Below are positions 1 through 64,000 of a DNA stretch of 64,000 nt, piece by piece. Position 1 is the stretch's first letter. The number at the start of each line of letters is the position of its first letter. The position numbers and the translations under genes were made by a program. The notes beneath the pieces were generated by a model. It did no database searches. It was not told the origin of the DNA and was given only the letters and a program-made list of their open reading frames with translations. The DNA is from Pseudomonadales bacterium (GTDB taxonomy: Bacteria; Pseudomonadota; Gammaproteobacteria; Pseudomonadales; Azotimanducaceae): contig OY843767.1 in assembly GCA_963693125.1 (NCBI GenBank), forward strand, positions 2,795,549 through 2,859,548, read 5' to 3'.

Positions 1-1170
1 GTTGCGGTCCATCTCGGCAACACACAGGTTACAGACAGTGCAGCCGGATTCAGATTTGGCACCCGTCTGGTAGTGAGTTACCAGAGCCGGGTCGTGGATT
101 AGAGCGCGACCAAGTTGAACGGCCTGATAGACGTCTGCCAGTGCGCGATGGACACTGTCCAGACTTTGCACACCACCCACGCAGATAAGTGGCAGGCTCA
201 CAGCCTCCTTTACCTTTGCCGCATGCTTCATGAAATAGAGTTCTTCAAACGGTTGCGAGCGCAGCACTGGCTTTGCAAAGGTGTAAACGACTTTATCGAT
301 AAAACGCCTTTGCACTTTTATCAACTCGTTCACGAATGTTGGGCCGCGAAAAAGATACATGGCATTTCTGCTTGTGAAGCCGCCGGACAGTACGATGGCA
401 TCGGCTTCGTTCTGCTCCAGCATTTTCGCGAACTCGATACTGTCATCCAGTTCCAGCCCGCCGCGGAAGCCATCTCGCAGGTTCATCTTGATGATGATGG
501 GAACATTCCGGCCCACGCCCTGCCTGACGGCATGGATGACTTCCAGGGGAAATCGGGCGCGATTTGCAATGCTGCCGCCATACTCGTCGTCGCGTTTGTT
601 GATGGCCGGGCAGAGAAACTGACTGAGCAGGTAGCCGTGCCCCATGTGTAGCTCTACCGCATCGAAGCCCGCCTGAATCGCTCGTTCCGCAGACACACGA
701 TAGTCCCCGCACAGTTCTGTCAGTTCGTCCCTGCGTAACGCGCGGGTCAAAGGTGCACCGGCAAATGCTCCAAGCATGTTCAAGCCGTTGCTGGGACCAC
801 GGGCGCGCCTTGCAAACCAGCCGCTCCATTTGGAAGTGCCACCACAATGCGCCAACTGGATTGACGCCCTGGCGCCGTGGAGATGAATCTTGTCGGTAAC
901 GTAGCGCAGGTCATCCAGAATGTCGTCCTGCAGGCACATCTGGTCATCGAATGTACGACCGCCGGGTTCAACGGAGCCGTATGACACAGTGCAAAGGCCG
1001 ACGCCTCCTTTGGCGAATGCCTCGTGGAAACCAGCGAGACCGTCCCGGTCTGGCCGCCCGCCCGGGCAATGACCTTCAAAGGTTGCCGCTTTGATAAATC
1101 GATTACGGAGTTCCAGCCCTCGCAGTGTCCAGGGCGCAAAAGGGTCTATCCGGTCAGCTATTTCAGTCAT
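1..1170 (-). CDS. NADH:flavin oxidoreductase, Old Yellow Enzyme / 2,4-dienoyl-CoA reductase family (C-terminus runs off the window; absent from supplied ORF track)
   Basis: Hand translation of minus strand from ATG at 1170 (MTEIADRIDPFAPW...) stays open to position 1. It contains the OYE signature HMGHGYLLSQFLCPAINKRDDEYGGSIANRARFPLEV. Confidence 0.8.
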   Translation of the reverse strand, partial: MTEIADRIDPFAPWTLRGLELRNRFIKAATFEGHCPGGRPDRDGLAGFHEAFAKGGVGLCTVSYGSVEPGGRTFDDQMCLQDDILDDLRYVTDKIHLHGARASIQLAHCGGTSKWSGWFARRARGPSNGLNMLGAFAGAPLTRALRRDELTELCGDYRVSAERAIQAGFDAVELHMGHGYLLSQFLCPAINKRDDEYGGSIANRARFPLEVIHAVRQGVGRNVPIIIKMNLRDGFRGGLELDDSIEFAKMLEQNEADAIVLSGGFTSRNAMYLFRGPTFVNELIKVQRRFIDKVVYTFAKPVLRSQPFEELYFMKHAAKVKEAVSLPLICVGGVQSLDSVHRALADVYQAVQLGRALIHDPALVTHYQTGAKSESGCTVCNLCVAEMDRN

Positions 1171-1192
1171 TTGGGCGAACCAGAGATCATGC

Positions 1193-2071
1193 TTAGATGA
1201 CACGCGCCGGATGAGGAATGCGTGGTTCGCCCAGTTGGTCGCGATAAGAGGGCGGCTGTTTATCATCGCGATCAAGAATGCCGTATTCCACGGCGAGTTC
1301 TGCGGTTATAAGGGTCTGTCCTGACTTTTCCATGCGCCTGTCGTCACAGGCAAGCTGGTAAATCACCCTGCCGTTAAATTGAGGCGTTTCCGCCAGGGCC
1401 ATGAACCCCTCATACTGTTCACCTCTGTACGCCAGTACAGCTTCGGTGCGCTCGGTGACCAAAGGTCCAAGCCACAGTGAGATGGCCGCCACATTTTCAT
1501 TTTCCAGGTCGACACCCATGTCGGCTGCGAACTTGTCGTAACCGGCTTTTTGCGCACCGTAGGCGGGACCATGCATATAGCAGACGCCACCAAATGATGA
1601 TGTGAACGTAATGAGTCCAAACCGGTTTTTGGTCATGAGCTTCGCCGCATAGTAGCTTGCCACGTAAGCTGACCGCAGACCGACGTCAAGAATGTTCATC
1701 AGCCCGATTGGCTTTTCCCAGAAGCCGCCCGGGTCAATCAGGTTTTCGTGAACGTGGGCGGCATTGTTCACCAGAATGTCGAGTCTGTTTTCCTGTGACT
1801 CGATTTGCTCGATGACTGCCCTGGTTTGTACGTCACTGGCATGATCACAGGTGATCGCAACACCCTTGCCGCCGGCTTCGTTGATTTCCCGTAGGGTCTG
1901 TTCGAGCGTGCCCTTCAGGGTTTCACCGCGAAATGTGGCGGAAGACTTTGTTTCTGACCGTCCTGTGATATAGACGGTCATACCGCACTGGGCCAATCCG
2001 AGGGCGATACCCTTTCCGGCACCCCGGGATGCGCCAGTGACAAGTGCGACCTTTGGTTCCGACATAGCCAT
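1193..2071 (-). CDS. Short-chain dehydrogenase/reductase (SDR)
   Basis: 292-aa ORF with Rossmann motif VTGASRGAGKG and catalytic YGAQK. Confidence 0.85.
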   Translation of the reverse strand: MAMSEPKVALVTGASRGAGKGIALGLAQCGMTVYITGRSETKSSATFRGETLKGTLEQTLREINEAGGKGVAITCDHASDVQTRAVIEQIESQENRLDILVNNAAHVHENLIDPGGFWEKPIGLMNILDVGLRSAYVASYYAAKLMTKNRFGLITFTSSFGGVCYMHGPAYGAQKAGYDKFAADMGVDLENENVAAISLWLGPLVTERTEAVLAYRGEQYEGFMALAETPQFNGRVIYQLACDDRRMEKSGQTLITAELAVEYGILDRDDKQPPSYRDQLGEPRIPHPARVI

Positions 2072-2214
2072 ACCCTGTTACCGTTCGATTCCAGAAAATC
2101 TACCGAAATGATACGAATATTGCAAACAAGACAACCATTGCTTTTCATAATTCGCACTAAAGAATATACTAAACTACGCATAGTGATAAAATCAGATGAT
2201 ATTAAGGCCAAACA

Positions 2215-3930
2215 ATGAATCCTGATCATCCCAATTGGTTCTCGTCAGTTCAGGCGCCTCAACGCATTGGTTCAAGCAGGGAAATTGACTGGGACCATGA
2301 AGTTGATTTTCTTGTCGCTGGTTTCGGTGGCGCCGGTGTTTCTGCCGCGCTAAGAGCCGTTGAGCAGGGGCTTGAAACAATGGTCATTGATAAATCTGCC
2401 GGTGGTGGTGCGACGCTGGCGAGCGGCGGGGTGCTGTATGCCGGTGGTGGCACATCCGTTCAGGCGTCTGTTGGTGAGGTCGATACCCCGGACAACATGT
2501 TCAACTACCTGAGGCTGGAGACAGGTGACATCGTCTCTGAAGAAACCCTGCGCCGGTTTTGTGAGAACAGTGCCGGGGATCTCGACTGGCTAATGTCACA
2601 TGGCGTTCAATTCAGCGGTCCTGTGTGGAAGCAGAAAACGTCCTATCCTGACGTGGCGTATTTTCTGTACCACTCTGACAACTCGCTGTTACCGGAATAT
2701 CAAAAACATGCCCGACCGGCCGCCAGAGGTCATCGAGGTGTGATTCGAAAAGGGCGCAGTGCGGTTGATCTGGGCGGTTCGATATTCAATCCACTCAGGC
2801 GGGCATGCCAGAGTCTTGGCGTTGGGATTCACACCGAGACATCAGTGGAACAGTTGATCTTCTCTACGGATGAGCAAAAGGTTGTGGGAGTTCGCGCGTG
2901 GCGATTTCCCCACAAGTCGTCTGCCCGCAAGAAGGCATCCCGATACAGGCGATTGGCTCGCGTGGTTCGATGGGTCTACCCATTTTTTTTACCGGGTGCC
3001 CAATATGTCCACCGGCTGGCAGATCGAATGAACCGGATGGTGGCTGATCTCGAAGCAACACATCGGGAAGCCGTTACCTATCGGGCCAGGGTTGGCGTAT
3101 GTATCAGCGCCGGAGGATTTATATTCAACAGACAGATGGTTGAATACTATTGCCCGGAATTTCTTGAAGGCATGCCCCTGGGCACACCGGCTGATGATGG
3201 CTCCGGCATCCGATTAGGGCAGAGTGTGGGTGGGGTCGTTGCACACATGAACCGCGCGACAGCCTGGCGCTTTGTTAATCCGCCACTTTCGTGGGCGCGG
3301 GGCATTATTGTGAACAGCAGGGGTGCGCGTTTTGTTAACGAGATGACCTATGGTGCGACCATTGGTGAAGCCCTTGTGCGGAAAGCTGGTGGCAGGGCAA
3401 CGCTGTTGCTCGACGGTGACCTTGTCAGGTCTGCATGGCGAGAAATCCGGCCGACCAGGGTTTTGCCGTTCCAGTGGCAACTTGGCATGTTGAATATGCT
3501 GTTTGGCATGAAAAAATTTGCTGACCTGCCGACAATCTGCCGACAGCTTGGATTTGAGCAAAACACGCTCTCGGCGACGCTGGCGCAGGTGCGGGCCGTG
3601 GCTGAAGGTTCGATTAGTGAACCCTTTGGCAAGCCTGACAGTGATGTTCCGGCGTTGAATTTTCCTCTCTATGCCATTGATGTTTCTCTGGATACGAAAC
3701 TGTTGCCCTGCGCCGTGCTCACCATGGGCGGGCTGAGGGTTAACGAAAACACCGGTGAAGTACTTGGCGAGCAGGGGGAGCCGGTCGGGGGACTCTATGC
3801 TGCGGGTCGGAGCGCGGTTGGGATTCCATCGAATCTGTACATGAGTGGTTTGTCAATCGCCGATTGTGTGTTTTCCGGATTAAGGGCGGCGGACCATGCC
3901 GCGTCACTGATAAAAGAGGGAACGACATAA
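2215..3930 (+). CDS. FAD-dependent oxidoreductase of the KstD / fumarate-reductase flavoprotein family (possible 3-ketosteroid dehydrogenase paralog)
   Basis: 571-aa ORF with N-terminal dinucleotide fold DFLVAGFGGAGVSAALRA. GGATLASGGVLYAGGG and the C-terminal GLYAAGR motif are typical of this family. Lies among steroid-cluster genes. Confidence 0.7.
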   Translation: MNPDHPNWFSSVQAPQRIGSSREIDWDHEVDFLVAGFGGAGVSAALRAVEQGLETMVIDKSAGGGATLASGGVLYAGGGTSVQASVGEVDTPDNMFNYLRLETGDIVSEETLRRFCENSAGDLDWLMSHGVQFSGPVWKQKTSYPDVAYFLYHSDNSLLPEYQKHARPAARGHRGVIRKGRSAVDLGGSIFNPLRRACQSLGVGIHTETSVEQLIFSTDEQKVVGVRAWRFPHKSSARKKASRYRRLARVVRWVYPFFLPGAQYVHRLADRMNRMVADLEATHREAVTYRARVGVCISAGGFIFNRQMVEYYCPEFLEGMPLGTPADDGSGIRLGQSVGGVVAHMNRATAWRFVNPPLSWARGIIVNSRGARFVNEMTYGATIGEALVRKAGGRATLLLDGDLVRSAWREIRPTRVLPFQWQLGMLNMLFGMKKFADLPTICRQLGFEQNTLSATLAQVRAVAEGSISEPFGKPDSDVPALNFPLYAIDVSLDTKLLPCAVLTMGGLRVNENTGEVLGEQGEPVGGLYAAGRSAVGIPSNLYMSGLSIADCVFSGLRAADHAASLIKEGTT

Positions 3931-3942
3931 TTACGCAGGTCG

Positions 3943-4731
3943 TCAAGACTTCGTCGGCGGAGACCCCGGCAGGTTTGGGAAGTAGATACCCGCAGTCATT
4001 CCGCCATCAATCGTGAGTTCTGTGCCGTTACAGTAGGCTGAAGCATCTGAAGCCAGGTAGACGGCGCCGTTGGCGATTTCTTCCGCCGATGAGCCGCGTT
4101 GCATGGGTACAAACTGATAGCCTTTATCCAGCTCTTCCTGGGATTCGCCAAGCGGATTGGTCATTGGCGTATTGACCCCGCCAGGGTGTATCGAATTGAC
4201 CCGAATACCCTGTGGTCCCAACTCAAGTGCCGCACCCCTGGTCAAGCCGCGAACAGCGAATTTGCTGGCGGCATAGCCGGAAATAAAATTGGATGGCTGT
4301 ATGCCGGAAGCGGAGGAAATATTGATAATGCTGCCGTGCCCCATTGCTTTCATATGCGGTATGACTGTCTGCATACCGAGCAGGGTGCCGGTTACGTTCA
4401 CATCAAGCATGTGCCGAAAGTTTTCAACGGCCAGTTCATCGACTGTGCCGAATGCGAGAACGCCGGCGTTATTGACCAGCACGTCCGGTGCACCAACACG
4501 CTGCACAATATCTGCAATGACATGCTGCCAGGAAGACTCACTGGTAACGTCTAATGACGCGCTGCTCATCCGGTCAGTTGATTTGAATGTCATCTCCTGG
4601 ATATCGCATCGAACGACGTGTTTGATACCCTGCTGAACAAAAGCTTCAGCAATCGCAGCGCCAATACCCCGGGCGGCGCCGGTGACAATAGCGACCTTTC
4701 CGGATAGATCAAACGGAGATAACCGGCTCAT
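3943..4731 (-). CDS. SDR family oxidoreductase (hydroxysteroid dehydrogenase-like)
   Basis: 262-aa ORF with TGAARGIGAA and YAASKFAV. 4-nt overlap with the upstream kstD-like gene. Confidence 0.85.
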   Translation of the reverse strand: MSRLSPFDLSGKVAIVTGAARGIGAAIAEAFVQQGIKHVVRCDIQEMTFKSTDRMSSASLDVTSESSWQHVIADIVQRVGAPDVLVNNAGVLAFGTVDELAVENFRHMLDVNVTGTLLGMQTVIPHMKAMGHGSIINISSASGIQPSNFISGYAASKFAVRGLTRGAALELGPQGIRVNSIHPGGVNTPMTNPLGESQEELDKGYQFVPMQRGSSAEEIANGAVYLASDASAYCNGTELTIDGGMTAGIYFPNLPGSPPTKS

Positions 4732-6422
4732 TGGTTTTGCGCCGCGTGATGAGCCGCCAGATAGCCGAATGTCATCGCTGGCCCCAGGGTGGACCCGGCA
4801 CCGGGGTAGGTGCGGCCCATGACGGATGCGCTGGTGTTACCGATGGCGTATAACCCTTTAATCGGCTGATGATCAGTGTTGAGCGCAACGCCGTTTTCAT
4901 CGGTGAGGATGCCGCCTTTGGTGCCAATATCGCCGGGGAAAATTTTGATCGCGTAGAACGGGGCTTTGCTCAATGGCGCAAGGCAGGGGTTCGGTTGGTT
5001 GCGTGGGTCGCCATAGTATCTGTCGTATCCGTTCACGCCGCGATGGAAGTCCGGATCTTCACCTTTGGCGGCATATTCGTTGAATCGGTTGAACGTTGCA
5101 TCCAGGACAGCGCTTTCAACACCAATCGCCTCAGCCAGTGCGGCAATACTTTCTCCTTTTTTCAGCATATCCCTGATGCTGGGCTTTAGTGCCCTGTCCA
5201 GCATGGGTGGTCCTGGGAAAATGGGTCCGACGGGGTACTGGTCACGATACCTGGCATCAAAAACAAACCATGATGGAATGGTGGCGCATTCGTCTGAATG
5301 CCGACGCATCATTTCGCCGCCGGCAACATGGTAGGAAGCAGACTCGTTCATGTAACGTTTGCCCTGTTGATTGATGATCATACATCCCGGCAGGCTTCTT
5401 TCGGCGAACGTGGGGCGTGCCCGGTCTTCGTCGCCAAACTTGAAGCAGGGCGCCCACCAGGCTGAATCCATGAACTCAAGGGCTGCGCCAATTTTCTCAG
5501 CCTCCTGAATGGCATCGCCGGTGTTGTTGTGCTGTGAACCTGACCATTGTGTTGAACTGATTTCGCCGAGGTTCCTGCGCCGCATCTCATCGTTTTGCTC
5601 GAAGCCACCTGCGGCCAGGATGACTCCTCTGCGAGCGGTAATCGCAATGCTCTGCCCGACATAATCGACCAAAGCCCCGGTCACCTGACCATTTTCGACA
5701 GTGAGTTCACGCAGAGATACACCCAGCCGTAAAGGTACCTGTCGTTCGTTCAGGGCACGACGCAGTTGTCCCAGCAGTGAGTTACCTGCCGTCAGGCGAC
5801 GGTCCCTGGGGGTTTTGTAACGCTGTGGCAGATCGAGATAATAGCGTGTCATGATTTTGAGCATCGTCCAGATCCAGCCGGGGCGGCGAGTGATCATGGG
5901 GCGGGCTTCACTAATCGTCCAATTCACTCTGCCAAATGCCTGAGCCGCACAATGCATGGGTTGCAGTGTTAAATAGTCAGGGCCCAGTTGACCGGCGGTC
6001 ATCGGCAATGGTTCGTGAGAGCGGTGTTCCTTCGCGCCTTCCAAATCCATGTGGTAGTCGGCGTAGGTGACTGATTGAAATTTTGTGCCGCATTTGTCTT
6101 CCAGAAAGTGAAGCATCCTGCTGGCATTGTTGATATAGGCACGGAGTCTGGACTCAGGAACCTCATCACCAATCAGACCGTGGAGATAGGCAAATGCCTC
6201 ATCGTGAGAGTCCGCAGCACCGGCCTGCTCCATGTGACGAGTGCAGGGTATCCAGAGTGTGCCGCCGGACGTGGCTGACGTTCCGCCCCACAGGTGCGCT
6301 TTTTCGATGATCAGTACCTTCAAGCCGAGTTCAGCGGCCGTGTTTGCCGCTGTCAGGGCACCGGCACCGGAGCCGACGACCAGCAGATCGGTATCCCAGT
6401 CGCCATTGTTGATATTCGTCAT
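4728..6422 (-). CDS. kstD: 3-oxosteroid 1-dehydrogenase-like flavoprotein
   Basis: 564-aa ORF with DLLVVGSGAGALTAA and WGGTSATSGGTLWIP. Size and motifs are typical of KstD. Confidence 0.75.
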   Translation of the reverse strand: MTNINNGDWDTDLLVVGSGAGALTAANTAAELGLKVLIIEKAHLWGGTSATSGGTLWIPCTRHMEQAGAADSHDEAFAYLHGLIGDEVPESRLRAYINNASRMLHFLEDKCGTKFQSVTYADYHMDLEGAKEHRSHEPLPMTAGQLGPDYLTLQPMHCAAQAFGRVNWTISEARPMITRRPGWIWTMLKIMTRYYLDLPQRYKTPRDRRLTAGNSLLGQLRRALNERQVPLRLGVSLRELTVENGQVTGALVDYVGQSIAITARRGVILAAGGFEQNDEMRRRNLGEISSTQWSGSQHNNTGDAIQEAEKIGAALEFMDSAWWAPCFKFGDEDRARPTFAERSLPGCMIINQQGKRYMNESASYHVAGGEMMRRHSDECATIPSWFVFDARYRDQYPVGPIFPGPPMLDRALKPSIRDMLKKGESIAALAEAIGVESAVLDATFNRFNEYAAKGEDPDFHRGVNGYDRYYGDPRNQPNPCLAPLSKAPFYAIKIFPGDIGTKGGILTDENGVALNTDHQPIKGLYAIGNTSASVMGRTYPGAGSTLGPAMTFGYLAAHHAAQNQ

Positions 6423-6579
6423 ATTTATCCTCGATAACTGCGCTAATAGACGGAATCGGATGAAAAAGATAACACAATGCGTAAAAAAAAAGAAAATAAA
6501 TACGCAAATGGTTTACCGAAGGTGATGTTCTCATCATAATGAGATCATCCATCAGTATCAATATAGTAGAAGGACCCGC

Positions 6580-7662
6580 ATGCAATTTGAGTTCACAGAG
6601 GAACAAAAACTCATACAACAAATGTTGAATGAGTTTGCCAGTGAACATGGTACCAGCGAGCGGGTCCGCAGGGCGATGACCTCATCCCCGGGCTATGACC
6701 TGTCAACCTGGCGGGCAATGTCCGGTGAGCTGGGTTTGACGGGGCTATTGATAGACGGCGCCTGCGGTGGCCAGAATCTGGGTCTGGTTGAACTGGCTTT
6801 GATATTTGAGGCTCTGGGGCGAAGGTTGATACCATCGCCGTTGTTATCTTCAGCGGTCATCGGTGCAACGGTGATCGGTCTGTGGCCTGACGACAGGGTT
6901 AAGAAAGAATGGCTCCCAAAAGTCGCTACGGGGGAATGTCAGGTGGCAGTTGCCGCCCTGGATGGTGATGAAGCCCGGTTTGTGTTGTCCGCTGAATCCG
7001 CAGATCTGCTCTTGTTGGTCGATAGGTCACGCAATCATTCAACTCATGCGGTTGTGGCCGATGGGCCGGGACAGTTTGCCAACCTGGAGGTGTCGCGGTT
7101 GACGATGATGGATCAAACGCGGCCGATGTCACACATCAAAGTTAAAGGTGGTCTGCCCGATACCATGCTGGCGGAGGGCGATGAAGCGTCCACAGCATAC
7201 GGCACCGCAATGGATTTCGGTCGTATCGCGATTGCTGCGGAGGCGATTGGCGCTGCCCGCGAGTGTCTGGACCGAACGGTGGAATATGCAAAAGAACGTA
7301 TTCAGTTTGGGCGTCCCATTGGCAGCTTTCAGGCCGTGAAACACCAGCTTGCCGATATGATGGTTGTGATTGAGGCGGCAACATCAGCGGTGTACTTCGC
7401 GGCATGTAGTGCCAGTGAAGAGCCTGAAGGTAGAAGCCAGATGGCGGCGCTGGCAAAGGTTCAGGCGAGTGAGGCATTGTCTCATTGTGCCGCACGGATG
7501 ATTCAGTTACATGGTGGTATCGGTTTCACCTGGGAACACGATGCACATCTCTATTTCAAACGTGCGCGTGCGACAACAACACTGCTCGACAGCAACGATT
7601 CACTTGAAGAATCCATAGCGGACTCACTGGGCTTGTACCCGAAGAAGGGAGAAGCGGCATGA
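6580..7662 (+). CDS. Acyl-CoA dehydrogenase family protein (smaller partner of an overlapping ACAD pair)
   Basis: 360-aa ORF with ACAD-like N-terminal and C-terminal helical domains. 4-nt overlap with the next ACAD gene, as in steroid side-chain heteromeric FadE pairs. Confidence 0.8.
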   Translation: MQFEFTEEQKLIQQMLNEFASEHGTSERVRRAMTSSPGYDLSTWRAMSGELGLTGLLIDGACGGQNLGLVELALIFEALGRRLIPSPLLSSAVIGATVIGLWPDDRVKKEWLPKVATGECQVAVAALDGDEARFVLSAESADLLLLVDRSRNHSTHAVVADGPGQFANLEVSRLTMMDQTRPMSHIKVKGGLPDTMLAEGDEASTAYGTAMDFGRIAIAAEAIGAARECLDRTVEYAKERIQFGRPIGSFQAVKHQLADMMVVIEAATSAVYFAACSASEEPEGRSQMAALAKVQASEALSHCAARMIQLHGGIGFTWEHDAHLYFKRARATTTLLDSNDSLEESIADSLGLYPKKGEAA

Positions 7663-8846
7663 GGTTGGCGTTTACGGCGGAACAGGAAAAGTTCCGGTCT
7701 GAAGTCGCCGCCTGGCTGGACGGGCAACTGAGCGGCCCTTACCGGGATATTCGAGGCATTACCTCGCTAACAGCCGCACCGGAACGGCGGCGTGCCTGGG
7801 AGAAGACCCTGGGTGAAGCGGGCTGGAGCGCGATTGGCTGGCCTGAAAAATACGGCGGCAGAAATGCTGATTTGGCGCAGCAGGTGATTTTTGCGGAAGA
7901 ATACGCGCGGGCAGGAGCGCCCGGTCGCCTGGGACACATGGGTGTGGAGCTGGCCGGCCCAACCATTCTTGCCTTCGGCAGTGATGAACAAAAAGCGCGA
8001 TTCCTACCCGGAATTTCCGCCGGTGAAGAGATGTGGTGTCAGGGTTATTCTGAACCCGGCGCCGGCTCTGACCTTTCCAATGTACGGACCAAAGCGGCAC
8101 TTCAAGATGGTGCAAACGGAAAAGAGTGGGTCATTGAAGGTCAAAAAATCTGGACGTCACTCGCGCAGTTTGCCGAGTGGTGTTTTCTGGTCTGCAGAAC
8201 AACGCCCGGGAGCAAGGGCAGAGAGGGCCTTTCGTACCTGCTCGTTCCGATGCGTCAAGACGGCGTTGATATTCGACCGATCAGGCAAATCACCGGCGAG
8301 GCGGATTTCAACGAAGTGTTCTTCGACGGCGCGGTCACTGCGGCCGGGAACATTGTTGGAGAAGCCGGCAATGGCTGGCAGGTAGCGATGGGTACGCTGT
8401 CTTTTGAGAGGGGCGTATCAACACTGGCCCAACAGATGCAGTTTCGAAATGAACTGAATGCGATCATCAGGGCGGCAAATGAAAATGGCAGTTCGGCTGA
8501 TCCGGTCATTCGACGTCGCATTGCAAAATCCTGGCGTGGTTTACAGGCCATGCGGGCGAGTGCGCTCAGAATGTTGTCCGGAGCAGATTCCGGTCAGCTA
8601 AGCGGCCCTCAGTTTACTTACAAAATCTACTGGGCAAGCTGGCATCGCGAGTTGGGAGAACTTGCCATGGATGTGCTTGGGCAGGCGGGTGAGGTCGCCT
8701 CTGACGATTACCTGCCGGGGGACCTGCCTCGCATGTTCCTCTTTTCGCGTGCGGATACCATATACGCGGGCACTAACCAGATTCAGCGCAACGTGATTGC
8801 GGAGCGCGCACTGGGTCTGCCAAAGGAACCGCGAGGCGCACAATAA
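7659..8846 (+). CDS. Acyl-CoA dehydrogenase family protein (larger partner of the pair)
   Basis: 395-aa ORF with WCQGYSEPGAGSDL and IYAGTNQIQRNVIAE, both typical ACAD motifs. Confidence 0.85.
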   Translation: MRLAFTAEQEKFRSEVAAWLDGQLSGPYRDIRGITSLTAAPERRRAWEKTLGEAGWSAIGWPEKYGGRNADLAQQVIFAEEYARAGAPGRLGHMGVELAGPTILAFGSDEQKARFLPGISAGEEMWCQGYSEPGAGSDLSNVRTKAALQDGANGKEWVIEGQKIWTSLAQFAEWCFLVCRTTPGSKGREGLSYLLVPMRQDGVDIRPIRQITGEADFNEVFFDGAVTAAGNIVGEAGNGWQVAMGTLSFERGVSTLAQQMQFRNELNAIIRAANENGSSADPVIRRRIAKSWRGLQAMRASALRMLSGADSGQLSGPQFTYKIYWASWHRELGELAMDVLGQAGEVASDDYLPGDLPRMFLFSRADTIYAGTNQIQRNVIAERALGLPKEPRGAQ

Positions 8847-8883
8847 TTTAGTGCCCACACGGGCAGATACGACAGGAGGATGA

Positions 8884-9621
8884 ATGAGTAGCTTACAGGG
8901 AAAAACCGTTCTGGTAACCGGCGCCGCCTCGGGCATTGGTGCGGCGGTTGTCGAGGAGTTAGTCAATGCGGGTGCTACCGTGCTTGCGGCAGACCGGGAG
9001 GAGGCGGACGAGTTGCCCCGGCCTCATCGCAGATTAATCGTTGATGTCAGCAATGAAGCGTCGGTTGAAAGTGCTTTTGAAGGTGTGACGACCCTGGATG
9101 GGTTGGTCAATGCCGCCGGTATAACAGAACAGGGTCCGATTCAAACCGTGGACATGGCGCAGTGGCAAAAAGTCATTGGCGTTAACCTGACTGGAACGAT
9201 GCTGATGGCCAGACATGCCACCAACTTGATGTTGCAAAACAAGCTGGCCGGTTCGATTGTCAACATTTCAAGCGCCTATGGTCTGACAGGTGGTCCCGGC
9301 AATGTTGCCTACAATGTATCGAAGTCGGGGGTCGCGCAGTTAACACGTTGCATGGCCGCTGACCTTGGGAGAAACAACATCCGGGTCAATGCGGTGTGCC
9401 CGGGTTACATAGAAACACCGATGACCGATATGCTGAAACATGCGGGCGCATTCAGGGATCAATTTGTCGCCATGCATCTTCTGCAGCGACCCGGATTGCC
9501 CGGGGAAGTCGCCAAAGCGATTTGTTTTCTGCTTTCAGATGACGCGTCGTATATATCCGGTGTCAACCTTCCCGTCGATGGTGGTTTCACCGCCGCCCAC
9601 ATGCCGCCGGTAAATCTATAA
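8884..9621 (+). CDS. SDR family oxidoreductase
   Basis: 245-aa ORF with TGAASGIGAA and YNVSKSG. A GGAGGA Shine-Dalgarno lies upstream. Confidence 0.85.
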   Translation: MSSLQGKTVLVTGAASGIGAAVVEELVNAGATVLAADREEADELPRPHRRLIVDVSNEASVESAFEGVTTLDGLVNAAGITEQGPIQTVDMAQWQKVIGVNLTGTMLMARHATNLMLQNKLAGSIVNISSAYGLTGGPGNVAYNVSKSGVAQLTRCMAADLGRNNIRVNAVCPGYIETPMTDMLKHAGAFRDQFVAMHLLQRPGLPGEVAKAICFLLSDDASYISGVNLPVDGGFTAAHMPPVNL

Positions 9622-9667
9622 TGTGTATAAAGATGGCCTGGCGTAAGAGATTGTGCTTTTTATCGCC

Positions 9668-10261
9668 CTATTCAAACGGACGATAATGTGGATGGTCTGC
9701 AATCGCCAGCATTTGTTTATCGCCACTACTATCACCGTATGCATGTATCACCTCATAATCATCAAGGGACAAACAGGCCTTGATGCGATCCACCTTTTCC
9801 TGGCCATGACAATTGGCGCCTTCAAATCGTCCGGTCAATATGCCACCTTGTTGTGCCATACGGGTACTTAACAATTCAAGCCCTTCTGCCTGGCAAAAGC
9901 CCTTGAGCCAGGTGTCAATTGATGCGGAGACCAAAATTACCCGATGACCCTGTGTCTTGTGCCAGCGCAGCTTTTCTATTGCTTTGGGCCTGATGATCCT
10001 GACGATCCGCGCTTTGGTATATTGTTCACCGAGTCGCTCAATTTTTTCAACCGTCCAGCCTTTGAAATAAAATCCAAGTAATTTTTCTTTGGCGACGTTG
10101 TTTTTCATCAGTTTCAATAGAAAAGCAGCCAGTATCGGACTCATAACCAACAAGCCCAGGTAATAACGTGGTTTGCCCACGGCATATTGAATAAAATCCA
10201 ATAACGAGTCTTTGGTCGTTATGGTGCCGTCAAAGTCGAACAGTGCCAGTTCTTTTTTCAC
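9668..10261 (-). CDS. HAD-IB family phosphatase (last gene of the island operon)
   Basis: 197-aa ORF with GTG start. HAD motif I FDFDGTIT and C-terminal GDSSGD. Confidence 0.8.
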   Translation of the reverse strand: MKKELALFDFDGTITTKDSLLDFIQYAVGKPRYYLGLLVMSPILAAFLLKLMKNNVAKEKLLGFYFKGWTVEKIERLGEQYTKARIVRIIRPKAIEKLRWHKTQGHRVILVSASIDTWLKGFCQAEGLELLSTRMAQQGGILTGRFEGANCHGQEKVDRIKACLSLDDYEVIHAYGDSSGDKQMLAIADHPHYRPFE

Positions 10262-10295
10262 CGGAAATAATTCCCTGTCAGTACCCTTCGGTTCA

Positions 10296-11957
10296 CTAAT
10301 TGGAGTTGATCATCTGGTAATAAGACAGACGGTTTTTCGGTTCAAAACTATCTTTAAGCAGTTGTGCCATTGACGACGATATCCCCAATGACTTCTTAAA
10401 AGCGTATATGTGACGATGAGTCCCATCTTCTTTATAATCGACTAAATAAATATCATAGTCATCATACTGGCTTTGTAAGAATTCAATGCTTACGGTAGCC
10501 GCTAAAGAAACCTTTGAAAGCCCAGATCGCTGAGCGTCAGTGGGTGGACTTTTTAGTTTGAAATGTTGCTTATTGTTGTCAGTCACAGGGAGCACCTTTT
10601 CACCGGATACCACCAACGGTGCAGGGTCAATTTGGCGATTGTGATGAAACAGTATGACATCTGGTGACAGTTGTTTCATGTATTGCACATCAATAATGTT
10701 TTTGGCCGGGTACACCGAATTAAGCCCCACCAGATCAACCAAAACATGCCCCCCCCCCCCCCCGATATTGATTCCATTCCAGTATGAAAAGCGCCCTGCT
10801 TCTGTTACTGCTATGGTCAAATCCTTCGGCAGCTTATCGTGCATGGTGTAAGAGGCCCGATTGAAATAGCTAAAAGTCGTCACTTTCATCGACTTGTTGA
10901 CATGATACCCGGCAATGACAACAAAGCCGACTAAATAGACCACCAGCCCCTTCGATAACAGGGCACCAGCTTTCTGTTCTTTGAATCTGGCCAGCAAAAG
11001 CTGTACCAGGACAAAATAGGCCACGATAAATATCGGTGCCTGAAATCTGTAACCGATATTTTGCGATTGATGGACCATCGTCAATGCCACAAATAGCAAT
11101 ATCAGCGGAGACATCAGAACCAGATAGTGCGTTATTTTTTTCGACATGAGTAACAATAAGGCACAGGGTAAGAAGGTATAAAGGTTGGAAACGCCCCATC
11201 TCAGGTTGGTTCTCACGCTCTCGGTTAAATCGGTATGGCCTTTAACATACAAGGGTAACGGCAACAAATTACCAAAGTAATGATAGCGCCAGACGAAATA
11301 AACAACCCCGATAACAAACGCAACTGACATGCCGAGCAGGTAGGTTTTGAATTGCCTGCGCTTATAGACCCTGACCAGACCTGTCAAGGTAAATGCCACG
11401 CCCATGATCACCCCATCGGGCCTGAATAGTGCAATGATAATGGCCAGGTAAGGCACTTTGCTCAGGTGTTCTTCCCGGCTGGTGGCGACAAACGTCAGCA
11501 ATACCAACGCCATATACAAATAGACACTAAAACCGCTCACGGCAGCACGCAGTGGTAATTGCACTGCCCACAATACAACAAACAGACTCATCAAACCGAT
11601 GGTTTTTTTATCCGTCAGTTGTGTACGCATAATTTCATGGGATATCACAGTGGTGATGATGCCCACGCCAACGGAGTTGAGTAAAATCGCCGAGGTGCCG
11701 ACATCCAATCCACTGAGCCCGACTCCAGCCAGCAATAGCAGCCATAAAAAATCTGTTGCCCCTTCTGCACGAGGACCACCAGGATAATAACTAATACCAT
11801 TACCACTGAGTATATTGTCTACATAAATAAACAATATGTAGGCATCTTCATGAAAGTGCCCGTTAGAGATCAGCCACAGGTTATATATAAAAAATACCGA
11901 GGCGCCAACGACACCAATCAACCACAACTTTGCTGGCGAATGCTCAACTGGATTCAT
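10296..11957 (-). CDS. Polytopic membrane protein, GT-C-like candidate arabinofuranosyltransferase, tandem paralog 1 (carries G15 tract)
   Basis: 553-aa ORF. About 10 hydrophobic spans fill residues 10-350, with an acidic HEDAY motif right after TM1. A ~200-aa C-terminal soluble domain follows. Sits directly downstream of the DPA-type donor genes. Confidence 0.65.
   Translation of the reverse strand: MNPVEHSPAKLWLIGVVGASVFFIYNLWLISNGHFHEDAYILFIYVDNILSGNGISYYPGGPRAEGATDFLWLLLLAGVGLSGLDVGTSAILLNSVGVGIITTVISHEIMRTQLTDKKTIGLMSLFVVLWAVQLPLRAAVSGFSVYLYMALVLLTFVATSREEHLSKVPYLAIIIALFRPDGVIMGVAFTLTGLVRVYKRRQFKTYLLGMSVAFVIGVVYFVWRYHYFGNLLPLPLYVKGHTDLTESVRTNLRWGVSNLYTFLPCALLLLMSKKITHYLVLMSPLILLFVALTMVHQSQNIGYRFQAPIFIVAYFVLVQLLLARFKEQKAGALLSKGLVVYLVGFVVIAGYHVNKSMKVTTFSYFNRASYTMHDKLPKDLTIAVTEAGRFSYWNGINIGGGGGHVLVDLVGLNSVYPAKNIIDVQYMKQLSPDVILFHHNRQIDPAPLVVSGEKVLPVTDNNKQHFKLKSPPTDAQRSGLSKVSLAATVSIEFLQSQYDDYDIYLVDYKEDGTHRHIYAFKKSLGISSSMAQLLKDSFEPKNRLSYYQMINSN
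10749..10763 (-). repeat. Homopolymeric G15 (C15 on plus strand) inside paralog 1, encoding GGGGG
   Basis: Counted directly: cc at 10749-50, ten c at 10751-60 and ccc at 10761-63. Paralogs 2 and 3 have only ggggg at the equivalent site. Confidence 0.9.
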
Positions 11958-11978
11958 AGATTCATGCCCTTCGGTTCA

Positions 11979-13625
11979 CTAATTGGAACTGATCATTTGG
12001 TAATAAGACAGATGGTTTTTCGGTTCAAAACTATCTTTAAGCAGTTGTGCCATTGACGACGATATCCCCAGCGACTTCTTAAAAGCGTATATGTGAGAAC
12101 GAAGCTCATCTTCAGGACGATAGATTAAATAAATATCATAGTCATCATACTGGCTTTGTAAGAATTCAATGCTTACAGTAGCCGCTAAAGAAACCTTTGA
12201 AAGCCCAGGTCGCTGAGCGTCAGTGGGTGGACTTTTTGGTTTGAAATGTTGCTTATTGTTGTCAGTCAGAGGGAGCACCTTTTCACCGGATACCACCAAC
12301 GGTGCAGGGTCAATTTGGCGAGCGTGATGAAACAGTATGACATCTGGTGACAGTTGTTTCATGTATTGCACATCAATAATGTTTTTGGCCGGGTACACCG
12401 AATTAAGCCCCACCAAATCAACCAAAACATGGCCCCCGGATTGATTCCAGTATGAAAAGCGTCCTGCTTTTGTTACTGCTATGGTCAAATCCTTCGGCAG
12501 CTTATCGTGCATGGTGTAAGGTACCAGATCCCTATGGTTAGAAGTCGTCATTTCCATCGACTTGTTGACATGATACCCGGCAATGACAACAAAGCCGACT
12601 AAATAGACCATCAGCCCCTTCGATAACAGGGCACCAGCTTTCTGTTCTTTGAATCTGGCCAGCAAAAGCTGTACCAGGACAAAATAGGCCACGATAAATA
12701 TCGGTGCCTGAAATCTGTAACCGATATTTTGCGATTGATGGACCATCGTCAATGCCACAAATAGCAATATCAGCGGAGACATCAGAACCAGATAGTGCGT
12801 TATTTTTTTCGACATGAGTAACAATAAGGCACAAGGCAAGAAGGTATAAAGGTTGGAAACACCCCATCTCAGGTTGGCTTTCACGCTCTCGGTTAAATCG
12901 GTATGGCCTTTAACATACAAGGGTAACGGCAACAAATTACCAAAGTAATTATAGCGCCAGACGAAATAAACAATCCCGATAACAAACGCAATTAACATGC
13001 CGAGCAGGTAGGTTTTGAATTGCCTGCGCTTATAGACCCTGACCAGACCTATCAGGGTAAATGCCACGCCCATGATCACCCCATCGGGCCTGAATAGCGC
13101 AATGATAATGGCCAGATAAGGCACTTTGCTCAGGTGTTCTTCCCGGCTGGTGGCGACAAACGTCAGCAATACCAACGCCATATACAAATAGACACTAAAA
13201 CCGCTCACGGCAGCACGCAGTGGTAATTGCACCGCCCACAATACAACAAACAGACTCATCAAACCGATGGTTTTTTTATCCGTCAACTGTGCACGCATAA
13301 TTTCATGGGATATAACAGTGGTGATGATGCCCACGCCAACGGAGTTGAGTAAAATCGCCGAGGTGCCGACATCCAATCCACTGAGCCCGACTCCAGCCAG
13401 CAATAGCAGCCATAAAAAATCTGTTGCCCCTTCTGCACGAGGACCACCAGGATAATAACTAATGCCATTACCACTGAGTATATTGTCTACATAAATAAAC
13501 AATATGTAGGCATCTTCATGAAAGTGCCCGTTAGAGATCAGCCACAGGTTATATATAAAAAATACCGAGGCGCCAACGACACCAATCAACCACAACTTTG
13601 CCGGCGACTGCTCAACTGGATTCAT
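11979..13625 (-). CDS. Polytopic GT-C-like membrane protein, tandem paralog 2
   Basis: 548-aa ORF. By eye it has only ~10 differences from paralog 1 in the first ~350 residues. Confidence 0.65.
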   Translation of the reverse strand: MNPVEQSPAKLWLIGVVGASVFFIYNLWLISNGHFHEDAYILFIYVDNILSGNGISYYPGGPRAEGATDFLWLLLLAGVGLSGLDVGTSAILLNSVGVGIITTVISHEIMRAQLTDKKTIGLMSLFVVLWAVQLPLRAAVSGFSVYLYMALVLLTFVATSREEHLSKVPYLAIIIALFRPDGVIMGVAFTLIGLVRVYKRRQFKTYLLGMLIAFVIGIVYFVWRYNYFGNLLPLPLYVKGHTDLTESVKANLRWGVSNLYTFLPCALLLLMSKKITHYLVLMSPLILLFVALTMVHQSQNIGYRFQAPIFIVAYFVLVQLLLARFKEQKAGALLSKGLMVYLVGFVVIAGYHVNKSMEMTTSNHRDLVPYTMHDKLPKDLTIAVTKAGRFSYWNQSGGHVLVDLVGLNSVYPAKNIIDVQYMKQLSPDVILFHHARQIDPAPLVVSGEKVLPLTDNNKQHFKPKSPPTDAQRPGLSKVSLAATVSIEFLQSQYDDYDIYLIYRPEDELRSHIYAFKKSLGISSSMAQLLKDSFEPKNHLSYYQMISSN

Positions 13626-13685
13626 AGATTCATGCCCTTAAACTTCCATTGCAGTATGGTTCATCTATCAATGCCTTTCAGTTCA

Positions 13686-15332
13686 CTAATTGGAACTGAT
13701 CATTTGGTAATAAGGCAGACGGTTTTTCGGTTCAAAACTATCTTTAATCAATTGTGCCATTGACGACGATATCCCCAGTGATTTCTTAAAAGCGTATATG
13801 TAAGAAAAAAACTCATTTCCAGAATGATAGACTAAGTAAATATCATAGTCATCATACCGGCTTTGCAAGAATTCAATGCTTACAGTAGCCGCTAAAGAAG
13901 CCTTTGAAAGCCCAGGTCGCTGAGCGTCAGTGGGTGGCCTTTTTAGTTTGAAATGCTGCATATTGTTGTCAGTCAGAGGGAGCACCTTTTCACCGGGTAC
14001 CACCAAAGGTGTAGGGTCAATATGGTAATATTGATGAACCATCATGACATCTGGTGACAGTTGTTTCATGTATTGCATATCAATAGTGTTTTTGGCCGGA
14101 TACACAGAATTAAGCCCCACCAAATCAACCAAAACATGGCCCCCGGATTGATTCCAGTATGAAAAGTGCCCGGCTTCTGTTACTGCTATGGTCAAATCCT
14201 TTGGCAGCTTATCGTGCATGGTGTAAGGGGCTTTATTGCCATGGTGAAAAGTCACCGCATACATCGACTTGTTGACATGATACCCGGCAATGACAACAAA
14301 GCCGACTAAATAGACCACCAGCCCCTTCGATAACACGGCACCAGCTTTCTGTTCTTTGAATCTGGCCAACAAAAGCTGTACCAGGACAAAATAGGCCACG
14401 ATGAATATCGGTGCTTGAAATCTGTAACCGATATTTTGCGATTGATGGACCATCGTCAATGCCACAAATAGCAATATCAGCGGAGACATCAAAACCAGAT
14501 AGTGCGTTATTTTTTTCGACATAAGTAACAATAAGGCACAGGGTAAGAAGGCATAAAGGTTGAAAACGCCCCATCTCAGATTGGTTTTCACGCTCTCGAT
14601 TAAATCGGTATGGCCTTTAACATACAGGGGTAACGGCAACAAATTACCAAAGTAATGATAGCGCCAGACGAAATAAACAACCCCGATAACAAACACAATT
14701 AACATACCGAGTACGTAGGTTTTGAATTGCCTGCGCTTATAGACCCTGACCAGACCTATCAGGGTAAATGCCACGCCCATGATCACCCCATCGGGCCTGA
14801 ATAGCGCAATGATAATGGCCAGATAAGGCACTTTGCTCAGGTGTTCTTCCCGGCTGGTGGCGACAAACGTCAGCAATACCAACGCCATATATAAATAGAC
14901 ACTATGGCCGCCCACGGCAGCAACCAGTGGTGATTGCACCGCCCACAATACAACAAACAGACTCATCAAACCGATGGTTTTCTTATCCGTCAGTTGTGCA
15001 CGCATAATTTCATGGGATATCACAGTGGTGATGATGCCCACGCCAACGGAGTTGAGTAAAATCGCCGAGGTGCCGACATCCAATCCACTGAGCCCGACTC
15101 CAGCCAGCAATAGCAGCCACAGAAAATCTGTTGCCCCTTCCGCATGAGGACCACCGGGATAATAACTAATACCATTACCACTGAGTATATTGTCTACATA
15201 AATAAACAATATGTAGGCATCTTCATGAAAGTGCCCGTTAGAGATCAGCCACAGGTTATATATAAAAAATACCGAGGCGCCAACGACACCAATCAACCAC
15301 AACTTTGCGGGTGACTGCTCAACTGGAGTCAT
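13686..15332 (-). CDS. Polytopic GT-C-like membrane protein, tandem paralog 3
   Basis: 548-aa ORF. Its start overlaps the dprE2-like stop by 4 nt (ATGA). Confidence 0.65.
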   Translation of the reverse strand: MTPVEQSPAKLWLIGVVGASVFFIYNLWLISNGHFHEDAYILFIYVDNILSGNGISYYPGGPHAEGATDFLWLLLLAGVGLSGLDVGTSAILLNSVGVGIITTVISHEIMRAQLTDKKTIGLMSLFVVLWAVQSPLVAAVGGHSVYLYMALVLLTFVATSREEHLSKVPYLAIIIALFRPDGVIMGVAFTLIGLVRVYKRRQFKTYVLGMLIVFVIGVVYFVWRYHYFGNLLPLPLYVKGHTDLIESVKTNLRWGVFNLYAFLPCALLLLMSKKITHYLVLMSPLILLFVALTMVHQSQNIGYRFQAPIFIVAYFVLVQLLLARFKEQKAGAVLSKGLVVYLVGFVVIAGYHVNKSMYAVTFHHGNKAPYTMHDKLPKDLTIAVTEAGHFSYWNQSGGHVLVDLVGLNSVYPAKNTIDMQYMKQLSPDVMMVHQYYHIDPTPLVVPGEKVLPLTDNNMQHFKLKRPPTDAQRPGLSKASLAATVSIEFLQSRYDDYDIYLVYHSGNEFFSYIYAFKKSLGISSSMAQLIKDSFEPKNRLPYYQMISSN

Positions 15333-16060
15333 ATACTCATGCCCTTAAACTTCCATTCAGGAATGGATTTTATGATCAGCATGATGTACTTCCAAATCCA
15401 GCGACAATACAACTCATTACGATTGCCCTGTTGGGCTGTAAAAATCGCCTTTGCAACTTCTTCCGGCTCTGCTGTAAGTTTTTCCGGCAGGCCCATACCT
15501 TTGGTCATCCTGGTGTTAACAAAGCCAGGTTTAACAGTCAAAACACGCACCTTGTGATCATGCAGACGGTTGCGTAGACCGGATAAATAGGTGGTCAGGG
15601 CAGCCTTGGCAGAACCATATAGATAATTGGCCTTACGTCCGCGATCGCCTGCCACCGAACTGATACCAACGATGAACCCTGAACGGCGTGCCGCAAAATC
15701 ATCTGCGATGATATTAAGCATACTGACCACCGAAGTGTAATTGGTGTCTAGAATTGTTCTTGCTTCAACAAAATCGCTTTGCGCTTTTTCCTGGTCGCCC
15801 AGATAACCCACAGCACTTATCACACCCAGGGGCTTTTCCTCCAGGCTATCGTAAAATGCCTGATGGTTGTCAAAATCCAGCATATCCAACTCCGCACACC
15901 TGACCTTGCGACCAAAACGCACAGAAATATCCTGCGCCAATGGCTCAAGGCTACCCGCTTGTCGAGCCGCCAGATACAGGTCGTAACCATTCTCGGCATA
16001 TTGCCGCGCCAGGGCCCTGGCGATATCACTTTTGGCGCCAATTATTAATATGTAACCCAT
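15329..16060 (-). CDS. dprE2: DprE2-like SDR (polyprenylphospho-2-keto-pentofuranose reductase)
   Basis: 243-aa ORF. ISSVAGDRGRKANYLYGSAKAAL, VRVLTVKPGFVNTRM and the C-terminal IPEWKFK tail resemble M. tuberculosis Rv3791 as I recall it. Confidence 0.7.
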   Translation of the reverse strand: MGYILIIGAKSDIARALARQYAENGYDLYLAARQAGSLEPLAQDISVRFGRKVRCAELDMLDFDNHQAFYDSLEEKPLGVISAVGYLGDQEKAQSDFVEARTILDTNYTSVVSMLNIIADDFAARRSGFIVGISSVAGDRGRKANYLYGSAKAALTTYLSGLRNRLHDHKVRVLTVKPGFVNTRMTKGMGLPEKLTAEPEEVAKAIFTAQQGNRNELYCRWIWKYIMLIIKSIPEWKFKGMSI

Positions 16061-16061
16061 G

Positions 16062-17360
16062 TTATAGCTCTAGTCGTTTCGATTGCATGGAATGAAAAGT
16101 TTTGTTCATTTGGTATTTGCATCGCAGGGCCCGGAATTTATCGACGTCTGGATAACCCTGCTCAAAAACCTGCCTGGATACCCGGGCATCCTTGGCCAGA
16201 TATATTCGACCGCCATGAGCCAACACAATTTCGTCAAGTTTATCAAGCAGGGTAAAAAGACCCGGCTCTATTTTGAAATCGAGTGCCAATGAATACCCTT
16301 CCAGTGGGAAAGACAGGTAATTTTCATTCGCAGGACCGTACAACTTGAGCACGGCTAAAAAAGAGCCCTTGCCTGAGTCAGCAATCGTTTTTAGAATTAC
16401 CGACAAGCCTTCAAAACTGGCTTCTTTGGGTAGAATAAATTGATACTGGGTAAAACCATTTTTTCCGTAAATCCGATTCCAATGACCCACAGCATCGAGC
16501 GGAAAGAAGAAACTGTCGATAGACACCTTTTGCTCACTTACCGCCGCTTTGACTTTGCCGTAATATAGCCAGTTAAACGACTTCACCGACAGGGTATTGA
16601 GAGCAAAACCCGGAAGACTAAAAGGCACCGCTGGTTTGCTACTACTTTTATAGTCAAGTTTGCCCTTGGGCAAAAAATCGCCCACCCTCAGCAGGCAGCG
16701 ACCAATATCCGCGCCTTTGGCCAGACAATCAATCCAGGCGACTGAATAAGGGCTGTCAGCGTACTGCTCAAAAGCCTCGAACGTCTCACGTAAATTGGCT
16801 GTTTTAATGGTCGTTTGCCCTATCGTTTTAGCGCCAATTCGTTTGAGTCTGATACGTGCATCAAGCACAATACCTGTCAATCCCATCCCACCACAGGTAG
16901 CATGAAACAAGTCACTGTGCTCGGTGGCAGAGCAGGTCACGATATCACCATTGGGTAACATCAAGCGAAAATCCACCAGGAATTGACTAAAACAACCTGC
17001 CTGATGATGATTTTTGCCATGAACGTCACTGGCAATAGCACCACCGACGGTGATAAGTTTTGTGCCAGGTACCACCTGGAGAAACCAACCTTTGGGCACT
17101 ATAGAACGGATGATATCCGCCAGTAAGACACCGGATTGAACATGCAACACACCCAATTGGTCATCAAAGTGCAAAAACAGATCTCTCGGTCGCATTTGCA
17201 CCATGGCCCTGCTCAGCGCACTGTCGCCATAACTTCGTCCATTACCATAGGCAATTAACGCATTGTGCTCACGTAACATGGTACGCAATTGATCTAAATC
17301 ATCGAATTTCAATGCCTGACCATCACAGGTCGGATAATTGCCCCAACTACGTAAGTTCAT
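16062..17360 (-). CDS. dprE1: DprE1-like FAD-dependent polyprenylphosphoribose 2'-oxidase
   Basis: 432-aa ORF. GNGRSYGDSAL, PGTKLITVGGAIASDVHGKNHH, FTQYQFILP, and C-terminal GGRIYLAKDARV...SKRLEL parallel Rv3790 as I recall it. Confidence 0.75.
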   Translation of the reverse strand: MNLRSWGNYPTCDGQALKFDDLDQLRTMLREHNALIAYGNGRSYGDSALSRAMVQMRPRDLFLHFDDQLGVLHVQSGVLLADIIRSIVPKGWFLQVVPGTKLITVGGAIASDVHGKNHHQAGCFSQFLVDFRLMLPNGDIVTCSATEHSDLFHATCGGMGLTGIVLDARIRLKRIGAKTIGQTTIKTANLRETFEAFEQYADSPYSVAWIDCLAKGADIGRCLLRVGDFLPKGKLDYKSSSKPAVPFSLPGFALNTLSVKSFNWLYYGKVKAAVSEQKVSIDSFFFPLDAVGHWNRIYGKNGFTQYQFILPKEASFEGLSVILKTIADSGKGSFLAVLKLYGPANENYLSFPLEGYSLALDFKIEPGLFTLLDKLDEIVLAHGGRIYLAKDARVSRQVFEQGYPDVDKFRALRCKYQMNKTFHSMQSKRLEL

Positions 17361-17755
17361 GCAGCCTGCTCCGTGAAGACATATTTTCTATCGAGAAAAT
17401 ATTTCATCACATAACCGACAGATAGCCCGATCGCAGCCCCGACATATTTGGCCGCTTCATGATCAAAGTACCAGTCAAACCAAATTTCGGTGCCCCAAAA
17501 AATGAAAGTCGTGAAACCACCCGTCAAAGTATAAGAAACAAACTTCCTGGCGTCCTGAGTTTTAGACGTTGGTTTATGATGGAAAATAAACTTTTTGTCG
17601 AGCACATATTTACATACAAGTCCGGCACCTGTACCATTACACATGGCCAAAACCAGGCCCCCGGTGCCGTCATAAACCCACAGGCTGAGGTACTGGAACA
17701 ACAAATTAAGTAAAATAGAGACAATCGCAAACAGGGTATATTTAAAGGCTATCAT
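17357..17755 (-). CDS. GtrA family membrane protein (Rv3789-like)
   Basis: 132-aa ORF with four hydrophobic spans. Overlaps both neighbours by 4 nt. Confidence 0.7.
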   Translation of the reverse strand: MIAFKYTLFAIVSILLNLLFQYLSLWVYDGTGGLVLAMCNGTGAGLVCKYVLDKKFIFHHKPTSKTQDARKFVSYTLTGGFTTFIFWGTEIWFDWYFDHEAAKYVGAAIGLSVGYVMKYFLDRKYVFTEQAA

Positions 17756-18693
17756 TGGTAAATGATCCAGCCAAAAGAAGCCACCCAGCCAACAATGGTG
17801 AGTTGCAAAAATGTATCTTTGAGTACTATGCGGGTCGGCGAACCACTGTCTTTTTCAACAAAGGCGATTTGTAGGTAGCGCAAGATACCCAACATCACAA
17901 AAAATGCTGTGAGGTAAAGATATTCACTATGCCATTTGGCAGTGACATCGCCAGACGTGGTGTATTGAATATACGAAACAATCACCACTGTTGCTGTGAT
18001 CATCATCGCCACATCGATAAATTGCAAATTATAACCATCGATAACCGTGCGCATTTTTTTGCCGGTATCGAGAAAAATAAGGGTATCGTCACGGCGCTTG
18101 GCCAATGCCATGAAAAGGGCCAGCAGAAAAGTTATGATCACTATCCACATCGACAAATGAATACCGGTAACAACAGAGCCGACAAATAACCGCAATACAA
18201 ATCCGATAGCAATAATGTACACATCGATTATGGCAATGTGTTTTAAATGAAAACTGTAAGCGATGTTCATCACCACATAAGCCAGTAAAATGGCACCGGC
18301 CTGCAATGAGGCTGAAGCGATAAGTCCCCCCCCAACAATAAACAACGAGGTCATTAATATCAGCGCTACCTTACTTGTGACAGCGCCACTGGCCAAAGGT
18401 CGAAAGCGCTTTTCAGGATGCTGACGGTCATCTTCGATATCGCAATAATCGTTAACAATATAAATACCACTGGCACATATACAAAACGCAGCAAATGCCA
18501 AAAAGGACTGCCCAAGAAGCGCCATATTTTGAATATTGCCGGAAAAAAACAAAGGCAGAAAAATAAACAGGTTTTTAATGTATTGATGCGGACGCATCAG
18601 TTTAATGATGTGCTTCATGAATGATGATTCTTGCCTGAATGAGCTTTTGAAACTACTGGCTTTTGCTTGTTTGCCAGGGAGCCGTAACTTCAT
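17752..18693 (-). CDS. UbiA-family polyprenyl-phosphate 5-phosphoribosyltransferase (Rv3806c-like); start uncertain (18693, 18618 or TTG 18726)
   Basis: NDYCDIEDDRQHPEKRFRPLASG is the DPPR-synthase-type first Asp-rich motif. MRPHQYIKNLFIF forms the N-terminal helix. The protein is polytopic. The ATG at 18693 has TAAGG 8 nt upstream. Confidence 0.75.
   Translation of the reverse strand: MKLRLPGKQAKASSFKSSFRQESSFMKHIIKLMRPHQYIKNLFIFLPLFFSGNIQNMALLGQSFLAFAAFCICASGIYIVNDYCDIEDDRQHPEKRFRPLASGAVTSKVALILMTSLFIVGGGLIASASLQAGAILLAYVVMNIAYSFHLKHIAIIDVYIIAIGFVLRLFVGSVVTGIHLSMWIVIITFLLALFMALAKRRDDTLIFLDTGKKMRTVIDGYNLQFIDVAMMITATVVIVSYIQYTTSGDVTAKWHSEYLYLTAFFVMLGILRYLQIAFVEKDSGSPTRIVLKDTFLQLTIVGWVASFGWIIYQ
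18326..18333 (-). repeat. G8 homopolymer inside the ubiA-like gene (codons VGGG)
   Basis: Plus strand reads taagt-cccccccc-aacaata. It translates as IVGGGLI on the minus strand. Confidence 0.9.
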
Positions 18694-18807
18694 AGAAACC
18701 TTATAGATAAACGGCTTCAAATTCAAGCAAAATGGGCATGACGATGCACCGATGGCGGACGAACTGTTTCCCTCCGCAGGTTACCAGTATGTGCTCTATG
18801 GTATGGG

Positions 18808-19947
18808 TTATCGGCTATCCGGTACCCTGTTTTTCGGGCTCATGGCTTTCTCGCGATACCTGTCATATTTGGCGCCGGCATAAAACTGGTGGAAGAAAAT
18901 CCGGAAGTCGTTGATGGGACCGTCGCCGGCACAAAGTGGCGGGTTCTCAATGTAACGTTGCCGGTCCCAGACGACCTTGTCCTGATCCAGTTGCTTGCAG
19001 ATATCCTTGATAATTGCTTTTGCGACACCGCCGTTTTCACCGTCCCGGTCTGACTTCAGTTGTGTGAAGGCAAATCTGAGATGGGTAACATCTCTTGCGA
19101 CAGGCGTGACGCCGGTAATCAACAGGGTTTCGCAAATACCGGTGAACCGGGTCCAGGGTTGTCCTGAACCGTTGACTCCGAAGGCGATCGTACCCTCAAC
19201 CATACCTCTGGGGGTGCCCAGCTTCACAAATACCTCAGCGGCCCGGCAATGGCCATCGTAGGTTATATGGTAGTCCGGGTTGTCTGGCACGCCATGAATG
19301 AATTGAAAGTGTGCGCTGTCAGCGCCATTTTCGGCGATGGATTGTATGGGGCCATAAACAATCCATTCGTGTCGTTCATAGTCCGTCCAATCCGGGTGTC
19401 CAACCTCATCAAATTCTTTCAGATCATAGGTTGGTTCAATGTTGTCCGGGTGGTACCAGGCCCATATAAAACCGTTCGCTTCTTTGGTTGGATAACTGCG
19501 TTCGCATGCCGGTCTTTTCATTTTGGGCGGGATGGATTTCGAATAAGGAATCTCAACCGCAGCGCCTTCGCCGTCCCAGCGCCAGGCATGGAATGGGCAC
19601 TGGATGTTGTTGCCATCGACTTTTCCGCCGTAACCCATGTGAGCACCCAGATGAGGGCAGTACGCATCCAGGGTTCGCGGTATGCCATCTTCGCCACGCC
19701 AGACCACGAGTTCACGTTCAAAATATTCAAGCGGCCTGACCTCGCCGACTGAGAGTTCATCGCTGTAGCACAAAACGAACCAGCCAAAGGGCACTGGAAT
19801 CGTAATGTTCCTGTCGTCAGCGGATTTTCCGCGCCTGACTGGTTCGACTCGCCATTTAGCCAGCGATTCCCTGTCAAAATCTTTTAGTTGATCCCAGACG
19901 AGCACCGGCGGTGTCCGGGCATCGCGAATGTCTGTTGCCTCACTCAT
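18808..19947 (-). CDS. kshA: 3-ketosteroid 9-alpha-hydroxylase oxygenase component (Rieske)
   Basis: Rieske CPHLGAHMGYGGKVDGNNIQCPFHAWRW and non-haem Fe motif DSAHFQFIH. Start re-picked at MSEATDIRD (ATG 19947), which overlaps the upstream ligase stop. Gives 379 aa. Confidence 0.8.
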   Translation of the reverse strand: MSEATDIRDARTPPVLVWDQLKDFDRESLAKWRVEPVRRGKSADDRNITIPVPFGWFVLCYSDELSVGEVRPLEYFERELVVWRGEDGIPRTLDAYCPHLGAHMGYGGKVDGNNIQCPFHAWRWDGEGAAVEIPYSKSIPPKMKRPACERSYPTKEANGFIWAWYHPDNIEPTYDLKEFDEVGHPDWTDYERHEWIVYGPIQSIAENGADSAHFQFIHGVPDNPDYHITYDGHCRAAEVFVKLGTPRGMVEGTIAFGVNGSGQPWTRFTGICETLLITGVTPVARDVTHLRFAFTQLKSDRDGENGGVAKAIIKDICKQLDQDKVVWDRQRYIENPPLCAGDGPINDFRIFFHQFYAGAKYDRYREKAMSPKNRVPDSR

Positions 19948-21583
19948 TAGAGATTCCTTCTTCGAATTGCGATTTGATCTCGCGTTTGAGTAGCTTGCCC
20001 GTTGCATTTTTTGGCAGCTCAGCGGTCTGCACATAAAGTGCTTTGGGCACCTTGTATCCGGCGAGGCCGTCGGCGCAATGGGTTAGCAGGTCTTCAGCGC
20101 CGGTTGTTGCGGAATCATTGACTACCGCCACGGCGACTAGCTGCTCGCCCAATCGCTCGTCCGGTATGCCAAAGGCGGCACATTCGGTTACATCCGGATG
20201 GATGCCCAATACGCGCTCGACTTCAGCGCAGTAGATGTTCTCGCCGCCCGAAATCACCATATCGGTGAGCCGGTCAACAATGTACAGGTTTGCGTTCTCA
20301 TCGAAGTATCCCGCATCGCCGGTTGCAAACCAGCCGTTCTCGTCAATCACCTGCGCATCATGATTCGCATAGCCGGCCATTAACGATGCTCCCCGGACAA
20401 ATATTTCACCGACTTCACCTGCTGCAAGGGTCGCGCCGGTTGCATCACGAATTTCCCCATCAAAGGTTGCGATCATCCTGCCGACGCTGCCCGGATTGGC
20501 GATAAAATCCTCGCCTATGATCAGAGTGACTGTGCCGTTTGCTTCCGTCATGCCATATCCCGACCCGAGCACGGCGCCGGGGAATTCGGTTTGAATCGCC
20601 TTCAGCAGCGATGGGGGTGTTGCCTGTCCGCCGACAGACAGAGAAGTAATGCTGGATAGATCAAAGGATGATCGTTGCTCGTTGTGCAGGATGTCCCAGT
20701 GCATTGTCGGAACGCCGGGGAAAGACGTAACCTTTTCCTGCTCGATCAATCGCAGTGCCTCGGTGGCGTCCCATCGTGGCAACAGGACAAGTTTGCCGCC
20801 CTGCATCATCCCGGACAGGAACACTGCATGACAGCCACTTACGTGAAAGAGCGGAAAGACGAGCAGGGTTACGGGAGGCGGTCGCATGCTGATGAGTGTT
20901 TCGTAGTCGATGTTATATCGCCGTGCCATCTGATCGGCGATCAGGGCGCCGGAATACCGGATGGTCTTTAGAGATGTCAGCACCCCCTGGTTGGTCAGGA
21001 TTGCCGCTTTGGGTCTGCCGGTTGTCCCGCTTGTGAACATCAGTAGCGCTTCGTCATCACCCGCCCGTGTGACGTCAGGCAGTGTCGAATCCGGCTTGCG
21101 GATTGCCAGGCTGCGTGCCTGCTGACTTGAAATGGACTGCGTATCTGCTGATTGGTCGCCCAGCAACAAGAGGCACCGGGTGGATGCTATACAGTACCGA
21201 AGCTCATCATCTGAAGCGCGAGCATTAACGAGAACCGGCACGGCACCCAGAGAAACCAGGGCAGTGAATGAAAGAACCCATTCGATAGAGTTGGGGTAGG
21301 CCAGGGCCACCCGACTGCCTGGCCTGACCTGATACCCGTCGCCCAGACTGTCGGCCAGTGACGCGGCCATTGTCTGAAATTGCCCGTAGGTGATTCGCTC
21401 ACCATCGGCGACCACGAAATCGTTGGCGCCAAACTCGTCAAGGTAGCGAAAAATCTGATTCAGGCAGTCGAAGTTTTCTTCAAAATCCCGATATGACCTG
21501 CCACGGATGACCCTTTCAACCAGTTTATATTCTGTTTCAATCGCCTCGTTCAACGTTTCACCAATATTTCGTGCAATATGCAT
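19940..21583 (-). CDS. AMP-dependent acyl-CoA synthetase (steroid side-chain ligase-like)
   Basis: 547-aa ORF with MFTSGTTGRPKA (AMP-binding P-loop), GYGMTE, GWFATGD and PKNATGKLLK. Confidence 0.85.
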   Translation of the reverse strand: MHIARNIGETLNEAIETEYKLVERVIRGRSYRDFEENFDCLNQIFRYLDEFGANDFVVADGERITYGQFQTMAASLADSLGDGYQVRPGSRVALAYPNSIEWVLSFTALVSLGAVPVLVNARASDDELRYCIASTRCLLLLGDQSADTQSISSQQARSLAIRKPDSTLPDVTRAGDDEALLMFTSGTTGRPKAAILTNQGVLTSLKTIRYSGALIADQMARRYNIDYETLISMRPPPVTLLVFPLFHVSGCHAVFLSGMMQGGKLVLLPRWDATEALRLIEQEKVTSFPGVPTMHWDILHNEQRSSFDLSSITSLSVGGQATPPSLLKAIQTEFPGAVLGSGYGMTEANGTVTLIIGEDFIANPGSVGRMIATFDGEIRDATGATLAAGEVGEIFVRGASLMAGYANHDAQVIDENGWFATGDAGYFDENANLYIVDRLTDMVISGGENIYCAEVERVLGIHPDVTECAAFGIPDERLGEQLVAVAVVNDSATTGAEDLLTHCADGLAGYKVPKALYVQTAELPKNATGKLLKREIKSQFEEGISNE

Positions 21584-21650
21584 TTTTTTATTTGAAAACT
21601 ATCTATATGCGTCGTTAGACTACTATTTTGTTGCGAATGTGAAAAGTCGA

Positions 21651-22427
21651 ATGAATGGTTTTTCAGGGTCTGTCGGCGTTATAACGGGCGCATCCGAGGG
21701 TATCGGTTTTGCCATCGCGCAGCGGCTTGTGGCGGAAGGTGCGCGTGTCTTCATTTGTGGTCGTCGGTCGGATGCACTTGAACAGGCGCAAGCGAGTCTT
21801 GGGGATGGCTGCATAGAAGCAAGGTCTCTGGATGTCGCTGATTCAAACAGTCTGGCTGGTTTTATCGAAGACATCGTCGTGCGTGAGGGGCGGCTTGATT
21901 TTCTGGTTAACAATGCCATGCATGTTGGTTGGAATGCCATTGTTGATACCTCCCTGGATGATTTCAGGCATGACTTTCAGGTTAACGTCGACGCCGCTTT
22001 CGTGGCGACAAAGGCGGCCATGGCGCACATGGTCTCGCAGAAAGGCGGTTCCATACTGAACATTGCCAGCATCAATGGCCTTCTGGCGATTGAAAACATG
22101 GCAGCTTACTCGGCATCCAAAGCGGCGCTCATACACTTTTCCAGGTGTGCTGCGATGGAAGGCGCCGCAGGCAATGTGCGAGTGAATGTGATTGCGCCGG
22201 GCGTGATTGCGACGCCCGCTACAACCAGTGCCCTGGGCGGGATTGAAGGATATACCGAGGCTGTCGCCGCCGGTGTTCCGATGAATCGTCTGGGTGAACC
22301 GGAAGAGGTTGCCGCAGTAGCCGCTTTTTTCCTGTCGAGGGAGTCAAGCTACGTGACGGGCACCTGCCTCTCGGTGGATGGTGGTAAGGCGACGCAACTG
22401 GTTGTGCCCCCACCACCTATAAATTAG
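21651..22427 (+). CDS. SDR family oxidoreductase
   Basis: Start re-picked at MNGFSGSVGVITGASEGIG. YSASKAAL present. The ORF-track N-terminal extension overlaps the divergent ligase gene. Confidence 0.8.
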   Translation: MNGFSGSVGVITGASEGIGFAIAQRLVAEGARVFICGRRSDALEQAQASLGDGCIEARSLDVADSNSLAGFIEDIVVREGRLDFLVNNAMHVGWNAIVDTSLDDFRHDFQVNVDAAFVATKAAMAHMVSQKGGSILNIASINGLLAIENMAAYSASKAALIHFSRCAAMEGAAGNVRVNVIAPGVIATPATTSALGGIEGYTEAVAAGVPMNRLGEPEEVAAVAAFFLSRESSYVTGTCLSVDGGKATQLVVPPPPIN

Positions 22428-22446
22428 CTGTTTGTCGGAGAAGAAT

Positions 22447-23274
22447 ATGAGTGAACTGGATAGTCGGGTGGCCATTGTCACTGGCGCGGGCCAGGGTATG
22501 GGGCAGGCTATTGCCCTGGAGTTATCCAACAGGGGCGCGAAGGTTTTTGCGCTGGATTTGAACCCGGATACTGTGACTGAAACCGCCAGTCTTGATGCGA
22601 AGGGCCGGGTAACACCCCTGGCCTGCGATGTGAGTAAAAGCGCTGCCGTTGACGAGGTCTTTGGGAATATCGAAGCGGATGCCGGGCCGGTCGATATCCT
22701 TGTTAACAATGCCGGTATTGGTCGTGCTCCGGGCGATGGCAGCGATACCATGTATGAACTGATGGGGAAGCGTAATGAAGAGCTTGCTGCCGACGGTCAT
22801 TCAGATGTATTCGTGGACCACCTGATATATATGGACGATGAAGGCTGGCAGGGCGTCATGGACGTTAACCTGAACGGTACTTTTTACTGTACCCGTGCCG
22901 CTGTGAGGTCAATGATCGCCCATGATGTTAAAGGTTCTATTATCAGTATCGCTTCAACGGCAGCGCAATCCGGAGAAGGTGCCGCGCATTATGTCACCAG
23001 TAAGGCTGCCATTGTCGGTCTGACCCGGTCACTCGCGCGTGAACTGGGGCCGCGAGGAATCCGAATCAATGCTGTGGCGCCAGGGCCAACGAATACACCG
23101 GTTATGGCCGGTATTCCGGATGAATGGATCGCTGATATGGAGGCGGCGATTCCTCTCGGGCGTATGGCGGAACCCTCGGAAATTGCCGCTGCTGTTGTCT
23201 GGCTGGCCTCTGATGCGTCAAGTATGTGCACCGGTTCCGTGCTGGTCGCCAATGGCGGGAGCTACTTTTTCTAA
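22447..23274 (+). CDS. SDR family oxidoreductase
   Basis: The ATG at 22447 has GGAG 7 nt upstream. VTGAGQGMGQA and YVTSKAAI present. Confidence 0.8.
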   Translation: MSELDSRVAIVTGAGQGMGQAIALELSNRGAKVFALDLNPDTVTETASLDAKGRVTPLACDVSKSAAVDEVFGNIEADAGPVDILVNNAGIGRAPGDGSDTMYELMGKRNEELAADGHSDVFVDHLIYMDDEGWQGVMDVNLNGTFYCTRAAVRSMIAHDVKGSIISIASTAAQSGEGAAHYVTSKAAIVGLTRSLARELGPRGIRINAVAPGPTNTPVMAGIPDEWIADMEAAIPLGRMAEPSEIAAAVVWLASDASSMCTGSVLVANGGSYFF

Positions 23275-23280
23275 ACGATG

Positions 23281-23303
23281 CAGGGGAAACTCTGAATAAT
23301 GTC
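23281..23303 (-). repeat. Solo arm of the same repeat family
   Basis: The reverse complement gacattattcagagtttccc is identical over 20 nt to 52252-52271. Lies between convergent SDR and ferredoxin stops. Confidence 0.8.
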
Positions 23304-23619
23304 ACTCTTCAGGGGCAATCTGAAGTGACAACCCCGCCATATCCGGGGTAATTTCAATCTGGCAGGTCAGCCGGGATCTTCCCGGATCAAAGTGTTCGAG
23401 GGACTCAAGCAGTTCTGATTCGTCCGCACCGGGCGGGTCGAGTTTCGAGAACCAGACGTCATCCAGCAGGCAGTGGCAGGTGGCACAGGCACACTGACCC
23501 CCGCAAATGGCTTCCACACCCAGGCCTTCATCGCGGAGTGTTTCCATCAGGATGCCGCCATCACAGGCGTCAACTTCCTGTTGATTATTCTCACGGTCGG
23601 TGACGAGGATCCTTGTCAT
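23302..23619 (-). CDS. [2Fe-2S] ferredoxin, adrenodoxin/putidaredoxin type
   Basis: 105-aa ORF with the cluster motif CGGQCACATCHC plus a distal Cys in RLTCQI. Confidence 0.85.
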   Translation of the reverse strand: MTRILVTDRENNQQEVDACDGGILMETLRDEGLGVEAICGGQCACATCHCLLDDVWFSKLDPPGADESELLESLEHFDPGRSRLTCQIEITPDMAGLSLQIAPEE

Positions 23620-23633
23620 TGTGCTTTCCGGTT

Positions 23634-25166
23634 CTATCTGTCAGGTTTTTTCAGCAAGAACTTTTGCACCTTGCCTGATGCGTTGCGCGGTAGTGTCTGG
23701 TGAACGACTACGTGCCTCGGCGCCTTGTAATTGGCCATTTTACGTTTTGCCCAGGTCAAAAATTCGTCGGTACTGAAACTGTTTGTGTTTGTTACCACGT
23801 GAGCCTCGCAAACTTCGCCAAGACGGTTATCGGGAACCCCGATCACGGCAACATCCGAGATGTGCCTGTGTTCGAGTAGCATGTTTTCGATTTCGGCGGG
23901 ATAGCAGTTGAAGCCGCCACTGATGAACATATCTTTTACGCGATCTGTAATTCTGAGATAGCCTGCCTCGTTAATCACACCAAGGTCGCCCGTTTTTAAC
24001 CAGCCATCTGGCGTGATGGCTTCGGCGGTGGCTTCCGGGTCATCCAGATAACCCTGCATGACGTTAAATCCACGAACCCGTATCTCTCCGGTCTCGCCAG
24101 CCGCCACCGGCCTGCCATCAGGGTCAACGGCCAGGACCTCTACGCCTTCCATTGGCTTTCCCGATGTTGTCGCAATGGTTTCAATGTCGTCACCTGACTG
24201 GCAGAGAGACACAACACCGGTTGATTCTGTCAAACCGTAAGCAGTGTAAACATCATCAAACGCAAGCACTTCTTTCATATCGCGAACGAGTTGTACCGGT
24301 ACGGATGCCGCCCCGGTTACCGCGCACCTCAAAGAAGACAGTTCGTACCGGCCAAGCCCCGGGTGCATCAGCAAAGATTGAAATATCGTTGGTGCGCCGG
24401 GCAGGAATGTAATTTTCTCGTCCTGTATCAGTTGAAGGGTTTCGTCGATATTAAAGCTCGGCATGGGGTAGATCGTGGCCCCCTGAATCAATGCGGCCAG
24501 CCAGCCGGCCTTGTAGCCAAAGGCATGAAAATAGGGATTAACGATCAGATAGCGATCCGATGTGTTCAACGTAACCCCGGACGACCAGGCTTGAAATACG
24601 GCAATATTCTGTTCGTGGCTTGTCATGACACCTTTTGGTGCGCCTGTTGTCCCTGACGTGTAGAGTATGTCTGCAAGATCCCGGCCCGTGATCCCGTTGG
24701 CCCTGGAATGAACAGATGAATCCTCAAAGTGCTGACTGGCAGCTTTGAACAGTTCCGGATTATCGACCGGCAGAACTTGAATATTGTCCGGAAACTGCAT
24801 CTCAGCCAGCATGGCTTCATAGTCGATGCCAAGAAATTCGGGACTATAGAAAACGATTCTGGCTTTGGAGCGTAGAATAATGTCCTGGCATTCAGCGGTT
24901 TTGTAGCGTGTATTGATCGGCACCAGCACACCGCCGATGGCCTGACCTGCCAGGGCGATAACCTGCCAGATGACGCTGTTGGGCGCCCAGATCGCGAATC
25001 GCTCACCCGGCAGCAGATCATGGGCCAGAAAGACCTTTGCCAATTCAGTGACCCTGTCTTGTAGTGCACCGAAAGTCAGCGATTCATGACCGCTGACAAT
25101 GGCAGCCTTGTCCGGCCAGGTGGTGGCTGCCCGGTTCAGTATCAGCGGGATAGTCGATTCCGGCAT
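23634..25166 (-). CDS. AMP-dependent acyl-CoA synthetase (FadD3/HIP-CoA ligase-like size)
   Basis: 510-aa ORF with YTSGTTGAPKG, YGLTE, GWLKTGD and PRNASGKVQK. Confidence 0.8.
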   Translation of the reverse strand: MPESTIPLILNRAATTWPDKAAIVSGHESLTFGALQDRVTELAKVFLAHDLLPGERFAIWAPNSVIWQVIALAGQAIGGVLVPINTRYKTAECQDIILRSKARIVFYSPEFLGIDYEAMLAEMQFPDNIQVLPVDNPELFKAASQHFEDSSVHSRANGITGRDLADILYTSGTTGAPKGVMTSHEQNIAVFQAWSSGVTLNTSDRYLIVNPYFHAFGYKAGWLAALIQGATIYPMPSFNIDETLQLIQDEKITFLPGAPTIFQSLLMHPGLGRYELSSLRCAVTGAASVPVQLVRDMKEVLAFDDVYTAYGLTESTGVVSLCQSGDDIETIATTSGKPMEGVEVLAVDPDGRPVAAGETGEIRVRGFNVMQGYLDDPEATAEAITPDGWLKTGDLGVINEAGYLRITDRVKDMFISGGFNCYPAEIENMLLEHRHISDVAVIGVPDNRLGEVCEAHVVTNTNSFSTDEFLTWAKRKMANYKAPRHVVVHQTLPRNASGKVQKFLLKKPDR

Positions 25167-25170
25167 CCTG

Positions 25171-25803
25171 CTACCGAACGCGTATCCTGGGGTCCGGTGC
25201 GCCGCGCCGAATGGTTATCAGGAAATCGCCAAGTGGAGCGGGCGGTGCAACCTCGGGTTCATCGTCTGAGGGTGGGTGTTGCCAGAATGCTTCCCAGGAT
25301 GGGAACAACTCATGAAAAGCGCCCTCATACGGTTCCCGATCAGGCCAGCGCATTTTCTGATCGCCAACAGGCGGTTTGTTGAGGTCAGTGGCGTACCAAT
25401 AGCAGGGTAGCCGCCTTCTGAACAACCATTGGTCATCAACGCGCTCGTAGTCGTCCCAGTAAAGCATTTGCATGATTACCCACTCATCTCCGGTTTCATG
25501 TTCATTTTTTGAGTAGAGGATCCCGTGTGCATTGTTTGTGTCGCTGAACTCTATAATATGGTTACCTGTGTGGTGAGAGGTGCCGGTGAATTGCAACCGC
25601 AGCGTGTCGTCGAGCCACCGCCTGAGGTGCGACCGGCCAACCCTGTCACGACTGACTCGGATATCCGGTGCAAAGAGGTTAACATGAGCGTCCAGATCGC
25701 GCATATCAAGGGACAGGGAATACTTCGCGACCAGTTGTCGAATTTCATCCAGTGATTCGAGTCGGTCGATACGATCTTCAAGCGATAAGGTCGATGCTGT
25801 CAT
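25171..25803 (-). CDS. NTF2/SnoaL-like fold protein
   Basis: 210-aa ORF. N-terminal EDRIDRLESLDEIRQLVAKYSLSLD is typical of SnoaL_4-type domains. Co-oriented with the ligase and ferredoxin genes. Confidence 0.6.
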   Translation of the reverse strand: MTASTLSLEDRIDRLESLDEIRQLVAKYSLSLDMRDLDAHVNLFAPDIRVSRDRVGRSHLRRWLDDTLRLQFTGTSHHTGNHIIEFSDTNNAHGILYSKNEHETGDEWVIMQMLYWDDYERVDDQWLFRRRLPCYWYATDLNKPPVGDQKMRWPDREPYEGAFHELFPSWEAFWQHPPSDDEPEVAPPAPLGDFLITIRRGAPDPRIRVR

Positions 25804-25914
25804 GAATTTTGTCCCGGATCAAATTCGCAGCAAATCATAATTAAACCAGAGCAAAAAGAAAACAAATTGTGACTTCTCTATCCTTATCCGCAAAAATATC
25901 CAGGGGTTATATAC

Positions 25915-26403
25915 ATGGTTGAAAAAGGAGAATTGAAAGCACCCGGTGGGCTTGCACCCGATGATCTGGATATGAAAATTATCCGGCTTCTGCAATCCGA
26001 TGGTCGAATGTCTACCCAGGATATTGCCAAAACCCTGAATTCAACGTCTTCAACGATCCGCAAGCGTATTGGTCGCCTTGAGGATAGCGGTACGATGCGT
26101 GTTGTGGCAGTGACTGATTTTACAGCGGCGGGATATGACGTTTTGCTTGCCATCGGGATTGAGGTTGAAAGCCGGAGCGCTCAGGCAGTGGGCGAAGATC
26201 TGGCGAATTTGCCCGAGGTTTTTTCTGTCAACCTGACCACTGGCAGCTACGATATTGAGATTCTGGTGGGTACGCGTTCCTTTGATGAGCTGGCTGTTTT
26301 CCTGCATGAAGAAGTTGCCGGTATAGAGGGAATCGGCAGGCTCAGTCCGGGGTTAACTGTTGAGGTCTATAAGTATCAGTCAGAGATGGTGCCACAGATA
26401 TGA
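25915..26403 (+). CDS. Lrp/AsnC family transcriptional regulator
   Basis: 162-aa ORF with an HTH (LDMKIIRLLQSDGRMSTQDIAKTLNSTSSTIRKRIGRLEDSG) plus a RAM-like C-terminal domain. Confidence 0.85.
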   Translation: MVEKGELKAPGGLAPDDLDMKIIRLLQSDGRMSTQDIAKTLNSTSSTIRKRIGRLEDSGTMRVVAVTDFTAAGYDVLLAIGIEVESRSAQAVGEDLANLPEVFSVNLTTGSYDIEILVGTRSFDELAVFLHEEVAGIEGIGRLSPGLTVEVYKYQSEMVPQI

Positions 26404-26879
26404 GCAAACCGATGATTGACGATGTGGATCGTAAAATCCTCGAACACTTGTCAGTTGATGGGCGAAAAAGCAATCGCGAAATTGCCCAGGAGCTGGGTCT
26501 GGGAGAGGGCACGGTGCGTGGCCGGATCAAGCGAATGCAGGAAAATCACATCATCAAAATCATGGCGCTGACCAGCTATACCGGTCCGGGGCCATCACAG
26601 ATGGCTTACATCGGTGTTCGTGCGGACCTTGCCCAGGTTAAAAAAACCGCCGAGGAGATTGCACAGTTGAGCTTTGTCAGATTCGTGGCGACCATGCTGG
26701 GTCGATATGACATTCTGGTGATTACCCTGGTCAAAGACGGCGGCGAACTGATTGATCTGGTTAACGGGCAGATTATGACCCTGCCCGGTGTGCGACATGC
26801 TGATACCACGCTTGCGGTCAAGGGGATCAAATACGATTATCGCTGGGGCCGAATCATTGACGACAATGCGACGACATAA
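26400..26879 (+). CDS. Lrp/AsnC family transcriptional regulator (overlaps previous by 4 nt)
   Basis: 159-aa ORF with the HTH DRKILEHLSVDGRKSNREIAQELGLGEGTVRGRIKRMQE. Confidence 0.85.
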   Translation: MSKPMIDDVDRKILEHLSVDGRKSNREIAQELGLGEGTVRGRIKRMQENHIIKIMALTSYTGPGPSQMAYIGVRADLAQVKKTAEEIAQLSFVRFVATMLGRYDILVITLVKDGGELIDLVNGQIMTLPGVRHADTTLAVKGIKYDYRWGRIIDDNATT

Positions 26880-27306
26880 AACGGGTTACACACATCACAG
26901 TGGTCACAGTGTCGTTGAGGTATGGGTGATCCTGTCTGATTTCCTGAACATTCCCTGGATGCCCGGCATTGATCAGTGTGAAGTGTCCGAACATCAGGGC
27001 CTGCCCGCCAGAATTCTGCATGTCCCCGGTATGGAATCAATTACCGAATTCCTGGTCAGCAAGTCGGAGACTGACCGGAAACTGGTTTACGGAGTGCTTC
27101 GAAGTACACTGATGCCCATTGATGAATATCGCGCTGAGGTGATGGTTAGTGAGGCGCCGGATGGTTGCACTGTGCAGTTTGAAGGCTCATTCAATGCGGA
27201 TGGGTCTGAGTTTGAACAGATTGAAGGATTGTTGACCGGGGCCTACCAGATGATGGCTGAAGCCATTGATCAGTATCTTTCCGGCGAAGAGCAGTCTCGG
27301 GGATGA
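26866..27306 (+). CDS. SRPBCC (START/Bet v1-like) ligand-binding fold protein; start uncertain
   Basis: EVWVILSDFLNIPWMPG near the N-terminus is typical of SRPBCC proteins. ATG at 26866 chosen. Confidence 0.55.
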   Translation: MRRHKTGYTHHSGHSVVEVWVILSDFLNIPWMPGIDQCEVSEHQGLPARILHVPGMESITEFLVSKSETDRKLVYGVLRSTLMPIDEYRAEVMVSEAPDGCTVQFEGSFNADGSEFEQIEGLLTGAYQMMAEAIDQYLSGEEQSRG

Positions 27307-27342
27307 TGAGTAAAGCCCCGATCAATAAGCCGGCCTGGCGAA

Positions 27343-28119
27343 CTACGCAGGCTGGTTTGCAGTGGCTTCCGAGATAAACGTGAGGAAGCTGGGTGGTTCA
27401 CCACCGCCGTAGACTTCCAGTGCCGCACCACTCACATAGTCAGCGCCATCCGATGCGAGGTACAAACAGGCATTGGCAATATCCTGCGGGGTGCCCATCC
27501 GGCCGCCAGGCAGGCGCTTCTCCAATCGAGTGATCCCGTCAGGACCCCCGTAGTGGTCGTAAGATGCTTCGGTTTTGATGAGTCCTGCGACTATCGCATT
27601 AACTCGAATGTCGGGACCCCATTCCTGTGCGAGTGAAATGGTTGCGTTAAGCAGGCCTGCCTTCGCGGCGCCATAAGCCATGGTCCCCGGTGAAGAACGA
27701 ATGGCAGAGACACTCGCGATATTAATAATGTTGCCCCGGCTGGCTCTGAGTGTGTTGTAAGCGGCCTGGCTCATTATCAGGGGCGCCAGCAAATTCAACC
27801 TGACAATGGACTCGGTGAATCTGGGAGACGCAGTTGCGGCATCGGCGGGCGGACCACCACCGGCATTGTTAATCAGGGTATCCAGTCGTCCCGCGTTGTC
27901 GATTATCTGTTCTATGATTCTGGCGCCGGCATCGGGGTCCCGGACATCACCTTCGATAAAGGTTGCCTCTCTGTCTTCGAATCTGATGGGTGATTCCGGC
28001 GCGTTTCTGCCACAGATGAACACCCTTGCCTCATTGCTCAGAAAGGACTCGACGATACCCTTGCCGATACCTCTCGTACCGCCGGTTACAAGGACAACCT
28101 GATGTTTTGTGCTGAACAT
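27343..28119 (-). CDS. SDR family oxidoreductase
   Basis: 258-aa ORF with VTGGTRGIGKG and YGAAKAGL. Confidence 0.85.
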   Translation of the reverse strand: MFSTKHQVVLVTGGTRGIGKGIVESFLSNEARVFICGRNAPESPIRFEDREATFIEGDVRDPDAGARIIEQIIDNAGRLDTLINNAGGGPPADAATASPRFTESIVRLNLLAPLIMSQAAYNTLRASRGNIINIASVSAIRSSPGTMAYGAAKAGLLNATISLAQEWGPDIRVNAIVAGLIKTEASYDHYGGPDGITRLEKRLPGGRMGTPQDIANACLYLASDGADYVSGAALEVYGGGEPPSFLTFISEATANQPA

Positions 28120-28294
28120 GGGGCACCTCCATAATTCGTTGTGATTTTGACGGATTCTCTCGTATATGACAATAAAATTGCCGTTATACTATCAATATCC
28201 GCTATTTTTTCCAAAAAAAATACGCAAAAGGGTAGACTGTAGTCCCGATGTATGGAATATTGCAGCTTTGGACACAAGTGCAGAGACCGAACAC

Positions 28295-29458
28295 ATGACA
28301 ACACAGGCAGAGGATACCGCCGCAGCTTCTGTTACCACCATAAATCTGGATGAGTGCAGGGACATCATCACGGCGAGAGCAACGGAAGGCCGTGACAACA
28401 GACAAATCACTGCGGACGTCATGGAAGGGCTGAAAGCATCTGGCTTCATGCGGGCATTATTGCCGGAAAAGTGGGGCGGATTGGAATGCACACCGCAGGA
28501 ATTTTTCGAGGCTCAGATAAGTATTGCTGAGTTGGACATGAGTACGGCCTGGGTGGGAGGCGTTGTTGCCGTTCATGCGTATCAGTTGGCCATCATGAAC
28601 GAAGAGGCACTTAAAGATGTCTATGAAGCCGGCCCCAACACCTGTATTTCGAGTTCCTACAATCCTGTTGGCGGCAAGGCCGAAGTGTGTGAAGGTGGGT
28701 TCAAACTAAGCGGCCAATGGGGTTGGAGTTCCGGTTCCGGGCACTGCTCCTGGGTATTGCTTGGCGCAATTGTCCCCGGAGACGGCTACAGAACATTTCT
28801 GGTGCCCGGAGAAGATTACGAGATTGATGATACCTGGCATGCCTACGGTCTGCAGGCGACCGGGTCGAATGACATTCTCATTAAGAAACCGGTTTTCGTT
28901 CCGGAACACCGTACGCACAAACAGATGGATGGTTTCAATTGCGTTCATCAGCAACCGAACCCGATGTATGGCATCTCCTGGGCCCAGATGTTCATACGGG
29001 TTGTTTCCACGCCTGCAATCGGTGCCGCCAAACATGCGCTGGCGTTATTTACCGGAAATGCGGACAGCAGCAGCACAGACCCAGCCAAGTTGCGGGGGGA
29101 CGCAGATATCGTCCGACGCGTGGCGGAAACCATCAACGATATTGATGAAGTTGAGACCCTATTGTTCCGCAACTATGATGAGATGATGACACTGGTCAGG
29201 TCCGGGCAGCCTGTTCCGCTCGAAGACCGTGTCAAATACAGATACCAGGCCAGCATTGTGATTGATCGAATGGGCGTAGCCGTGGACCGATTGTTTGAAG
29301 TAGCCGGTGGCCGTAGCGTTTTTAATGGTGCGAAGATCCAGGAAACCTGGCGGGATATTCACATCGCACGGGCGCATGTTGCCAACAATCCGACTTCATT
29401 TGCACGCAATCTTGGCGGTATGGCATTGGGTGCTGAAAATAACGACGTCTTCATCTGA
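28295..29458 (+). CDS. hsaA: Acyl-CoA-dehydrogenase-fold flavin-dependent monooxygenase (3-HSA hydroxylase oxygenase-like)
   Basis: Start re-picked at MTTQAEDTAAAS, giving 387 aa. First gene of the hsaD/E/G/F/C operon. ACAD-like fold without a CoA-ester signature. Confidence 0.65.
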   Translation: MTTQAEDTAAASVTTINLDECRDIITARATEGRDNRQITADVMEGLKASGFMRALLPEKWGGLECTPQEFFEAQISIAELDMSTAWVGGVVAVHAYQLAIMNEEALKDVYEAGPNTCISSSYNPVGGKAEVCEGGFKLSGQWGWSSGSGHCSWVLLGAIVPGDGYRTFLVPGEDYEIDDTWHAYGLQATGSNDILIKKPVFVPEHRTHKQMDGFNCVHQQPNPMYGISWAQMFIRVVSTPAIGAAKHALALFTGNADSSSTDPAKLRGDADIVRRVAETINDIDEVETLLFRNYDEMMTLVRSGQPVPLEDRVKYRYQASIVIDRMGVAVDRLFEVAGGRSVFNGAKIQETWRDIHIARAHVANNPTSFARNLGGMALGAENNDVFI

Positions 29459-29472
29459 TTAAGGAACCAAAC

Positions 29473-30309
29473 GTGTCAGTCGGCCCACCCAAAGGAAGTT
29501 TCATTCGTGTTGCGGACCTGGACCTGCACTATCACGACTATCCGGTATCAGGTCCCGCCCCGGAGAAGGGTGTGGTTGTTTTTGTGCATGGCAGCGGTCC
29601 CGGAGCAAGTGGTTACAGCAACTTTAAGAAAAATGTTGCCGCGTTTGTTGAATCAGGCTATCGGGTTATTGTGCCGGACCTCCCCGGGTTTGGTTATTCA
29701 TCGAAACCGACTGATCGCGACTACACCACAGTTTTTTTTAGCGGCGCACTGGTCGGGCTGTTGCGTGGCATCGGCATTGATTCGTGTGCGCTGATCGGGA
29801 ATTCTCTGGGTGGCGCGATAAGCATACGAACCGCGCTGGATTACCCGGAACTGGTTGGCAAACTCGTTCTAATGGCGCCCGGGGGCATGGAGGAACTCGA
29901 AGTCTATATGGCCATGCCGGCTATGGCGAAGATGATCAGTAACTTTGTGGATGGCGCCCTGGACAAAGCGGGACTTGAAAACGTCCTGCAGACGTTGGTC
30001 TATGACCCGGTTCATGTTACGGACGAACTGGTTGAGGAGAGATGGGCGATTCTGGAGAACCAGCCACCGGAGGTGCTGTCACGGATGGTGATTCCCAACA
30101 TGGAGGCGGAACTTCACGCCATTGCGTGTCCCGTGTTGAGTTTCTGGGGTGTTGACGATGAACTGCTTCCCGCAAGTAGCGGATTGAAGATTACCCGCGC
30201 CTGCAAGCCCAGCCGTCATGTGGAATTTTCAGAATGCGGTCACTGGGTCATGGTTGAACGCACGCGTGTGTTTAACGCTATGTGCCTGGACTTTTTGGAC
30301 AATGATTAG
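29473..30309 (+). CDS. hsaD: Meta-cleavage product (C-C bond) hydrolase, alpha/beta fold
   Basis: 278-aa ORF with GTG start. VHGSGPGASG, nucleophile elbow GNSLGG and C-terminal CGHW. Confidence 0.8.
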   Translation: MSVGPPKGSFIRVADLDLHYHDYPVSGPAPEKGVVVFVHGSGPGASGYSNFKKNVAAFVESGYRVIVPDLPGFGYSSKPTDRDYTTVFFSGALVGLLRGIGIDSCALIGNSLGGAISIRTALDYPELVGKLVLMAPGGMEELEVYMAMPAMAKMISNFVDGALDKAGLENVLQTLVYDPVHVTDELVEERWAILENQPPEVLSRMVIPNMEAELHAIACPVLSFWGVDDELLPASSGLKITRACKPSRHVEFSECGHWVMVERTRVFNAMCLDFLDND

Positions 30310-31091
30310 TGCTCTCTGATTCAACGATCAAACAGATTGGTGCGAGCCTGTTCGACTGTCTGCGGAACCAGACTACGATTGCACCCTTGTCCGGGACCTG
30401 GCCGGATATAAGTGTTGACGATGCCTACAATATCTCCCGTGAGTTTGTCGCACTTCGTCTGGCCGATGGAGAAGCCGTTGTCGGCAAAAAAATTGGCGTA
30501 ACCAGCCATGCGGTGCAGAAAATGCTCGGTGTCTATCAGCCAGACTTCGGTTTTCTGACCGATGCGATGCAGGTTGACGGGGGCATCGTTAGAACGGACC
30601 AGTTCATAGCGCCACGTGCGGAGGCGGAAATCGCCTTTCGTCTGAATCAGGATCTCCGGGGACCGGGTGTGACGCCGGAAGATGTGCTGGCGGCGACCGA
30701 ATCAGTGATAGCCTGTTTTGAAATCGTCGATTCCCGCATCTGCAACTGGGAGATAGGGATCGCAGATACTATCGCAGACAATGCCTCCGGCGGTGTTTTT
30801 GTGCTTGCTGACGACGAGGTCTCGCCCCGGGGCCTTAACCTTGCCGGGATGAAGGTAACCGTCGAAAAAAATGGCGGGTTTTTGAGCGAAGGGTTCGGTA
30901 GCGACGTGCAGGGTGCGCCGGAGAATGCGGTGGCCTGGCTGGCAAACACCCTTGGCGAATATGGTATCCCGTTTCATGCGGGTGAAATTGTGTTGTCGGG
31001 GTCTCTGGTGCCGCTGGCGCCGGCTGTCGCCGGTGATCGTTTCAGCATGCACATTGATGGCATTGGCAGTGCCGAAGTGAAATTCGTTTAA
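30309..31091 (+). CDS. hsaE: 2-keto-4-pentenoate (2-hydroxypentadienoate) hydratase
   Basis: 260-aa ORF of the MhpD/FAH-fold hydratase family, placed before the aldehyde dehydrogenase/aldolase pair. Confidence 0.8.
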   Translation: MLSDSTIKQIGASLFDCLRNQTTIAPLSGTWPDISVDDAYNISREFVALRLADGEAVVGKKIGVTSHAVQKMLGVYQPDFGFLTDAMQVDGGIVRTDQFIAPRAEAEIAFRLNQDLRGPGVTPEDVLAATESVIACFEIVDSRICNWEIGIADTIADNASGGVFVLADDEVSPRGLNLAGMKVTVEKNGGFLSEGFGSDVQGAPENAVAWLANTLGEYGIPFHAGEIVLSGSLVPLAPAVAGDRFSMHIDGIGSAEVKFV

Positions 31092-31109
31092 CAAGGGTGC
31101 AGGGTCCGT

Positions 31110-32057
31110 ATGGATAAGGGCAGCAGGGCGGGTTGTGCGATTCTGGGTTCCGGCAACATCGGGACCGATCTCATGATCAAAATTCAGGAGACGTCAAAGC
31201 TTCTTGATCTGAAGCTCCTCGTCGGTATTGAGGCGTCTTCTGAAGGGTTGGCGCTTGCAAAAAAGCGAAGTGTTGCGACCACCGACCAGGGTATTGAGGG
31301 CGCCAGGCAACTGGCTGACTGGCAGGCTGTCGATATTGTCTTTGATGCGACCTCGGCGGGCGCACATACCCGGCACAATGACATTTGCCAGGCAGACGGG
31401 AAGCAGATGGTTGACCTGACCCCCGCAGCAATCGGCCCCTATTGTGTGCCGGTAGTCAACATGGAGGATCATCTGCATGAACCCAATGTCAACATGGTGA
31501 CCTGCGGAGGTCAGGCAACTATTCCAATGGTTGCTGCGGTAAAAAGCGTATCGGAACGTCTGCCTTATGCGGAGATCGTTGCATCGGTTGCATCCAGAAG
31601 TGCGGGACCCGGTACGCGGGCGAACATTGATGAGTTCACGGAAACAACTGCCAGGGGCATTGAGGTTATCGGCGGTGCGGAGAGGGGTAAGGCCATCATC
31701 GTGCTTAACCCCGCCGAGCCACCGATGATCATGCGCGACACAGTGTATACCCTGTCTATCGGCGCTGAACCGGCAGTCATTGAATCAGCCGTGAAAGACA
31801 TGGTGGAAAGGGTTCAGTCCTATGTGCCGGGTTACCGACTGAAACAGGAAGTCCAGTTTGAGAGATTCGGTAGCAATGACAAATTGCGAATACCCGGCAT
31901 GGGTGAATACGAAGGGATCAAGTCAGCGATTTTTCTGGAAGTAGAGGGCGCGGGGCACTATTTGCCAGGGTACGCGGGCAATCTGGATATTATGACTTCG
32001 GCCGCATTGAGCACCGCTGAACGGATAGCTGCGTTGAAGTTTGGGGTTGCAGCGTGA
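31110..32057 (+). CDS. hsaG: Acetaldehyde/propanal dehydrogenase (acylating)
   Basis: 315-aa ORF with [11 protein letters not shown] and [10 protein letters not shown], typical of DmpF/MhpF. Confidence 0.85.
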
Positions 32058-33100
32058 AAATTACCGACCCTGCCACACAAAAACTCTACATCCAGGACGT
32101 CACACTAAGAGATGGCATGCACGCCATTCGGCATCTATACACGATTGACCAGGTGCGCGACATTGCCAGGGCGTTAGATGAGGCTGGCGTTGATGCCATA
32201 GAAATTGCTCACGGTGACGGTTTGAACGGTAGCAGTTTCAACTATGGTTTTGGCGCACACACTGACTGGGAGTGGATAGAGGCAGTCGCTGATGTGGTTG
32301 AAAATGCCGTTGTAACCACTTTGATCCTGCCGGGTATAGCAACCCGGGACGAACTCAGGCGTGCTTATGATGCCGGTGTTCGATCGGTGCGGGTTGCAAC
32401 TCACTGCACCGAAGCGGACGTTGCCAGGCAGCATATTGAAATTGCCCGCGAACTGGGCATGGACACCATTGGCTTTCTTATGATGAGCCATATGATCGAA
32501 GCGGATCAACTCGCACAGCAAGCGAAGCTCATGGAGTCCTTCGGTGCCCGGTGTGTCTATGTTACGGACTCGGGTGGGGCGCTCGATATGGATGGTTACA
32601 AAGAACGCCTGGAAGCGTATGACAGGGTGCTTTCTGAAGATACGGAAAGGGGTGTCCATGCGCATCACAACCTGTCACTCGGCGTTGCGAATTCAATCAT
32701 TGCCGTACAGGCGGGAGCGCGAAGGGTTGATGCCTCACTCGCAGGGATGGGTGCGGGCGCGGGAAACGCACCACTTGAGGTGTTTATTGCGGCTGCCGAA
32801 CGAAAGGGCTGGTCTCACGGCTGTGACCTTTACAGGTTGATGGACGCAGCAGAGGAATTGGTTCGCCCCATACAGGACCGACCCGTCCGCGTGGACCGCG
32901 AAACCTTGTCTCTTGGCTATGCCGGCGTTTATTCTTCTTTTTTGAGGCATGCGGAAAAAGCGGCGGAGGAATACGGGCTGGACGTCAGGGAAATACTGGT
33001 TGAACTGGGTGATCGAAGAATGGTGGGTGGTCAGGAAGACATGATTGTCGATGTTGCGCTGGACCTTTTGCAACAAAAAGAAGCGGATGGAGGTGGCTGA
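32054..33100 (+). CDS. hsaF: 4-hydroxy-2-oxoacid aldolase
   Basis: 348-aa ORF with [10 protein letters not shown] and [12 protein letters not shown], typical of DmpG/MhpE. 4-nt overlap with the dehydrogenase gene. Confidence 0.85.
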
Positions 33101-33978
33101 TGGTGGCAGAATCGCTGGGATACGTACGAATTGGTATGCGGGAGCCGCAACTCTGGGCGGAGGTTGGTGAAAATGTCCTTGGTTTTGAGTCGAAGGTGCT
33201 GACCGATGGGAGTGTGATACTGAAAATGGACGACGCGCCATTTCGATATCTGATTGAATCTGCGGATCAGGACGGGTTCATCGCAGCCGGTTGGCAGTTC
33301 TCGGAACAGGGCTATGGCGAAATAGTGGATCGATTCGCAGGCTCGGCTATTGAACACCATCAGGGCAGCCGCGAGGAATGTGAGAAACGTCAGGTCGCAG
33401 CGTTTATTCGCGCTTCAGACCCGTCCGGAAATGTATTCGAGGTATACCACGGTCGATCTGGTGCCAGTCCGTTTACCGCCCCTCTGGGAATAAACTATAT
33501 CGCAGGTGATCTGGGATTGGGGCATGTCGTTCTGCCCGCGCCTGAGCATGACGCGACCTGTGAGTTTTACCAAAGCCAGGTCGGTTTTGCCGCCAGTGAT
33601 GAGCTGACCCTGCCACCACCCGCTGATGGATTTCCGGAGATGAAGATCCATTTTTATCATGCCGCCAATCCTCGTCATCACAGTCTCGCGCTCTTTAACG
33701 GCCCCGCCCCCTCGGGGGTTGTACATCTGATGACAGAAATGCGTTCAATTGATGAAGTGGGTGCCTGTCTGGACCGGGTGAACCATGCCGGCCTGCCTGT
33801 CACCGCTTCAATGGGGCGGCATGTCAATGACGGGATGTTGTCCTTTTACTTCCTGGCACCTGGCGGCATTCCCATGGAAGTGGGTTGCGATGGTCTTCAG
33901 TTTGACTGGAGTGAGTTCACGCCGACCCAGAGTACGGTGGGTGATTATTGGGGCCACGTCTATAACTTCCCGGAGTAA
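33100..33978 (+). CDS. hsaC: Extradiol (type I, two-domain VOC) dioxygenase
   Basis: 292-aa ORF with the LGYVRIG start typical of BphC/HsaC. HVVL, HHSLAL and FLAPGGIPMEV present. Confidence 0.75.
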   Translation: MVAESLGYVRIGMREPQLWAEVGENVLGFESKVLTDGSVILKMDDAPFRYLIESADQDGFIAAGWQFSEQGYGEIVDRFAGSAIEHHQGSREECEKRQVAAFIRASDPSGNVFEVYHGRSGASPFTAPLGINYIAGDLGLGHVVLPAPEHDATCEFYQSQVGFAASDELTLPPPADGFPEMKIHFYHAANPRHHSLALFNGPAPSGVVHLMTEMRSIDEVGACLDRVNHAGLPVTASMGRHVNDGMLSFYFLAPGGIPMEVGCDGLQFDWSEFTPTQSTVGDYWGHVYNFPE

Positions 33979-33982
33979 CCCT

Positions 33983-34861
33983 ATGATCGACAAAACCTGT
34001 GTGGTCCGGGACATTGCAGATCAGATAGAAAGCGGCATGACCATCGGGATAGGCGGCTGGGGGGCGCGTCGCAAACCCATGGCGTTTATCAGAGAACTCA
34101 TTCAAAGGGATGTAAAGGACCTGACGGTGCTGAGCTATGGGGGCCCGGATGTTGGCATGCTGGCGGCTACGGGGAAAATCAGCAGGCTGGTGTTCGGTTT
34201 TGTTTCCATGGATCTGGTGCCACTTGAGGGACACTTCCGGCAGGCAAGGCAGTCCGGCACCCTGGAGGTTGTCGAACTGGATGAAGGCATGTTTCAGCTT
34301 GGCCTGAAAGCGGCGGCTGCCAGATTGCCGTTTCTGCCCACCCGGGTTGGTTTCGGCTCTGACGTTCTCACGACCAATCCTGACATTAAGACGATCAGTT
34401 CCCCCTATGCGGACGGTGAAGAGCTGGTGGCGATGCCCGCCCTGAAGCCCGATGTCGCCGTTTGCCATGTCAACGAAGCCGATGTGCTGGGTAACTCCCG
34501 GATTTCAGGCCCTGACCCGTTTTTTGATGAGTGGTTTTGTCGGGCTGCTGATGTTGCATACCTGACCTGCGAGGAAATTGTACCGACTGATGCCTTTAAC
34601 GACCCCCTGATTGCCTTGCAGATGCCCATCGAACGCAATCTGGTGTCAGGCGTTGCTCAGGTTCCTTGTGGCGCTCACCCAACATCTTGTGGCCCGGACT
34701 ACGGAATGGATGTGCCGCATCTGCAGAAATATAACAGTGTCGCGAAGGAAGGGTGGCATACCTATCTGGAGGAACACGTCACCGGTAAGGATCTTTCAGC
34801 CTATGTCGAATCGGTTGGTGGTGAGCGGGCAATCCGTGCGCTGCCACTGCCGGTATTTTAG
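33983..34861 (+). CDS. ipdA: CoA-transferase family I subunit A (HIP ring-cleavage IpdA-like)
   Basis: Start re-picked at MIDKTCVV, giving 292 aa. GMTIGIGGWG present. The ORF-track extension overlaps hsaC. Confidence 0.7.
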   Translation: MIDKTCVVRDIADQIESGMTIGIGGWGARRKPMAFIRELIQRDVKDLTVLSYGGPDVGMLAATGKISRLVFGFVSMDLVPLEGHFRQARQSGTLEVVELDEGMFQLGLKAAAARLPFLPTRVGFGSDVLTTNPDIKTISSPYADGEELVAMPALKPDVAVCHVNEADVLGNSRISGPDPFFDEWFCRAADVAYLTCEEIVPTDAFNDPLIALQMPIERNLVSGVAQVPCGAHPTSCGPDYGMDVPHLQKYNSVAKEGWHTYLEEHVTGKDLSAYVESVGGERAIRALPLPVF

Positions 34862-34869
34862 GAGGCGCT

Positions 34870-35658
34870 ATGAGCTATTCTCTGGCTGAGTTGTGTATTT
34901 GTGCTTCTGCTGAAGCCTTTCGCGGTGACGGTGAATATATGGTGACCAGTATCGGGCTGGTACCCCGTTTGGCGGCGTCCCTTGCCAGGTCAACCTTTGA
35001 ACCCGGTTTGATGATGACCGAAGGTGAGGCGTACCTGGTTTCGGAGCCGGTGCCTGTCGGACCTCGCGGAGATTACCGCCCGAAAATTGAAGGGCTGATG
35101 ACCTATGAACGAGTCTTCGACATCGTTAACAAGGGTAAACGACATGCCATGGTGACACCGGTTCAGATTGACCGGTTTGGCCAAATGAACATTTCGATTG
35201 TGGGTGACTATGATAAACCAAAGACTGCGCTGTTAGGCGTGCGGGGGTATCCGGGTAATACGATTAACAATTCAAATAGCATGTTTGTGCCGAGTCACGA
35301 CACTCGCACCTTTGTCTCCGGTGAAGTGGACATGGTTGGTGGTATTGGTTACAACCCGGCCCGCTGGCCCGGGGGCAGGAAACCGCCATTTCTTGATCTG
35401 AGAAGAATTGTATCGAACCTGGCGGTGATGGATTTCGGCGGTTCTGATCACGGGATTCGGGTAATCAGCCTTCACCCGGGTGTGACATTGGCGCAGGTAA
35501 GGGAAAATACCGGGTTTGAACTGCAGTGCGTTGATAGTCCGGGCACCACACGACCACCAACAGAAGAGCAGTTGGCGGTTATTGCGCGTCTTGATCCACA
35601 CGACCTGCGGGCGACCATCTTCAAGGGTAACCCGTCCGGCGAACCCGGACAGGCATGA
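34870..35658 (+). CDS. ipdB: CoA-transferase subunit B (IpdB-like)
   Basis: 262-aa ORF adjacent to subunit A. Confidence 0.7.
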   Translation: MSYSLAELCICASAEAFRGDGEYMVTSIGLVPRLAASLARSTFEPGLMMTEGEAYLVSEPVPVGPRGDYRPKIEGLMTYERVFDIVNKGKRHAMVTPVQIDRFGQMNISIVGDYDKPKTALLGVRGYPGNTINNSNSMFVPSHDTRTFVSGEVDMVGGIGYNPARWPGGRKPPFLDLRRIVSNLAVMDFGGSDHGIRVISLHPGVTLAQVRENTGFELQCVDSPGTTRPPTEEQLAVIARLDPHDLRATIFKGNPSGEPGQA

Positions 35659-36743
35659 TGTCGGCATTTCAGACACCGCTTACCCTGGCTCTTGGCAGCC
35701 GTTACCCGATCATCCAGACGGCGATGGGTTGGGTTGCGACCGCAGAACTGGTGACCGCATCAATCAATGCGGGCGCGTTTGGGTTTCTTGCAGCCGCAGT
35801 CATGACACCGGAAGAATGCGAGCGATCCATCCGTCAAATCAAGAGTTCGAGCGCCGGGCCATTTGGTGTCAACTTCCATTCGTTTCAGGGGGGTGTCGAG
35901 CAGATTGTAGACATCTGCATCGAACATGAAGTGGCGGCTATCTCCTATGGCCGGGCACCCTCGGCAAAGATTATTGAGCGAGTGAAGCGTCAGGGAATCA
36001 GGTGTGTTCCTACCATCGGTGCGGCGAAGCATGCGAAGAAAGCAGTCGACCTGGGTGCGGATGTTCTGGTGTGCCAGGGGCGGGAAGGTGGCGGCCACAC
36101 GGGTGAAACGCCGACCTGGCTGCTACTGGCGGAAGTTCTGGACATGGACCCGGGTGTGCCGGTTGTTGCCTGCGGCGGTTTCAAAGACGGGCGTGGACTC
36201 GCGGCGGCGCTGACCTTTGGCGCAGATGGCATAGCGATGGGCACACGGTTTCTTTTGACATCAGACAGCCCGACCCCCATGGCGACGAAGCAGGCATATC
36301 TCGATTCAGTCGTAACCGGTATCCCGGTTTCCAGCAAACTCGACGGCCTGCCGCAACGGATGATTATGAATGATCGACTACGCCGACTTGAAGAGGCCGG
36401 TTGGTTTGCCATGCTGGCACAGGCGCTGATTAGCGGTTGGCGTTTCAAGAACGAGATGCAAATGTCTTACGTTGAAATTATCCGGTCGGCAATCGCGATG
36501 GCCAGGAACACAGAGATGACGGTTGGTCAGACCATGATGGCGGCAAACTCGCCGATGATTATCCGGGAGTCGATGGTCAGGGGAAACCCCGGGGAGGGTG
36601 TGTTGCCGAGTGGTCAGGTGGCGGGAACGATAAGCGACCTGCCGGATTGTGAAGCGCTGGTGGCGGCTATCATTCAAGAAGCGGAGTCAGCCATTCGTGA
36701 TCTGATGAATCGAAACAAAACCGGAGTTCAATATGCCGTTTGA
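35655..36743 (+). CDS. ipdC: Nitronate monooxygenase-family FMN oxidoreductase (IpdC-like enoyl reductase)
   Basis: 362-aa ORF with YPIIQTAMGWV and QGREGGGHTG. 4-nt overlap with ipdB. Confidence 0.7.
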   Translation: MMSAFQTPLTLALGSRYPIIQTAMGWVATAELVTASINAGAFGFLAAAVMTPEECERSIRQIKSSSAGPFGVNFHSFQGGVEQIVDICIEHEVAAISYGRAPSAKIIERVKRQGIRCVPTIGAAKHAKKAVDLGADVLVCQGREGGGHTGETPTWLLLAEVLDMDPGVPVVACGGFKDGRGLAAALTFGADGIAMGTRFLLTSDSPTPMATKQAYLDSVVTGIPVSSKLDGLPQRMIMNDRLRRLEEAGWFAMLAQALISGWRFKNEMQMSYVEIIRSAIAMARNTEMTVGQTMMAANSPMIIRESMVRGNPGEGVLPSGQVAGTISDLPDCEALVAAIIQEAESAIRDLMNRNKTGVQYAV

Positions 36744-37488
36744 AGTGTCAATACGAAGCAGGGTTGCGGAACTGGTGTTCAACCATCCACCTGTCAATGC
36801 TTTTAGTGGCGCAATGTGGCTTGAACTGCCGGAGCTGGTGACGTCGCTTGGCAACAATCAGGAGGTCCGATGCGTGTTGATTCGGGCGGAAGGCAAAGGC
36901 TTTTGCGCGGGCGTGGATATTAAGGAACTTGCGGAAAATGCCAATGCCATTGTGGAAGTTAACAAGGGCAACTTTCTGACTTTCAAGGCGATTCATGATT
37001 GCGAGATTCCCGTGGTGTGTGCACCTCATGGTTTTGTTTTGGGCGGTGGAATCGGCGTTTGCGGGGCCGCTGACGCTGTCATTGCCGCAGACAATGCCTA
37101 CTTCGCCCTGCCGGAGATTGATCGGGGAGCCATGGGTGGTGCGTCGCACATGCAGCGCATGTTCCCTCATGCAAAGGTTCGCGCTGCGTTTCTAACAGGC
37201 GGGCGGATTACAGCGCAGCAGGCCCGGGACCTGGGTGGTATTGAGCAGGTCCTGCCCCTGGCGGATCATCTGGATGCGGCACGAGAATTTGCCGCGTTGA
37301 TTGCATCGAAATCCCGGGACGCTTTGCGGATTGCAAAGCAGGCGCTCAATGGCATTGAGTCGTTTGATGTTGACAAGAGCTACCGCTGGGAGCAGGGCTT
37401 TACCTTTGAGATGTACATGCACGAAGACAGCCAGTCTGCCCGTGATGCCTTCGTTGAAACAGGTGATGCTGCAAAATTTGATGAATGA
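36733..37488 (+). CDS. echA20: Enoyl-CoA hydratase/isomerase (crotonase) family
   Basis: 251-aa ORF with GKGFCAGVDIKE. Synteny with ipdABC. Confidence 0.65.
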   Translation: MPFEVSIRSRVAELVFNHPPVNAFSGAMWLELPELVTSLGNNQEVRCVLIRAEGKGFCAGVDIKELAENANAIVEVNKGNFLTFKAIHDCEIPVVCAPHGFVLGGGIGVCGAADAVIAADNAYFALPEIDRGAMGGASHMQRMFPHAKVRAAFLTGGRITAQQARDLGGIEQVLPLADHLDAAREFAALIASKSRDALRIAKQALNGIESFDVDKSYRWEQGFTFEMYMHEDSQSARDAFVETGDAAKFDE

Positions 37489-37534
37489 GGCAGCCGTCAG
37501 GCTCACAAATGAAATGAGTTAAGAGGAAAATATC

Positions 37535-38686
37535 ATGGCTGAAGCATACATTATCGACGCCCTTAGAACGCCAACCGGGAGACGAAAAGGCGGATTGTCT
37601 GAATTACATCCGGCAGACCTCGGCGGGCATGTTCTGAAAGAACTGGTCAACCGGAACGAAGTGCCGGGTGATGATTATGATGATGTCATCTTTGGCTGTG
37701 TCGATACCATCGGCCCTCTGGCCGGTGATATTGCGCGTACCTGCTGGCTTGCTGCGGGTTTACCGCTGCATGTGCCGGGTGTCACGATAGACAGGCAGTG
37801 TGGCTCTTCACAGCAGTCTGTTCATTTTGCCGCCCAGGCAGTGTTGAGTGGTACCGCCGATGTGGTTGTCGCCGGCGGCGTTCAGGTCATGTCGCAGATT
37901 CCAATATCTGCCGCGATGCTCGCCGGCCAGGATTATGGATTTGGCGATCCATTTACAGGCTCACCGGGATGGGTCAGGCGGTTTGGCGACGGCCTGGTGA
38001 CACAATTCAATTCGGCTGAAATGATTGCGGAGAAGTGGAATCTGACACGGGAAGATCTGGAGCGATTTGCGCTTGAATCGAATGAACGCGCGTTTCGAGC
38101 TATTGATGAAGGACGATTCGACCGGGAAATCACACCCATAGCAGGTGTCACGATGGATGAAACGCCAAGACGCGGAACCACGCTTGAAGCCATGGCGGAA
38201 CTACAGCCGCTTCAGGAAGGTGGCCGGATTACAGCCGCTGTTTCCAGTCAGACCTGTGATGCTGCGTCAGCCATGCTGATTTGTTCCGAGGATGCCGTGA
38301 ATCGATACAGTCTGAAGCCACGCGCACGTATCCACCATATCAGCGTATTGGCTGACGATCCGATATGGATGTTGACAGCGCCCATACCCGCAACGAAACG
38401 CGCTCTTTTGAAGACGGGGATGACAATGGATGACATTGATCTGGTGGAGATCAACGAGGCGTTTGCTCCTGTCGTGATGGCGTGGCTCGCTGACACCGGC
38501 TACGACCATGAAAAGACCAACGTCAACGGTGGTGCAATAGCATTGGGCCATCCGTTAGGTGCGACTGGCACCAAATTGATGACGACGCTGCTACACGAGT
38601 TGGAACGCACGGGCGGTCGTTGGGGACTACAGACCATGTGCGAAGGCGGTGGCCAGGCCAACGTCACGATTCTGGAGAGAGTATAG
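37535..38686 (+). CDS. fadA6: Thiolase (acetyl-CoA C-acyltransferase)
   Basis: 383-aa ORF with active-site DRQCGSSQQ, NGGAIALGHPLGATG and CEGGGQA. Confidence 0.75.
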   Translation: MAEAYIIDALRTPTGRRKGGLSELHPADLGGHVLKELVNRNEVPGDDYDDVIFGCVDTIGPLAGDIARTCWLAAGLPLHVPGVTIDRQCGSSQQSVHFAAQAVLSGTADVVVAGGVQVMSQIPISAAMLAGQDYGFGDPFTGSPGWVRRFGDGLVTQFNSAEMIAEKWNLTREDLERFALESNERAFRAIDEGRFDREITPIAGVTMDETPRRGTTLEAMAELQPLQEGGRITAAVSSQTCDAASAMLICSEDAVNRYSLKPRARIHHISVLADDPIWMLTAPIPATKRALLKTGMTMDDIDLVEINEAFAPVVMAWLADTGYDHEKTNVNGGAIALGHPLGATGTKLMTTLLHELERTGGRWGLQTMCEGGGQANVTILERV

Positions 38687-38689
38687 GCA

Positions 38690-39571
38690 ATGACGGACTT
38701 ATGTCGTGACCGAACAGTCATCGTGACCGGCGCCGGCGGCGGACTGGGTAGAAGTTATGCGCTGGCGCTGGGGGCGGCGGGCGCCAATGTGGTGGTCAAT
38801 GACATCAACAGGGAAACTGCGACAGCGACTGTTGATCAAATAGCCGGCGCAGGTGGTAGCGCTGAAATCAGCACGCTGGATATAACTGACCACAATGAAG
38901 CGGGCAGGATGGTTCAGAGCACAATAGATAGCTTTGGCGACATCCATGGTGTTGTTAACAATGCCGGTATATGTCGTGATCGGATGTTTGCGAGCCTGAA
39001 TCCCGAAGAATGGGATGCCGTTATATCGGTTCATATGAAAGGACATTACTGCCTTGCAAATCACGCTGCGAAACACTGGCGTGCCAAATCCAAAGAAGGT
39101 GAGCAGGTTACGGGCAGGATTATCAATACCAGTTCCGGTGCGGGTCTCCTGGGTTCAGTTGGACAATCGAACTACTCAGCGGCGAAGGGTGGCATATTGA
39201 CATTGACCCTGGTGCAGGCTGCCGAACTCAGGCGATATGGCGTAACGTCAAATGCGCTTGCACCGCAGGCACGTACGGCAATGACTGAAGATGTGTTTGC
39301 TGACATGATGAAAATCCCCGAAGACGGCAGTTTCGATCGGTACGATCCGGATAATGTCGCGCCCCTGGTTGTCTGGCTGGCCAGTGAAGCATCCCGGCAT
39401 GTGACGGGACAGTGTTTTGAGCTGTTTGGTGGGAAATTGTCGGTCGCGGAAGGCTGGCGCACCGGACCAACTGAAGATAAGGGTGAAAGATGGCAGGCGG
39501 ATGAAATAGGCGCAGCGATTGATCGTCTGATAACTGAAGCCCGTGAACCTCAGCCAGTATACGGGGCCTGA
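38690..39571 (+). CDS. SDR, MFE-2-type (3R)-hydroxyacyl-CoA dehydrogenase-like
   Basis: 293-aa ORF with VTGAGGGLGRSYALALGAAGANVVVND and YSAAKGG. Confidence 0.75.
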   Translation: MTDLCRDRTVIVTGAGGGLGRSYALALGAAGANVVVNDINRETATATVDQIAGAGGSAEISTLDITDHNEAGRMVQSTIDSFGDIHGVVNNAGICRDRMFASLNPEEWDAVISVHMKGHYCLANHAAKHWRAKSKEGEQVTGRIINTSSGAGLLGSVGQSNYSAAKGGILTLTLVQAAELRRYGVTSNALAPQARTAMTEDVFADMMKIPEDGSFDRYDPDNVAPLVVWLASEASRHVTGQCFELFGGKLSVAEGWRTGPTEDKGERWQADEIGAAIDRLITEAREPQPVYGA

Positions 39572-39575
39572 TAAA

Positions 39576-40361
39576 ATGAATCTTTCCAATCCTCCGGAAT
39601 ATGTTCCGGGCCATAATTTACTACAGGGTAAAAGGGTTATTGTCACTGCGGCGGCGGGAACCGGTATTGGCTTCGCTACCGCAAAAAAATGCGCTGAGGA
39701 AGGCGCCGACCTTGTTATTTCAGATATACACGAGAAGCGGCTGGCTGATGCGGCGACTCGTATTGCGGAAGAAACGGGAGTAACCCCGTGCGGGGTACTT
39801 TGTAATGTTGTCGACCAGGGCCAGGTTGATGCACTTTTCCGGGAAGCATCCGCACACTTTGGCGCACCGGATGTCCTGATCAATAACGCGGGCCTTGGGG
39901 GCACGGCTAACCTGATTGAGATGACGGACGATGAGTGGTCTGTCGTGCTGGACGTTAGTTTGAATGGCACCTTCAGGATGACACGGGCGGCGATGCAAAT
40001 CATGAAAACCTCAGGTGGTGGCGTCATCGTAAATAATGCCTCCGTACTTGGATGGCGGGCACAAAAAGGTCAGGCGCACTACGCAGCCGCAAAAGCCGGG
40101 GTGATGGCATTGACCAGGTGTGCGGGCCTTGAAGGTGCGGAATTTGGCGTTCGGGTTAATGCGGTCGCGCCCAGTCTGGCCATGCATCCTTTCCTTGCCA
40201 AAGTCACGACAGATGAGTTGCTCGCACAGCTTACCGCCAGGGAGGCTTATGGGCGTGCTGCGGAGGTGTGGGAGGTTGCCAACGTGATGGTGTTTCTTGC
40301 CTCCGGCTATTCGAGTTATATGACCGGCGAGACAGTGGCAGTCTCAAATCAACGCGCCTAA
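39576..40361 (+). CDS. SDR family oxidoreductase
   Basis: Start re-picked at the ATG at 39576. VTAAAGTGIGFA and YAAAKAGV present. Confidence 0.8.
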   Translation: MNLSNPPEYVPGHNLLQGKRVIVTAAAGTGIGFATAKKCAEEGADLVISDIHEKRLADAATRIAEETGVTPCGVLCNVVDQGQVDALFREASAHFGAPDVLINNAGLGGTANLIEMTDDEWSVVLDVSLNGTFRMTRAAMQIMKTSGGGVIVNNASVLGWRAQKGQAHYAAAKAGVMALTRCAGLEGAEFGVRVNAVAPSLAMHPFLAKVTTDELLAQLTAREAYGRAAEVWEVANVMVFLASGYSSYMTGETVAVSNQRA

Positions 40362-40370
40362 GGGAGTGTC

Positions 40371-40829
40371 GTGATGGGTTTGATAGTCCCTTATTCTGAA
40401 TTAAGCAACCACGCGGGTGCGGACCTGGGTGCAACCGCCTGGATGGAAATATCGCAACATCGAATAGATGGTTTTGCCGATGCAACCGATGACCACCAGT
40501 GGATTCACGTAGACCCGGAAAAAGCAGCCGGCGGCCCTTTTGGAAAAACAATTGCCCACGGTTATCTCACCCTGGCGCTGGTAAACAAGTTCATGCCTGA
40601 TTTGCTAACGGTGACGGAAACATCCATGGGGATCAATTACGGTTGTGAGCATGTACGCTTTCCCTCGCCAGTGACGGTTGATTCCAGGGTGAGAGGAAGA
40701 GGAGAACTAACCGCTGTCGAACCGGTTACCCATGGTCTCCAGGTTGTTGTAAAGGTAACTGTCGAGATTGAAAACAATAATCGACCGGCGTGTGTCGTGG
40801 ATACTATCAGTCGATTTTATCCGAAGTGA
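40371..40829 (+). CDS. MaoC-like (R)-specific enoyl-CoA hydratase
   Basis: 152-aa ORF with the hot-dog fold motif DDHQWIHVDPEKAAGGPFGKTIAHG. Confidence 0.8.
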   Translation: MMGLIVPYSELSNHAGADLGATAWMEISQHRIDGFADATDDHQWIHVDPEKAAGGPFGKTIAHGYLTLALVNKFMPDLLTVTETSMGINYGCEHVRFPSPVTVDSRVRGRGELTAVEPVTHGLQVVVKVTVEIENNNRPACVVDTISRFYPK

Positions 40830-40875
40830 GTGAGCGGGGCGGTGAAAGTTACCAGCGAGCTGTTGGAGGCGTGAT

Positions 40876-41769
40876 ATGAAAATCGGTGTGGTTTTCCCTC
40901 ATCAGGAAATAGGTTCAGACCCTGTCCTGATACGAGATTGGGCACAGGCCGCTGAGGCACTTGGGTACTCACACATCGTTGCCTATGACCATGTGCTGGG
41001 TGCGGTCCACAGTGATCGGGAGCCTCCCCTGAAGGGTCCCTACGATGAAAACGACGATTTTCATGAACCCGTTGTTCTGTTTGCCTGGTTAGCGGGACAA
41101 ACGACAACTATCGGGTTTGCGACGGGCATCCTGATTTTACCGCAACGTCAAACGGCATTGGTGGCAAAGCAGGTTGCCGAGCTTGATATCCTGTCTGGCG
41201 GTCGAATGCGGCTGGGTGTGGGTACCGGTTGGAATTTCGTTGAATACGATTCGCTCAATGAGAACTTTGATGATCGTGGCGCGCGAATGACAGAGCAGGT
41301 CAATTTGCTTCGAACGCTCTGGCAAGAGCCTGTGATTGAGTTTAACGGCGACTTTCATCAGATTCAGCGGGCGGGGATCAAACCCCTGCCGACCGGAAAG
41401 ATTCCCATCTGGTTCGGTGGTTTTACGGATGTTGCCTTTCGCCGGGCCGCGATACTCGGGGACGGCTTTATACTTGGAGGCAGTCAAAAACACAATCTTG
41501 CGGCGAGCAATCGCCTGCGGGAACTGGTCAGCGCTGCGAACCGGGATTGGCACGAATTCGGGATCGAAGCCTTCCTGAATTATCAGGACGGCGAGGAAAA
41601 ATGGCGGTTATACGCAGAGCAATGGCAGGGTAATCAGGCGACCTACATCTCAATGCGCGCCACAGGATTGCAGGGAGTCGGCCCCGGGTTGTCATCACCC
41701 GCTGAACACATATCAGCGTTGACGAGGTTCTGGAATTGCGTCGGTGAACTATCAGAGACATCACAATGA
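40876..41769 (+). CDS. Luciferase-like monooxygenase (LLM) family oxidoreductase
   Basis: 297-aa ORF. MKIGVVFPH...GYSHIVAYDHV and GRMRLGVGTGW are typical of the LLM class. Confidence 0.7.
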   Translation: MKIGVVFPHQEIGSDPVLIRDWAQAAEALGYSHIVAYDHVLGAVHSDREPPLKGPYDENDDFHEPVVLFAWLAGQTTTIGFATGILILPQRQTALVAKQVAELDILSGGRMRLGVGTGWNFVEYDSLNENFDDRGARMTEQVNLLRTLWQEPVIEFNGDFHQIQRAGIKPLPTGKIPIWFGGFTDVAFRRAAILGDGFILGGSQKHNLAASNRLRELVSAANRDWHEFGIEAFLNYQDGEEKWRLYAEQWQGNQATYISMRATGLQGVGPGLSSPAEHISALTRFWNCVGELSETSQ

Positions 41770-41798
41770 ACCGGTGGACCAAGGTTTTTGCAGTCACC

Positions 41799-41868
41799 CT
41801 CTGAGTAATGTCTTTTTCCGCGATAACTGCGTTGGACCCGTCCGCCCTTTATTCAGAGCTTCCCTAAA
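41799..41868 (+). repeat. Short palindromic repeat element, internally deleted copy (10-bp stem 41799-41808 / 41849-41858)
   Basis: The 43-nt block 41801-41843 matches the reverse complement of 52221-52263 at 40/43 positions. The right arm ttattcagagcttccctaaa overlaps the aldolase stop codon. Confidence 0.8.
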
Positions 41869-42514
41869 TAAAAGAACCATAGCTGACTTTTTCAACGCGA
41901 TCGAAGAACTCATCCCATTCATCGTCGGTCAGCAAACAGGGTTTACCCAACTGGCATGTCAACAGGTACTGGCGACACATGATTTCCAGGCGGTGTGCCA
42001 GGGAGACGGCAGCTCCCGGAGTGCGACCGTGACAGATCATACCGTGACTACCCAGCAGGCAGGCTGATCTCTTTTGTAGCGCTACGGCGGCGTCTGCTGC
42101 CAGTTGTTCTGTTCCAAACGTGGAGTAGGGGATACAGGGCACGTCGGAACCGCCGAATGTGCCTACCAGATAATGAAAACCCGGCAGGGGTTTGCCCTGA
42201 CAGGAAAGAGCAACGCAATGATCGGAGTGTGTATGCACGACCGCCTGCGCCCCGGTGCTCTGGTAGACAGCCGCATGCATCCGCCATTCGCTGGAAGGTT
42301 TGCGTTTACCCTGCCAGTCACCGTCCAAAGACATGGCTACAATGGTTTCCGGCGTGATGTTGTCAGCGGTGGCACCCGAAGCTGAAATCAGCATCCCATC
42401 CCCGAATCGGCAACTCATGTTTCCCGAGGCAAGCTCATTAAGCCCGATGGACTCAAGGTGCCTGTATTGTTTCGTTAACTCTTCACGTAGTGCCCGCTCG
42501 TCGATTTCACTCAA
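41864..42514 (-). CDS. Class II aldolase/adducin-domain protein
   Basis: 216-aa ORF with ASGNMSCR and VVHTHS, as in FucA/AraD-like enzymes. Confidence 0.8.
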   Translation of the reverse strand: MSEIDERALREELTKQYRHLESIGLNELASGNMSCRFGDGMLISASGATADNITPETIVAMSLDGDWQGKRKPSSEWRMHAAVYQSTGAQAVVHTHSDHCVALSCQGKPLPGFHYLVGTFGGSDVPCIPYSTFGTEQLAADAAVALQKRSACLLGSHGMICHGRTPGAAVSLAHRLEIMCRQYLLTCQLGKPCLLTDDEWDEFFDRVEKVSYGSFI

Positions 42515-42650
42515 GGTCGGCCTCCTGCTATGTCTGCCTGACGCACCTGCTTTTAATACGAAGGATACAGGTTCCGGATCAGGGAAACATTGATGACAGT
42601 ATTCGCCACCCGATTTGAACCCGGAGCAGTTTGCTCATCGGGTTATTTTG

Positions 42651-44210
42651 TCAAATGATTGCCTCGATCAGATGGGGACCCTTGTTAGCCATACAGTAGG
42701 CAAAATGATTGTTGAACTCCTCAGCCGTGGTCGAGCACATGGCTTCGACACCCATGCCCTGAGCGAGCCTGCAGAAATCAATATCCGGATTGGAAAGATC
42801 GAACATCGAGAGCGCTTTTGGTCCGGCATGGTTTGCCGCCCCCACGTTATGCAGTTCCATGTTAAGGATGTTGTAGGTGCGGTTGTTCCAAATCACCGTT
42901 GTCACGTCGAGTTGCTCGCGCGCAATCGACCAGAGTCCCTGGATGGTATACATGCCGGCGCCGTCCGCCTGTAAATTGACCACTTTACGGTCAGGGCAGG
43001 CCACGGCGGCGCCAAGAGCCATAGGAATGCCGATACCAATGGCGCCGCCCGTGAGAGCGAGCCAGTCATGTTTGGGTGCGTTGGCTGTCATCAGGTATGA
43101 GGCGAGGCCCGAGGTCGTGGATTCGTCGGCAATAATGGCGTTTTCCGGCAGCATCGCAGCGATGGCGTGTCCGGCGCTACGAGGTGAAAGCTCGCCGGTC
43201 TGGAGTTCCGGACAAATCAGTTTGTTACGCGGGTCCTGCGCCAGTTTATCAATGGGAGGTGCGCCCACCTCATCCGCAAGTGCTTCCAGTGCGCCGACCT
43301 GATCGTCAGCCGGGGTTGTCAACTTGAAGGGTTCAACGCCGGCAGGCGTGCAGTCTGACTGCTTGCCCGGATAGGCGAAAAAGGTGACAGGTCTGTCCTG
43401 TCCGATGAGGATGAGTTCGTCACATCCGTCGAGTGCCGCGTAAATCTGATCGGGAAAGTAGGGCAGCTTCGGGATTTCAACCCGGCCCGCACCGCGTTCA
43501 GCCCGCGGATAAAAGGTTGAGAGATGGATAGTTGCGCCGGTTTTTTCACGTATACGGGCCAGCGCTTCAAGGCCCCTTTCCCGGATGGCTGTGCCGTTGA
43601 CCAGCATGACGGCGCGCCTGGCTTTTTCCAGGCGTTTTGCCGTATCGGTGATCCTGTCTGAGGGAACAGGGCGGGGCCCCGAGACCGCCACCTGTTCACC
43701 GACCCTGCCGCCGTCGTCCCAGGCTGTGTTTGCGGGTAGCAGCAGGGTGGCAATACCGGGCACATCAGATTGCGCTGCCGCAATGGCATCGGCCGCATCG
43801 GCGCCAACGTCTGCGGCGCTTTCGCTGACCCGCATCCACTTTGAGAAGGGTTCGGCGTAGCCTTCAATATGGGAGGTGAGCGGCGCCTCATACTTTCGGT
43901 GATGGGTGGCGTGTTCGCCCACGATATTGACCATCGGGGTGAAGGCTTTCTGAGCATTGTGCAGGTTGGCAATCGCGTTACCCATACCCGGCCCGAGATG
44001 AAACAGCGTCGAAGCGGGTTTGTTAGTCATGCGAGCATAGCCGTCTGCCGCCCCTGAGGCGACGCCTTCAAACAGGCAAAGGACACCGCGCATTTCAGGT
44101 ACGCTGTCGAGTGCCGCCACAAAATGCATCTCGGAGGTCCCGGGGTTGGAAAAACATACATCGACGCCTGATTTAACCAGGCTGGCAATAAGACTCTGTG
44201 CTCCATTCAT
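42651..44210 (-). CDS. Thiamine-diphosphate-dependent enzyme (acetolactate synthase / benzoylformate decarboxylase family)
   Basis: 519-aa ORF with VCFSNPGTSEMHF, and GIGIPMALGAA...LQADGAGMY as the ThDP-binding motif region. Confidence 0.8.
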   Translation of the reverse strand: MNGAQSLIASLVKSGVDVCFSNPGTSEMHFVAALDSVPEMRGVLCLFEGVASGAADGYARMTNKPASTLFHLGPGMGNAIANLHNAQKAFTPMVNIVGEHATHHRKYEAPLTSHIEGYAEPFSKWMRVSESAADVGADAADAIAAAQSDVPGIATLLLPANTAWDDGGRVGEQVAVSGPRPVPSDRITDTAKRLEKARRAVMLVNGTAIRERGLEALARIREKTGATIHLSTFYPRAERGAGRVEIPKLPYFPDQIYAALDGCDELILIGQDRPVTFFAYPGKQSDCTPAGVEPFKLTTPADDQVGALEALADEVGAPPIDKLAQDPRNKLICPELQTGELSPRSAGHAIAAMLPENAIIADESTTSGLASYLMTANAPKHDWLALTGGAIGIGIPMALGAAVACPDRKVVNLQADGAGMYTIQGLWSIAREQLDVTTVIWNNRTYNILNMELHNVGAANHAGPKALSMFDLSNPDIDFCRLAQGMGVEAMCSTTAEEFNNHFAYCMANKGPHLIEAII

Positions 44211-45646
44211 GACTGACCTCTCTCGTTTTGACTGTTTGCTCTTTTCAAAAGATTGTCCTGTATTTCCCGGTGATAGTTCCGGTCGATACGATACCCGGCG
44301 TAGAGCAGACCGGCGAGAATACCCCAGACCATCGCGAACGGGCCGTCGATGACACCCAGCGCGTAAATTTTGTCCGGATGAATGCTCGCGGCTGCAACCC
44401 CTTGTGGGAACTCGATGATGTCGAGCGCAACGCCCGCAACAACGTGACCAATGCCGTTGGTGACTTTTGCAAAGAAGGTTCTTGCAGAATAAAAAATGCC
44501 TTCCTGGCGTCTGCCGGTTTTGAGTTCGTGTTCATCGGCAATGTCTGCCAGGGCAGACATCACGCTGATATTCAGCACGGAACCACAGGCGGAAGCGATG
44601 GTGCCGAATCCGATAACAAAAGCGACAAGGGTCCAGGTTGTGTTCTCAGGCGCGAGATCGAACAGGCGCAGTGTCACGGCGCTTGACCAGGCAATGCTAA
44701 GACCTATGGAAGCCCAGACAATGGCCCAGCGTTTTTCAATGTGCTGGTGAATCCTTGCCGTAACGGCAAAACCAATGGCGTATCCAAAGACATTGGACAG
44801 AATCAGCCAGCCGATTTGTCGATCCGTAAATTCCCAGTAAAACGTATACATATAGAGATTGAGGGTCTCGTGGGTACCGATTGTTATTGAGAGGGAAAAC
44901 AGGCCGAGTAAGAGGTATAGATAGTTGCGATTCTGCATGGCGCCGTACATTTCCCGGAAAAGCTGCCTCAGGCTGAAAGGTGGCAGATCGGAGGGCACCT
45001 TTTTCATGCGTGAAATCTGGCCGCGGGTCATAAAAGCCGAACCAAGCATGCATGTGATGATCAGACTGGCGCAGAAAATGACAACGGGATTGTAGGCGCT
45101 TTCAGTCATCCGGCCATTGTCGAAAGATGGGAAGATAGCGAACCACACGACAACATGCATGACGATGACACCAACGTAGGTGAATATGTTGTTGTAGCTC
45201 ATGATGCGGGTTCGTTCGATGTAGTCATCGGTCAGTTCCGCACCCATTGCCAGATGTGGTACTGCGAACAGTGTTGAACAGATGCGCATTAGCACCGTGC
45301 AGCCAGCGAACCAGACAAACAGAGTGAGTCCCTCAAATCCCGGTGGTGGATTGAAAATCAGGTAAATGGCCACGACCAGAGGAAGGGGCGCGGCATACAT
45401 GAACGGGTGACGCCGCCCCAGTTTTGAACGCCAGCGATCAGATATGGACCCCATCAGTGGGTCGGTAATGGCGTCTGAGGCGATACCGATTGTTACGGCG
45501 GCGGCGGTCAGGGTTCCCGATAAGCCGAGGATTTGATTGTAGTAAAAGAAGATGAGCGCATTAAAGATCCAGTTGGTCGCCGCTTCACCGGTGGCACCAA
45601 TACCAAAGGCAAGTTTTATCGGCATGGAAACCGGAGGTCTGCTCAT
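44207..45646 (-). CDS. MFS transporter, glycoside-pentoside-hexuronide (GPH) symporter-like
   Basis: Start re-picked at MSRPPVSMPIKLAFG, giving 479 aa and ~12 TM spans. DRWRSKLGRRHPF is a GPH-type loop. Confidence 0.75.
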   Translation of the reverse strand: MSRPPVSMPIKLAFGIGATGEAATNWIFNALIFFYYNQILGLSGTLTAAAVTIGIASDAITDPLMGSISDRWRSKLGRRHPFMYAAPLPLVVAIYLIFNPPPGFEGLTLFVWFAGCTVLMRICSTLFAVPHLAMGAELTDDYIERTRIMSYNNIFTYVGVIVMHVVVWFAIFPSFDNGRMTESAYNPVVIFCASLIITCMLGSAFMTRGQISRMKKVPSDLPPFSLRQLFREMYGAMQNRNYLYLLLGLFSLSITIGTHETLNLYMYTFYWEFTDRQIGWLILSNVFGYAIGFAVTARIHQHIEKRWAIVWASIGLSIAWSSAVTLRLFDLAPENTTWTLVAFVIGFGTIASACGSVLNISVMSALADIADEHELKTGRRQEGIFYSARTFFAKVTNGIGHVVAGVALDIIEFPQGVAAASIHPDKIYALGVIDGPFAMVWGILAGLLYAGYRIDRNYHREIQDNLLKRANSQNERGQS

Positions 45647-45684
45647 TTGATTTCTTCCAGGAACCCTGTGATGTCCGGTTTCAT

Positions 45685-45703
45685 CCAGAGTTTCCTTAGG
45701 GTC
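45685..45703 (+). repeat. Solo arm (degenerate) of the same repeat family
   Basis: ccagagtttccttagggtc overlaps the carboxyltransferase stop codon (45696-45698). Confidence 0.6.
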
Positions 45704-47246
45704 GATAGGTAAATTGTGAGGACCCGGGTCGCAATGCGCGATGTGCCAGGCGTGCCCAGCGGCACAGATTCTCCCGGGTATCGCGGGGATCGATAATTTC
45801 CTCAATCTCAAAGTATTCTGCGGAACGAAACGGCGAGCGCAGCTTGTTCAGCCTCTCTTTGATCTTCGACAGGTGTTCGTCATAGTCATCCACCTCTGCC
45901 AGTTCTGCTTTGTACGCAACTTCAATACCTCCTTCGATGGGCAGGGATCCCCAGTCGCCGGAAGGCCAGGAGAATCGGAAGTGTTCACTGCCGGGTTTGG
46001 AATTGGCTGCTCCGGCAACGCCGAATGCCTTTCTGACCACGACACTGCAAAACGGCACCCCGGCCTGGCCGAGCGCCGCCAGGGCCTGAGAGCCAAGTCG
46101 AATGGTGGCGCTTTCCTCTGACTGCTTGCCGATAAGAAAGCCCGGGCAGTCCACCAGATGCACAAGAGGCAGGTGAAAGGTGGAGGCGAGGTCACAGTGT
46201 CGGACCAGCTTGCGGCATGAATCGGCTGTCCATGCACCGCCGTAGATCATCGGGTCTTCGGCGAAGACGGCAACGGGAACCCCATCCAGGCGCGCCAGTC
46301 CCGTGATGACGGATTTACCCCACTTGCAGCCGATCTCGAAGAAGGAGTCCGTGTCACAGACGGCTTCAATCACCGGACGCATTTTGTAGACCTTCCTGGG
46401 GTCGTTGGGGACCACATCAACGAGAAACCCTTCGCGGCGATCAACCGGGTCGTCACAGGGAATACGCCCGGGTATCTGATCCACATTTTCAGGCAGGTAG
46501 GAAAGAAAAGTTTTCGCCATCTCAAACGCCTCGGCTTCCGAGGATGCCTCGTCATCAATGGCACCATTTCGGGTATGTATCCGACTGGAACCCAGTTCTT
46601 CCTTGCTGACATCCCCAAGGCTGGCCCAGTCGACCAGCGCGGGTCCGGCAATCATCATCTGTGCCGTGTCCTTTACGATGACAGAGTAGTGCGATGTGGC
46701 GACCCTTGCGGCACCGATACCGGCGACGCTGCCCAGCGCCAGCGAGACCGATGGGGCGATACCCAGATGGCTGACAATGACATCCCATCCTGCGACCCTG
46801 GGAATATAGGTTCTGCCTGCGGTTTCGATGGTTTTGACAGAGCCACCGCCACCCATGCCATCGACCAGGCGGATATGCGGCAGCCGCAGTTCGGTTGCCA
46901 GACCCTCGGCCTGCATGCGTTTGGCGCCAATGGATGCGTCCGCTGAGCCGCCGCGCACGGTAAAGTCGTCCCCGGATACGATGACTGGCCGACCATTGAC
47001 CTCGGCGGTACCGAACACAAAATTGGACGGGGTAAATTGTTTCAGGTCGCCGTTTTCGTCGTACTCGCCGACACCCGCCAGTTTTCCGATCTCGTGGAAG
47101 CTGTTCTCATCGGTTATGGCATTGATCCGTTCCCGGATCGTCAATTTGCCGAATTCATGCTGGCGGGCGACCTTGTCTTCCCCGCCCATCCGCTCACTGA
47201 GCTCAGAGCGATTATTCAGTTCGGATATTTCTTTTTCCCACGACAT
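45696..47246 (-). CDS. Acyl-CoA carboxylase carboxyltransferase (beta) subunit
   Basis: 516-aa ORF. GKLTIRERI, FTVRGGS, and a two-domain crotonase-like architecture are typical of PccB/AccD. Confidence 0.8.
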   Translation of the reverse strand: MSWEKEISELNNRSELSERMGGEDKVARQHEFGKLTIRERINAITDENSFHEIGKLAGVGEYDENGDLKQFTPSNFVFGTAEVNGRPVIVSGDDFTVRGGSADASIGAKRMQAEGLATELRLPHIRLVDGMGGGGSVKTIETAGRTYIPRVAGWDVIVSHLGIAPSVSLALGSVAGIGAARVATSHYSVIVKDTAQMMIAGPALVDWASLGDVSKEELGSSRIHTRNGAIDDEASSEAEAFEMAKTFLSYLPENVDQIPGRIPCDDPVDRREGFLVDVVPNDPRKVYKMRPVIEAVCDTDSFFEIGCKWGKSVITGLARLDGVPVAVFAEDPMIYGGAWTADSCRKLVRHCDLASTFHLPLVHLVDCPGFLIGKQSEESATIRLGSQALAALGQAGVPFCSVVVRKAFGVAGAANSKPGSEHFRFSWPSGDWGSLPIEGGIEVAYKAELAEVDDYDEHLSKIKERLNKLRSPFRSAEYFEIEEIIDPRDTRENLCRWARLAHRALRPGSSQFTYRP

Positions 47247-47328
47247 GGTTTACTCGCTGACTTCCCGGACTTAATTGATCATAGCAATTTCGATACACTG
47301 CTGCCCCCCGCACGTAAAGGAGTTTCCC

Positions 47329-48030
47329 GTGGCTGTGACCAAAAAAGAGTACCGACAGGCAAAATTTCAGGCCCCGGAAGGTGCGACAGAGATTCTGCTG
47401 GTGAGGCATGGCGAATCCCGTCCGGCGACCATGGATGACCCTTTCCCTCTGGTGGATGGCCACGGCGACCCGGAACTGGCACCCCAGGGCAGGGAGCAGG
47501 CCATTGCCGTTGGTAACCGGTTGCGTCATCTTCCAGTCAGCGCCGTCTATGTCACCAGTCTCCGGCGCACGCATGAAACGGCCGCACCGCTATGCCAACA
47601 CCTGGGCATGACTCACCGTGTTGAGCCAGATTTGCGTGAAGTTCATCTGGGCGAGTGGGAGGGTGGCCTGTTGCGAATTCGTGCCCACGAAAACCACCCG
47701 ATTTATCAGGAAATGCACAAGATGCAGCGCTGGGATGTGGTTCCGGGGGCCGAGCCCACGGAGGTCTTGCGCGAAAGAGTGTTCCGGGGGCTGAACAGGA
47801 TTTCGCAGGCTCATCCTGACGAACTGGTTGTGGCTGTTGTACACGGCGGAGTGATCGGGCACATCCTTGCGGAAGCCACCGGGTCAGCGCCGTTTGCCTT
47901 TAATGGTTGCGACAATGGCAGCATCTCGAAGATTGTCATAGCAGAAGACCGCATTGTGGTGCGCGGATTCAATGATGTGAGTCACCTTTCTGACGGACCA
48001 TCTCCACAATCCACACCCACCCGGGTATAG
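47329..48030 (+). CDS. Histidine phosphatase (phosphoglycerate mutase-like) family protein
   Basis: Catalytic LLVRHGES motif. GTG at 47329 chosen, with AAGGAG 6 nt upstream. Confidence 0.75.
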   Translation: MAVTKKEYRQAKFQAPEGATEILLVRHGESRPATMDDPFPLVDGHGDPELAPQGREQAIAVGNRLRHLPVSAVYVTSLRRTHETAAPLCQHLGMTHRVEPDLREVHLGEWEGGLLRIRAHENHPIYQEMHKMQRWDVVPGAEPTEVLRERVFRGLNRISQAHPDELVVAVVHGGVIGHILAEATGSAPFAFNGCDNGSISKIVIAEDRIVVRGFNDVSHLSDGPSPQSTPTRV

Positions 48031-48032
48031 CC

Positions 48033-49529
48033 ATGAAAAATGCTTACGAAGAACTGACCGGTCACTTTCGGAAAATCGGGGACCTGCAACACGTTTACGC
48101 CATCACAAGCTGGGATGAGGCGGCGATGATGCCAACCGGTGGCGGAGAGGCCAGGGGGAAGGCTCTGGCGACGCTGGGAGTCATGATTCATGAACTCACC
48201 GTCGATGAGGCCATCGGCGACTGGATGGATGCCTGTTCCAACCTTGATCTGGATGAGTGGCAACAGGCAAACCTGAGAGAGATTCGCCGGGAGTATGACA
48301 ATGCCACCTGTCTGCCTTCGGAACTGGTCAGGGCCAGCTCGCTCGCCAGTTCAAATTGCGAGCAGGCCTGGCGCAATGCACGACAGGCCAATGACTGGGC
48401 AACGGTCAAACCGCTGCTCAAAGAAGTCGTGGCTCGGGCCAGAGACAGTGCAACGATAAGAAGTGAGCACAGTGGTCTGAGCAGGTACGACGCGATGTTG
48501 GAAACCTTTGAGCCGGGTATGCGCTCAGAAGTGGTGGATCAGTTGTTTGCCGGGTTGAAGGGCTTTCTTCCGGACTTCGTCGACGAAGTGCTGGCGGCAC
48601 AGTCCAGCAACCCGACGCTACCGCCGGGGGACAGCTTTCCGATTGAGCAACAACGCGACCTTGGGCTTCGAGTCATGAAGGTGCTGGGTTTCGATTTTGA
48701 CCACGGACGGCTGGACGTATCCCACCATCCGTTCTGCGGTGGCGTAAAGGAAGACGTTCGAATAACGACACGCTACACCACGGAAAACTTCTTTGAATCC
48801 CTGATGGCGGTGATTCATGAAACGGGCCACGCCATGTATGAACAGGGCAGGCCCAAAGGCTGGGATGGCCAGCCGGTAGGGGTCGCACGCAGTTCCGGTG
48901 TGCACGAAAGCCAGTCGTTGATGATGGAAATGCAGGCGGGACGTTCCAGGGAGTTTGTCGGATTCCTGGCACCCATTATGCGGGAAGTGTTTGGTGCATC
49001 AGACGATGATCCGGCCTGGAGCGCCGACAATCTGCATCGCCTGTGTGCGAGGGTTGAGCGTGGTCTGATTCGGGTCGACGCCGACGAAGTGACCTACCCG
49101 CTGCACGTCATCCTGCGCTATGAAATTGAGAAGTCCCTGATTGAGGGAGAGGTCGAAGTCGCTGATATCCCTGAGCTATGGGATCGGAAGATGATGACCT
49201 GCCTGAAACGCGACACTCGCGGGGATTACAGGGATGGCTGCCTTCAGGATGTGCACTGGCACGCCGGCCTCTTTGGCTACTTCCCGACCTATACGCTGGG
49301 TGCCATGATGGCCGCGCAACAGTTTGCCGCGGCGAAAAGAGAGATGCCGGATCTTGCGGAACAACTGGGTCAGGGTGATGTGCATGGTCTGCTCGGGTGG
49401 GTCAGGCGCAACATTCACCGGCAGGGCAGTCGGTTTACCGTCAGTGACCTGTTGACCCATGCCACCGGCGAGGATCTGAACGAACAGTATTTTGTGGACC
49501 ACCTGAAGGCGCGCTACCTGCCTTCCTGA
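48033..49529 (+). CDS. M32 carboxypeptidase (Taq-type metallocarboxypeptidase)
   Basis: 498-aa ORF with HPFCGG, HETGHAMYEQG (HExxH) and IRVDADEVTYPLH. Confidence 0.85.
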   Translation: MKNAYEELTGHFRKIGDLQHVYAITSWDEAAMMPTGGGEARGKALATLGVMIHELTVDEAIGDWMDACSNLDLDEWQQANLREIRREYDNATCLPSELVRASSLASSNCEQAWRNARQANDWATVKPLLKEVVARARDSATIRSEHSGLSRYDAMLETFEPGMRSEVVDQLFAGLKGFLPDFVDEVLAAQSSNPTLPPGDSFPIEQQRDLGLRVMKVLGFDFDHGRLDVSHHPFCGGVKEDVRITTRYTTENFFESLMAVIHETGHAMYEQGRPKGWDGQPVGVARSSGVHESQSLMMEMQAGRSREFVGFLAPIMREVFGASDDDPAWSADNLHRLCARVERGLIRVDADEVTYPLHVILRYEIEKSLIEGEVEVADIPELWDRKMMTCLKRDTRGDYRDGCLQDVHWHAGLFGYFPTYTLGAMMAAQQFAAAKREMPDLAEQLGQGDVHGLLGWVRRNIHRQGSRFTVSDLLTHATGEDLNEQYFVDHLKARYLPS

Positions 49530-49549
49530 GGGTTTGGGTTCCCGGGGTT

Positions 49550-49999
49550 CTAGTCTGACAGATCCCGGGTTACGGCCCGAAGCAACTGTCGGCAAGAGAT
49601 CTGTCCGATCAGTTTGCCATCTTTCATGACCGGTCTGCGCCTTCGCTTTTTTTCCAGCATGGAAGTTGCGACCCGGATAATATCGTCGTTGGCGTCAGCC
49701 ACCTCCACCTCGGTGGTCATAATGTCGCCAACCAGCGCGCCTCCCGGGTCACTGCCGTTATAGACACTGGTGACCATGGCCCGCAGGCAATCCAGTTCAG
49801 AAAGCACACCAGTCAGGTTGCCATCGGTATCAACAACGGATGCGCCGGACGCCTTATTGGCCAGGATCGTTTGTGACGCTTCGTAGACGTTCATGTCTGC
49901 GGTGACACGGACATCCTGTTCTGCGAGATATCTTTCTATGCCGGTGGACACCTGGTACCTGCCTCCCTGATTTTCATCGGAGTTTGAGCCATCTCCCAT
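49550..49999 (-). CDS. CBS-domain pair protein
   Basis: 149-aa ORF with two CBS-like repeats (VVDTDGNLTGVLSE and VMKDGKLIGQIS). Confidence 0.75.
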   Translation of the reverse strand: MGDGSNSDENQGGRYQVSTGIERYLAEQDVRVTADMNVYEASQTILANKASGASVVDTDGNLTGVLSELDCLRAMVTSVYNGSDPGGALVGDIMTTEVEVADANDDIIRVATSMLEKKRRRRPVMKDGKLIGQISCRQLLRAVTRDLSD

Positions 50000-50020
50000 G
50001 GGGATACAAGTCAGCTAAAG

Positions 50021-50767
50021 TTAAAGTCGCGCCCAGAGCGTATCAAAGCTGATCTTCATGGCGCTGCTGATCCCCTCGGAATCCAGTATAACCACGGTCT
50101 GATAGTCACCGCCAACGAGAGAAATCATGGCGCACCTGGAACCATAGATGGCAACGTAGGACGCGGGCTGGTCCCGGTTGGTGTCTTCAATCCATTTGCG
50201 ATTCGAGAGAGGGGTGTCTTCACCACCTTCGCCGATGGCGATGACATTCACATGGATGCCAGCCTTGACCCTGGCATTGGTGAACCCGGGAAAGGGTCGA
50301 TACAGATACTTTCTGATTTGTCTGGAGGAGTAGACCCGGTAATGCCTGTCTGTTGACCTGCCCACCGTCTCCAGAACATCCCGCAGCAGGTATTCGACGC
50401 CTTCGTCCCCCTCATAGTGGAAGACCCGGGTGTCACTCACGTCCGGCATGATCTGCTTGAGATCCGGCAGAATTTCCCGCTCCAGTCGGTCAGCGGCGCC
50501 GGTTGTTTGCTTCTCGACCTTGCGCGCACGACGCACAAGAACTTCCGGTGGTTCTGCGCAGAAAAAACGCCGCTTGCCCTGTGGGAAGTAGGTGACCAGT
50601 GACATGGTGCGCAGGCGCTTCAGTTCCTCATAGACGGTCCCCCGGTTAATGCCCACGGAGGCGGCGATATCGCGAATGGAACTGGGCCCCAGTTTGAGCA
50701 GGGCCAGATAGATGTCGGTCTGGCGGTTGGAGATTCCGAGTTGCGCCAGGGTTTCGTGAACAATCAT
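50021..50767 (-). CDS. TrmB-family transcriptional regulator
   Basis: 248-aa ORF with N-terminal winged HTH LGISNRQTDIYLALLKLGPSSIRDIAASVGINRGTVYEELKRL. Confidence 0.7.
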   Translation of the reverse strand: MIVHETLAQLGISNRQTDIYLALLKLGPSSIRDIAASVGINRGTVYEELKRLRTMSLVTYFPQGKRRFFCAEPPEVLVRRARKVEKQTTGAADRLEREILPDLKQIMPDVSDTRVFHYEGDEGVEYLLRDVLETVGRSTDRHYRVYSSRQIRKYLYRPFPGFTNARVKAGIHVNVIAIGEGGEDTPLSNRKWIEDTNRDQPASYVAIYGSRCAMISLVGGDYQTVVILDSEGISSAMKISFDTLWARL

Positions 50768-50821
50768 GTCATGAATCCGATGACAATAGACAAGCCGGCT
50801 TTTATATCGCTTGAATCATGC

Positions 50822-50843
50822 TTTCAGAGTTTCCTTAGAACCC
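50822..50843 (+). repeat. Solo arm of the same repeat family
   Basis: tttcagagtttccttagaaccc lies in the trmB/phyH divergent intergenic region. Confidence 0.6.
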
Positions 50844-50901
50844 GGTAGAAGTCAAATTTTTGTTGACACAACAGGTGAAAAACGGGAGCTATAATGCGCG
50901 T

Positions 50902-51681
50902 ATGAATGCCACTGCACTGACAGACATTGAACTGGCAGCTTTCCGGCGTGATGGCTATCTGGTTCGAAAGCAACTTGCCGCCGATGATCTGCGTTCGGAT
51001 ATGCGGCAAATATCAGAAGATCATCTGGCTCAGTTGATTGCTCCCATAGAGTACGAAATTGATGTCAGGTATCCCGGCGCCCCATCCGACCAAGGTTCTC
51101 CGGGCGCCAGAACCTCCCGGAGACTGCTGCAAGCCTATGCCCGCCATGAAGCCTTTCGACGCTGGGCCACCAGTGAACACGTTGATTCGATACTGAAGGG
51201 TCTTTTTGATTCGGGCGATCAGGTCATGCTGTCACAGTGCCACCACAACTGCGTCATGACCAAAGCGCCGGGCTACAGCAGCGTGACACTCTGGCATCAG
51301 GACAATCGATACTGGTCGTTTGACTTCGAGAACCTGATCAGCGTGTGGCTGGCGCTGGGCCATGAAAACAGACACAACGGATGTCTTCGCGTGATTCCGG
51401 GCTCCCATCGACCTGACTTTGATTCCGGACGATTTGATGCGGCGCTCTTTCTCAGACCTGACCTCGTGGAAAACAAGATTCTGATCGGAGAGGCTCAAGT
51501 GGTGGAACTTGAGCCGGGAGACGTTCTGTTTTTTCACAGCCGGTTGTTTCACGCTGCGGGTCGTAATCTGACTGACGACACCAAATTATCGGTGGTGTTT
51601 ACCTATCACGAGGCCGGCAACCATCCTATCCGCGATACCCGCTCTGACCAATTTCCGTCAGTCGGCCTGGGTCAGCAATGA
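50902..51681 (+). CDS. Phytanoyl-CoA dioxygenase (PhyH) family Fe(II)/2-oxoglutarate oxygenase
   Basis: Start re-picked at MNATALTD. FRRDGYLV, WHQDNRYW (HxD) and FFHSRLFHAAGRN present. Confidence 0.8.
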   Translation: MNATALTDIELAAFRRDGYLVRKQLAADDLRSDMRQISEDHLAQLIAPIEYEIDVRYPGAPSDQGSPGARTSRRLLQAYARHEAFRRWATSEHVDSILKGLFDSGDQVMLSQCHHNCVMTKAPGYSSVTLWHQDNRYWSFDFENLISVWLALGHENRHNGCLRVIPGSHRPDFDSGRFDAALFLRPDLVENKILIGEAQVVELEPGDVLFFHSRLFHAAGRNLTDDTKLSVVFTYHEAGNHPIRDTRSDQFPSVGLGQQ

Positions 51682-51913
51682 CATGAAGCCGTCGATGTAG
51701 GGCACGATCAGCGATCTGTTCACCGGCGGGCGTGAACGCAACAGAACGATTGGTTCGCTCGACCAGAGTGATGCCGAGTGACGATTCCAGTTCCCTGATG
51801 CCGGCCGACAGGGTCGACTGGCCCACGTTCAATGTAGCGGCTGCACGTCCAAAGTGGAGTTGTTCTCTGAGAGCAACCAGATACTGCAATTGTCTGATGG
51901 GGGGCAAATGCAT
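51626..51913 (-). pseudogene. Truncated LysR-family regulator: HTH domain only
   Basis: IRQLQYLVALREQLHFGRAAATLNVGQSTLSAGIRELESSLGITLVERTNRSVAFTPAGE is a complete LysR N-terminal HTH. After ~72 residues the frame runs antisense into the PhyH 3' end. No effector-binding domain is present. Confidence 0.6.
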
Positions 51914-52125
51914 ATCGTGATGATATACGAAAAGCGGCGCAGCCAGTCTGATCAGGGACGGGCTGCTGCCGGCAACGGTGACCGGATCAATACGGGTTTT
52001 GTCATAATGAATCCTCGGGGTCAGGTTGTTCAAACGATTGTTTTCCCTGTAGAATTCCCCCAGGCCAGCGTATCGTGAGGGCGAAATGTCTGGCCTGGCA
52101 GGGGTTCCGAAAGCTCGGCAATCAG

Positions 52126-52278
52126 CTAAGGAAGCTCTGAATAATAGGATTTTTTCGTGAGAGCAAGGCGGACACGCCCGCAGAAAATCGTAAAAACGCT
52201 TTAATTTTCCGATGTTTCGAGGACGGGTCCAACGCAGCTATCGCGGGAAAAGACATTATTCAGAGTTTCCCTAAAACC
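52126..52278. repeat. Short palindromic repeat element, full-length copy (~150 bp) with ~20-nt terminal inverted repeats
   Basis: Left arm ctaaggaagctctgaataat (52126-52145) matches the reverse complement of attattcagagtttccctaa (52255-52274) at 17/20. The internal block is shared with 41801-41843. Confidence 0.8.
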
Positions 52279-52349
52279 ATATATTTTTAGAGGTTGTGCA
52301 AAGCAAGCTGTGCCGCAGGACCATAAATTTCACAGAGGGATCAGATCTG

Positions 52350-54215
52350 ATGTCCGCAGTTGAAGAAATGAGCAACCGGGAGGGGGCGACTCAGGTCAGC
52401 GACATGGTCGTCCGATTTGCCGGGGATTCCGGCGATGGCATGCAGCTCACCGGTAGCAATTTTACTGAGGCGACAGCGCTTTACGGTAACGATCTTGCCA
52501 CCTTCCCCGATTTTCCCGCTGAGATTCGTGCGCCGGCGGGCGCAACTTTTGGCGTCTCGGCTTTCCAGATCTACTTTGGCTCGGACGAGGTCACCACTGC
52601 CGGAGACCAGGTCGATGTGCTGATCGCCATGAACCCTGCGGCGCTGATTACCAATCTCAAGGATCTGGTGTCAGGCGGTCTGGTGGTGGTTGATGTTGAC
52701 GCCTTCACCGACAAGAACATGAACCGTGCCGGGTATTCAAACAATCCGATTGAAGACGGTTCACTGGATGCGTATCGAGTGATCCCGATTGATATCAGCA
52801 AGCAGGTTCTGGAATCTGTCAAACCCTTTGGGTTATCCCACAAGTTTGCGGTTCGCTGTAAGAACATGTGGACCCTGGGTCTTGTGATGTGGTTGTTCGA
52901 CCGTGATCGCACGGCAACCATCGAGAACCTGGAAAAGAAATTTGCCAGCAAGCCGGATATCGCGCAGGCGAACATTGCGGCGCTGAATGCCGGTCATGCC
53001 TATGGCGAAACGGCGGAACTGCCTTCCAGCGTGGAAGTCTACAAGGTTCCCAGGGCGGAGGTACCCCCGGGGCTTTATCGCAACACGACAGGTTCAGACG
53101 CGATGGCGTATGGGTTGATTGCCGGTGGCCAGTTGGCACAACTGCCGATCACCTTTGCGTCTTATCCCATTACACCGGCTTCCAGCCTGCTGCATACACT
53201 GTCTCAGCAGAAACAGTTTGACGTTGTTACCTTTCAGGCGGAAGACGAGATCGCGGCGGTCTGTGCCGCCATCGGCGCCTCCTTTGCGGGTTCACTGGGC
53301 ATTACCTCCAGTTCCGGGCCCGGCATCTCATTGAAGGGCGAGGCCATCTCACTGGCCTGTGCGACGGAACTACCCTTGATTATTGTGAACACGCAACGTG
53401 GTGGACCATCAACGGGTCTGCCAACCAAAACCGAGCAATCTGATCTGAACCAGGCATTGTTCGGACGACATGCCGATACCATGTTGCCGGTCATTGCGTC
53501 ATCCACCTCGGTAGATTGTTTTGATGTTGCCATCGAAGCCTGTCGGCTGGCAGTGCAGTTCATGACGCCAGTGATACTGCTGAGTGACGGGTACCTTGCG
53601 AACGCTTCCGAGCCCTGGCTGGTCCCGGACATCAATGACTACGAACCCTTCCCGGTGTCCTTCGCTGACAACCCGGAAGGTTTTACGCCGGCTAACCGTG
53701 ACCCGGAAACACTTGCGCGTGTGTGGGCCAGGCCGGGCACACCGGGGCTGGAACACCGCATCGGTGGTATTGAGAAGGATTTTGAAACCGGTGATATTTC
53801 GTACGAATCGGAAAACCACCAGAAGATGACCGATGTTCGCAAGGGCAAGATTGAAGGTATCGCCCGATACATCCCCGAGCAGGGTGTCGCCACGGGTGAG
53901 ACCGGAGGCAGGCTCGTGGTAGTCGGCTGGGGTTCAACCTATGGCGCGATTCATCAGGCGGTCAAGCGATGTCGTCAGGAGAATCTGGACGTTTCTCACG
54001 TTCACATTCGGTATCTGAATCCGTTGCCCGCAAATCTGGGCGAGCTGCTTGCAGGCTATGATCAGGTGCTGGTGCCGGAAATGAATACGGGTCAGTTCGT
54101 CAACGTGGTTCGATCAAAGTTCCTGATTGATGCGAAGCCACTGAACAAGGTCTCAGGACAGCCGTTCAAGATCAGGGAAATTGAAGATGCGATCAAATCG
54201 CAACTGGAGGCGTAA
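52350..54215 (+). CDS. korA: 2-oxoacid:ferredoxin (acceptor) oxidoreductase alpha subunit
   Basis: Start re-picked at MSAVEEMS, with GAGGGA upstream, giving 621 aa. FAGDSGDGMQLTG and YPITPAS present. Confidence 0.8.
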   Translation: MSAVEEMSNREGATQVSDMVVRFAGDSGDGMQLTGSNFTEATALYGNDLATFPDFPAEIRAPAGATFGVSAFQIYFGSDEVTTAGDQVDVLIAMNPAALITNLKDLVSGGLVVVDVDAFTDKNMNRAGYSNNPIEDGSLDAYRVIPIDISKQVLESVKPFGLSHKFAVRCKNMWTLGLVMWLFDRDRTATIENLEKKFASKPDIAQANIAALNAGHAYGETAELPSSVEVYKVPRAEVPPGLYRNTTGSDAMAYGLIAGGQLAQLPITFASYPITPASSLLHTLSQQKQFDVVTFQAEDEIAAVCAAIGASFAGSLGITSSSGPGISLKGEAISLACATELPLIIVNTQRGGPSTGLPTKTEQSDLNQALFGRHADTMLPVIASSTSVDCFDVAIEACRLAVQFMTPVILLSDGYLANASEPWLVPDINDYEPFPVSFADNPEGFTPANRDPETLARVWARPGTPGLEHRIGGIEKDFETGDISYESENHQKMTDVRKGKIEGIARYIPEQGVATGETGGRLVVVGWGSTYGAIHQAVKRCRQENLDVSHVHIRYLNPLPANLGELLAGYDQVLVPEMNTGQFVNVVRSKFLIDAKPLNKVSGQPFKIREIEDAIKSQLEA

Positions 54216-54217
54216 CC

Positions 54218-55240
54218 ATGAATGCACCTGTTGAAAATCTTACTGCCAGGGATTTTGCTTCTGACCAGGAAGTACGCTGGTGTCCCGGCTGCGGTGATTA
54301 CGCCATCCTGAAGACGATGCAGAAGACCATGCCTGAACTCGGGGTTGCCCGGGAAAACCAGGTCTTTGTGTCCGGTATCGGCTGTTCCTCCCGATTCCCG
54401 TACTACATGAACACCTACGGGTTCCACACCATTCACGGGCGTGCGCCCTCAATCGCAACTGGCGTGAAGCTGGCCAACCCGGAGCTGGATGTCTGGGTGA
54501 TTACGGGTGACGGTGATGGCCTGTCCATTGGTGGCAACCACATGATCCATGTGCTGCGTCGTAACGTGGACCTGCAACTGCTGCTGTTCAATAACGAGAT
54601 TTACGGCCTGACCAAGGGCCAGTACTCACCGACCTCGAAGGTCGGAACCCGGTCACCATCAACCCCTGACGGTTCCGTGGACATGCCACTGCTCCCTTGC
54701 GTGTTCGCGCTGGGTGCCGGTGCGCGTTTCGTGGCAAGAACCATTGATACGGAAGCGAAACACATGGGGCCCGTCCTGAAGCGAGCCCATGCTCATAAAG
54801 GCACTGCTTTTGTCGAGATTTATCAGAATTGTCCCGTTTATAACGACGGTATCTTCGATCAGATCAAGGAAAAGAAGACCGCGGCGGACACGCGGCTGGT
54901 GCTGGAACATGGCAAGCCTCTGACCTTTGGTGCCGACCAGGAAAAAGGTATTCGATTGAACCGGAAGACCCTGATGCCGGAAGTTGTCACCATCAGTGAA
55001 GATGGCGTTACCGAAGATGATATTGTGGTTCACGACGAAACCAACAAGGTACTGGCGCAGATGCTGGCAGGTCTCAAGCTGCCGGACTTCCCCGAGCCGG
55101 TTGGTGTTCTCTATTGTGAGCCGACAGCGCCGAGTTATACCGATGACTTTTACCAGCAGCGGATCCTTGTTCGTGAGCAGAAGGGTGAAGCGGATCTGAA
55201 CGCCCTGCTGCGTACCGGTCACACCTGGAGCGTTAGCTGA
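54218..55240 (+). CDS. korB: 2-oxoacid:ferredoxin oxidoreductase beta subunit (ThDP-binding)
   Basis: 340-aa ORF with WCPGCGDY, GIGCSSR and ITGDGDGLSIGGNH. Confidence 0.85.
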   Translation: MNAPVENLTARDFASDQEVRWCPGCGDYAILKTMQKTMPELGVARENQVFVSGIGCSSRFPYYMNTYGFHTIHGRAPSIATGVKLANPELDVWVITGDGDGLSIGGNHMIHVLRRNVDLQLLLFNNEIYGLTKGQYSPTSKVGTRSPSTPDGSVDMPLLPCVFALGAGARFVARTIDTEAKHMGPVLKRAHAHKGTAFVEIYQNCPVYNDGIFDQIKEKKTAADTRLVLEHGKPLTFGADQEKGIRLNRKTLMPEVVTISEDGVTEDDIVVHDETNKVLAQMLAGLKLPDFPEPVGVLYCEPTAPSYTDDFYQQRILVREQKGEADLNALLRTGHTWSVS

Positions 55241-55296
55241 CCCCGGACGGCACTCCCCGGGCTTGCGGGCTTCGTGACAGTACGGCGATTCGAGCC

Positions 55297-56358
55297 ATGG
55301 CAGAGTTCAATCCGGAAGACAACATCGGAACCATCCCCGTTCAGGAGAGGCACCGGTTTGATGTTGGCCGCCTGCAGGCTTTCATGGAAGCGGAGGTGGC
55401 GGGTTTTAGCGGCATGCTGACGGCGGAGGAATTCGCCGGAGGACAGTCCAATCCAACCTACCTGCTGAGTGCCGGAGAAACGCAATATGTCATGCGGCGC
55501 AAACCACCCGGTACGCTGCTAAAGTCTGCACACGCCGTGGACCGGGAGTATCGTGTGATAAGTGCGCTCCGGGATACGGATGTCCCCACCGCCGGAACCT
55601 ATGCACTGTGTACCGACGATGACGTGATCGGCACCTGGTTCTATATCATGGAGTACCTGGATGGGCGGGTAATCTGGGATAGCACGGCAGGGCCTTATAC
55701 GCCCCGGGAACGCGGAGAGTTCTGGGATGCCGCCAATGATGCGCTGGCGCGGCTGCATAACGTGGATTTTGAGGCTGTCGGGCTGTCTGACTTCGGCAGA
55801 CACGGCAACTATATTGCCCGTCAACTGAAGCGCTGGTCAGAGCAGTATGAATACACCAGAACGGGTGACAATCCCTACATGGATAATCTTATCGATTACC
55901 TGCCGAAGAATATCCCCGAGGAAGACAAGACGAGTTGCTGCATTGTCCATGGGGACCCGAAAATCGACAACATGATGATGCACAGGGCGCGCAACGAGGT
56001 GATCGGTATCCTCGACTGGGAGCTGAGCACCCTGGGTAATCCGATCAGCGACTTTGCCTATATGTGCATGCGCTATCGGGACTCCCTGCGTGGCGTTGAT
56101 CTGAAGTCACTGGGTATACCGAGCGAGGAAGAATATATTTCTGTCTACTGCAGGCGAACGGGTCGCTCGGGTATTGAGAACTGGGATTATTACCTGGCGT
56201 TCAATATGTTCCGCCTGGCGGCCATTCTTCAAGGCATTGCCAGGCGCGTTCAGGATGGCACTGCTGCGAGCCGCAATGCGGAAGAAGCGGGTTCCGGCGC
56301 TTACGATCTGGCCAGGCTGGCCTGGGCGCAGATCGACAGTTCTGTGAAGATCGACTAG
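55297..56358 (+). CDS. Phosphotransferase (APH/ChoK kinase-like) family protein, ACAD10/11 N-terminal-domain type
   Basis: 353-aa ORF with GGQSNPTY, IVHGDPKIDNMM and DWELSTLG. Confidence 0.75.
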   Translation: MAEFNPEDNIGTIPVQERHRFDVGRLQAFMEAEVAGFSGMLTAEEFAGGQSNPTYLLSAGETQYVMRRKPPGTLLKSAHAVDREYRVISALRDTDVPTAGTYALCTDDDVIGTWFYIMEYLDGRVIWDSTAGPYTPRERGEFWDAANDALARLHNVDFEAVGLSDFGRHGNYIARQLKRWSEQYEYTRTGDNPYMDNLIDYLPKNIPEEDKTSCCIVHGDPKIDNMMMHRARNEVIGILDWELSTLGNPISDFAYMCMRYRDSLRGVDLKSLGIPSEEEYISVYCRRTGRSGIENWDYYLAFNMFRLAAILQGIARRVQDGTAASRNAEEAGSGAYDLARLAWAQIDSSVKID

Positions 56359-56897
56359 AAGCCGGTCAGGTCCGGGTCCAGCTCAACACCAAAGGAGTTC
56401 AGAGCGCCGGCCAGCATCCGGTACTGACCGCAGGTAAACACCAGGTCAATCATCTGCCGGGTGTCGCAGGTTTTTGACAATCCATCCCAGGTTTCGTCGC
56501 TGATGAACACATCTGTGTGAAGTTCGTCTGCGACCCTCAGAATGTAACGGTCATGTTCGCTCCAGATGGGGTCCCCGGCGCCCGTCTTGACCGCCTCAAT
56601 CTCATCGTCAGTCAAACCGGCGTTCCTGCCGATGACCTTGTGCTGTCCCCATTCATAAACTGACCCGGCAAGCCAGCCGGTACGCAGAATGGCAATCTCT
56701 CGCTCCCGTGGCGGCAGTGTCGACTTGGCCAGGATGTGATTGGCGAACACCAGCCAGCGCTTCGCCAGTTGCTCGTGATGGGCGAGGGTGCGGAAGATAT
56801 TCTGCACGTTGCCGCGCATCTTCTGCGCCCCCAGAACTTCCAGTTGTGCTTCGTTCCAGTCGTCTTCGTGTATGGCCGGGATGCGCGGTGTTTCCAT
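56355..56897 (-). CDS. Carboxymuconolactone decarboxylase (AhpD-like) family protein
   Basis: 180-aa ORF. REIAILRTGWLAGSVYEWGQH is typical of the CMD family. Confidence 0.7.
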   Translation of the reverse strand: METPRIPAIHEDDWNEAQLEVLGAQKMRGNVQNIFRTLAHHEQLAKRWLVFANHILAKSTLPPREREIAILRTGWLAGSVYEWGQHKVIGRNAGLTDDEIEAVKTGAGDPIWSEHDRYILRVADELHTDVFISDETWDGLSKTCDTRQMIDLVFTCGQYRMLAGALNSFGVELDPDLTGF

Positions 56898-56954
56898 GGT
56901 TGGTTTCCTTTATGATGCCCGTACTTTTGATTGAAGTCAGACGGGGAATCATAC

Positions 56955-57881
56955 ATGAGCGAGCTGATCCTGCATCAGTATGCGGAATCACCTTTTTCCG
57001 AGAAAATAAGAGTGCTGCTGGGATACAAGGATGCAACCTGGCGGCAGGTGGAGACCAGCATCATCATGCCCCGGCCCGCATTGATGCCATTGACGGGCGG
57101 CTATCGACGGATTCCTGTCATGCAGGCGGGCGCTGACATCTATTGTGATACGGCGATTATAGGCAAGGTCATTGACGCCACCTATCCCGATAACACTGTC
57201 TACCCCGGGCGGCAGCGGGGGGTCATTGAGGCGTTTTCCCACTGGACGGATACCTTCTTTTTCTCGGTTACCGTTGGCGTGGCGTTTCAGCCGATCGCAC
57301 TGGCGAATGAACCACTGTTCAAAAACGAAGAGGCCGTCGCCGCGTTTATGGCGGACCGGGCTGAACTGAGCGAAGGCTCAACGCAACTCGGCATGCCGTT
57401 TGAAGTGGCGGAACCACACTTCCTGACGCACATAAGCAACCTTGATCGGCAACTGGCTTCCGGAGGCTATCTGTTTGGTGATGACCCGACCATCGCCGAC
57501 TTCTCGACCTATCATCTGATCTGGTTCGTCAATCGGCGAGAAGTCCTGAGGCACTATTTCGAGCCATTTGAGAATCTGATGTCATGGTATGAGCGCATTC
57601 GGGCGTTTGGACACGGCACCGTTGAAACCATCTCCGGCGATGAGGCGCTGGCAATCGCAAAAGAGGCGCAGCCCGATGAGATTGAAGATGCCGTCCTTCC
57701 CGGTGGACTTGAGGCGGGCCAGCAGGTTGCCGTGATGCCGATTGACTATGGCTTTCAACCGGTCACCGGTGAACTCCTCGCCGCAGGTAGTGATGAAATC
57801 GTGTTAGCCAGAACCGATGACGAGGCGGGCGGGATTGTGGTGCATTTCCCACGTCTCGGCTTCCAGGTTAATCAGGTATAG
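56955..57881 (+). CDS. Glutathione S-transferase family protein with C-terminal extension
   Basis: Start re-picked at MSELILHQYAESPFSEKIR. Thioredoxin-like GST N-domain. 308 aa. Confidence 0.7.
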   Translation: MSELILHQYAESPFSEKIRVLLGYKDATWRQVETSIIMPRPALMPLTGGYRRIPVMQAGADIYCDTAIIGKVIDATYPDNTVYPGRQRGVIEAFSHWTDTFFFSVTVGVAFQPIALANEPLFKNEEAVAAFMADRAELSEGSTQLGMPFEVAEPHFLTHISNLDRQLASGGYLFGDDPTIADFSTYHLIWFVNRREVLRHYFEPFENLMSWYERIRAFGHGTVETISGDEALAIAKEAQPDEIEDAVLPGGLEAGQQVAVMPIDYGFQPVTGELLAAGSDEIVLARTDDEAGGIVVHFPRLGFQVNQV

Positions 57882-57890
57882 GAGGTTATC

Positions 57891-58655
57891 GTGGGGAGGC
57901 TTGAAAACAAGGTTGCCATCATCACAGGTGGTGCCGGAGATATTGGCAGGGTCGCCGGAAAGCTCTTTGCCGGTGAAGGAGCGGACGTTCTCCTGGTAGA
58001 CCTGGATGAAGCGGCCTTGCGGCAGGCGTGTGACGAAGCGGGTAGCAACCGGGTCAGTTATCTGGTGTCGGACGTGACAGGGCTCGAAGGAAACCGGGCG
58101 ATGGTCGAGACCGCGACGGAACGCTACGGTGGCGTCGATGTTTTTCTTGCCAATGCCGGTATCGAAGGAGACGTTACCAGCCTGCTGGACTATGACGAAA
58201 CCAGGTTTGACCAGGTGATGAACGTCAACGTCAAGGGTCCGTTTCTTGGTTTGAAAGCCGCCGTTCCGGCGATGGCAGCGAGAGGCGGTGGCAGTTTTGT
58301 CATCACCTCCAGTATTGCCGGCCTGAAAGGGGCAGCCGGGCTCTCTGCTTATAGCACCAGCAAGCATGCAGTGATTGGTCTGATGCGCAGTGCGGCAAGG
58401 GAATTCGCGGAGAAGGGCATCCGGGTCAATACGGTCAATCCGTCACCGGTAGAAACCAGAATGATTCGCAGCATTGAGTCCGGGCTCGCGCCCGATGCGC
58501 AGGATGAAGTCAGGGCGCGCATGACAGAGGCCATTCCCATGAAGCGATATGCGGAACCTGAAGATGTGGCGAAGCTGATGCTGTTCCTGGCGAGTTCAGA
58601 CAGTGAGTTCATTACCGGGTCCGTCTACAGTGTAGACGGTGGCTCGAACGCTTGA
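57891..58655 (+). CDS. SDR family oxidoreductase
   Basis: 254-aa ORF with GTG start. ITGGAGDIG and YSTSKHAV present. Confidence 0.85.
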   Translation: MGRLENKVAIITGGAGDIGRVAGKLFAGEGADVLLVDLDEAALRQACDEAGSNRVSYLVSDVTGLEGNRAMVETATERYGGVDVFLANAGIEGDVTSLLDYDETRFDQVMNVNVKGPFLGLKAAVPAMAARGGGSFVITSSIAGLKGAAGLSAYSTSKHAVIGLMRSAAREFAEKGIRVNTVNPSPVETRMIRSIESGLAPDAQDEVRARMTEAIPMKRYAEPEDVAKLMLFLASSDSEFITGSVYSVDGGSNA

Positions 58656-59161
58656 CCCATCAACAATGCCAACTCGCGCACATGCTCATCCTCGATATCA
58701 TGGGCGATCAGGGCATCATGCAGTTCCAGCAGATACTCCCTGTTTGAACCGCTGGGGCCGTTAGAACGCCTGATCTGCGAAGCGATGTCCTCAAGAGGCG
58801 CATCCCCGACGAAGGCCGGGTTGCTTTCATCGGCGCGGTAGACAATGCCGGTTTCGACGCGGCCCTGGAAATGTATAGCAACGGTGTTGCGCCTGTAGCC
58901 GTTCTTTTCCCGGTAATCGAGTTCTTTGACGATCTGCTCCAGCCGGTCGGTGGCAAGTCGATAGGCGACACCGTAACAGCGTTCCGCCGGCGCCGGTACC
59001 AGAGTCACCACTCTACCGGGTGCTTCGGGTGTACCGCGATGGTCCGTCGAGGACTGCCAGAAGCGCCGGGACCAGCCCTCGATATAGCCGATCTCGCGTG
59101 CCTCGAAATCAAAGCCGGTTTTCCAGATGAGAGAGCCGTAGGCAAAAATCCACTGGTTCAT
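58625..59161 (-). CDS. chaC: ChaC-like gamma-glutamylcyclotransferase
   Basis: Start re-picked at MNQWIFAYGSLIW. GWSRRFWQSSTDHRGTPEAPGRVVTL present. 178 aa. Confidence 0.75.
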   Translation of the reverse strand: MNQWIFAYGSLIWKTGFDFEAREIGYIEGWSRRFWQSSTDHRGTPEAPGRVVTLVPAPAERCYGVAYRLATDRLEQIVKELDYREKNGYRRNTVAIHFQGRVETGIVYRADESNPAFVGDAPLEDIASQIRRSNGPSGSNREYLLELHDALIAHDIEDEHVRELALLMGQAFEPPSTL

Positions 59162-59354
59162 GACTGACCGGTGTTTACCGTTTTCTGCCCGCAGGCTGTT
59201 GGTATCATGCGACGGGATTGTACCCGCCGCGATTAGCCGAATCACGGGGAGCCCCTGCGGTGATATCGTTTTCGCCCGCACACCATCGCAATAGCAGGCT
59301 GATCGGTGATATAAAGTCGTTTACTTTTTCGCGCCCATAGAGGAGAGAGCAGGA

Positions 59355-60173
59355 ATGGCCATTACAGAATCCAGGACCGACGAACTGTTGATTGAAAACA
59401 AGGGTCGGATTGTTGTTTTTACATTGAATCGTCCCGAGCGGATGAACGCCATCAGCCGTGACATGCTGGATGAACTGTCCGCAAAGATGACCGAGGCCAA
59501 CAAGGACCCCGAGGTTCGCTGTATTGTCCTCACCGGCGCGGGGCGGGGTTTCTGCGCGGGACTTGATCTGGTTGATGTCGGTCAGGGTGGTATCGGCGGT
59601 GGTTCCGGGGAAGGCAGTAACCGCCCCCGCCAACTGTTTGATCTGCGTGATGCGCCCATCAATGTCATGTGGAACATTGATACCCCCATTGTCTGCGCTC
59701 TGAATGGTGCGGCAGCCGGTTATGGTATGGATGTCGCGCTGCTCTGTGATATCCGTGTGGCTGGTGAGTCCGCAAAAATGGCGGCAGTTACCGCAAAGCG
59801 TAACGTCGTGCCTGAAAGCGGCGGCACCTGGCTGCTACCTCGCCTGATCGGCTGGGCGAAAGCCGCCGAACTCTATTATCGGGCCCGGGTTGTCGGCGCG
59901 CAGGAATGTCTTGAACTCGGCCTGGTGAACACCGTGGTCCCGGACGACAAGGTACTTGAAACGGCCATGGAATGGGCCGAAGAGATCGCTGACAATGCGC
60001 CGATGGCAGTGCAAACGACCAAGCGCATGATGCGCATGGGACAGGAAGAATCCTACGATACCGCTGTTGATCACCTGATGGTCCATCTGACTGGCATGTT
60101 CCAGAGCGACGATTTTCAGGAAGGTGTGAAGGCATTCCTCGAAAAGCGCAAGCCCGAGTTTACCGGGCGCTGA
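59355..60173 (+). CDS. Enoyl-CoA hydratase/isomerase family protein
   Basis: 272-aa ORF with GAGRGFCAGLDL. AGGAGAGAGCAGGA lies upstream. Confidence 0.85.
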   Translation: MAITESRTDELLIENKGRIVVFTLNRPERMNAISRDMLDELSAKMTEANKDPEVRCIVLTGAGRGFCAGLDLVDVGQGGIGGGSGEGSNRPRQLFDLRDAPINVMWNIDTPIVCALNGAAAGYGMDVALLCDIRVAGESAKMAAVTAKRNVVPESGGTWLLPRLIGWAKAAELYYRARVVGAQECLELGLVNTVVPDDKVLETAMEWAEEIADNAPMAVQTTKRMMRMGQEESYDTAVDHLMVHLTGMFQSDDFQEGVKAFLEKRKPEFTGR

Positions 60174-60184
60174 AACTGAAACAT

Positions 60185-60211
60185 CGACACCGCGCCGGAA
60201 ACGCGGTGTCG
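60185..60211. terminator. Perfect 10-bp GC-rich hairpin between convergent genes (candidate bidirectional terminator)
   Basis: cgacaccgcg-ccggaaa-cgcggtgtcg. A T-rich run is only weakly present, on the minus-strand side. Confidence 0.5.
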
Positions 60212-60224
60212 TGATTCACCCGGG

Positions 60225-61631
60225 TCAGGACGCCTTCTTGTAGGGTGGTCTCATGGCAGCAGCCAGTTTGGAGACCGTCTTCGACTGGCTGTAGATTGCC
60301 CTGGCGTGGCTGAAGTTCTTGAAGCCATCATAGCCATGATACGAACCCATACCACTTGGGCCGACGCCACCAAAAGGAAGGTCCTCCTGGGCGACATGCA
60401 TGATCACGTCGTTAACGGTGACCCCGCCTGAGGTTGTTTCATTCAGTACCCTGTCTTTCTCGGCGTTGTTCCGGCCAAAGTAGTACAGCCCCAGAGGCCG
60501 ATCCCTGCCGTTTACGTAGTCGATTGTTTCCCTGACGTCCCTGTACTGTTTTACCGGCAGAACGGGGCCGAAAATTTCATCCTGCATGACTTTCATATCG
60601 TCAGTAGGGTCAAGCACCAGGGTAGGGGGCATCCGGTGGTGTTCCTGCTGGGAAAAATCCTCGTTCGCCGGATTGATCTCAACGACACTGGCCCCTTTGT
60701 CCCTGGCGTCATCCAGGTAACCATTCAACCGGTCAAAGTGACGTTCGTTGACGACACTGGTGTAGTCAGGGTTGTCCTTGATGTTCGGGAACATGGTGGC
60801 AATTGAGTTGCGGGCGTGTTCTACAAACTCATCCCGGCTTCCCTCAGGGAGCATCACATAGTCAGGCGCCAGGCAGATCTGGCCCGCATTCATGGTCTTG
60901 CCGGCCATGATGTTGGTTGCCGCGAGTTCAAGATCAGCGGACTCACCGATGATGACCGGTGATTTGCCGCCCAGTTCCAGCGTGACGGGAACAAGGTTCT
61001 CTGCCGCCGCTTTCATGACGTGTTTCGCAATCGAGGTGGCCCCGGTAAACAGCAGGTGATCGAAGGGCAGTCGTGAGAAAGCGCCGCCGACATCGGGGCC
61101 GCCGGTAAACACAGCGACTTCTTCAACGTCGAATGCCTGCTCGAACAGTTCCTTCATCAGCTCGGAGGTCTGTGCGGTAAATTCCGATGGTTTAATCATG
61201 GTGCGGTTACCGGCGGCGAAGATACCCGCCAGCGGTGAAAAAGTCAGTTGCACCGGAAAGTTCCAGGGACTGATACAGCCGACAACGCCCAGGGGCTGAT
61301 ATTCGATACGACCCCGGGCGCCCAGCAGACCCAGCGGGAACATGACCTTGCGCTTTTCCGGTCGCATCCACTTACGCAGATGTTTCCTGGCATGTTCGAG
61401 TGGTCCGATGCCCCCGTCAATATCCGTCAGCTTCGACTGGTCCAGAGAACGATGACCGAAATCCGCAGCCATGGCTTCACTGAGTTTGCTGCCGTGCTGC
61501 TTCAGAATATTAATGGCGCGGTCAATTCGATCGATTCTGGTTTCTACTGAAACGACACCCTCGGCAATATAGGCCGCCTTCTGTCGGTCCAGGATGTCCT
61601 GCATATCTGCCTGAGTTGGTTCGTTAGACAT
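60225..61631 (-). CDS. NAD(P)-dependent aldehyde dehydrogenase (coniferyl-aldehyde DH-like)
   Basis: 468-aa ORF with ELGGKSP and the catalytic-Cys region NAGQICLAPDY. Confidence 0.85.
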   Translation of the reverse strand: MSNEPTQADMQDILDRQKAAYIAEGVVSVETRIDRIDRAINILKQHGSKLSEAMAADFGHRSLDQSKLTDIDGGIGPLEHARKHLRKWMRPEKRKVMFPLGLLGARGRIEYQPLGVVGCISPWNFPVQLTFSPLAGIFAAGNRTMIKPSEFTAQTSELMKELFEQAFDVEEVAVFTGGPDVGGAFSRLPFDHLLFTGATSIAKHVMKAAAENLVPVTLELGGKSPVIIGESADLELAATNIMAGKTMNAGQICLAPDYVMLPEGSRDEFVEHARNSIATMFPNIKDNPDYTSVVNERHFDRLNGYLDDARDKGASVVEINPANEDFSQQEHHRMPPTLVLDPTDDMKVMQDEIFGPVLPVKQYRDVRETIDYVNGRDRPLGLYYFGRNNAEKDRVLNETTSGGVTVNDVIMHVAQEDLPFGGVGPSGMGSYHGYDGFKNFSHARAIYSQSKTVSKLAAAMRPPYKKAS

Positions 61632-61696
61632 AATGTCCCTCTGCTGTGCGGTTAGTCGACTAAGGCCTGAAGTGTAAATTTTTTTGATGCGATGTG

Positions 61697-62254
61697 CTAC
61701 AGGTCGTCCGGTGTAATCGAGTAGACGTAGGCATCGTGAGATCGGCCATGCAGCATCAGCCGGTTTCTCAGTTTGCCTTCATAGATGCCGCCGGCGGCTT
61801 CAGCAACGGCGCGGCTTGCACCGTTTTCGACGGACATGACCATCTCAATGCGCTTCAGACCCAGGTGCTCAATGCCATATCTCGCCAGCCTGCGTGTCAC
61901 CTCGGTGGCGATTCCCCGGCGTGTGCTGGCGGTCTTGACCCAGTAGCCCAGGTTGCCGATCGGGTGCTCATCAATCTGATTGATGCCGCAACCACCATGC
62001 AGTTCCTGGTCGTTTTTACTGAAAACCCCAAAGCTGTAGGCGCTGCCCTCATCCCAGTTCGACGGGATGGCCATCAGCCATTTTCGGGAGTCCTCAATGC
62101 CGTAGTCCGGATGACACCAGGGAAGAAACTGAAAGACTTCGGCAATGGACGACCTTGCCGCCTGATAAAGCTGCGGTTCATCAGACAGTTCGTAGCGCCG
62201 GACTAGAAAGCGCTCTGTCTGAAACCGTGTGGGGACAGGTGCCGTCAGATTCAA
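61697..62254 (-). CDS. GNAT family N-acetyltransferase (RimJ/RimL-like)
   Basis: 185-aa ORF. TERFLVRRYELSD and RRGIATE are typical of the family. Confidence 0.75.
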   Translation of the reverse strand: MNLTAPVPTRFQTERFLVRRYELSDEPQLYQAARSSIAEVFQFLPWCHPDYGIEDSRKWLMAIPSNWDEGSAYSFGVFSKNDQELHGGCGINQIDEHPIGNLGYWVKTASTRRGIATEVTRRLARYGIEHLGLKRIEMVMSVENGASRAVAEAAGGIYEGKLRNRLMLHGRSHDAYVYSITPDDL

Positions 62255-63612
62255 CTGAATTCTTCTGTGTGGTAAACGAATACCTGCACATCAGTCGACC
62301 AGCCATCCGGTGATAACCCCGCCTTCCTGCGTAGTTCTGAGACAAACTGCTCCGGGGTGGCAAGCTGTTCCCAGACGGAGGGCAGGTAGGTGGCCTGGTG
62401 TGCGCCTTCTTTAAGAATGAGGCCGTCAATGCCCGGCTGTAGTTTATCGATCAGATCCTGGCGCGATTCGACGGCCAGTGGTTTCGGTTGCGTCAGAATA
62501 GAGATATGAATATCTATCTTATGATATTCCTCATGTGTCAGCGGCCCGAATCTCGGGTCTTTGAACGCCGCCGCCTGTGCGTTGTGAGCAATATCGACGA
62601 TCAATGGACGATGCGCCTGTAGTGACCCGATGCAGCCCCTTAGCCTGCCGTTGATGTTCAGGGTGACGAAGGCCGCACGTTCCTGTTTCAGCCGGTCCGG
62701 GAAATGGCTCATCTCGATATTGAAGTTCTTTTCCCCCTCCAGTGGGCCGCGAATGACTTCACGAGCCAGTTGCAGAAGGATCTGTTGTTCGGCGCGACTC
62801 CAGGCGTCAGCCCCTTGCGGCGATTCGTTGATCTCCCAGGCACCGTAACCGACTACCCTGTCTTTGGGCCCGGCAGTATCCCCTGAATTGCGCACGTCTA
62901 TCTTGTTGATGGTGAGTCCGCGCTGTTCGGCCAGATGCAGCAGCCCATTGACAGGCCGACAACCGCAGGCATCGCTACCTTTGAGGGTTGCGTCCAGGCT
63001 GAGAATCCTGGCATTGGTTCGGGCATCCATGGCCTGCGCCCGTTCATAGCTTTCATAGTGAGAAAGATCGCTGCTGATGACGATGAGCGTTTCATCACCG
63101 CCCCACAAGCTGTTCAGCAGATAGGCGACATCCTCTTTGCTCGCATCGCCGACAACAATGGGGATTAACTTGAAGTCATCAATAATCTTTTGCAGGAATG
63201 GCAGATGGACCTCAAGACTGTGCTCCTGTTCATGTGCCTGATCCATCACGGTAACGGAAGGCAGACCGGAGAGATCAGCAATGGCCTTTGTGTCCAGGGG
63301 AATATCACCCAGCGGGGTCCTGAAATGCGTGTTGTCGGGTATGGCCATACCCCTGAACGCAACCCGGTGTGATGGGCCAAGCAGCACCACCCGATGGATT
63401 CTGTCGCGGGCGGGGATTACTCGTTTGTAGACGCTGCCCGCGACCGGACCTGAATAGACGTAACCCGCATGGGGAGCGATCAGCGCTTTCGGGCATACTT
63501 CACCGCTGTCGCCCTTGATATAGGCATCAATCAGGGAGCCAAGCATGGCCGGATCATTAGGGTAGAATGTCCCGGCAACGGCGGGTTCTCGTATGGATTC
63601 CATAGGGATCAC
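62251..63612 (-). CDS. AmmeMemoRadiSam system fusion protein: Memo-like (B) N-terminal domain + AMMECR1 (A) C-terminal domain
   Basis: 453-aa ORF. The N-terminus has AVAGTFYP...APHAGYVYSG...DLSHY (Memo). The C-terminus has AFVTLNINGRLRGCIGS...ATYLPSVWEQ (AMMECR1). Confidence 0.8.
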   Translation of the reverse strand: MIPMESIREPAVAGTFYPNDPAMLGSLIDAYIKGDSGEVCPKALIAPHAGYVYSGPVAGSVYKRVIPARDRIHRVVLLGPSHRVAFRGMAIPDNTHFRTPLGDIPLDTKAIADLSGLPSVTVMDQAHEQEHSLEVHLPFLQKIIDDFKLIPIVVGDASKEDVAYLLNSLWGGDETLIVISSDLSHYESYERAQAMDARTNARILSLDATLKGSDACGCRPVNGLLHLAEQRGLTINKIDVRNSGDTAGPKDRVVGYGAWEINESPQGADAWSRAEQQILLQLAREVIRGPLEGEKNFNIEMSHFPDRLKQERAAFVTLNINGRLRGCIGSLQAHRPLIVDIAHNAQAAAFKDPRFGPLTHEEYHKIDIHISILTQPKPLAVESRQDLIDKLQPGIDGLILKEGAHQATYLPSVWEQLATPEQFVSELRRKAGLSPDGWSTDVQVFVYHTEEFS

Positions 63613-63657
63613 CTGAACTTGTCACGGGCATTGTAAGTTCAATAGCAGGGGAAGCCA

Positions 63658-64000
63658 ATGGCATCGAAAAACAGCACCGTCCGCTGGGAGCGAGTCAGGG
63701 TTCCCAACGAGAAACCGGGGGCCGGGAGGACCGGCAGATACTGGCACAAGCTGGAGGACGGACGTCTGCAATGTGATGTCTGTCCAAGATATTGCAAGCT
63801 TCGAGAAGGTCAGCAGGGTCTCTGCTTTGTCCGGGCGCGACAGGGCGACGAGATCGTTCTGACGACCTATGGCAGGTCCAGCGGCTTCTGCATTGATCCC
63901 ATTGAAAAAAAACCACTGAATCATTTCCTGCCGGGCACGCCGATCCTGTCTTTCGGTACGGCGGGATGTAACCTTGCCTGCAAATTCTGTCAGAACTGGG
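63658..64000 (+). CDS. AmmeMemoRadiSam system radical SAM enzyme (N-terminal part; runs off window; absent from ORF track)
   Basis: Hand translation from the ATG at 63658 gives MASKNSTVRWERV...CDVCPRYCKL...GTAGCNLACKFCQNW (CxxxCxxC). GGGGAAG Shine-Dalgarno upstream. Confidence 0.8.
   Translation, partial: MASKNSTVRWERVRVPNEKPGAGRTGRYWHKLEDGRLQCDVCPRYCKLREGQQGLCFVRARQGDEIVLTTYGRSSGFCIDPIEKKPLNHFLPGTPILSFGTAGCNLACKFCQNW

Follow-up and report, generated by a model that had tools for sequence, protein, structure and literature searches.

The last of three tandem genes for GT-C glycosyltransferases in the window (the whole 64-kb stretch of DNA analyzed here, from an uncultured environmental Pseudomonadales-like gammaproteobacterium) carries an uninterrupted run of 15 guanines. 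In our interpretation the run is hypermutable and most likely works as a slipped-strand switch between ON and OFF states, a reading to which we give a probability of roughly 70%. The three enzymes are most likely periplasmic D-arabinofuranosyltransferases. The tract, its length polymorphism, the consequences for the frame, the intact remainder of the OFF alleles, the GT-C fold and the operon content are observations. The slippage mechanism, its reversibility within a lineage, a loss of function in the truncated enzyme, the identity of sugar and acceptor and whatever benefit switching may bring are inferred.

A poly-G tract in one of three tandem paralogs

The tract-bearing gene (paralog 1, 553 aa) lies on the minus strand at 10296-11957 and is the last of the three paralogs, following paralog 3 (13686-15332, minus strand; 548 aa, 89% identical to paralog 1) and paralog 2 (11979-13625, minus strand; 548 aa, 93% identical to paralog 1). 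The tract itself occupies positions 10749-10763, where it reads as C15 on the plus strand and as G15 in the coding sense. It spans codons 399-403 of paralog 1 in frame, encodes GGGGG and begins 72% of the way into the gene. The position, frame and translation of the tract agree with a preliminary description of this DNA, which had also placed it in a setting of ~43% GC; we measured 0.43-0.47 locally versus ~0.55 in the flanks. Across the window it is the sole homopolymer longer than 9 nt (an A9 lies at 6483-6491), the next G/C run being a C8 at 18326-18333, and dinucleotide-preserving shuffles of the sequence gave an expectation of ~0.01 for a 15-mer G/C run.

At the homologous site, paralogs 2 and 3 carry GGGGGCC with no expansion, as had been reported. 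Relative to these copies, paralog 1 is longer by 15 nt in total, of which 9 nt belong to the tract (G5C to G15). Immediately 5' of the tract is a 12-nt rearranged stretch (10764-10775, minus strand) in which GGAATCAATATC replaces the ancestral CAATCC, turning TGGAAT-CAATCC into TGGAAT-GGAATCAATATC with a net gain of 6 nt (5 nt from duplication of GGAAT and 1 further nt); among the haplotypes compared, it is found in the window strain only. On the 3' side, 16 nt from the tract, a synonymous T>C change (coding sense; G at 10733 on the plus strand) gives rise to a GATC at 10733-10736.

Contingency loci are characterized by an uninterrupted G/C homopolymer of at least ~8 nt inside a reading frame or promoter, by a length that is polymorphic at one site among close strains, by length changes that move a gene in and out of frame while the rest of it is intact, by reversible switching at high frequency in a clonal lineage and by a switchable phenotype, usually a surface structure. 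The C15 within the 10296-11957 reading frame has the first of these properties. When the tract was altered in silico by a single nucleotide, paralog 1 ended after 426 aa (G14) or 407 aa (G16), bearing out the earlier prediction that a gain or loss of 1 nt would truncate the protein after residue ~400.

Tract length varies among related haplotypes

We compared the window with nine related haplotypes (97-99% identical), all of them contigs from a single ENA metagenome assembly (ERZ22155170). Together, the ten haplotypes comprise 5 expanded alleles and 22 unexpanded copies. A comparison of tract length across strains had been suggested in the preliminary description, and it does away with the notion of a length fixed at a multiple of 3: the expanded tracts are G8 (haplotype L006), G14 (L010), G15 (window), G16 (L013) and G24 (L011), no two of them alike. 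Tract length is thus polymorphic at one site among close strains. Expansion is confined to the copy adjoining the HAD phosphatase gene, at the identical site, in five haplotypes, and the five others are without the tract. All 22 unexpanded copies have the ancestral G5, one of them in the form G4A, and the SNP that gives rise to the GATC at 10733 is present in 5/5 expanded alleles and 0/22 unexpanded copies.

The haplotypes are distinct, with pairwise identities of at most 99% overall and of 97-99% among the five that are expanded, and no pair among the nine related haplotypes and the window was found to be near-identical except for the tract. Treating L011 as an alternative assembly of L010, which would amount to within-strain heterogeneity, was rejected because the two are just 98% identical. 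The copy number of the array varies from 2 to 4 among haplotypes, and in one further contig a paralog copy (P0253 and P0254) is disrupted by lesions of another kind. Beyond this assembly, a flank-anchored, variable-gap pattern scan of JGI metagenomes gave no match, the population evidently being absent from the collection scanned, and a scan of GTDB-representative contigs recovered distant relatives only (Thiomicrorhabdus, 41%; Arenicella, 33%), with the species itself absent.

Out-of-frame alleles are otherwise intact

All expanded alleles other than that of the window (4/5) are out of frame, with products of 422, 424, 425 and 408 aa; ON and OFF assignments alike rest on consensus homopolymer lengths, each of which could be off by 1 nt. 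In all four OFF alleles the 393 codons before the tract are without a stop, the ~150 codons past it are open in the shifted frame as far as the normal stop, and no second lesion was found over ~1.6 kb (4/4 alleles). Length changes at this site thus alter the frame while the rest of the gene is intact, both in these relatives and in the simulated window allele, and they lend support to the slipped-strand phase variation proposed in the preliminary description.

The same alleles could arise through neutral decay, in which the last paralog is dispensable, a chance change of G5C to G6 or longer made the run mutable and the frameshifts represent incipient pseudogenization with no use as a switch. 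The predominance of out-of-frame alleles would fit such a history, as would the variable copy number and the haplotypes that have no tract, and the broken copy in P0253/P0254 shows that copies do get lost in the population. The integrity of all four OFF alleles argues against it, however, and so does the pattern of polymorphism. Upstream of the tract, the OFF alleles have 27 synonymous and 25 nonsynonymous polymorphic sites (ratio 0.29, p about 9e-6), and the untranslated part downstream has 7 synonymous and 8 nonsynonymous sites (ratio 0.32, p about 0.03); nonsynonymous changes are therefore depleted among OFF alleles, including beyond the frameshift. Gene conversion from intact paralogs of the array could be an alternative source of this signal of purifying selection. 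The window allele also counts against decay: it is at an in-frame length, and its upstream indels of +5 and +1 jointly preserve the frame, which suggests that the frame has been kept or restored. Taking both sides together, we consider neutral decay unlikely and favor a switch.

A switch of this kind may not be all-or-nothing. The truncated product retains the complete transmembrane catalytic module, and in the GT136 enzyme ORF12 a C-terminal domain is dispensable for catalysis (PMC11127046); for these reasons an OFF allele is not necessarily null.

The paralogs are GT-C enzymes of an unannotated family

The identification of the gene as a glycosyltransferase, made in the preliminary description, is upheld by structure prediction. 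The AF2 model of paralog 1 (pLDDT 93.8, pTM 0.93) has ~11 transmembrane helices (residues 1-355) followed by a periplasmic alpha/beta domain (residues 356-553), the combination of multi-helix membrane module and extracytoplasmic domain that is typical of GT-C enzymes. Its best Foldseek match was AftB (9dlf_C, E 2.8e-6), and the top matches were AftB, ALG12, PglB, AftA and ArnT. In a profile alignment, E37-D38 corresponds to D61-D62 of AftB and R179 to R221, with D38 and R179 invariant in 66 family sequences. Because D62 of the AftB DD motif is catalytic and R221 is an essential, phosphate-binding arginine (PMC12041299), both the catalytic Asp, which opens the first juxtamembrane helix following TM1, and the phosphate-binding Arg are conserved.

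AftB was also the best profile match, but with an E-value of just 0.038 and ~15% identity, and neither Pfam nor NCBIfam yielded a match for the paralogs or for the 66 family members. We therefore refer to the paralogs as AftB-like on the basis of fold and do not count them as members of the AftB family. They belong to a widespread, unannotated family of more than 270 relatives that has no Pfam model and whose members are probable pentofuranosyltransferases.

The tract insertion falls in a loop that has 4-8 residues in the 65 other family members and for which the AF2 model is less confident than for any other block of the C-terminal domain. Another possibility is that the tract exerts its effect through the protein or the RNA, either by in-frame lengths that tune a poly-glycine loop in the acceptor-binding domain or by RNA-polymerase slippage that makes out-of-frame alleles leaky. 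The allele of the window keeps the frame and has a loop 5 residues longer, and it lies in the domain that is diversifying between paralogs (pN/pS of 0.63 in the C-terminal, periplasmic domain versus 0.23 in the transmembrane domain); tracts of 14-24 nt are in principle sufficient for transcriptional slippage. In-frame alleles make up just 1/5, however, the loop is held to a narrow range of lengths across the family, and transcriptional slippage, although well established at A/T runs, is not known to us to be so at G/C runs. Such a role is improbable in our view, and a switch through replication slippage remains the preferred explanation.

An artefact, which the preliminary description had allowed for and which would take the form of a base-calling or consensus error or of a chimeric join between near-identical tandem repeats, is very improbable: although long homopolymers are the chief error class in long-read consensus, the repeats of the array are 89-93% identical at the protein level and the names of the related contigs (ctgNNNNNl) resemble, judged by naming alone, the output of a long-read assembler, five independent contigs share the expansion, placed in the same copy down to the nucleotide and accompanied by a linked SNP, its lengths of 8 to 24 nt are well outside a +/-1 error, the window and its relatives differ by almost no other indels over ~20 kb and by none in other homopolymers, and the flanks on both sides are colinear with those of L001_c3, the orthologous allele, to which they are 97-100% identical.

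The operon encodes a putative arabinofuranose donor pathway

The paralogs are part of a low-GC operon on the minus strand. Its first gene encodes a UbiA-family polyprenyl-phosphate phosphoribosyltransferase (17752-18618; NF008978, 223.9 bits against a cut-off of 207) and has an ATG start, as in related loci. It is followed by genes for a GtrA-family small membrane protein that is a candidate lipid-linked sugar flippase (17357-17755; NF037976, 157 bits, above cut-off), a DprE1-like FAD oxidase (16062-17360; NF053785, 2.9e-115, 386 bits against a cut-off of 500) and a DprE2-like short-chain dehydrogenase (15329-16060; NF053786, 7.8e-49, 166.6 bits against an equivalog cut-off of 250; NF005489 above cut-off). 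The model matches of the DprE1/DprE2 pair are full-length, with both scores under the equivalog cut-offs. The operon ends, 34 nt beyond paralog 1, with the gene for a HAD-IB phosphatase (9668-10261; PF12710, 3e-35; TIGR01490 above cut-off), which gene context and a described system (PMC11127046) make a candidate polyprenyl-phospho-ribose-5-phosphate phosphatase.

The locus thus combines the components of a pentofuranose system, with a UbiA-type phosphoribosyltransferase and a phosphatase (NF008978 and TIGR01490) alongside a flippase candidate of the GtrA family and three GT-C paralogs. The same cassette adjoins a GT-C homologue in an Arenicella MAG. Operon context and the Arenicella neighborhood support polyprenyl-phosphate-D-arabinofuranose as the putative donor of the paralogs, and the GT-C fold together with the pathway genes points to a role in surface glycans. 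Scans for promoters and terminators scored no higher than expected from shuffles and have no bearing on operon boundaries, and neither Rfam families nor tRNAs turned up in the window. The UbiA gene contains the C8 run noted above (G8 in its coding sense); we considered it as a second switch and rejected it, since it arises through substitutions in Gly codons and is constant in length in all strains.

A model for switching

In the proposed switch, strand slippage during replication would add or remove guanines in the tract of paralog 1. In-frame lengths (9, 12, 15, 18 and so on) would give a full-length enzyme whose periplasmic domain has a small number of additional glycines in one surface loop, and other lengths would stop translation at about residue 405-430, removing most of the conserved C-terminal domain and, presumably, the activity of paralog 1. 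The donor for the paralogs would be made by the products of the co-transcribed UbiA, GtrA, DprE1-like, DprE2-like and HAD genes. The population would then be a mix of cells or strains with and without the paralog 1 transferase, and because the paralogs differ chiefly in the acceptor-side periplasmic domain, different surface glycoforms would be expected. Switching might bring a benefit such as escape from phages or grazers. A polar effect of the OFF state on the HAD gene, though hypothetical, is plausible: early termination could also lower expression of the downstream phosphatase and thereby throttle the donor supply for all three transferases.

Comparison with known systems

Poly-G tracts are found in the lgt and pgl genes of Neisseria and poly-C tracts in the fucosyltransferase genes of Helicobacter. 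In Campylobacter jejuni, poly-G tracts are carried by genes for LOS, capsule and flagellin glycans, for example Cj1295 (PMC3068675; PMC3025981). The paralog 1 tract adds to this known class of homopolymeric contingency loci. Like the pathogen loci, it is a G/C run of 8 nt or more inside a gene, its length differs among close strains and puts a glycan-modifying gene that is intact elsewhere in or out of frame, and it lies in a multi-gene glycan locus that was horizontally acquired, judging from its low GC. Unlike them, it affects a membrane GT-C enzyme with a lipid-linked donor instead of a cytoplasmic Leloir enzyme of the GT-A or GT-B type, and it is placed late in the gene, at the start of the periplasmic domain, where the OFF state leaves the catalytic membrane module in place. 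It also differs in belonging to an environmental organism rather than a pathogen, in being the single such tract in the available sequence rather than one of a genome-wide set and in being known from allele sequences alone.

The resemblance to AftB (PDB 9dlf, 9dlh; PMC12041299) extends from the ~11 transmembrane helices, the C-terminal periplasmic alpha/beta domain and the aligned Asp and Arg residues to a genomic context predicted to provide a donor of the polyprenyl-phosphate-arabinofuranose type. The differences are the Gram-negative host and the tandem triplication of the paralogs, with variation in copy number.

We also compared the locus with two three-component pentofuranose systems, those of the Citrobacter youngae O-antigen (ORF12-15, GT136; Kelly et al. 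2024, PMC11127046) and of group IV pilin D-Araf in Pseudomonas aeruginosa (TfpW and PsPA7_6245-6251; bioRxiv 10.1101/2020.04.19.049825). Shared with these are a UbiA-type phosphoribosyltransferase, a phosphatase, a small flippase candidate and a periplasmic GT-C enzyme; the DprE1-like and DprE2-like genes would add a putative 2'-epimerase pair of the type that predicts arabinofuranose. Here, in contrast, the flippase candidate is of the GtrA type and not a MATE protein, the phosphatase is a separate HAD-IB protein and, going by the descriptions of the GT136 and TfpW systems, the GT-C enzyme is of an unannotated family present in 2-4 diversifying copies. The cited descriptions of the C. youngae and P. 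aeruginosa systems report no simple-sequence switch, and we found no direct precedent in the literature on phase-variable GT-C enzymes or environmental contingency loci.

Discussion

The proposed switch can be read off from the tract lengths of alleles in strains that occur together in one metagenome. In practice, gene callers that take no account of homopolymer switches will label OFF alleles as truncated 'pseudogenes'. To our knowledge, contingency loci are known almost solely from host-adapted pathogens and from cytoplasmic Leloir glycosyltransferases. The same contingency logic is seen here in an uncultured environmental gammaproteobacterium and in a GT-C membrane enzyme that belongs to a putative arabinofuranose pathway resembling that of mycobacteria. 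Tentatively, paralog 1 might carry the first simple-sequence contingency switch described in a GT-C enzyme and in a Gram-negative D-arabinofuranose pathway, at the end of an array that varies among co-existing strains in its copy number (2-4) and its acceptor-side domains. Switching, changes in array copy number and gene conversion would then together generate glycoform diversity in a wild, free-living population, presumably as a defense against phages or grazers. If true and confirmed by reads, the tract would provide a concrete, testable example of a natural population that switches its surface glycans stochastically.

The G tract and the enzyme that bears it

The window contains an uninterrupted C15 on the plus strand (10749-10763; G15 in the coding sense), which is its only homopolymer longer than 9 nt. 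The second-longest G/C run is a C8, and dinucleotide-preserving shuffles gave an expectation of ~0.01 for a 15-nt G/C run. The tract starts at codon 399 of paralog 1, a 553-aa minus-strand ORF (10296-11957) at the end of a tandem array of three paralogs, where it is in frame and encodes GGGGG. Paralog 2 (11979-13625, minus strand) and paralog 3 (13686-15332, minus strand), with 93% and 89% protein identity to paralog 1, both read CAATCC-GGGGG-CCAT at the homologous site. Compared with these, paralog 1 is 15 nt longer overall, with 9 nt from the tract proper (G5C to G15) and 6 nt from a 12-nt rearranged stretch immediately 5' of the tract, representing a 5-nt duplication of GGAAT plus one base. 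GC content near the tract is 0.43-0.47 versus ~0.55 outside. A preliminary description had reported the uninterrupted in-frame run, a local GC of ~43% and an unexpanded gggggcc in copies 2 and 3, all of which were confirmed.

The paralogs had zero matches in Pfam and NCBIfam, and a search of a large protein collection returned 272 relatives, nearly all without a name. An AlphaFold2 model of paralog 1 based on a 66-sequence alignment (pLDDT 93.8, pTM 0.93) placed a helical membrane module at residues 1 to ~355 and an alpha/beta domain after it. The top Foldseek matches in the PDB were all GT-C glycosyltransferases, led by the mycobacterial arabinofuranosyltransferase AftB (E = 2.8e-6) and followed by ALG12, PglB, AftA and ArnT. 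Searched against PDB sequences, the family profile found AftB alone, with a weak E value of 0.038, and aligned E37-D38 of the family over the AftB D61-D62 motif and R179 over AftB R221; D38 and R179 are unchanged in 66/66 sequences. The AftB residues D62 and R221 are catalytic and essential, respectively (PMC12041299). Based on the predicted fold and this active-site layout, we call the paralogs AftB-like GT-C transferases. Membership of the AftB sequence family was rejected, given the weak profile hit and the lack of a Pfam or NCBIfam match.

Operon and genomic island

The operon genes, from 18618 down to 9668, all lie on the minus strand and overlap or are separated by gaps of at most 60 nt. 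In order, they encode a polyprenyl-phosphate phosphoribosyltransferase of UbiA type, which scores above the NCBIfam cut-off, a member of the GtrA family, a DprE1-like FAD oxidase, a DprE2-like reductase (this one and the oxidase with full-length matches scoring under the equivalog cut-offs), the three GT-C paralogs and, last, a HAD-IB phosphatase. In mycobacteria this gene set makes polyprenyl-phosphate-D-arabinofuranose, the product predicted here too, and the operon content fits the Gram-negative 'three-component' periplasmic pentofuranose modification scheme (PMC11127046). In an Arenicella sp. MAG (JBKEFT010000008.1; L003:3976-11512), a GT-C homologue with 33% identity lies ~2 kb from a five-gene UbiA-GtrA-DprE1-DprE2-HAD cassette with 48-51% identity to that of the window; the tie between this unannotated GT-C family and the pathway is therefore kept across genera. 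At a Thiomicrorhabdus locus, the pathway genes were absent within 10 kb of the GT-C homologue.

The ~9-kb arabinofuranose-type operon (9600-18800) forms a low-GC island (0.43-0.48 versus ~0.55) with the same placement in all related haplotypes. Its surroundings resemble steroid or lipid catabolism genes, including a KshA-like Rieske oxygenase (18808-20034), an AMP ligase (19940-21583), acyl-CoA dehydrogenases (6580-8846) and KstD-like FAD_binding_2 flavoproteins (2215-3930 and 4728-6422). In this uncultured gammaproteobacterium, a housekeeping peptidase has its nearest named relative in a 'Pseudomonadales bacterium' MAG (81% identity). Inside the UbiA-type gene, the C8 (18326-18333; coding G8) is found in this strain only, where three Gly codons in a row have changed by substitution (GGA GGT GGG to GGG GGG GGA); such a length is slippage-prone, but comparison with the relatives showed no gain or loss of bases at the site and gave no sign of variation.

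Tract length across related haplotypes

Close relatives of the paralogs came from a single source, the ENA metagenome assembly ERZ22155170, and nine syntenic haplotypes plus the window gave a comparison set of ten. Top alignments of the nine to the window were 95.7-98.5% identical, with at most 99% identity among themselves. Comparing tract length across strains, as the preliminary description had proposed, revealed several lengths and not one fixed length. The site is G5 in 22 of 27 copies (one of these G4A), and the five expanded copies are all HAD-adjacent with no two lengths alike: G15 in the window (in frame, 553 aa) and, out of frame, G8 in L006 (422 aa), G14 in L010 (424 aa), G16 in L013 (425 aa) and G24 in L011 (408 aa), where each assembled length may be off by one, an error that would flip the allele's ON (in-frame) or OFF (out-of-frame) call, the window's ON included. 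The HAD-adjacent copy in L001, L007, L008, L009 and L012 is unexpanded G5, in frame and full length. In all four OFF alleles, the 393 codons upstream of the tract contain no stop and the ~150 codons downstream are open in the shifted frame up to the normal stop; the tract is therefore the sole lesion.

The 5/5 expanded copies, and 0/22 others, carry a synonymous T>C substitution (plus strand 10733) that lies 16 nt 3' of the G run and makes a GATC (10733-10736), a linkage that suggests either a common origin or a short conversion tract. The window allele otherwise has the backbone of L001 copy 3 (97-100% identity around the site), and the other four expanded alleles have a common, different backbone. 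Given these differing backbones, the tract-bearing segment would either have moved by conversion between alleles or have arisen twice.

Neighbourhood structure was plastic from strain to strain. Transposase genes (DDE_Tnp_1, ISL3, DDE_3 and HTH_23 type) border or break the region in some haplotypes (L001:20987-21650; L010:1-262 and 20755-21275; L012:3646-4824 and 12385-13233), and in L012 the HAD gene is followed by an additional EamA transporter gene.

Switch or decay

When slippage was simulated in the window allele, tracts of 9, 12, 15, 18 and so on gave full-length protein, while G14 gave 426 aa and G16 407 aa, in line with the truncation after residue ~400 originally predicted for a 1-nt gain or loss. 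The conserved motifs TEAGRxxYWN and DLVGLN flank the loop that contains the tract. This loop spans 13 residues only in window paralog 1, against 4-8 in 65 other members of the family, and no block of the modelled C-terminal domain has a lower confidence. In-frame expansion is therefore plausibly tolerated. A frameshift deletes D408, G411, L412, N413 and the remainder of the domain. Loss of function is likely, since the AftB periplasmic domain is part of the substrate cavity (PMC12041299), but this is tempered by a GT136 enzyme in which the C-terminal carbohydrate-binding module is dispensable for catalysis (PMC11127046).

We estimate a probability of roughly 70% that the hypermutable tract serves as an ON/OFF switch. 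Among the four OFF alleles, there were 27 synonymous and 25 nonsynonymous segregating sites upstream of the tract (per-site ratio 0.29; one-sided binomial p ~9e-6) and 7 and 8 downstream (ratio 0.32; p ~0.03). A nonsynonymous deficit in a stretch that is untranslated when OFF suggests that these alleles are ON for part of the time; conversion by the intact paralogs next to them could yield the same deficit, which we therefore treat as supportive, not decisive. The scarcity of nonsynonymous change even past the frameshift also argues against neutral decay of a redundant copy, an explanation we consider unlikely though still worth weighing because copies are lost in other ways. One further haplotype, on a 305,114-bp ENA contig, has a paralog split into fragments of 211 aa (P0253) and 177 aa (P0254). 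The damage, a lost N-terminus and a frameshift close to residue 340, has no connection with the G tract, and ordinary pseudogenisation therefore also removes copies. That the tract instead has a role at the protein or RNA level seems quite improbable. A homopolymer assembly artefact, which the preliminary description had raised, is the least credible explanation, as the expansion recurs at the same nucleotide of the same copy on five independent contigs with a linked SNP and lengths of 8 to 24, and as ~20-kb alignments of the window to each relative contain very few indels besides those at the tract and zero in other homopolymers.

Relation to known contingency loci and diversification of the array

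Tract behaviour matches the homopolymeric contingency loci of glycan genes in Neisseria, Campylobacter, Haemophilus and Helicobacter (for example, PMC3068675 and PMC3025981), a likeness proposed at the outset and now extending to three defining features: a homopolymer tract, length polymorphism between strains and a reading frame that toggles while the gene is otherwise intact. In contrast to the loci of these pathogens, the enzyme is a GT-C with a predicted lipid-linked donor, the pathway is of a putative D-arabinofuranose type in a Gram-negative, the tract is late in the gene and the host is environmental and uncultured. No description of a phase-variable GT-C enzyme was found in the literature searched.

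Array copy number in the ten co-occurring haplotypes was 2 (L008 and L012), 3 or 4 (L009). Across 21 intact copies, pooled pN/pS was 0.23 for the membrane module and 0.63 for the faster-evolving C-terminal periplasmic domain, and positions with at least three residue states were concentrated in hypervariable patches at 358-367, 435-442 and 508-514. Based on the pN/pS contrast and the variation in copy number, the array appears to be diversifying how acceptors are recognised, its terminal copy apparently being placed under stochastic control by the tract.
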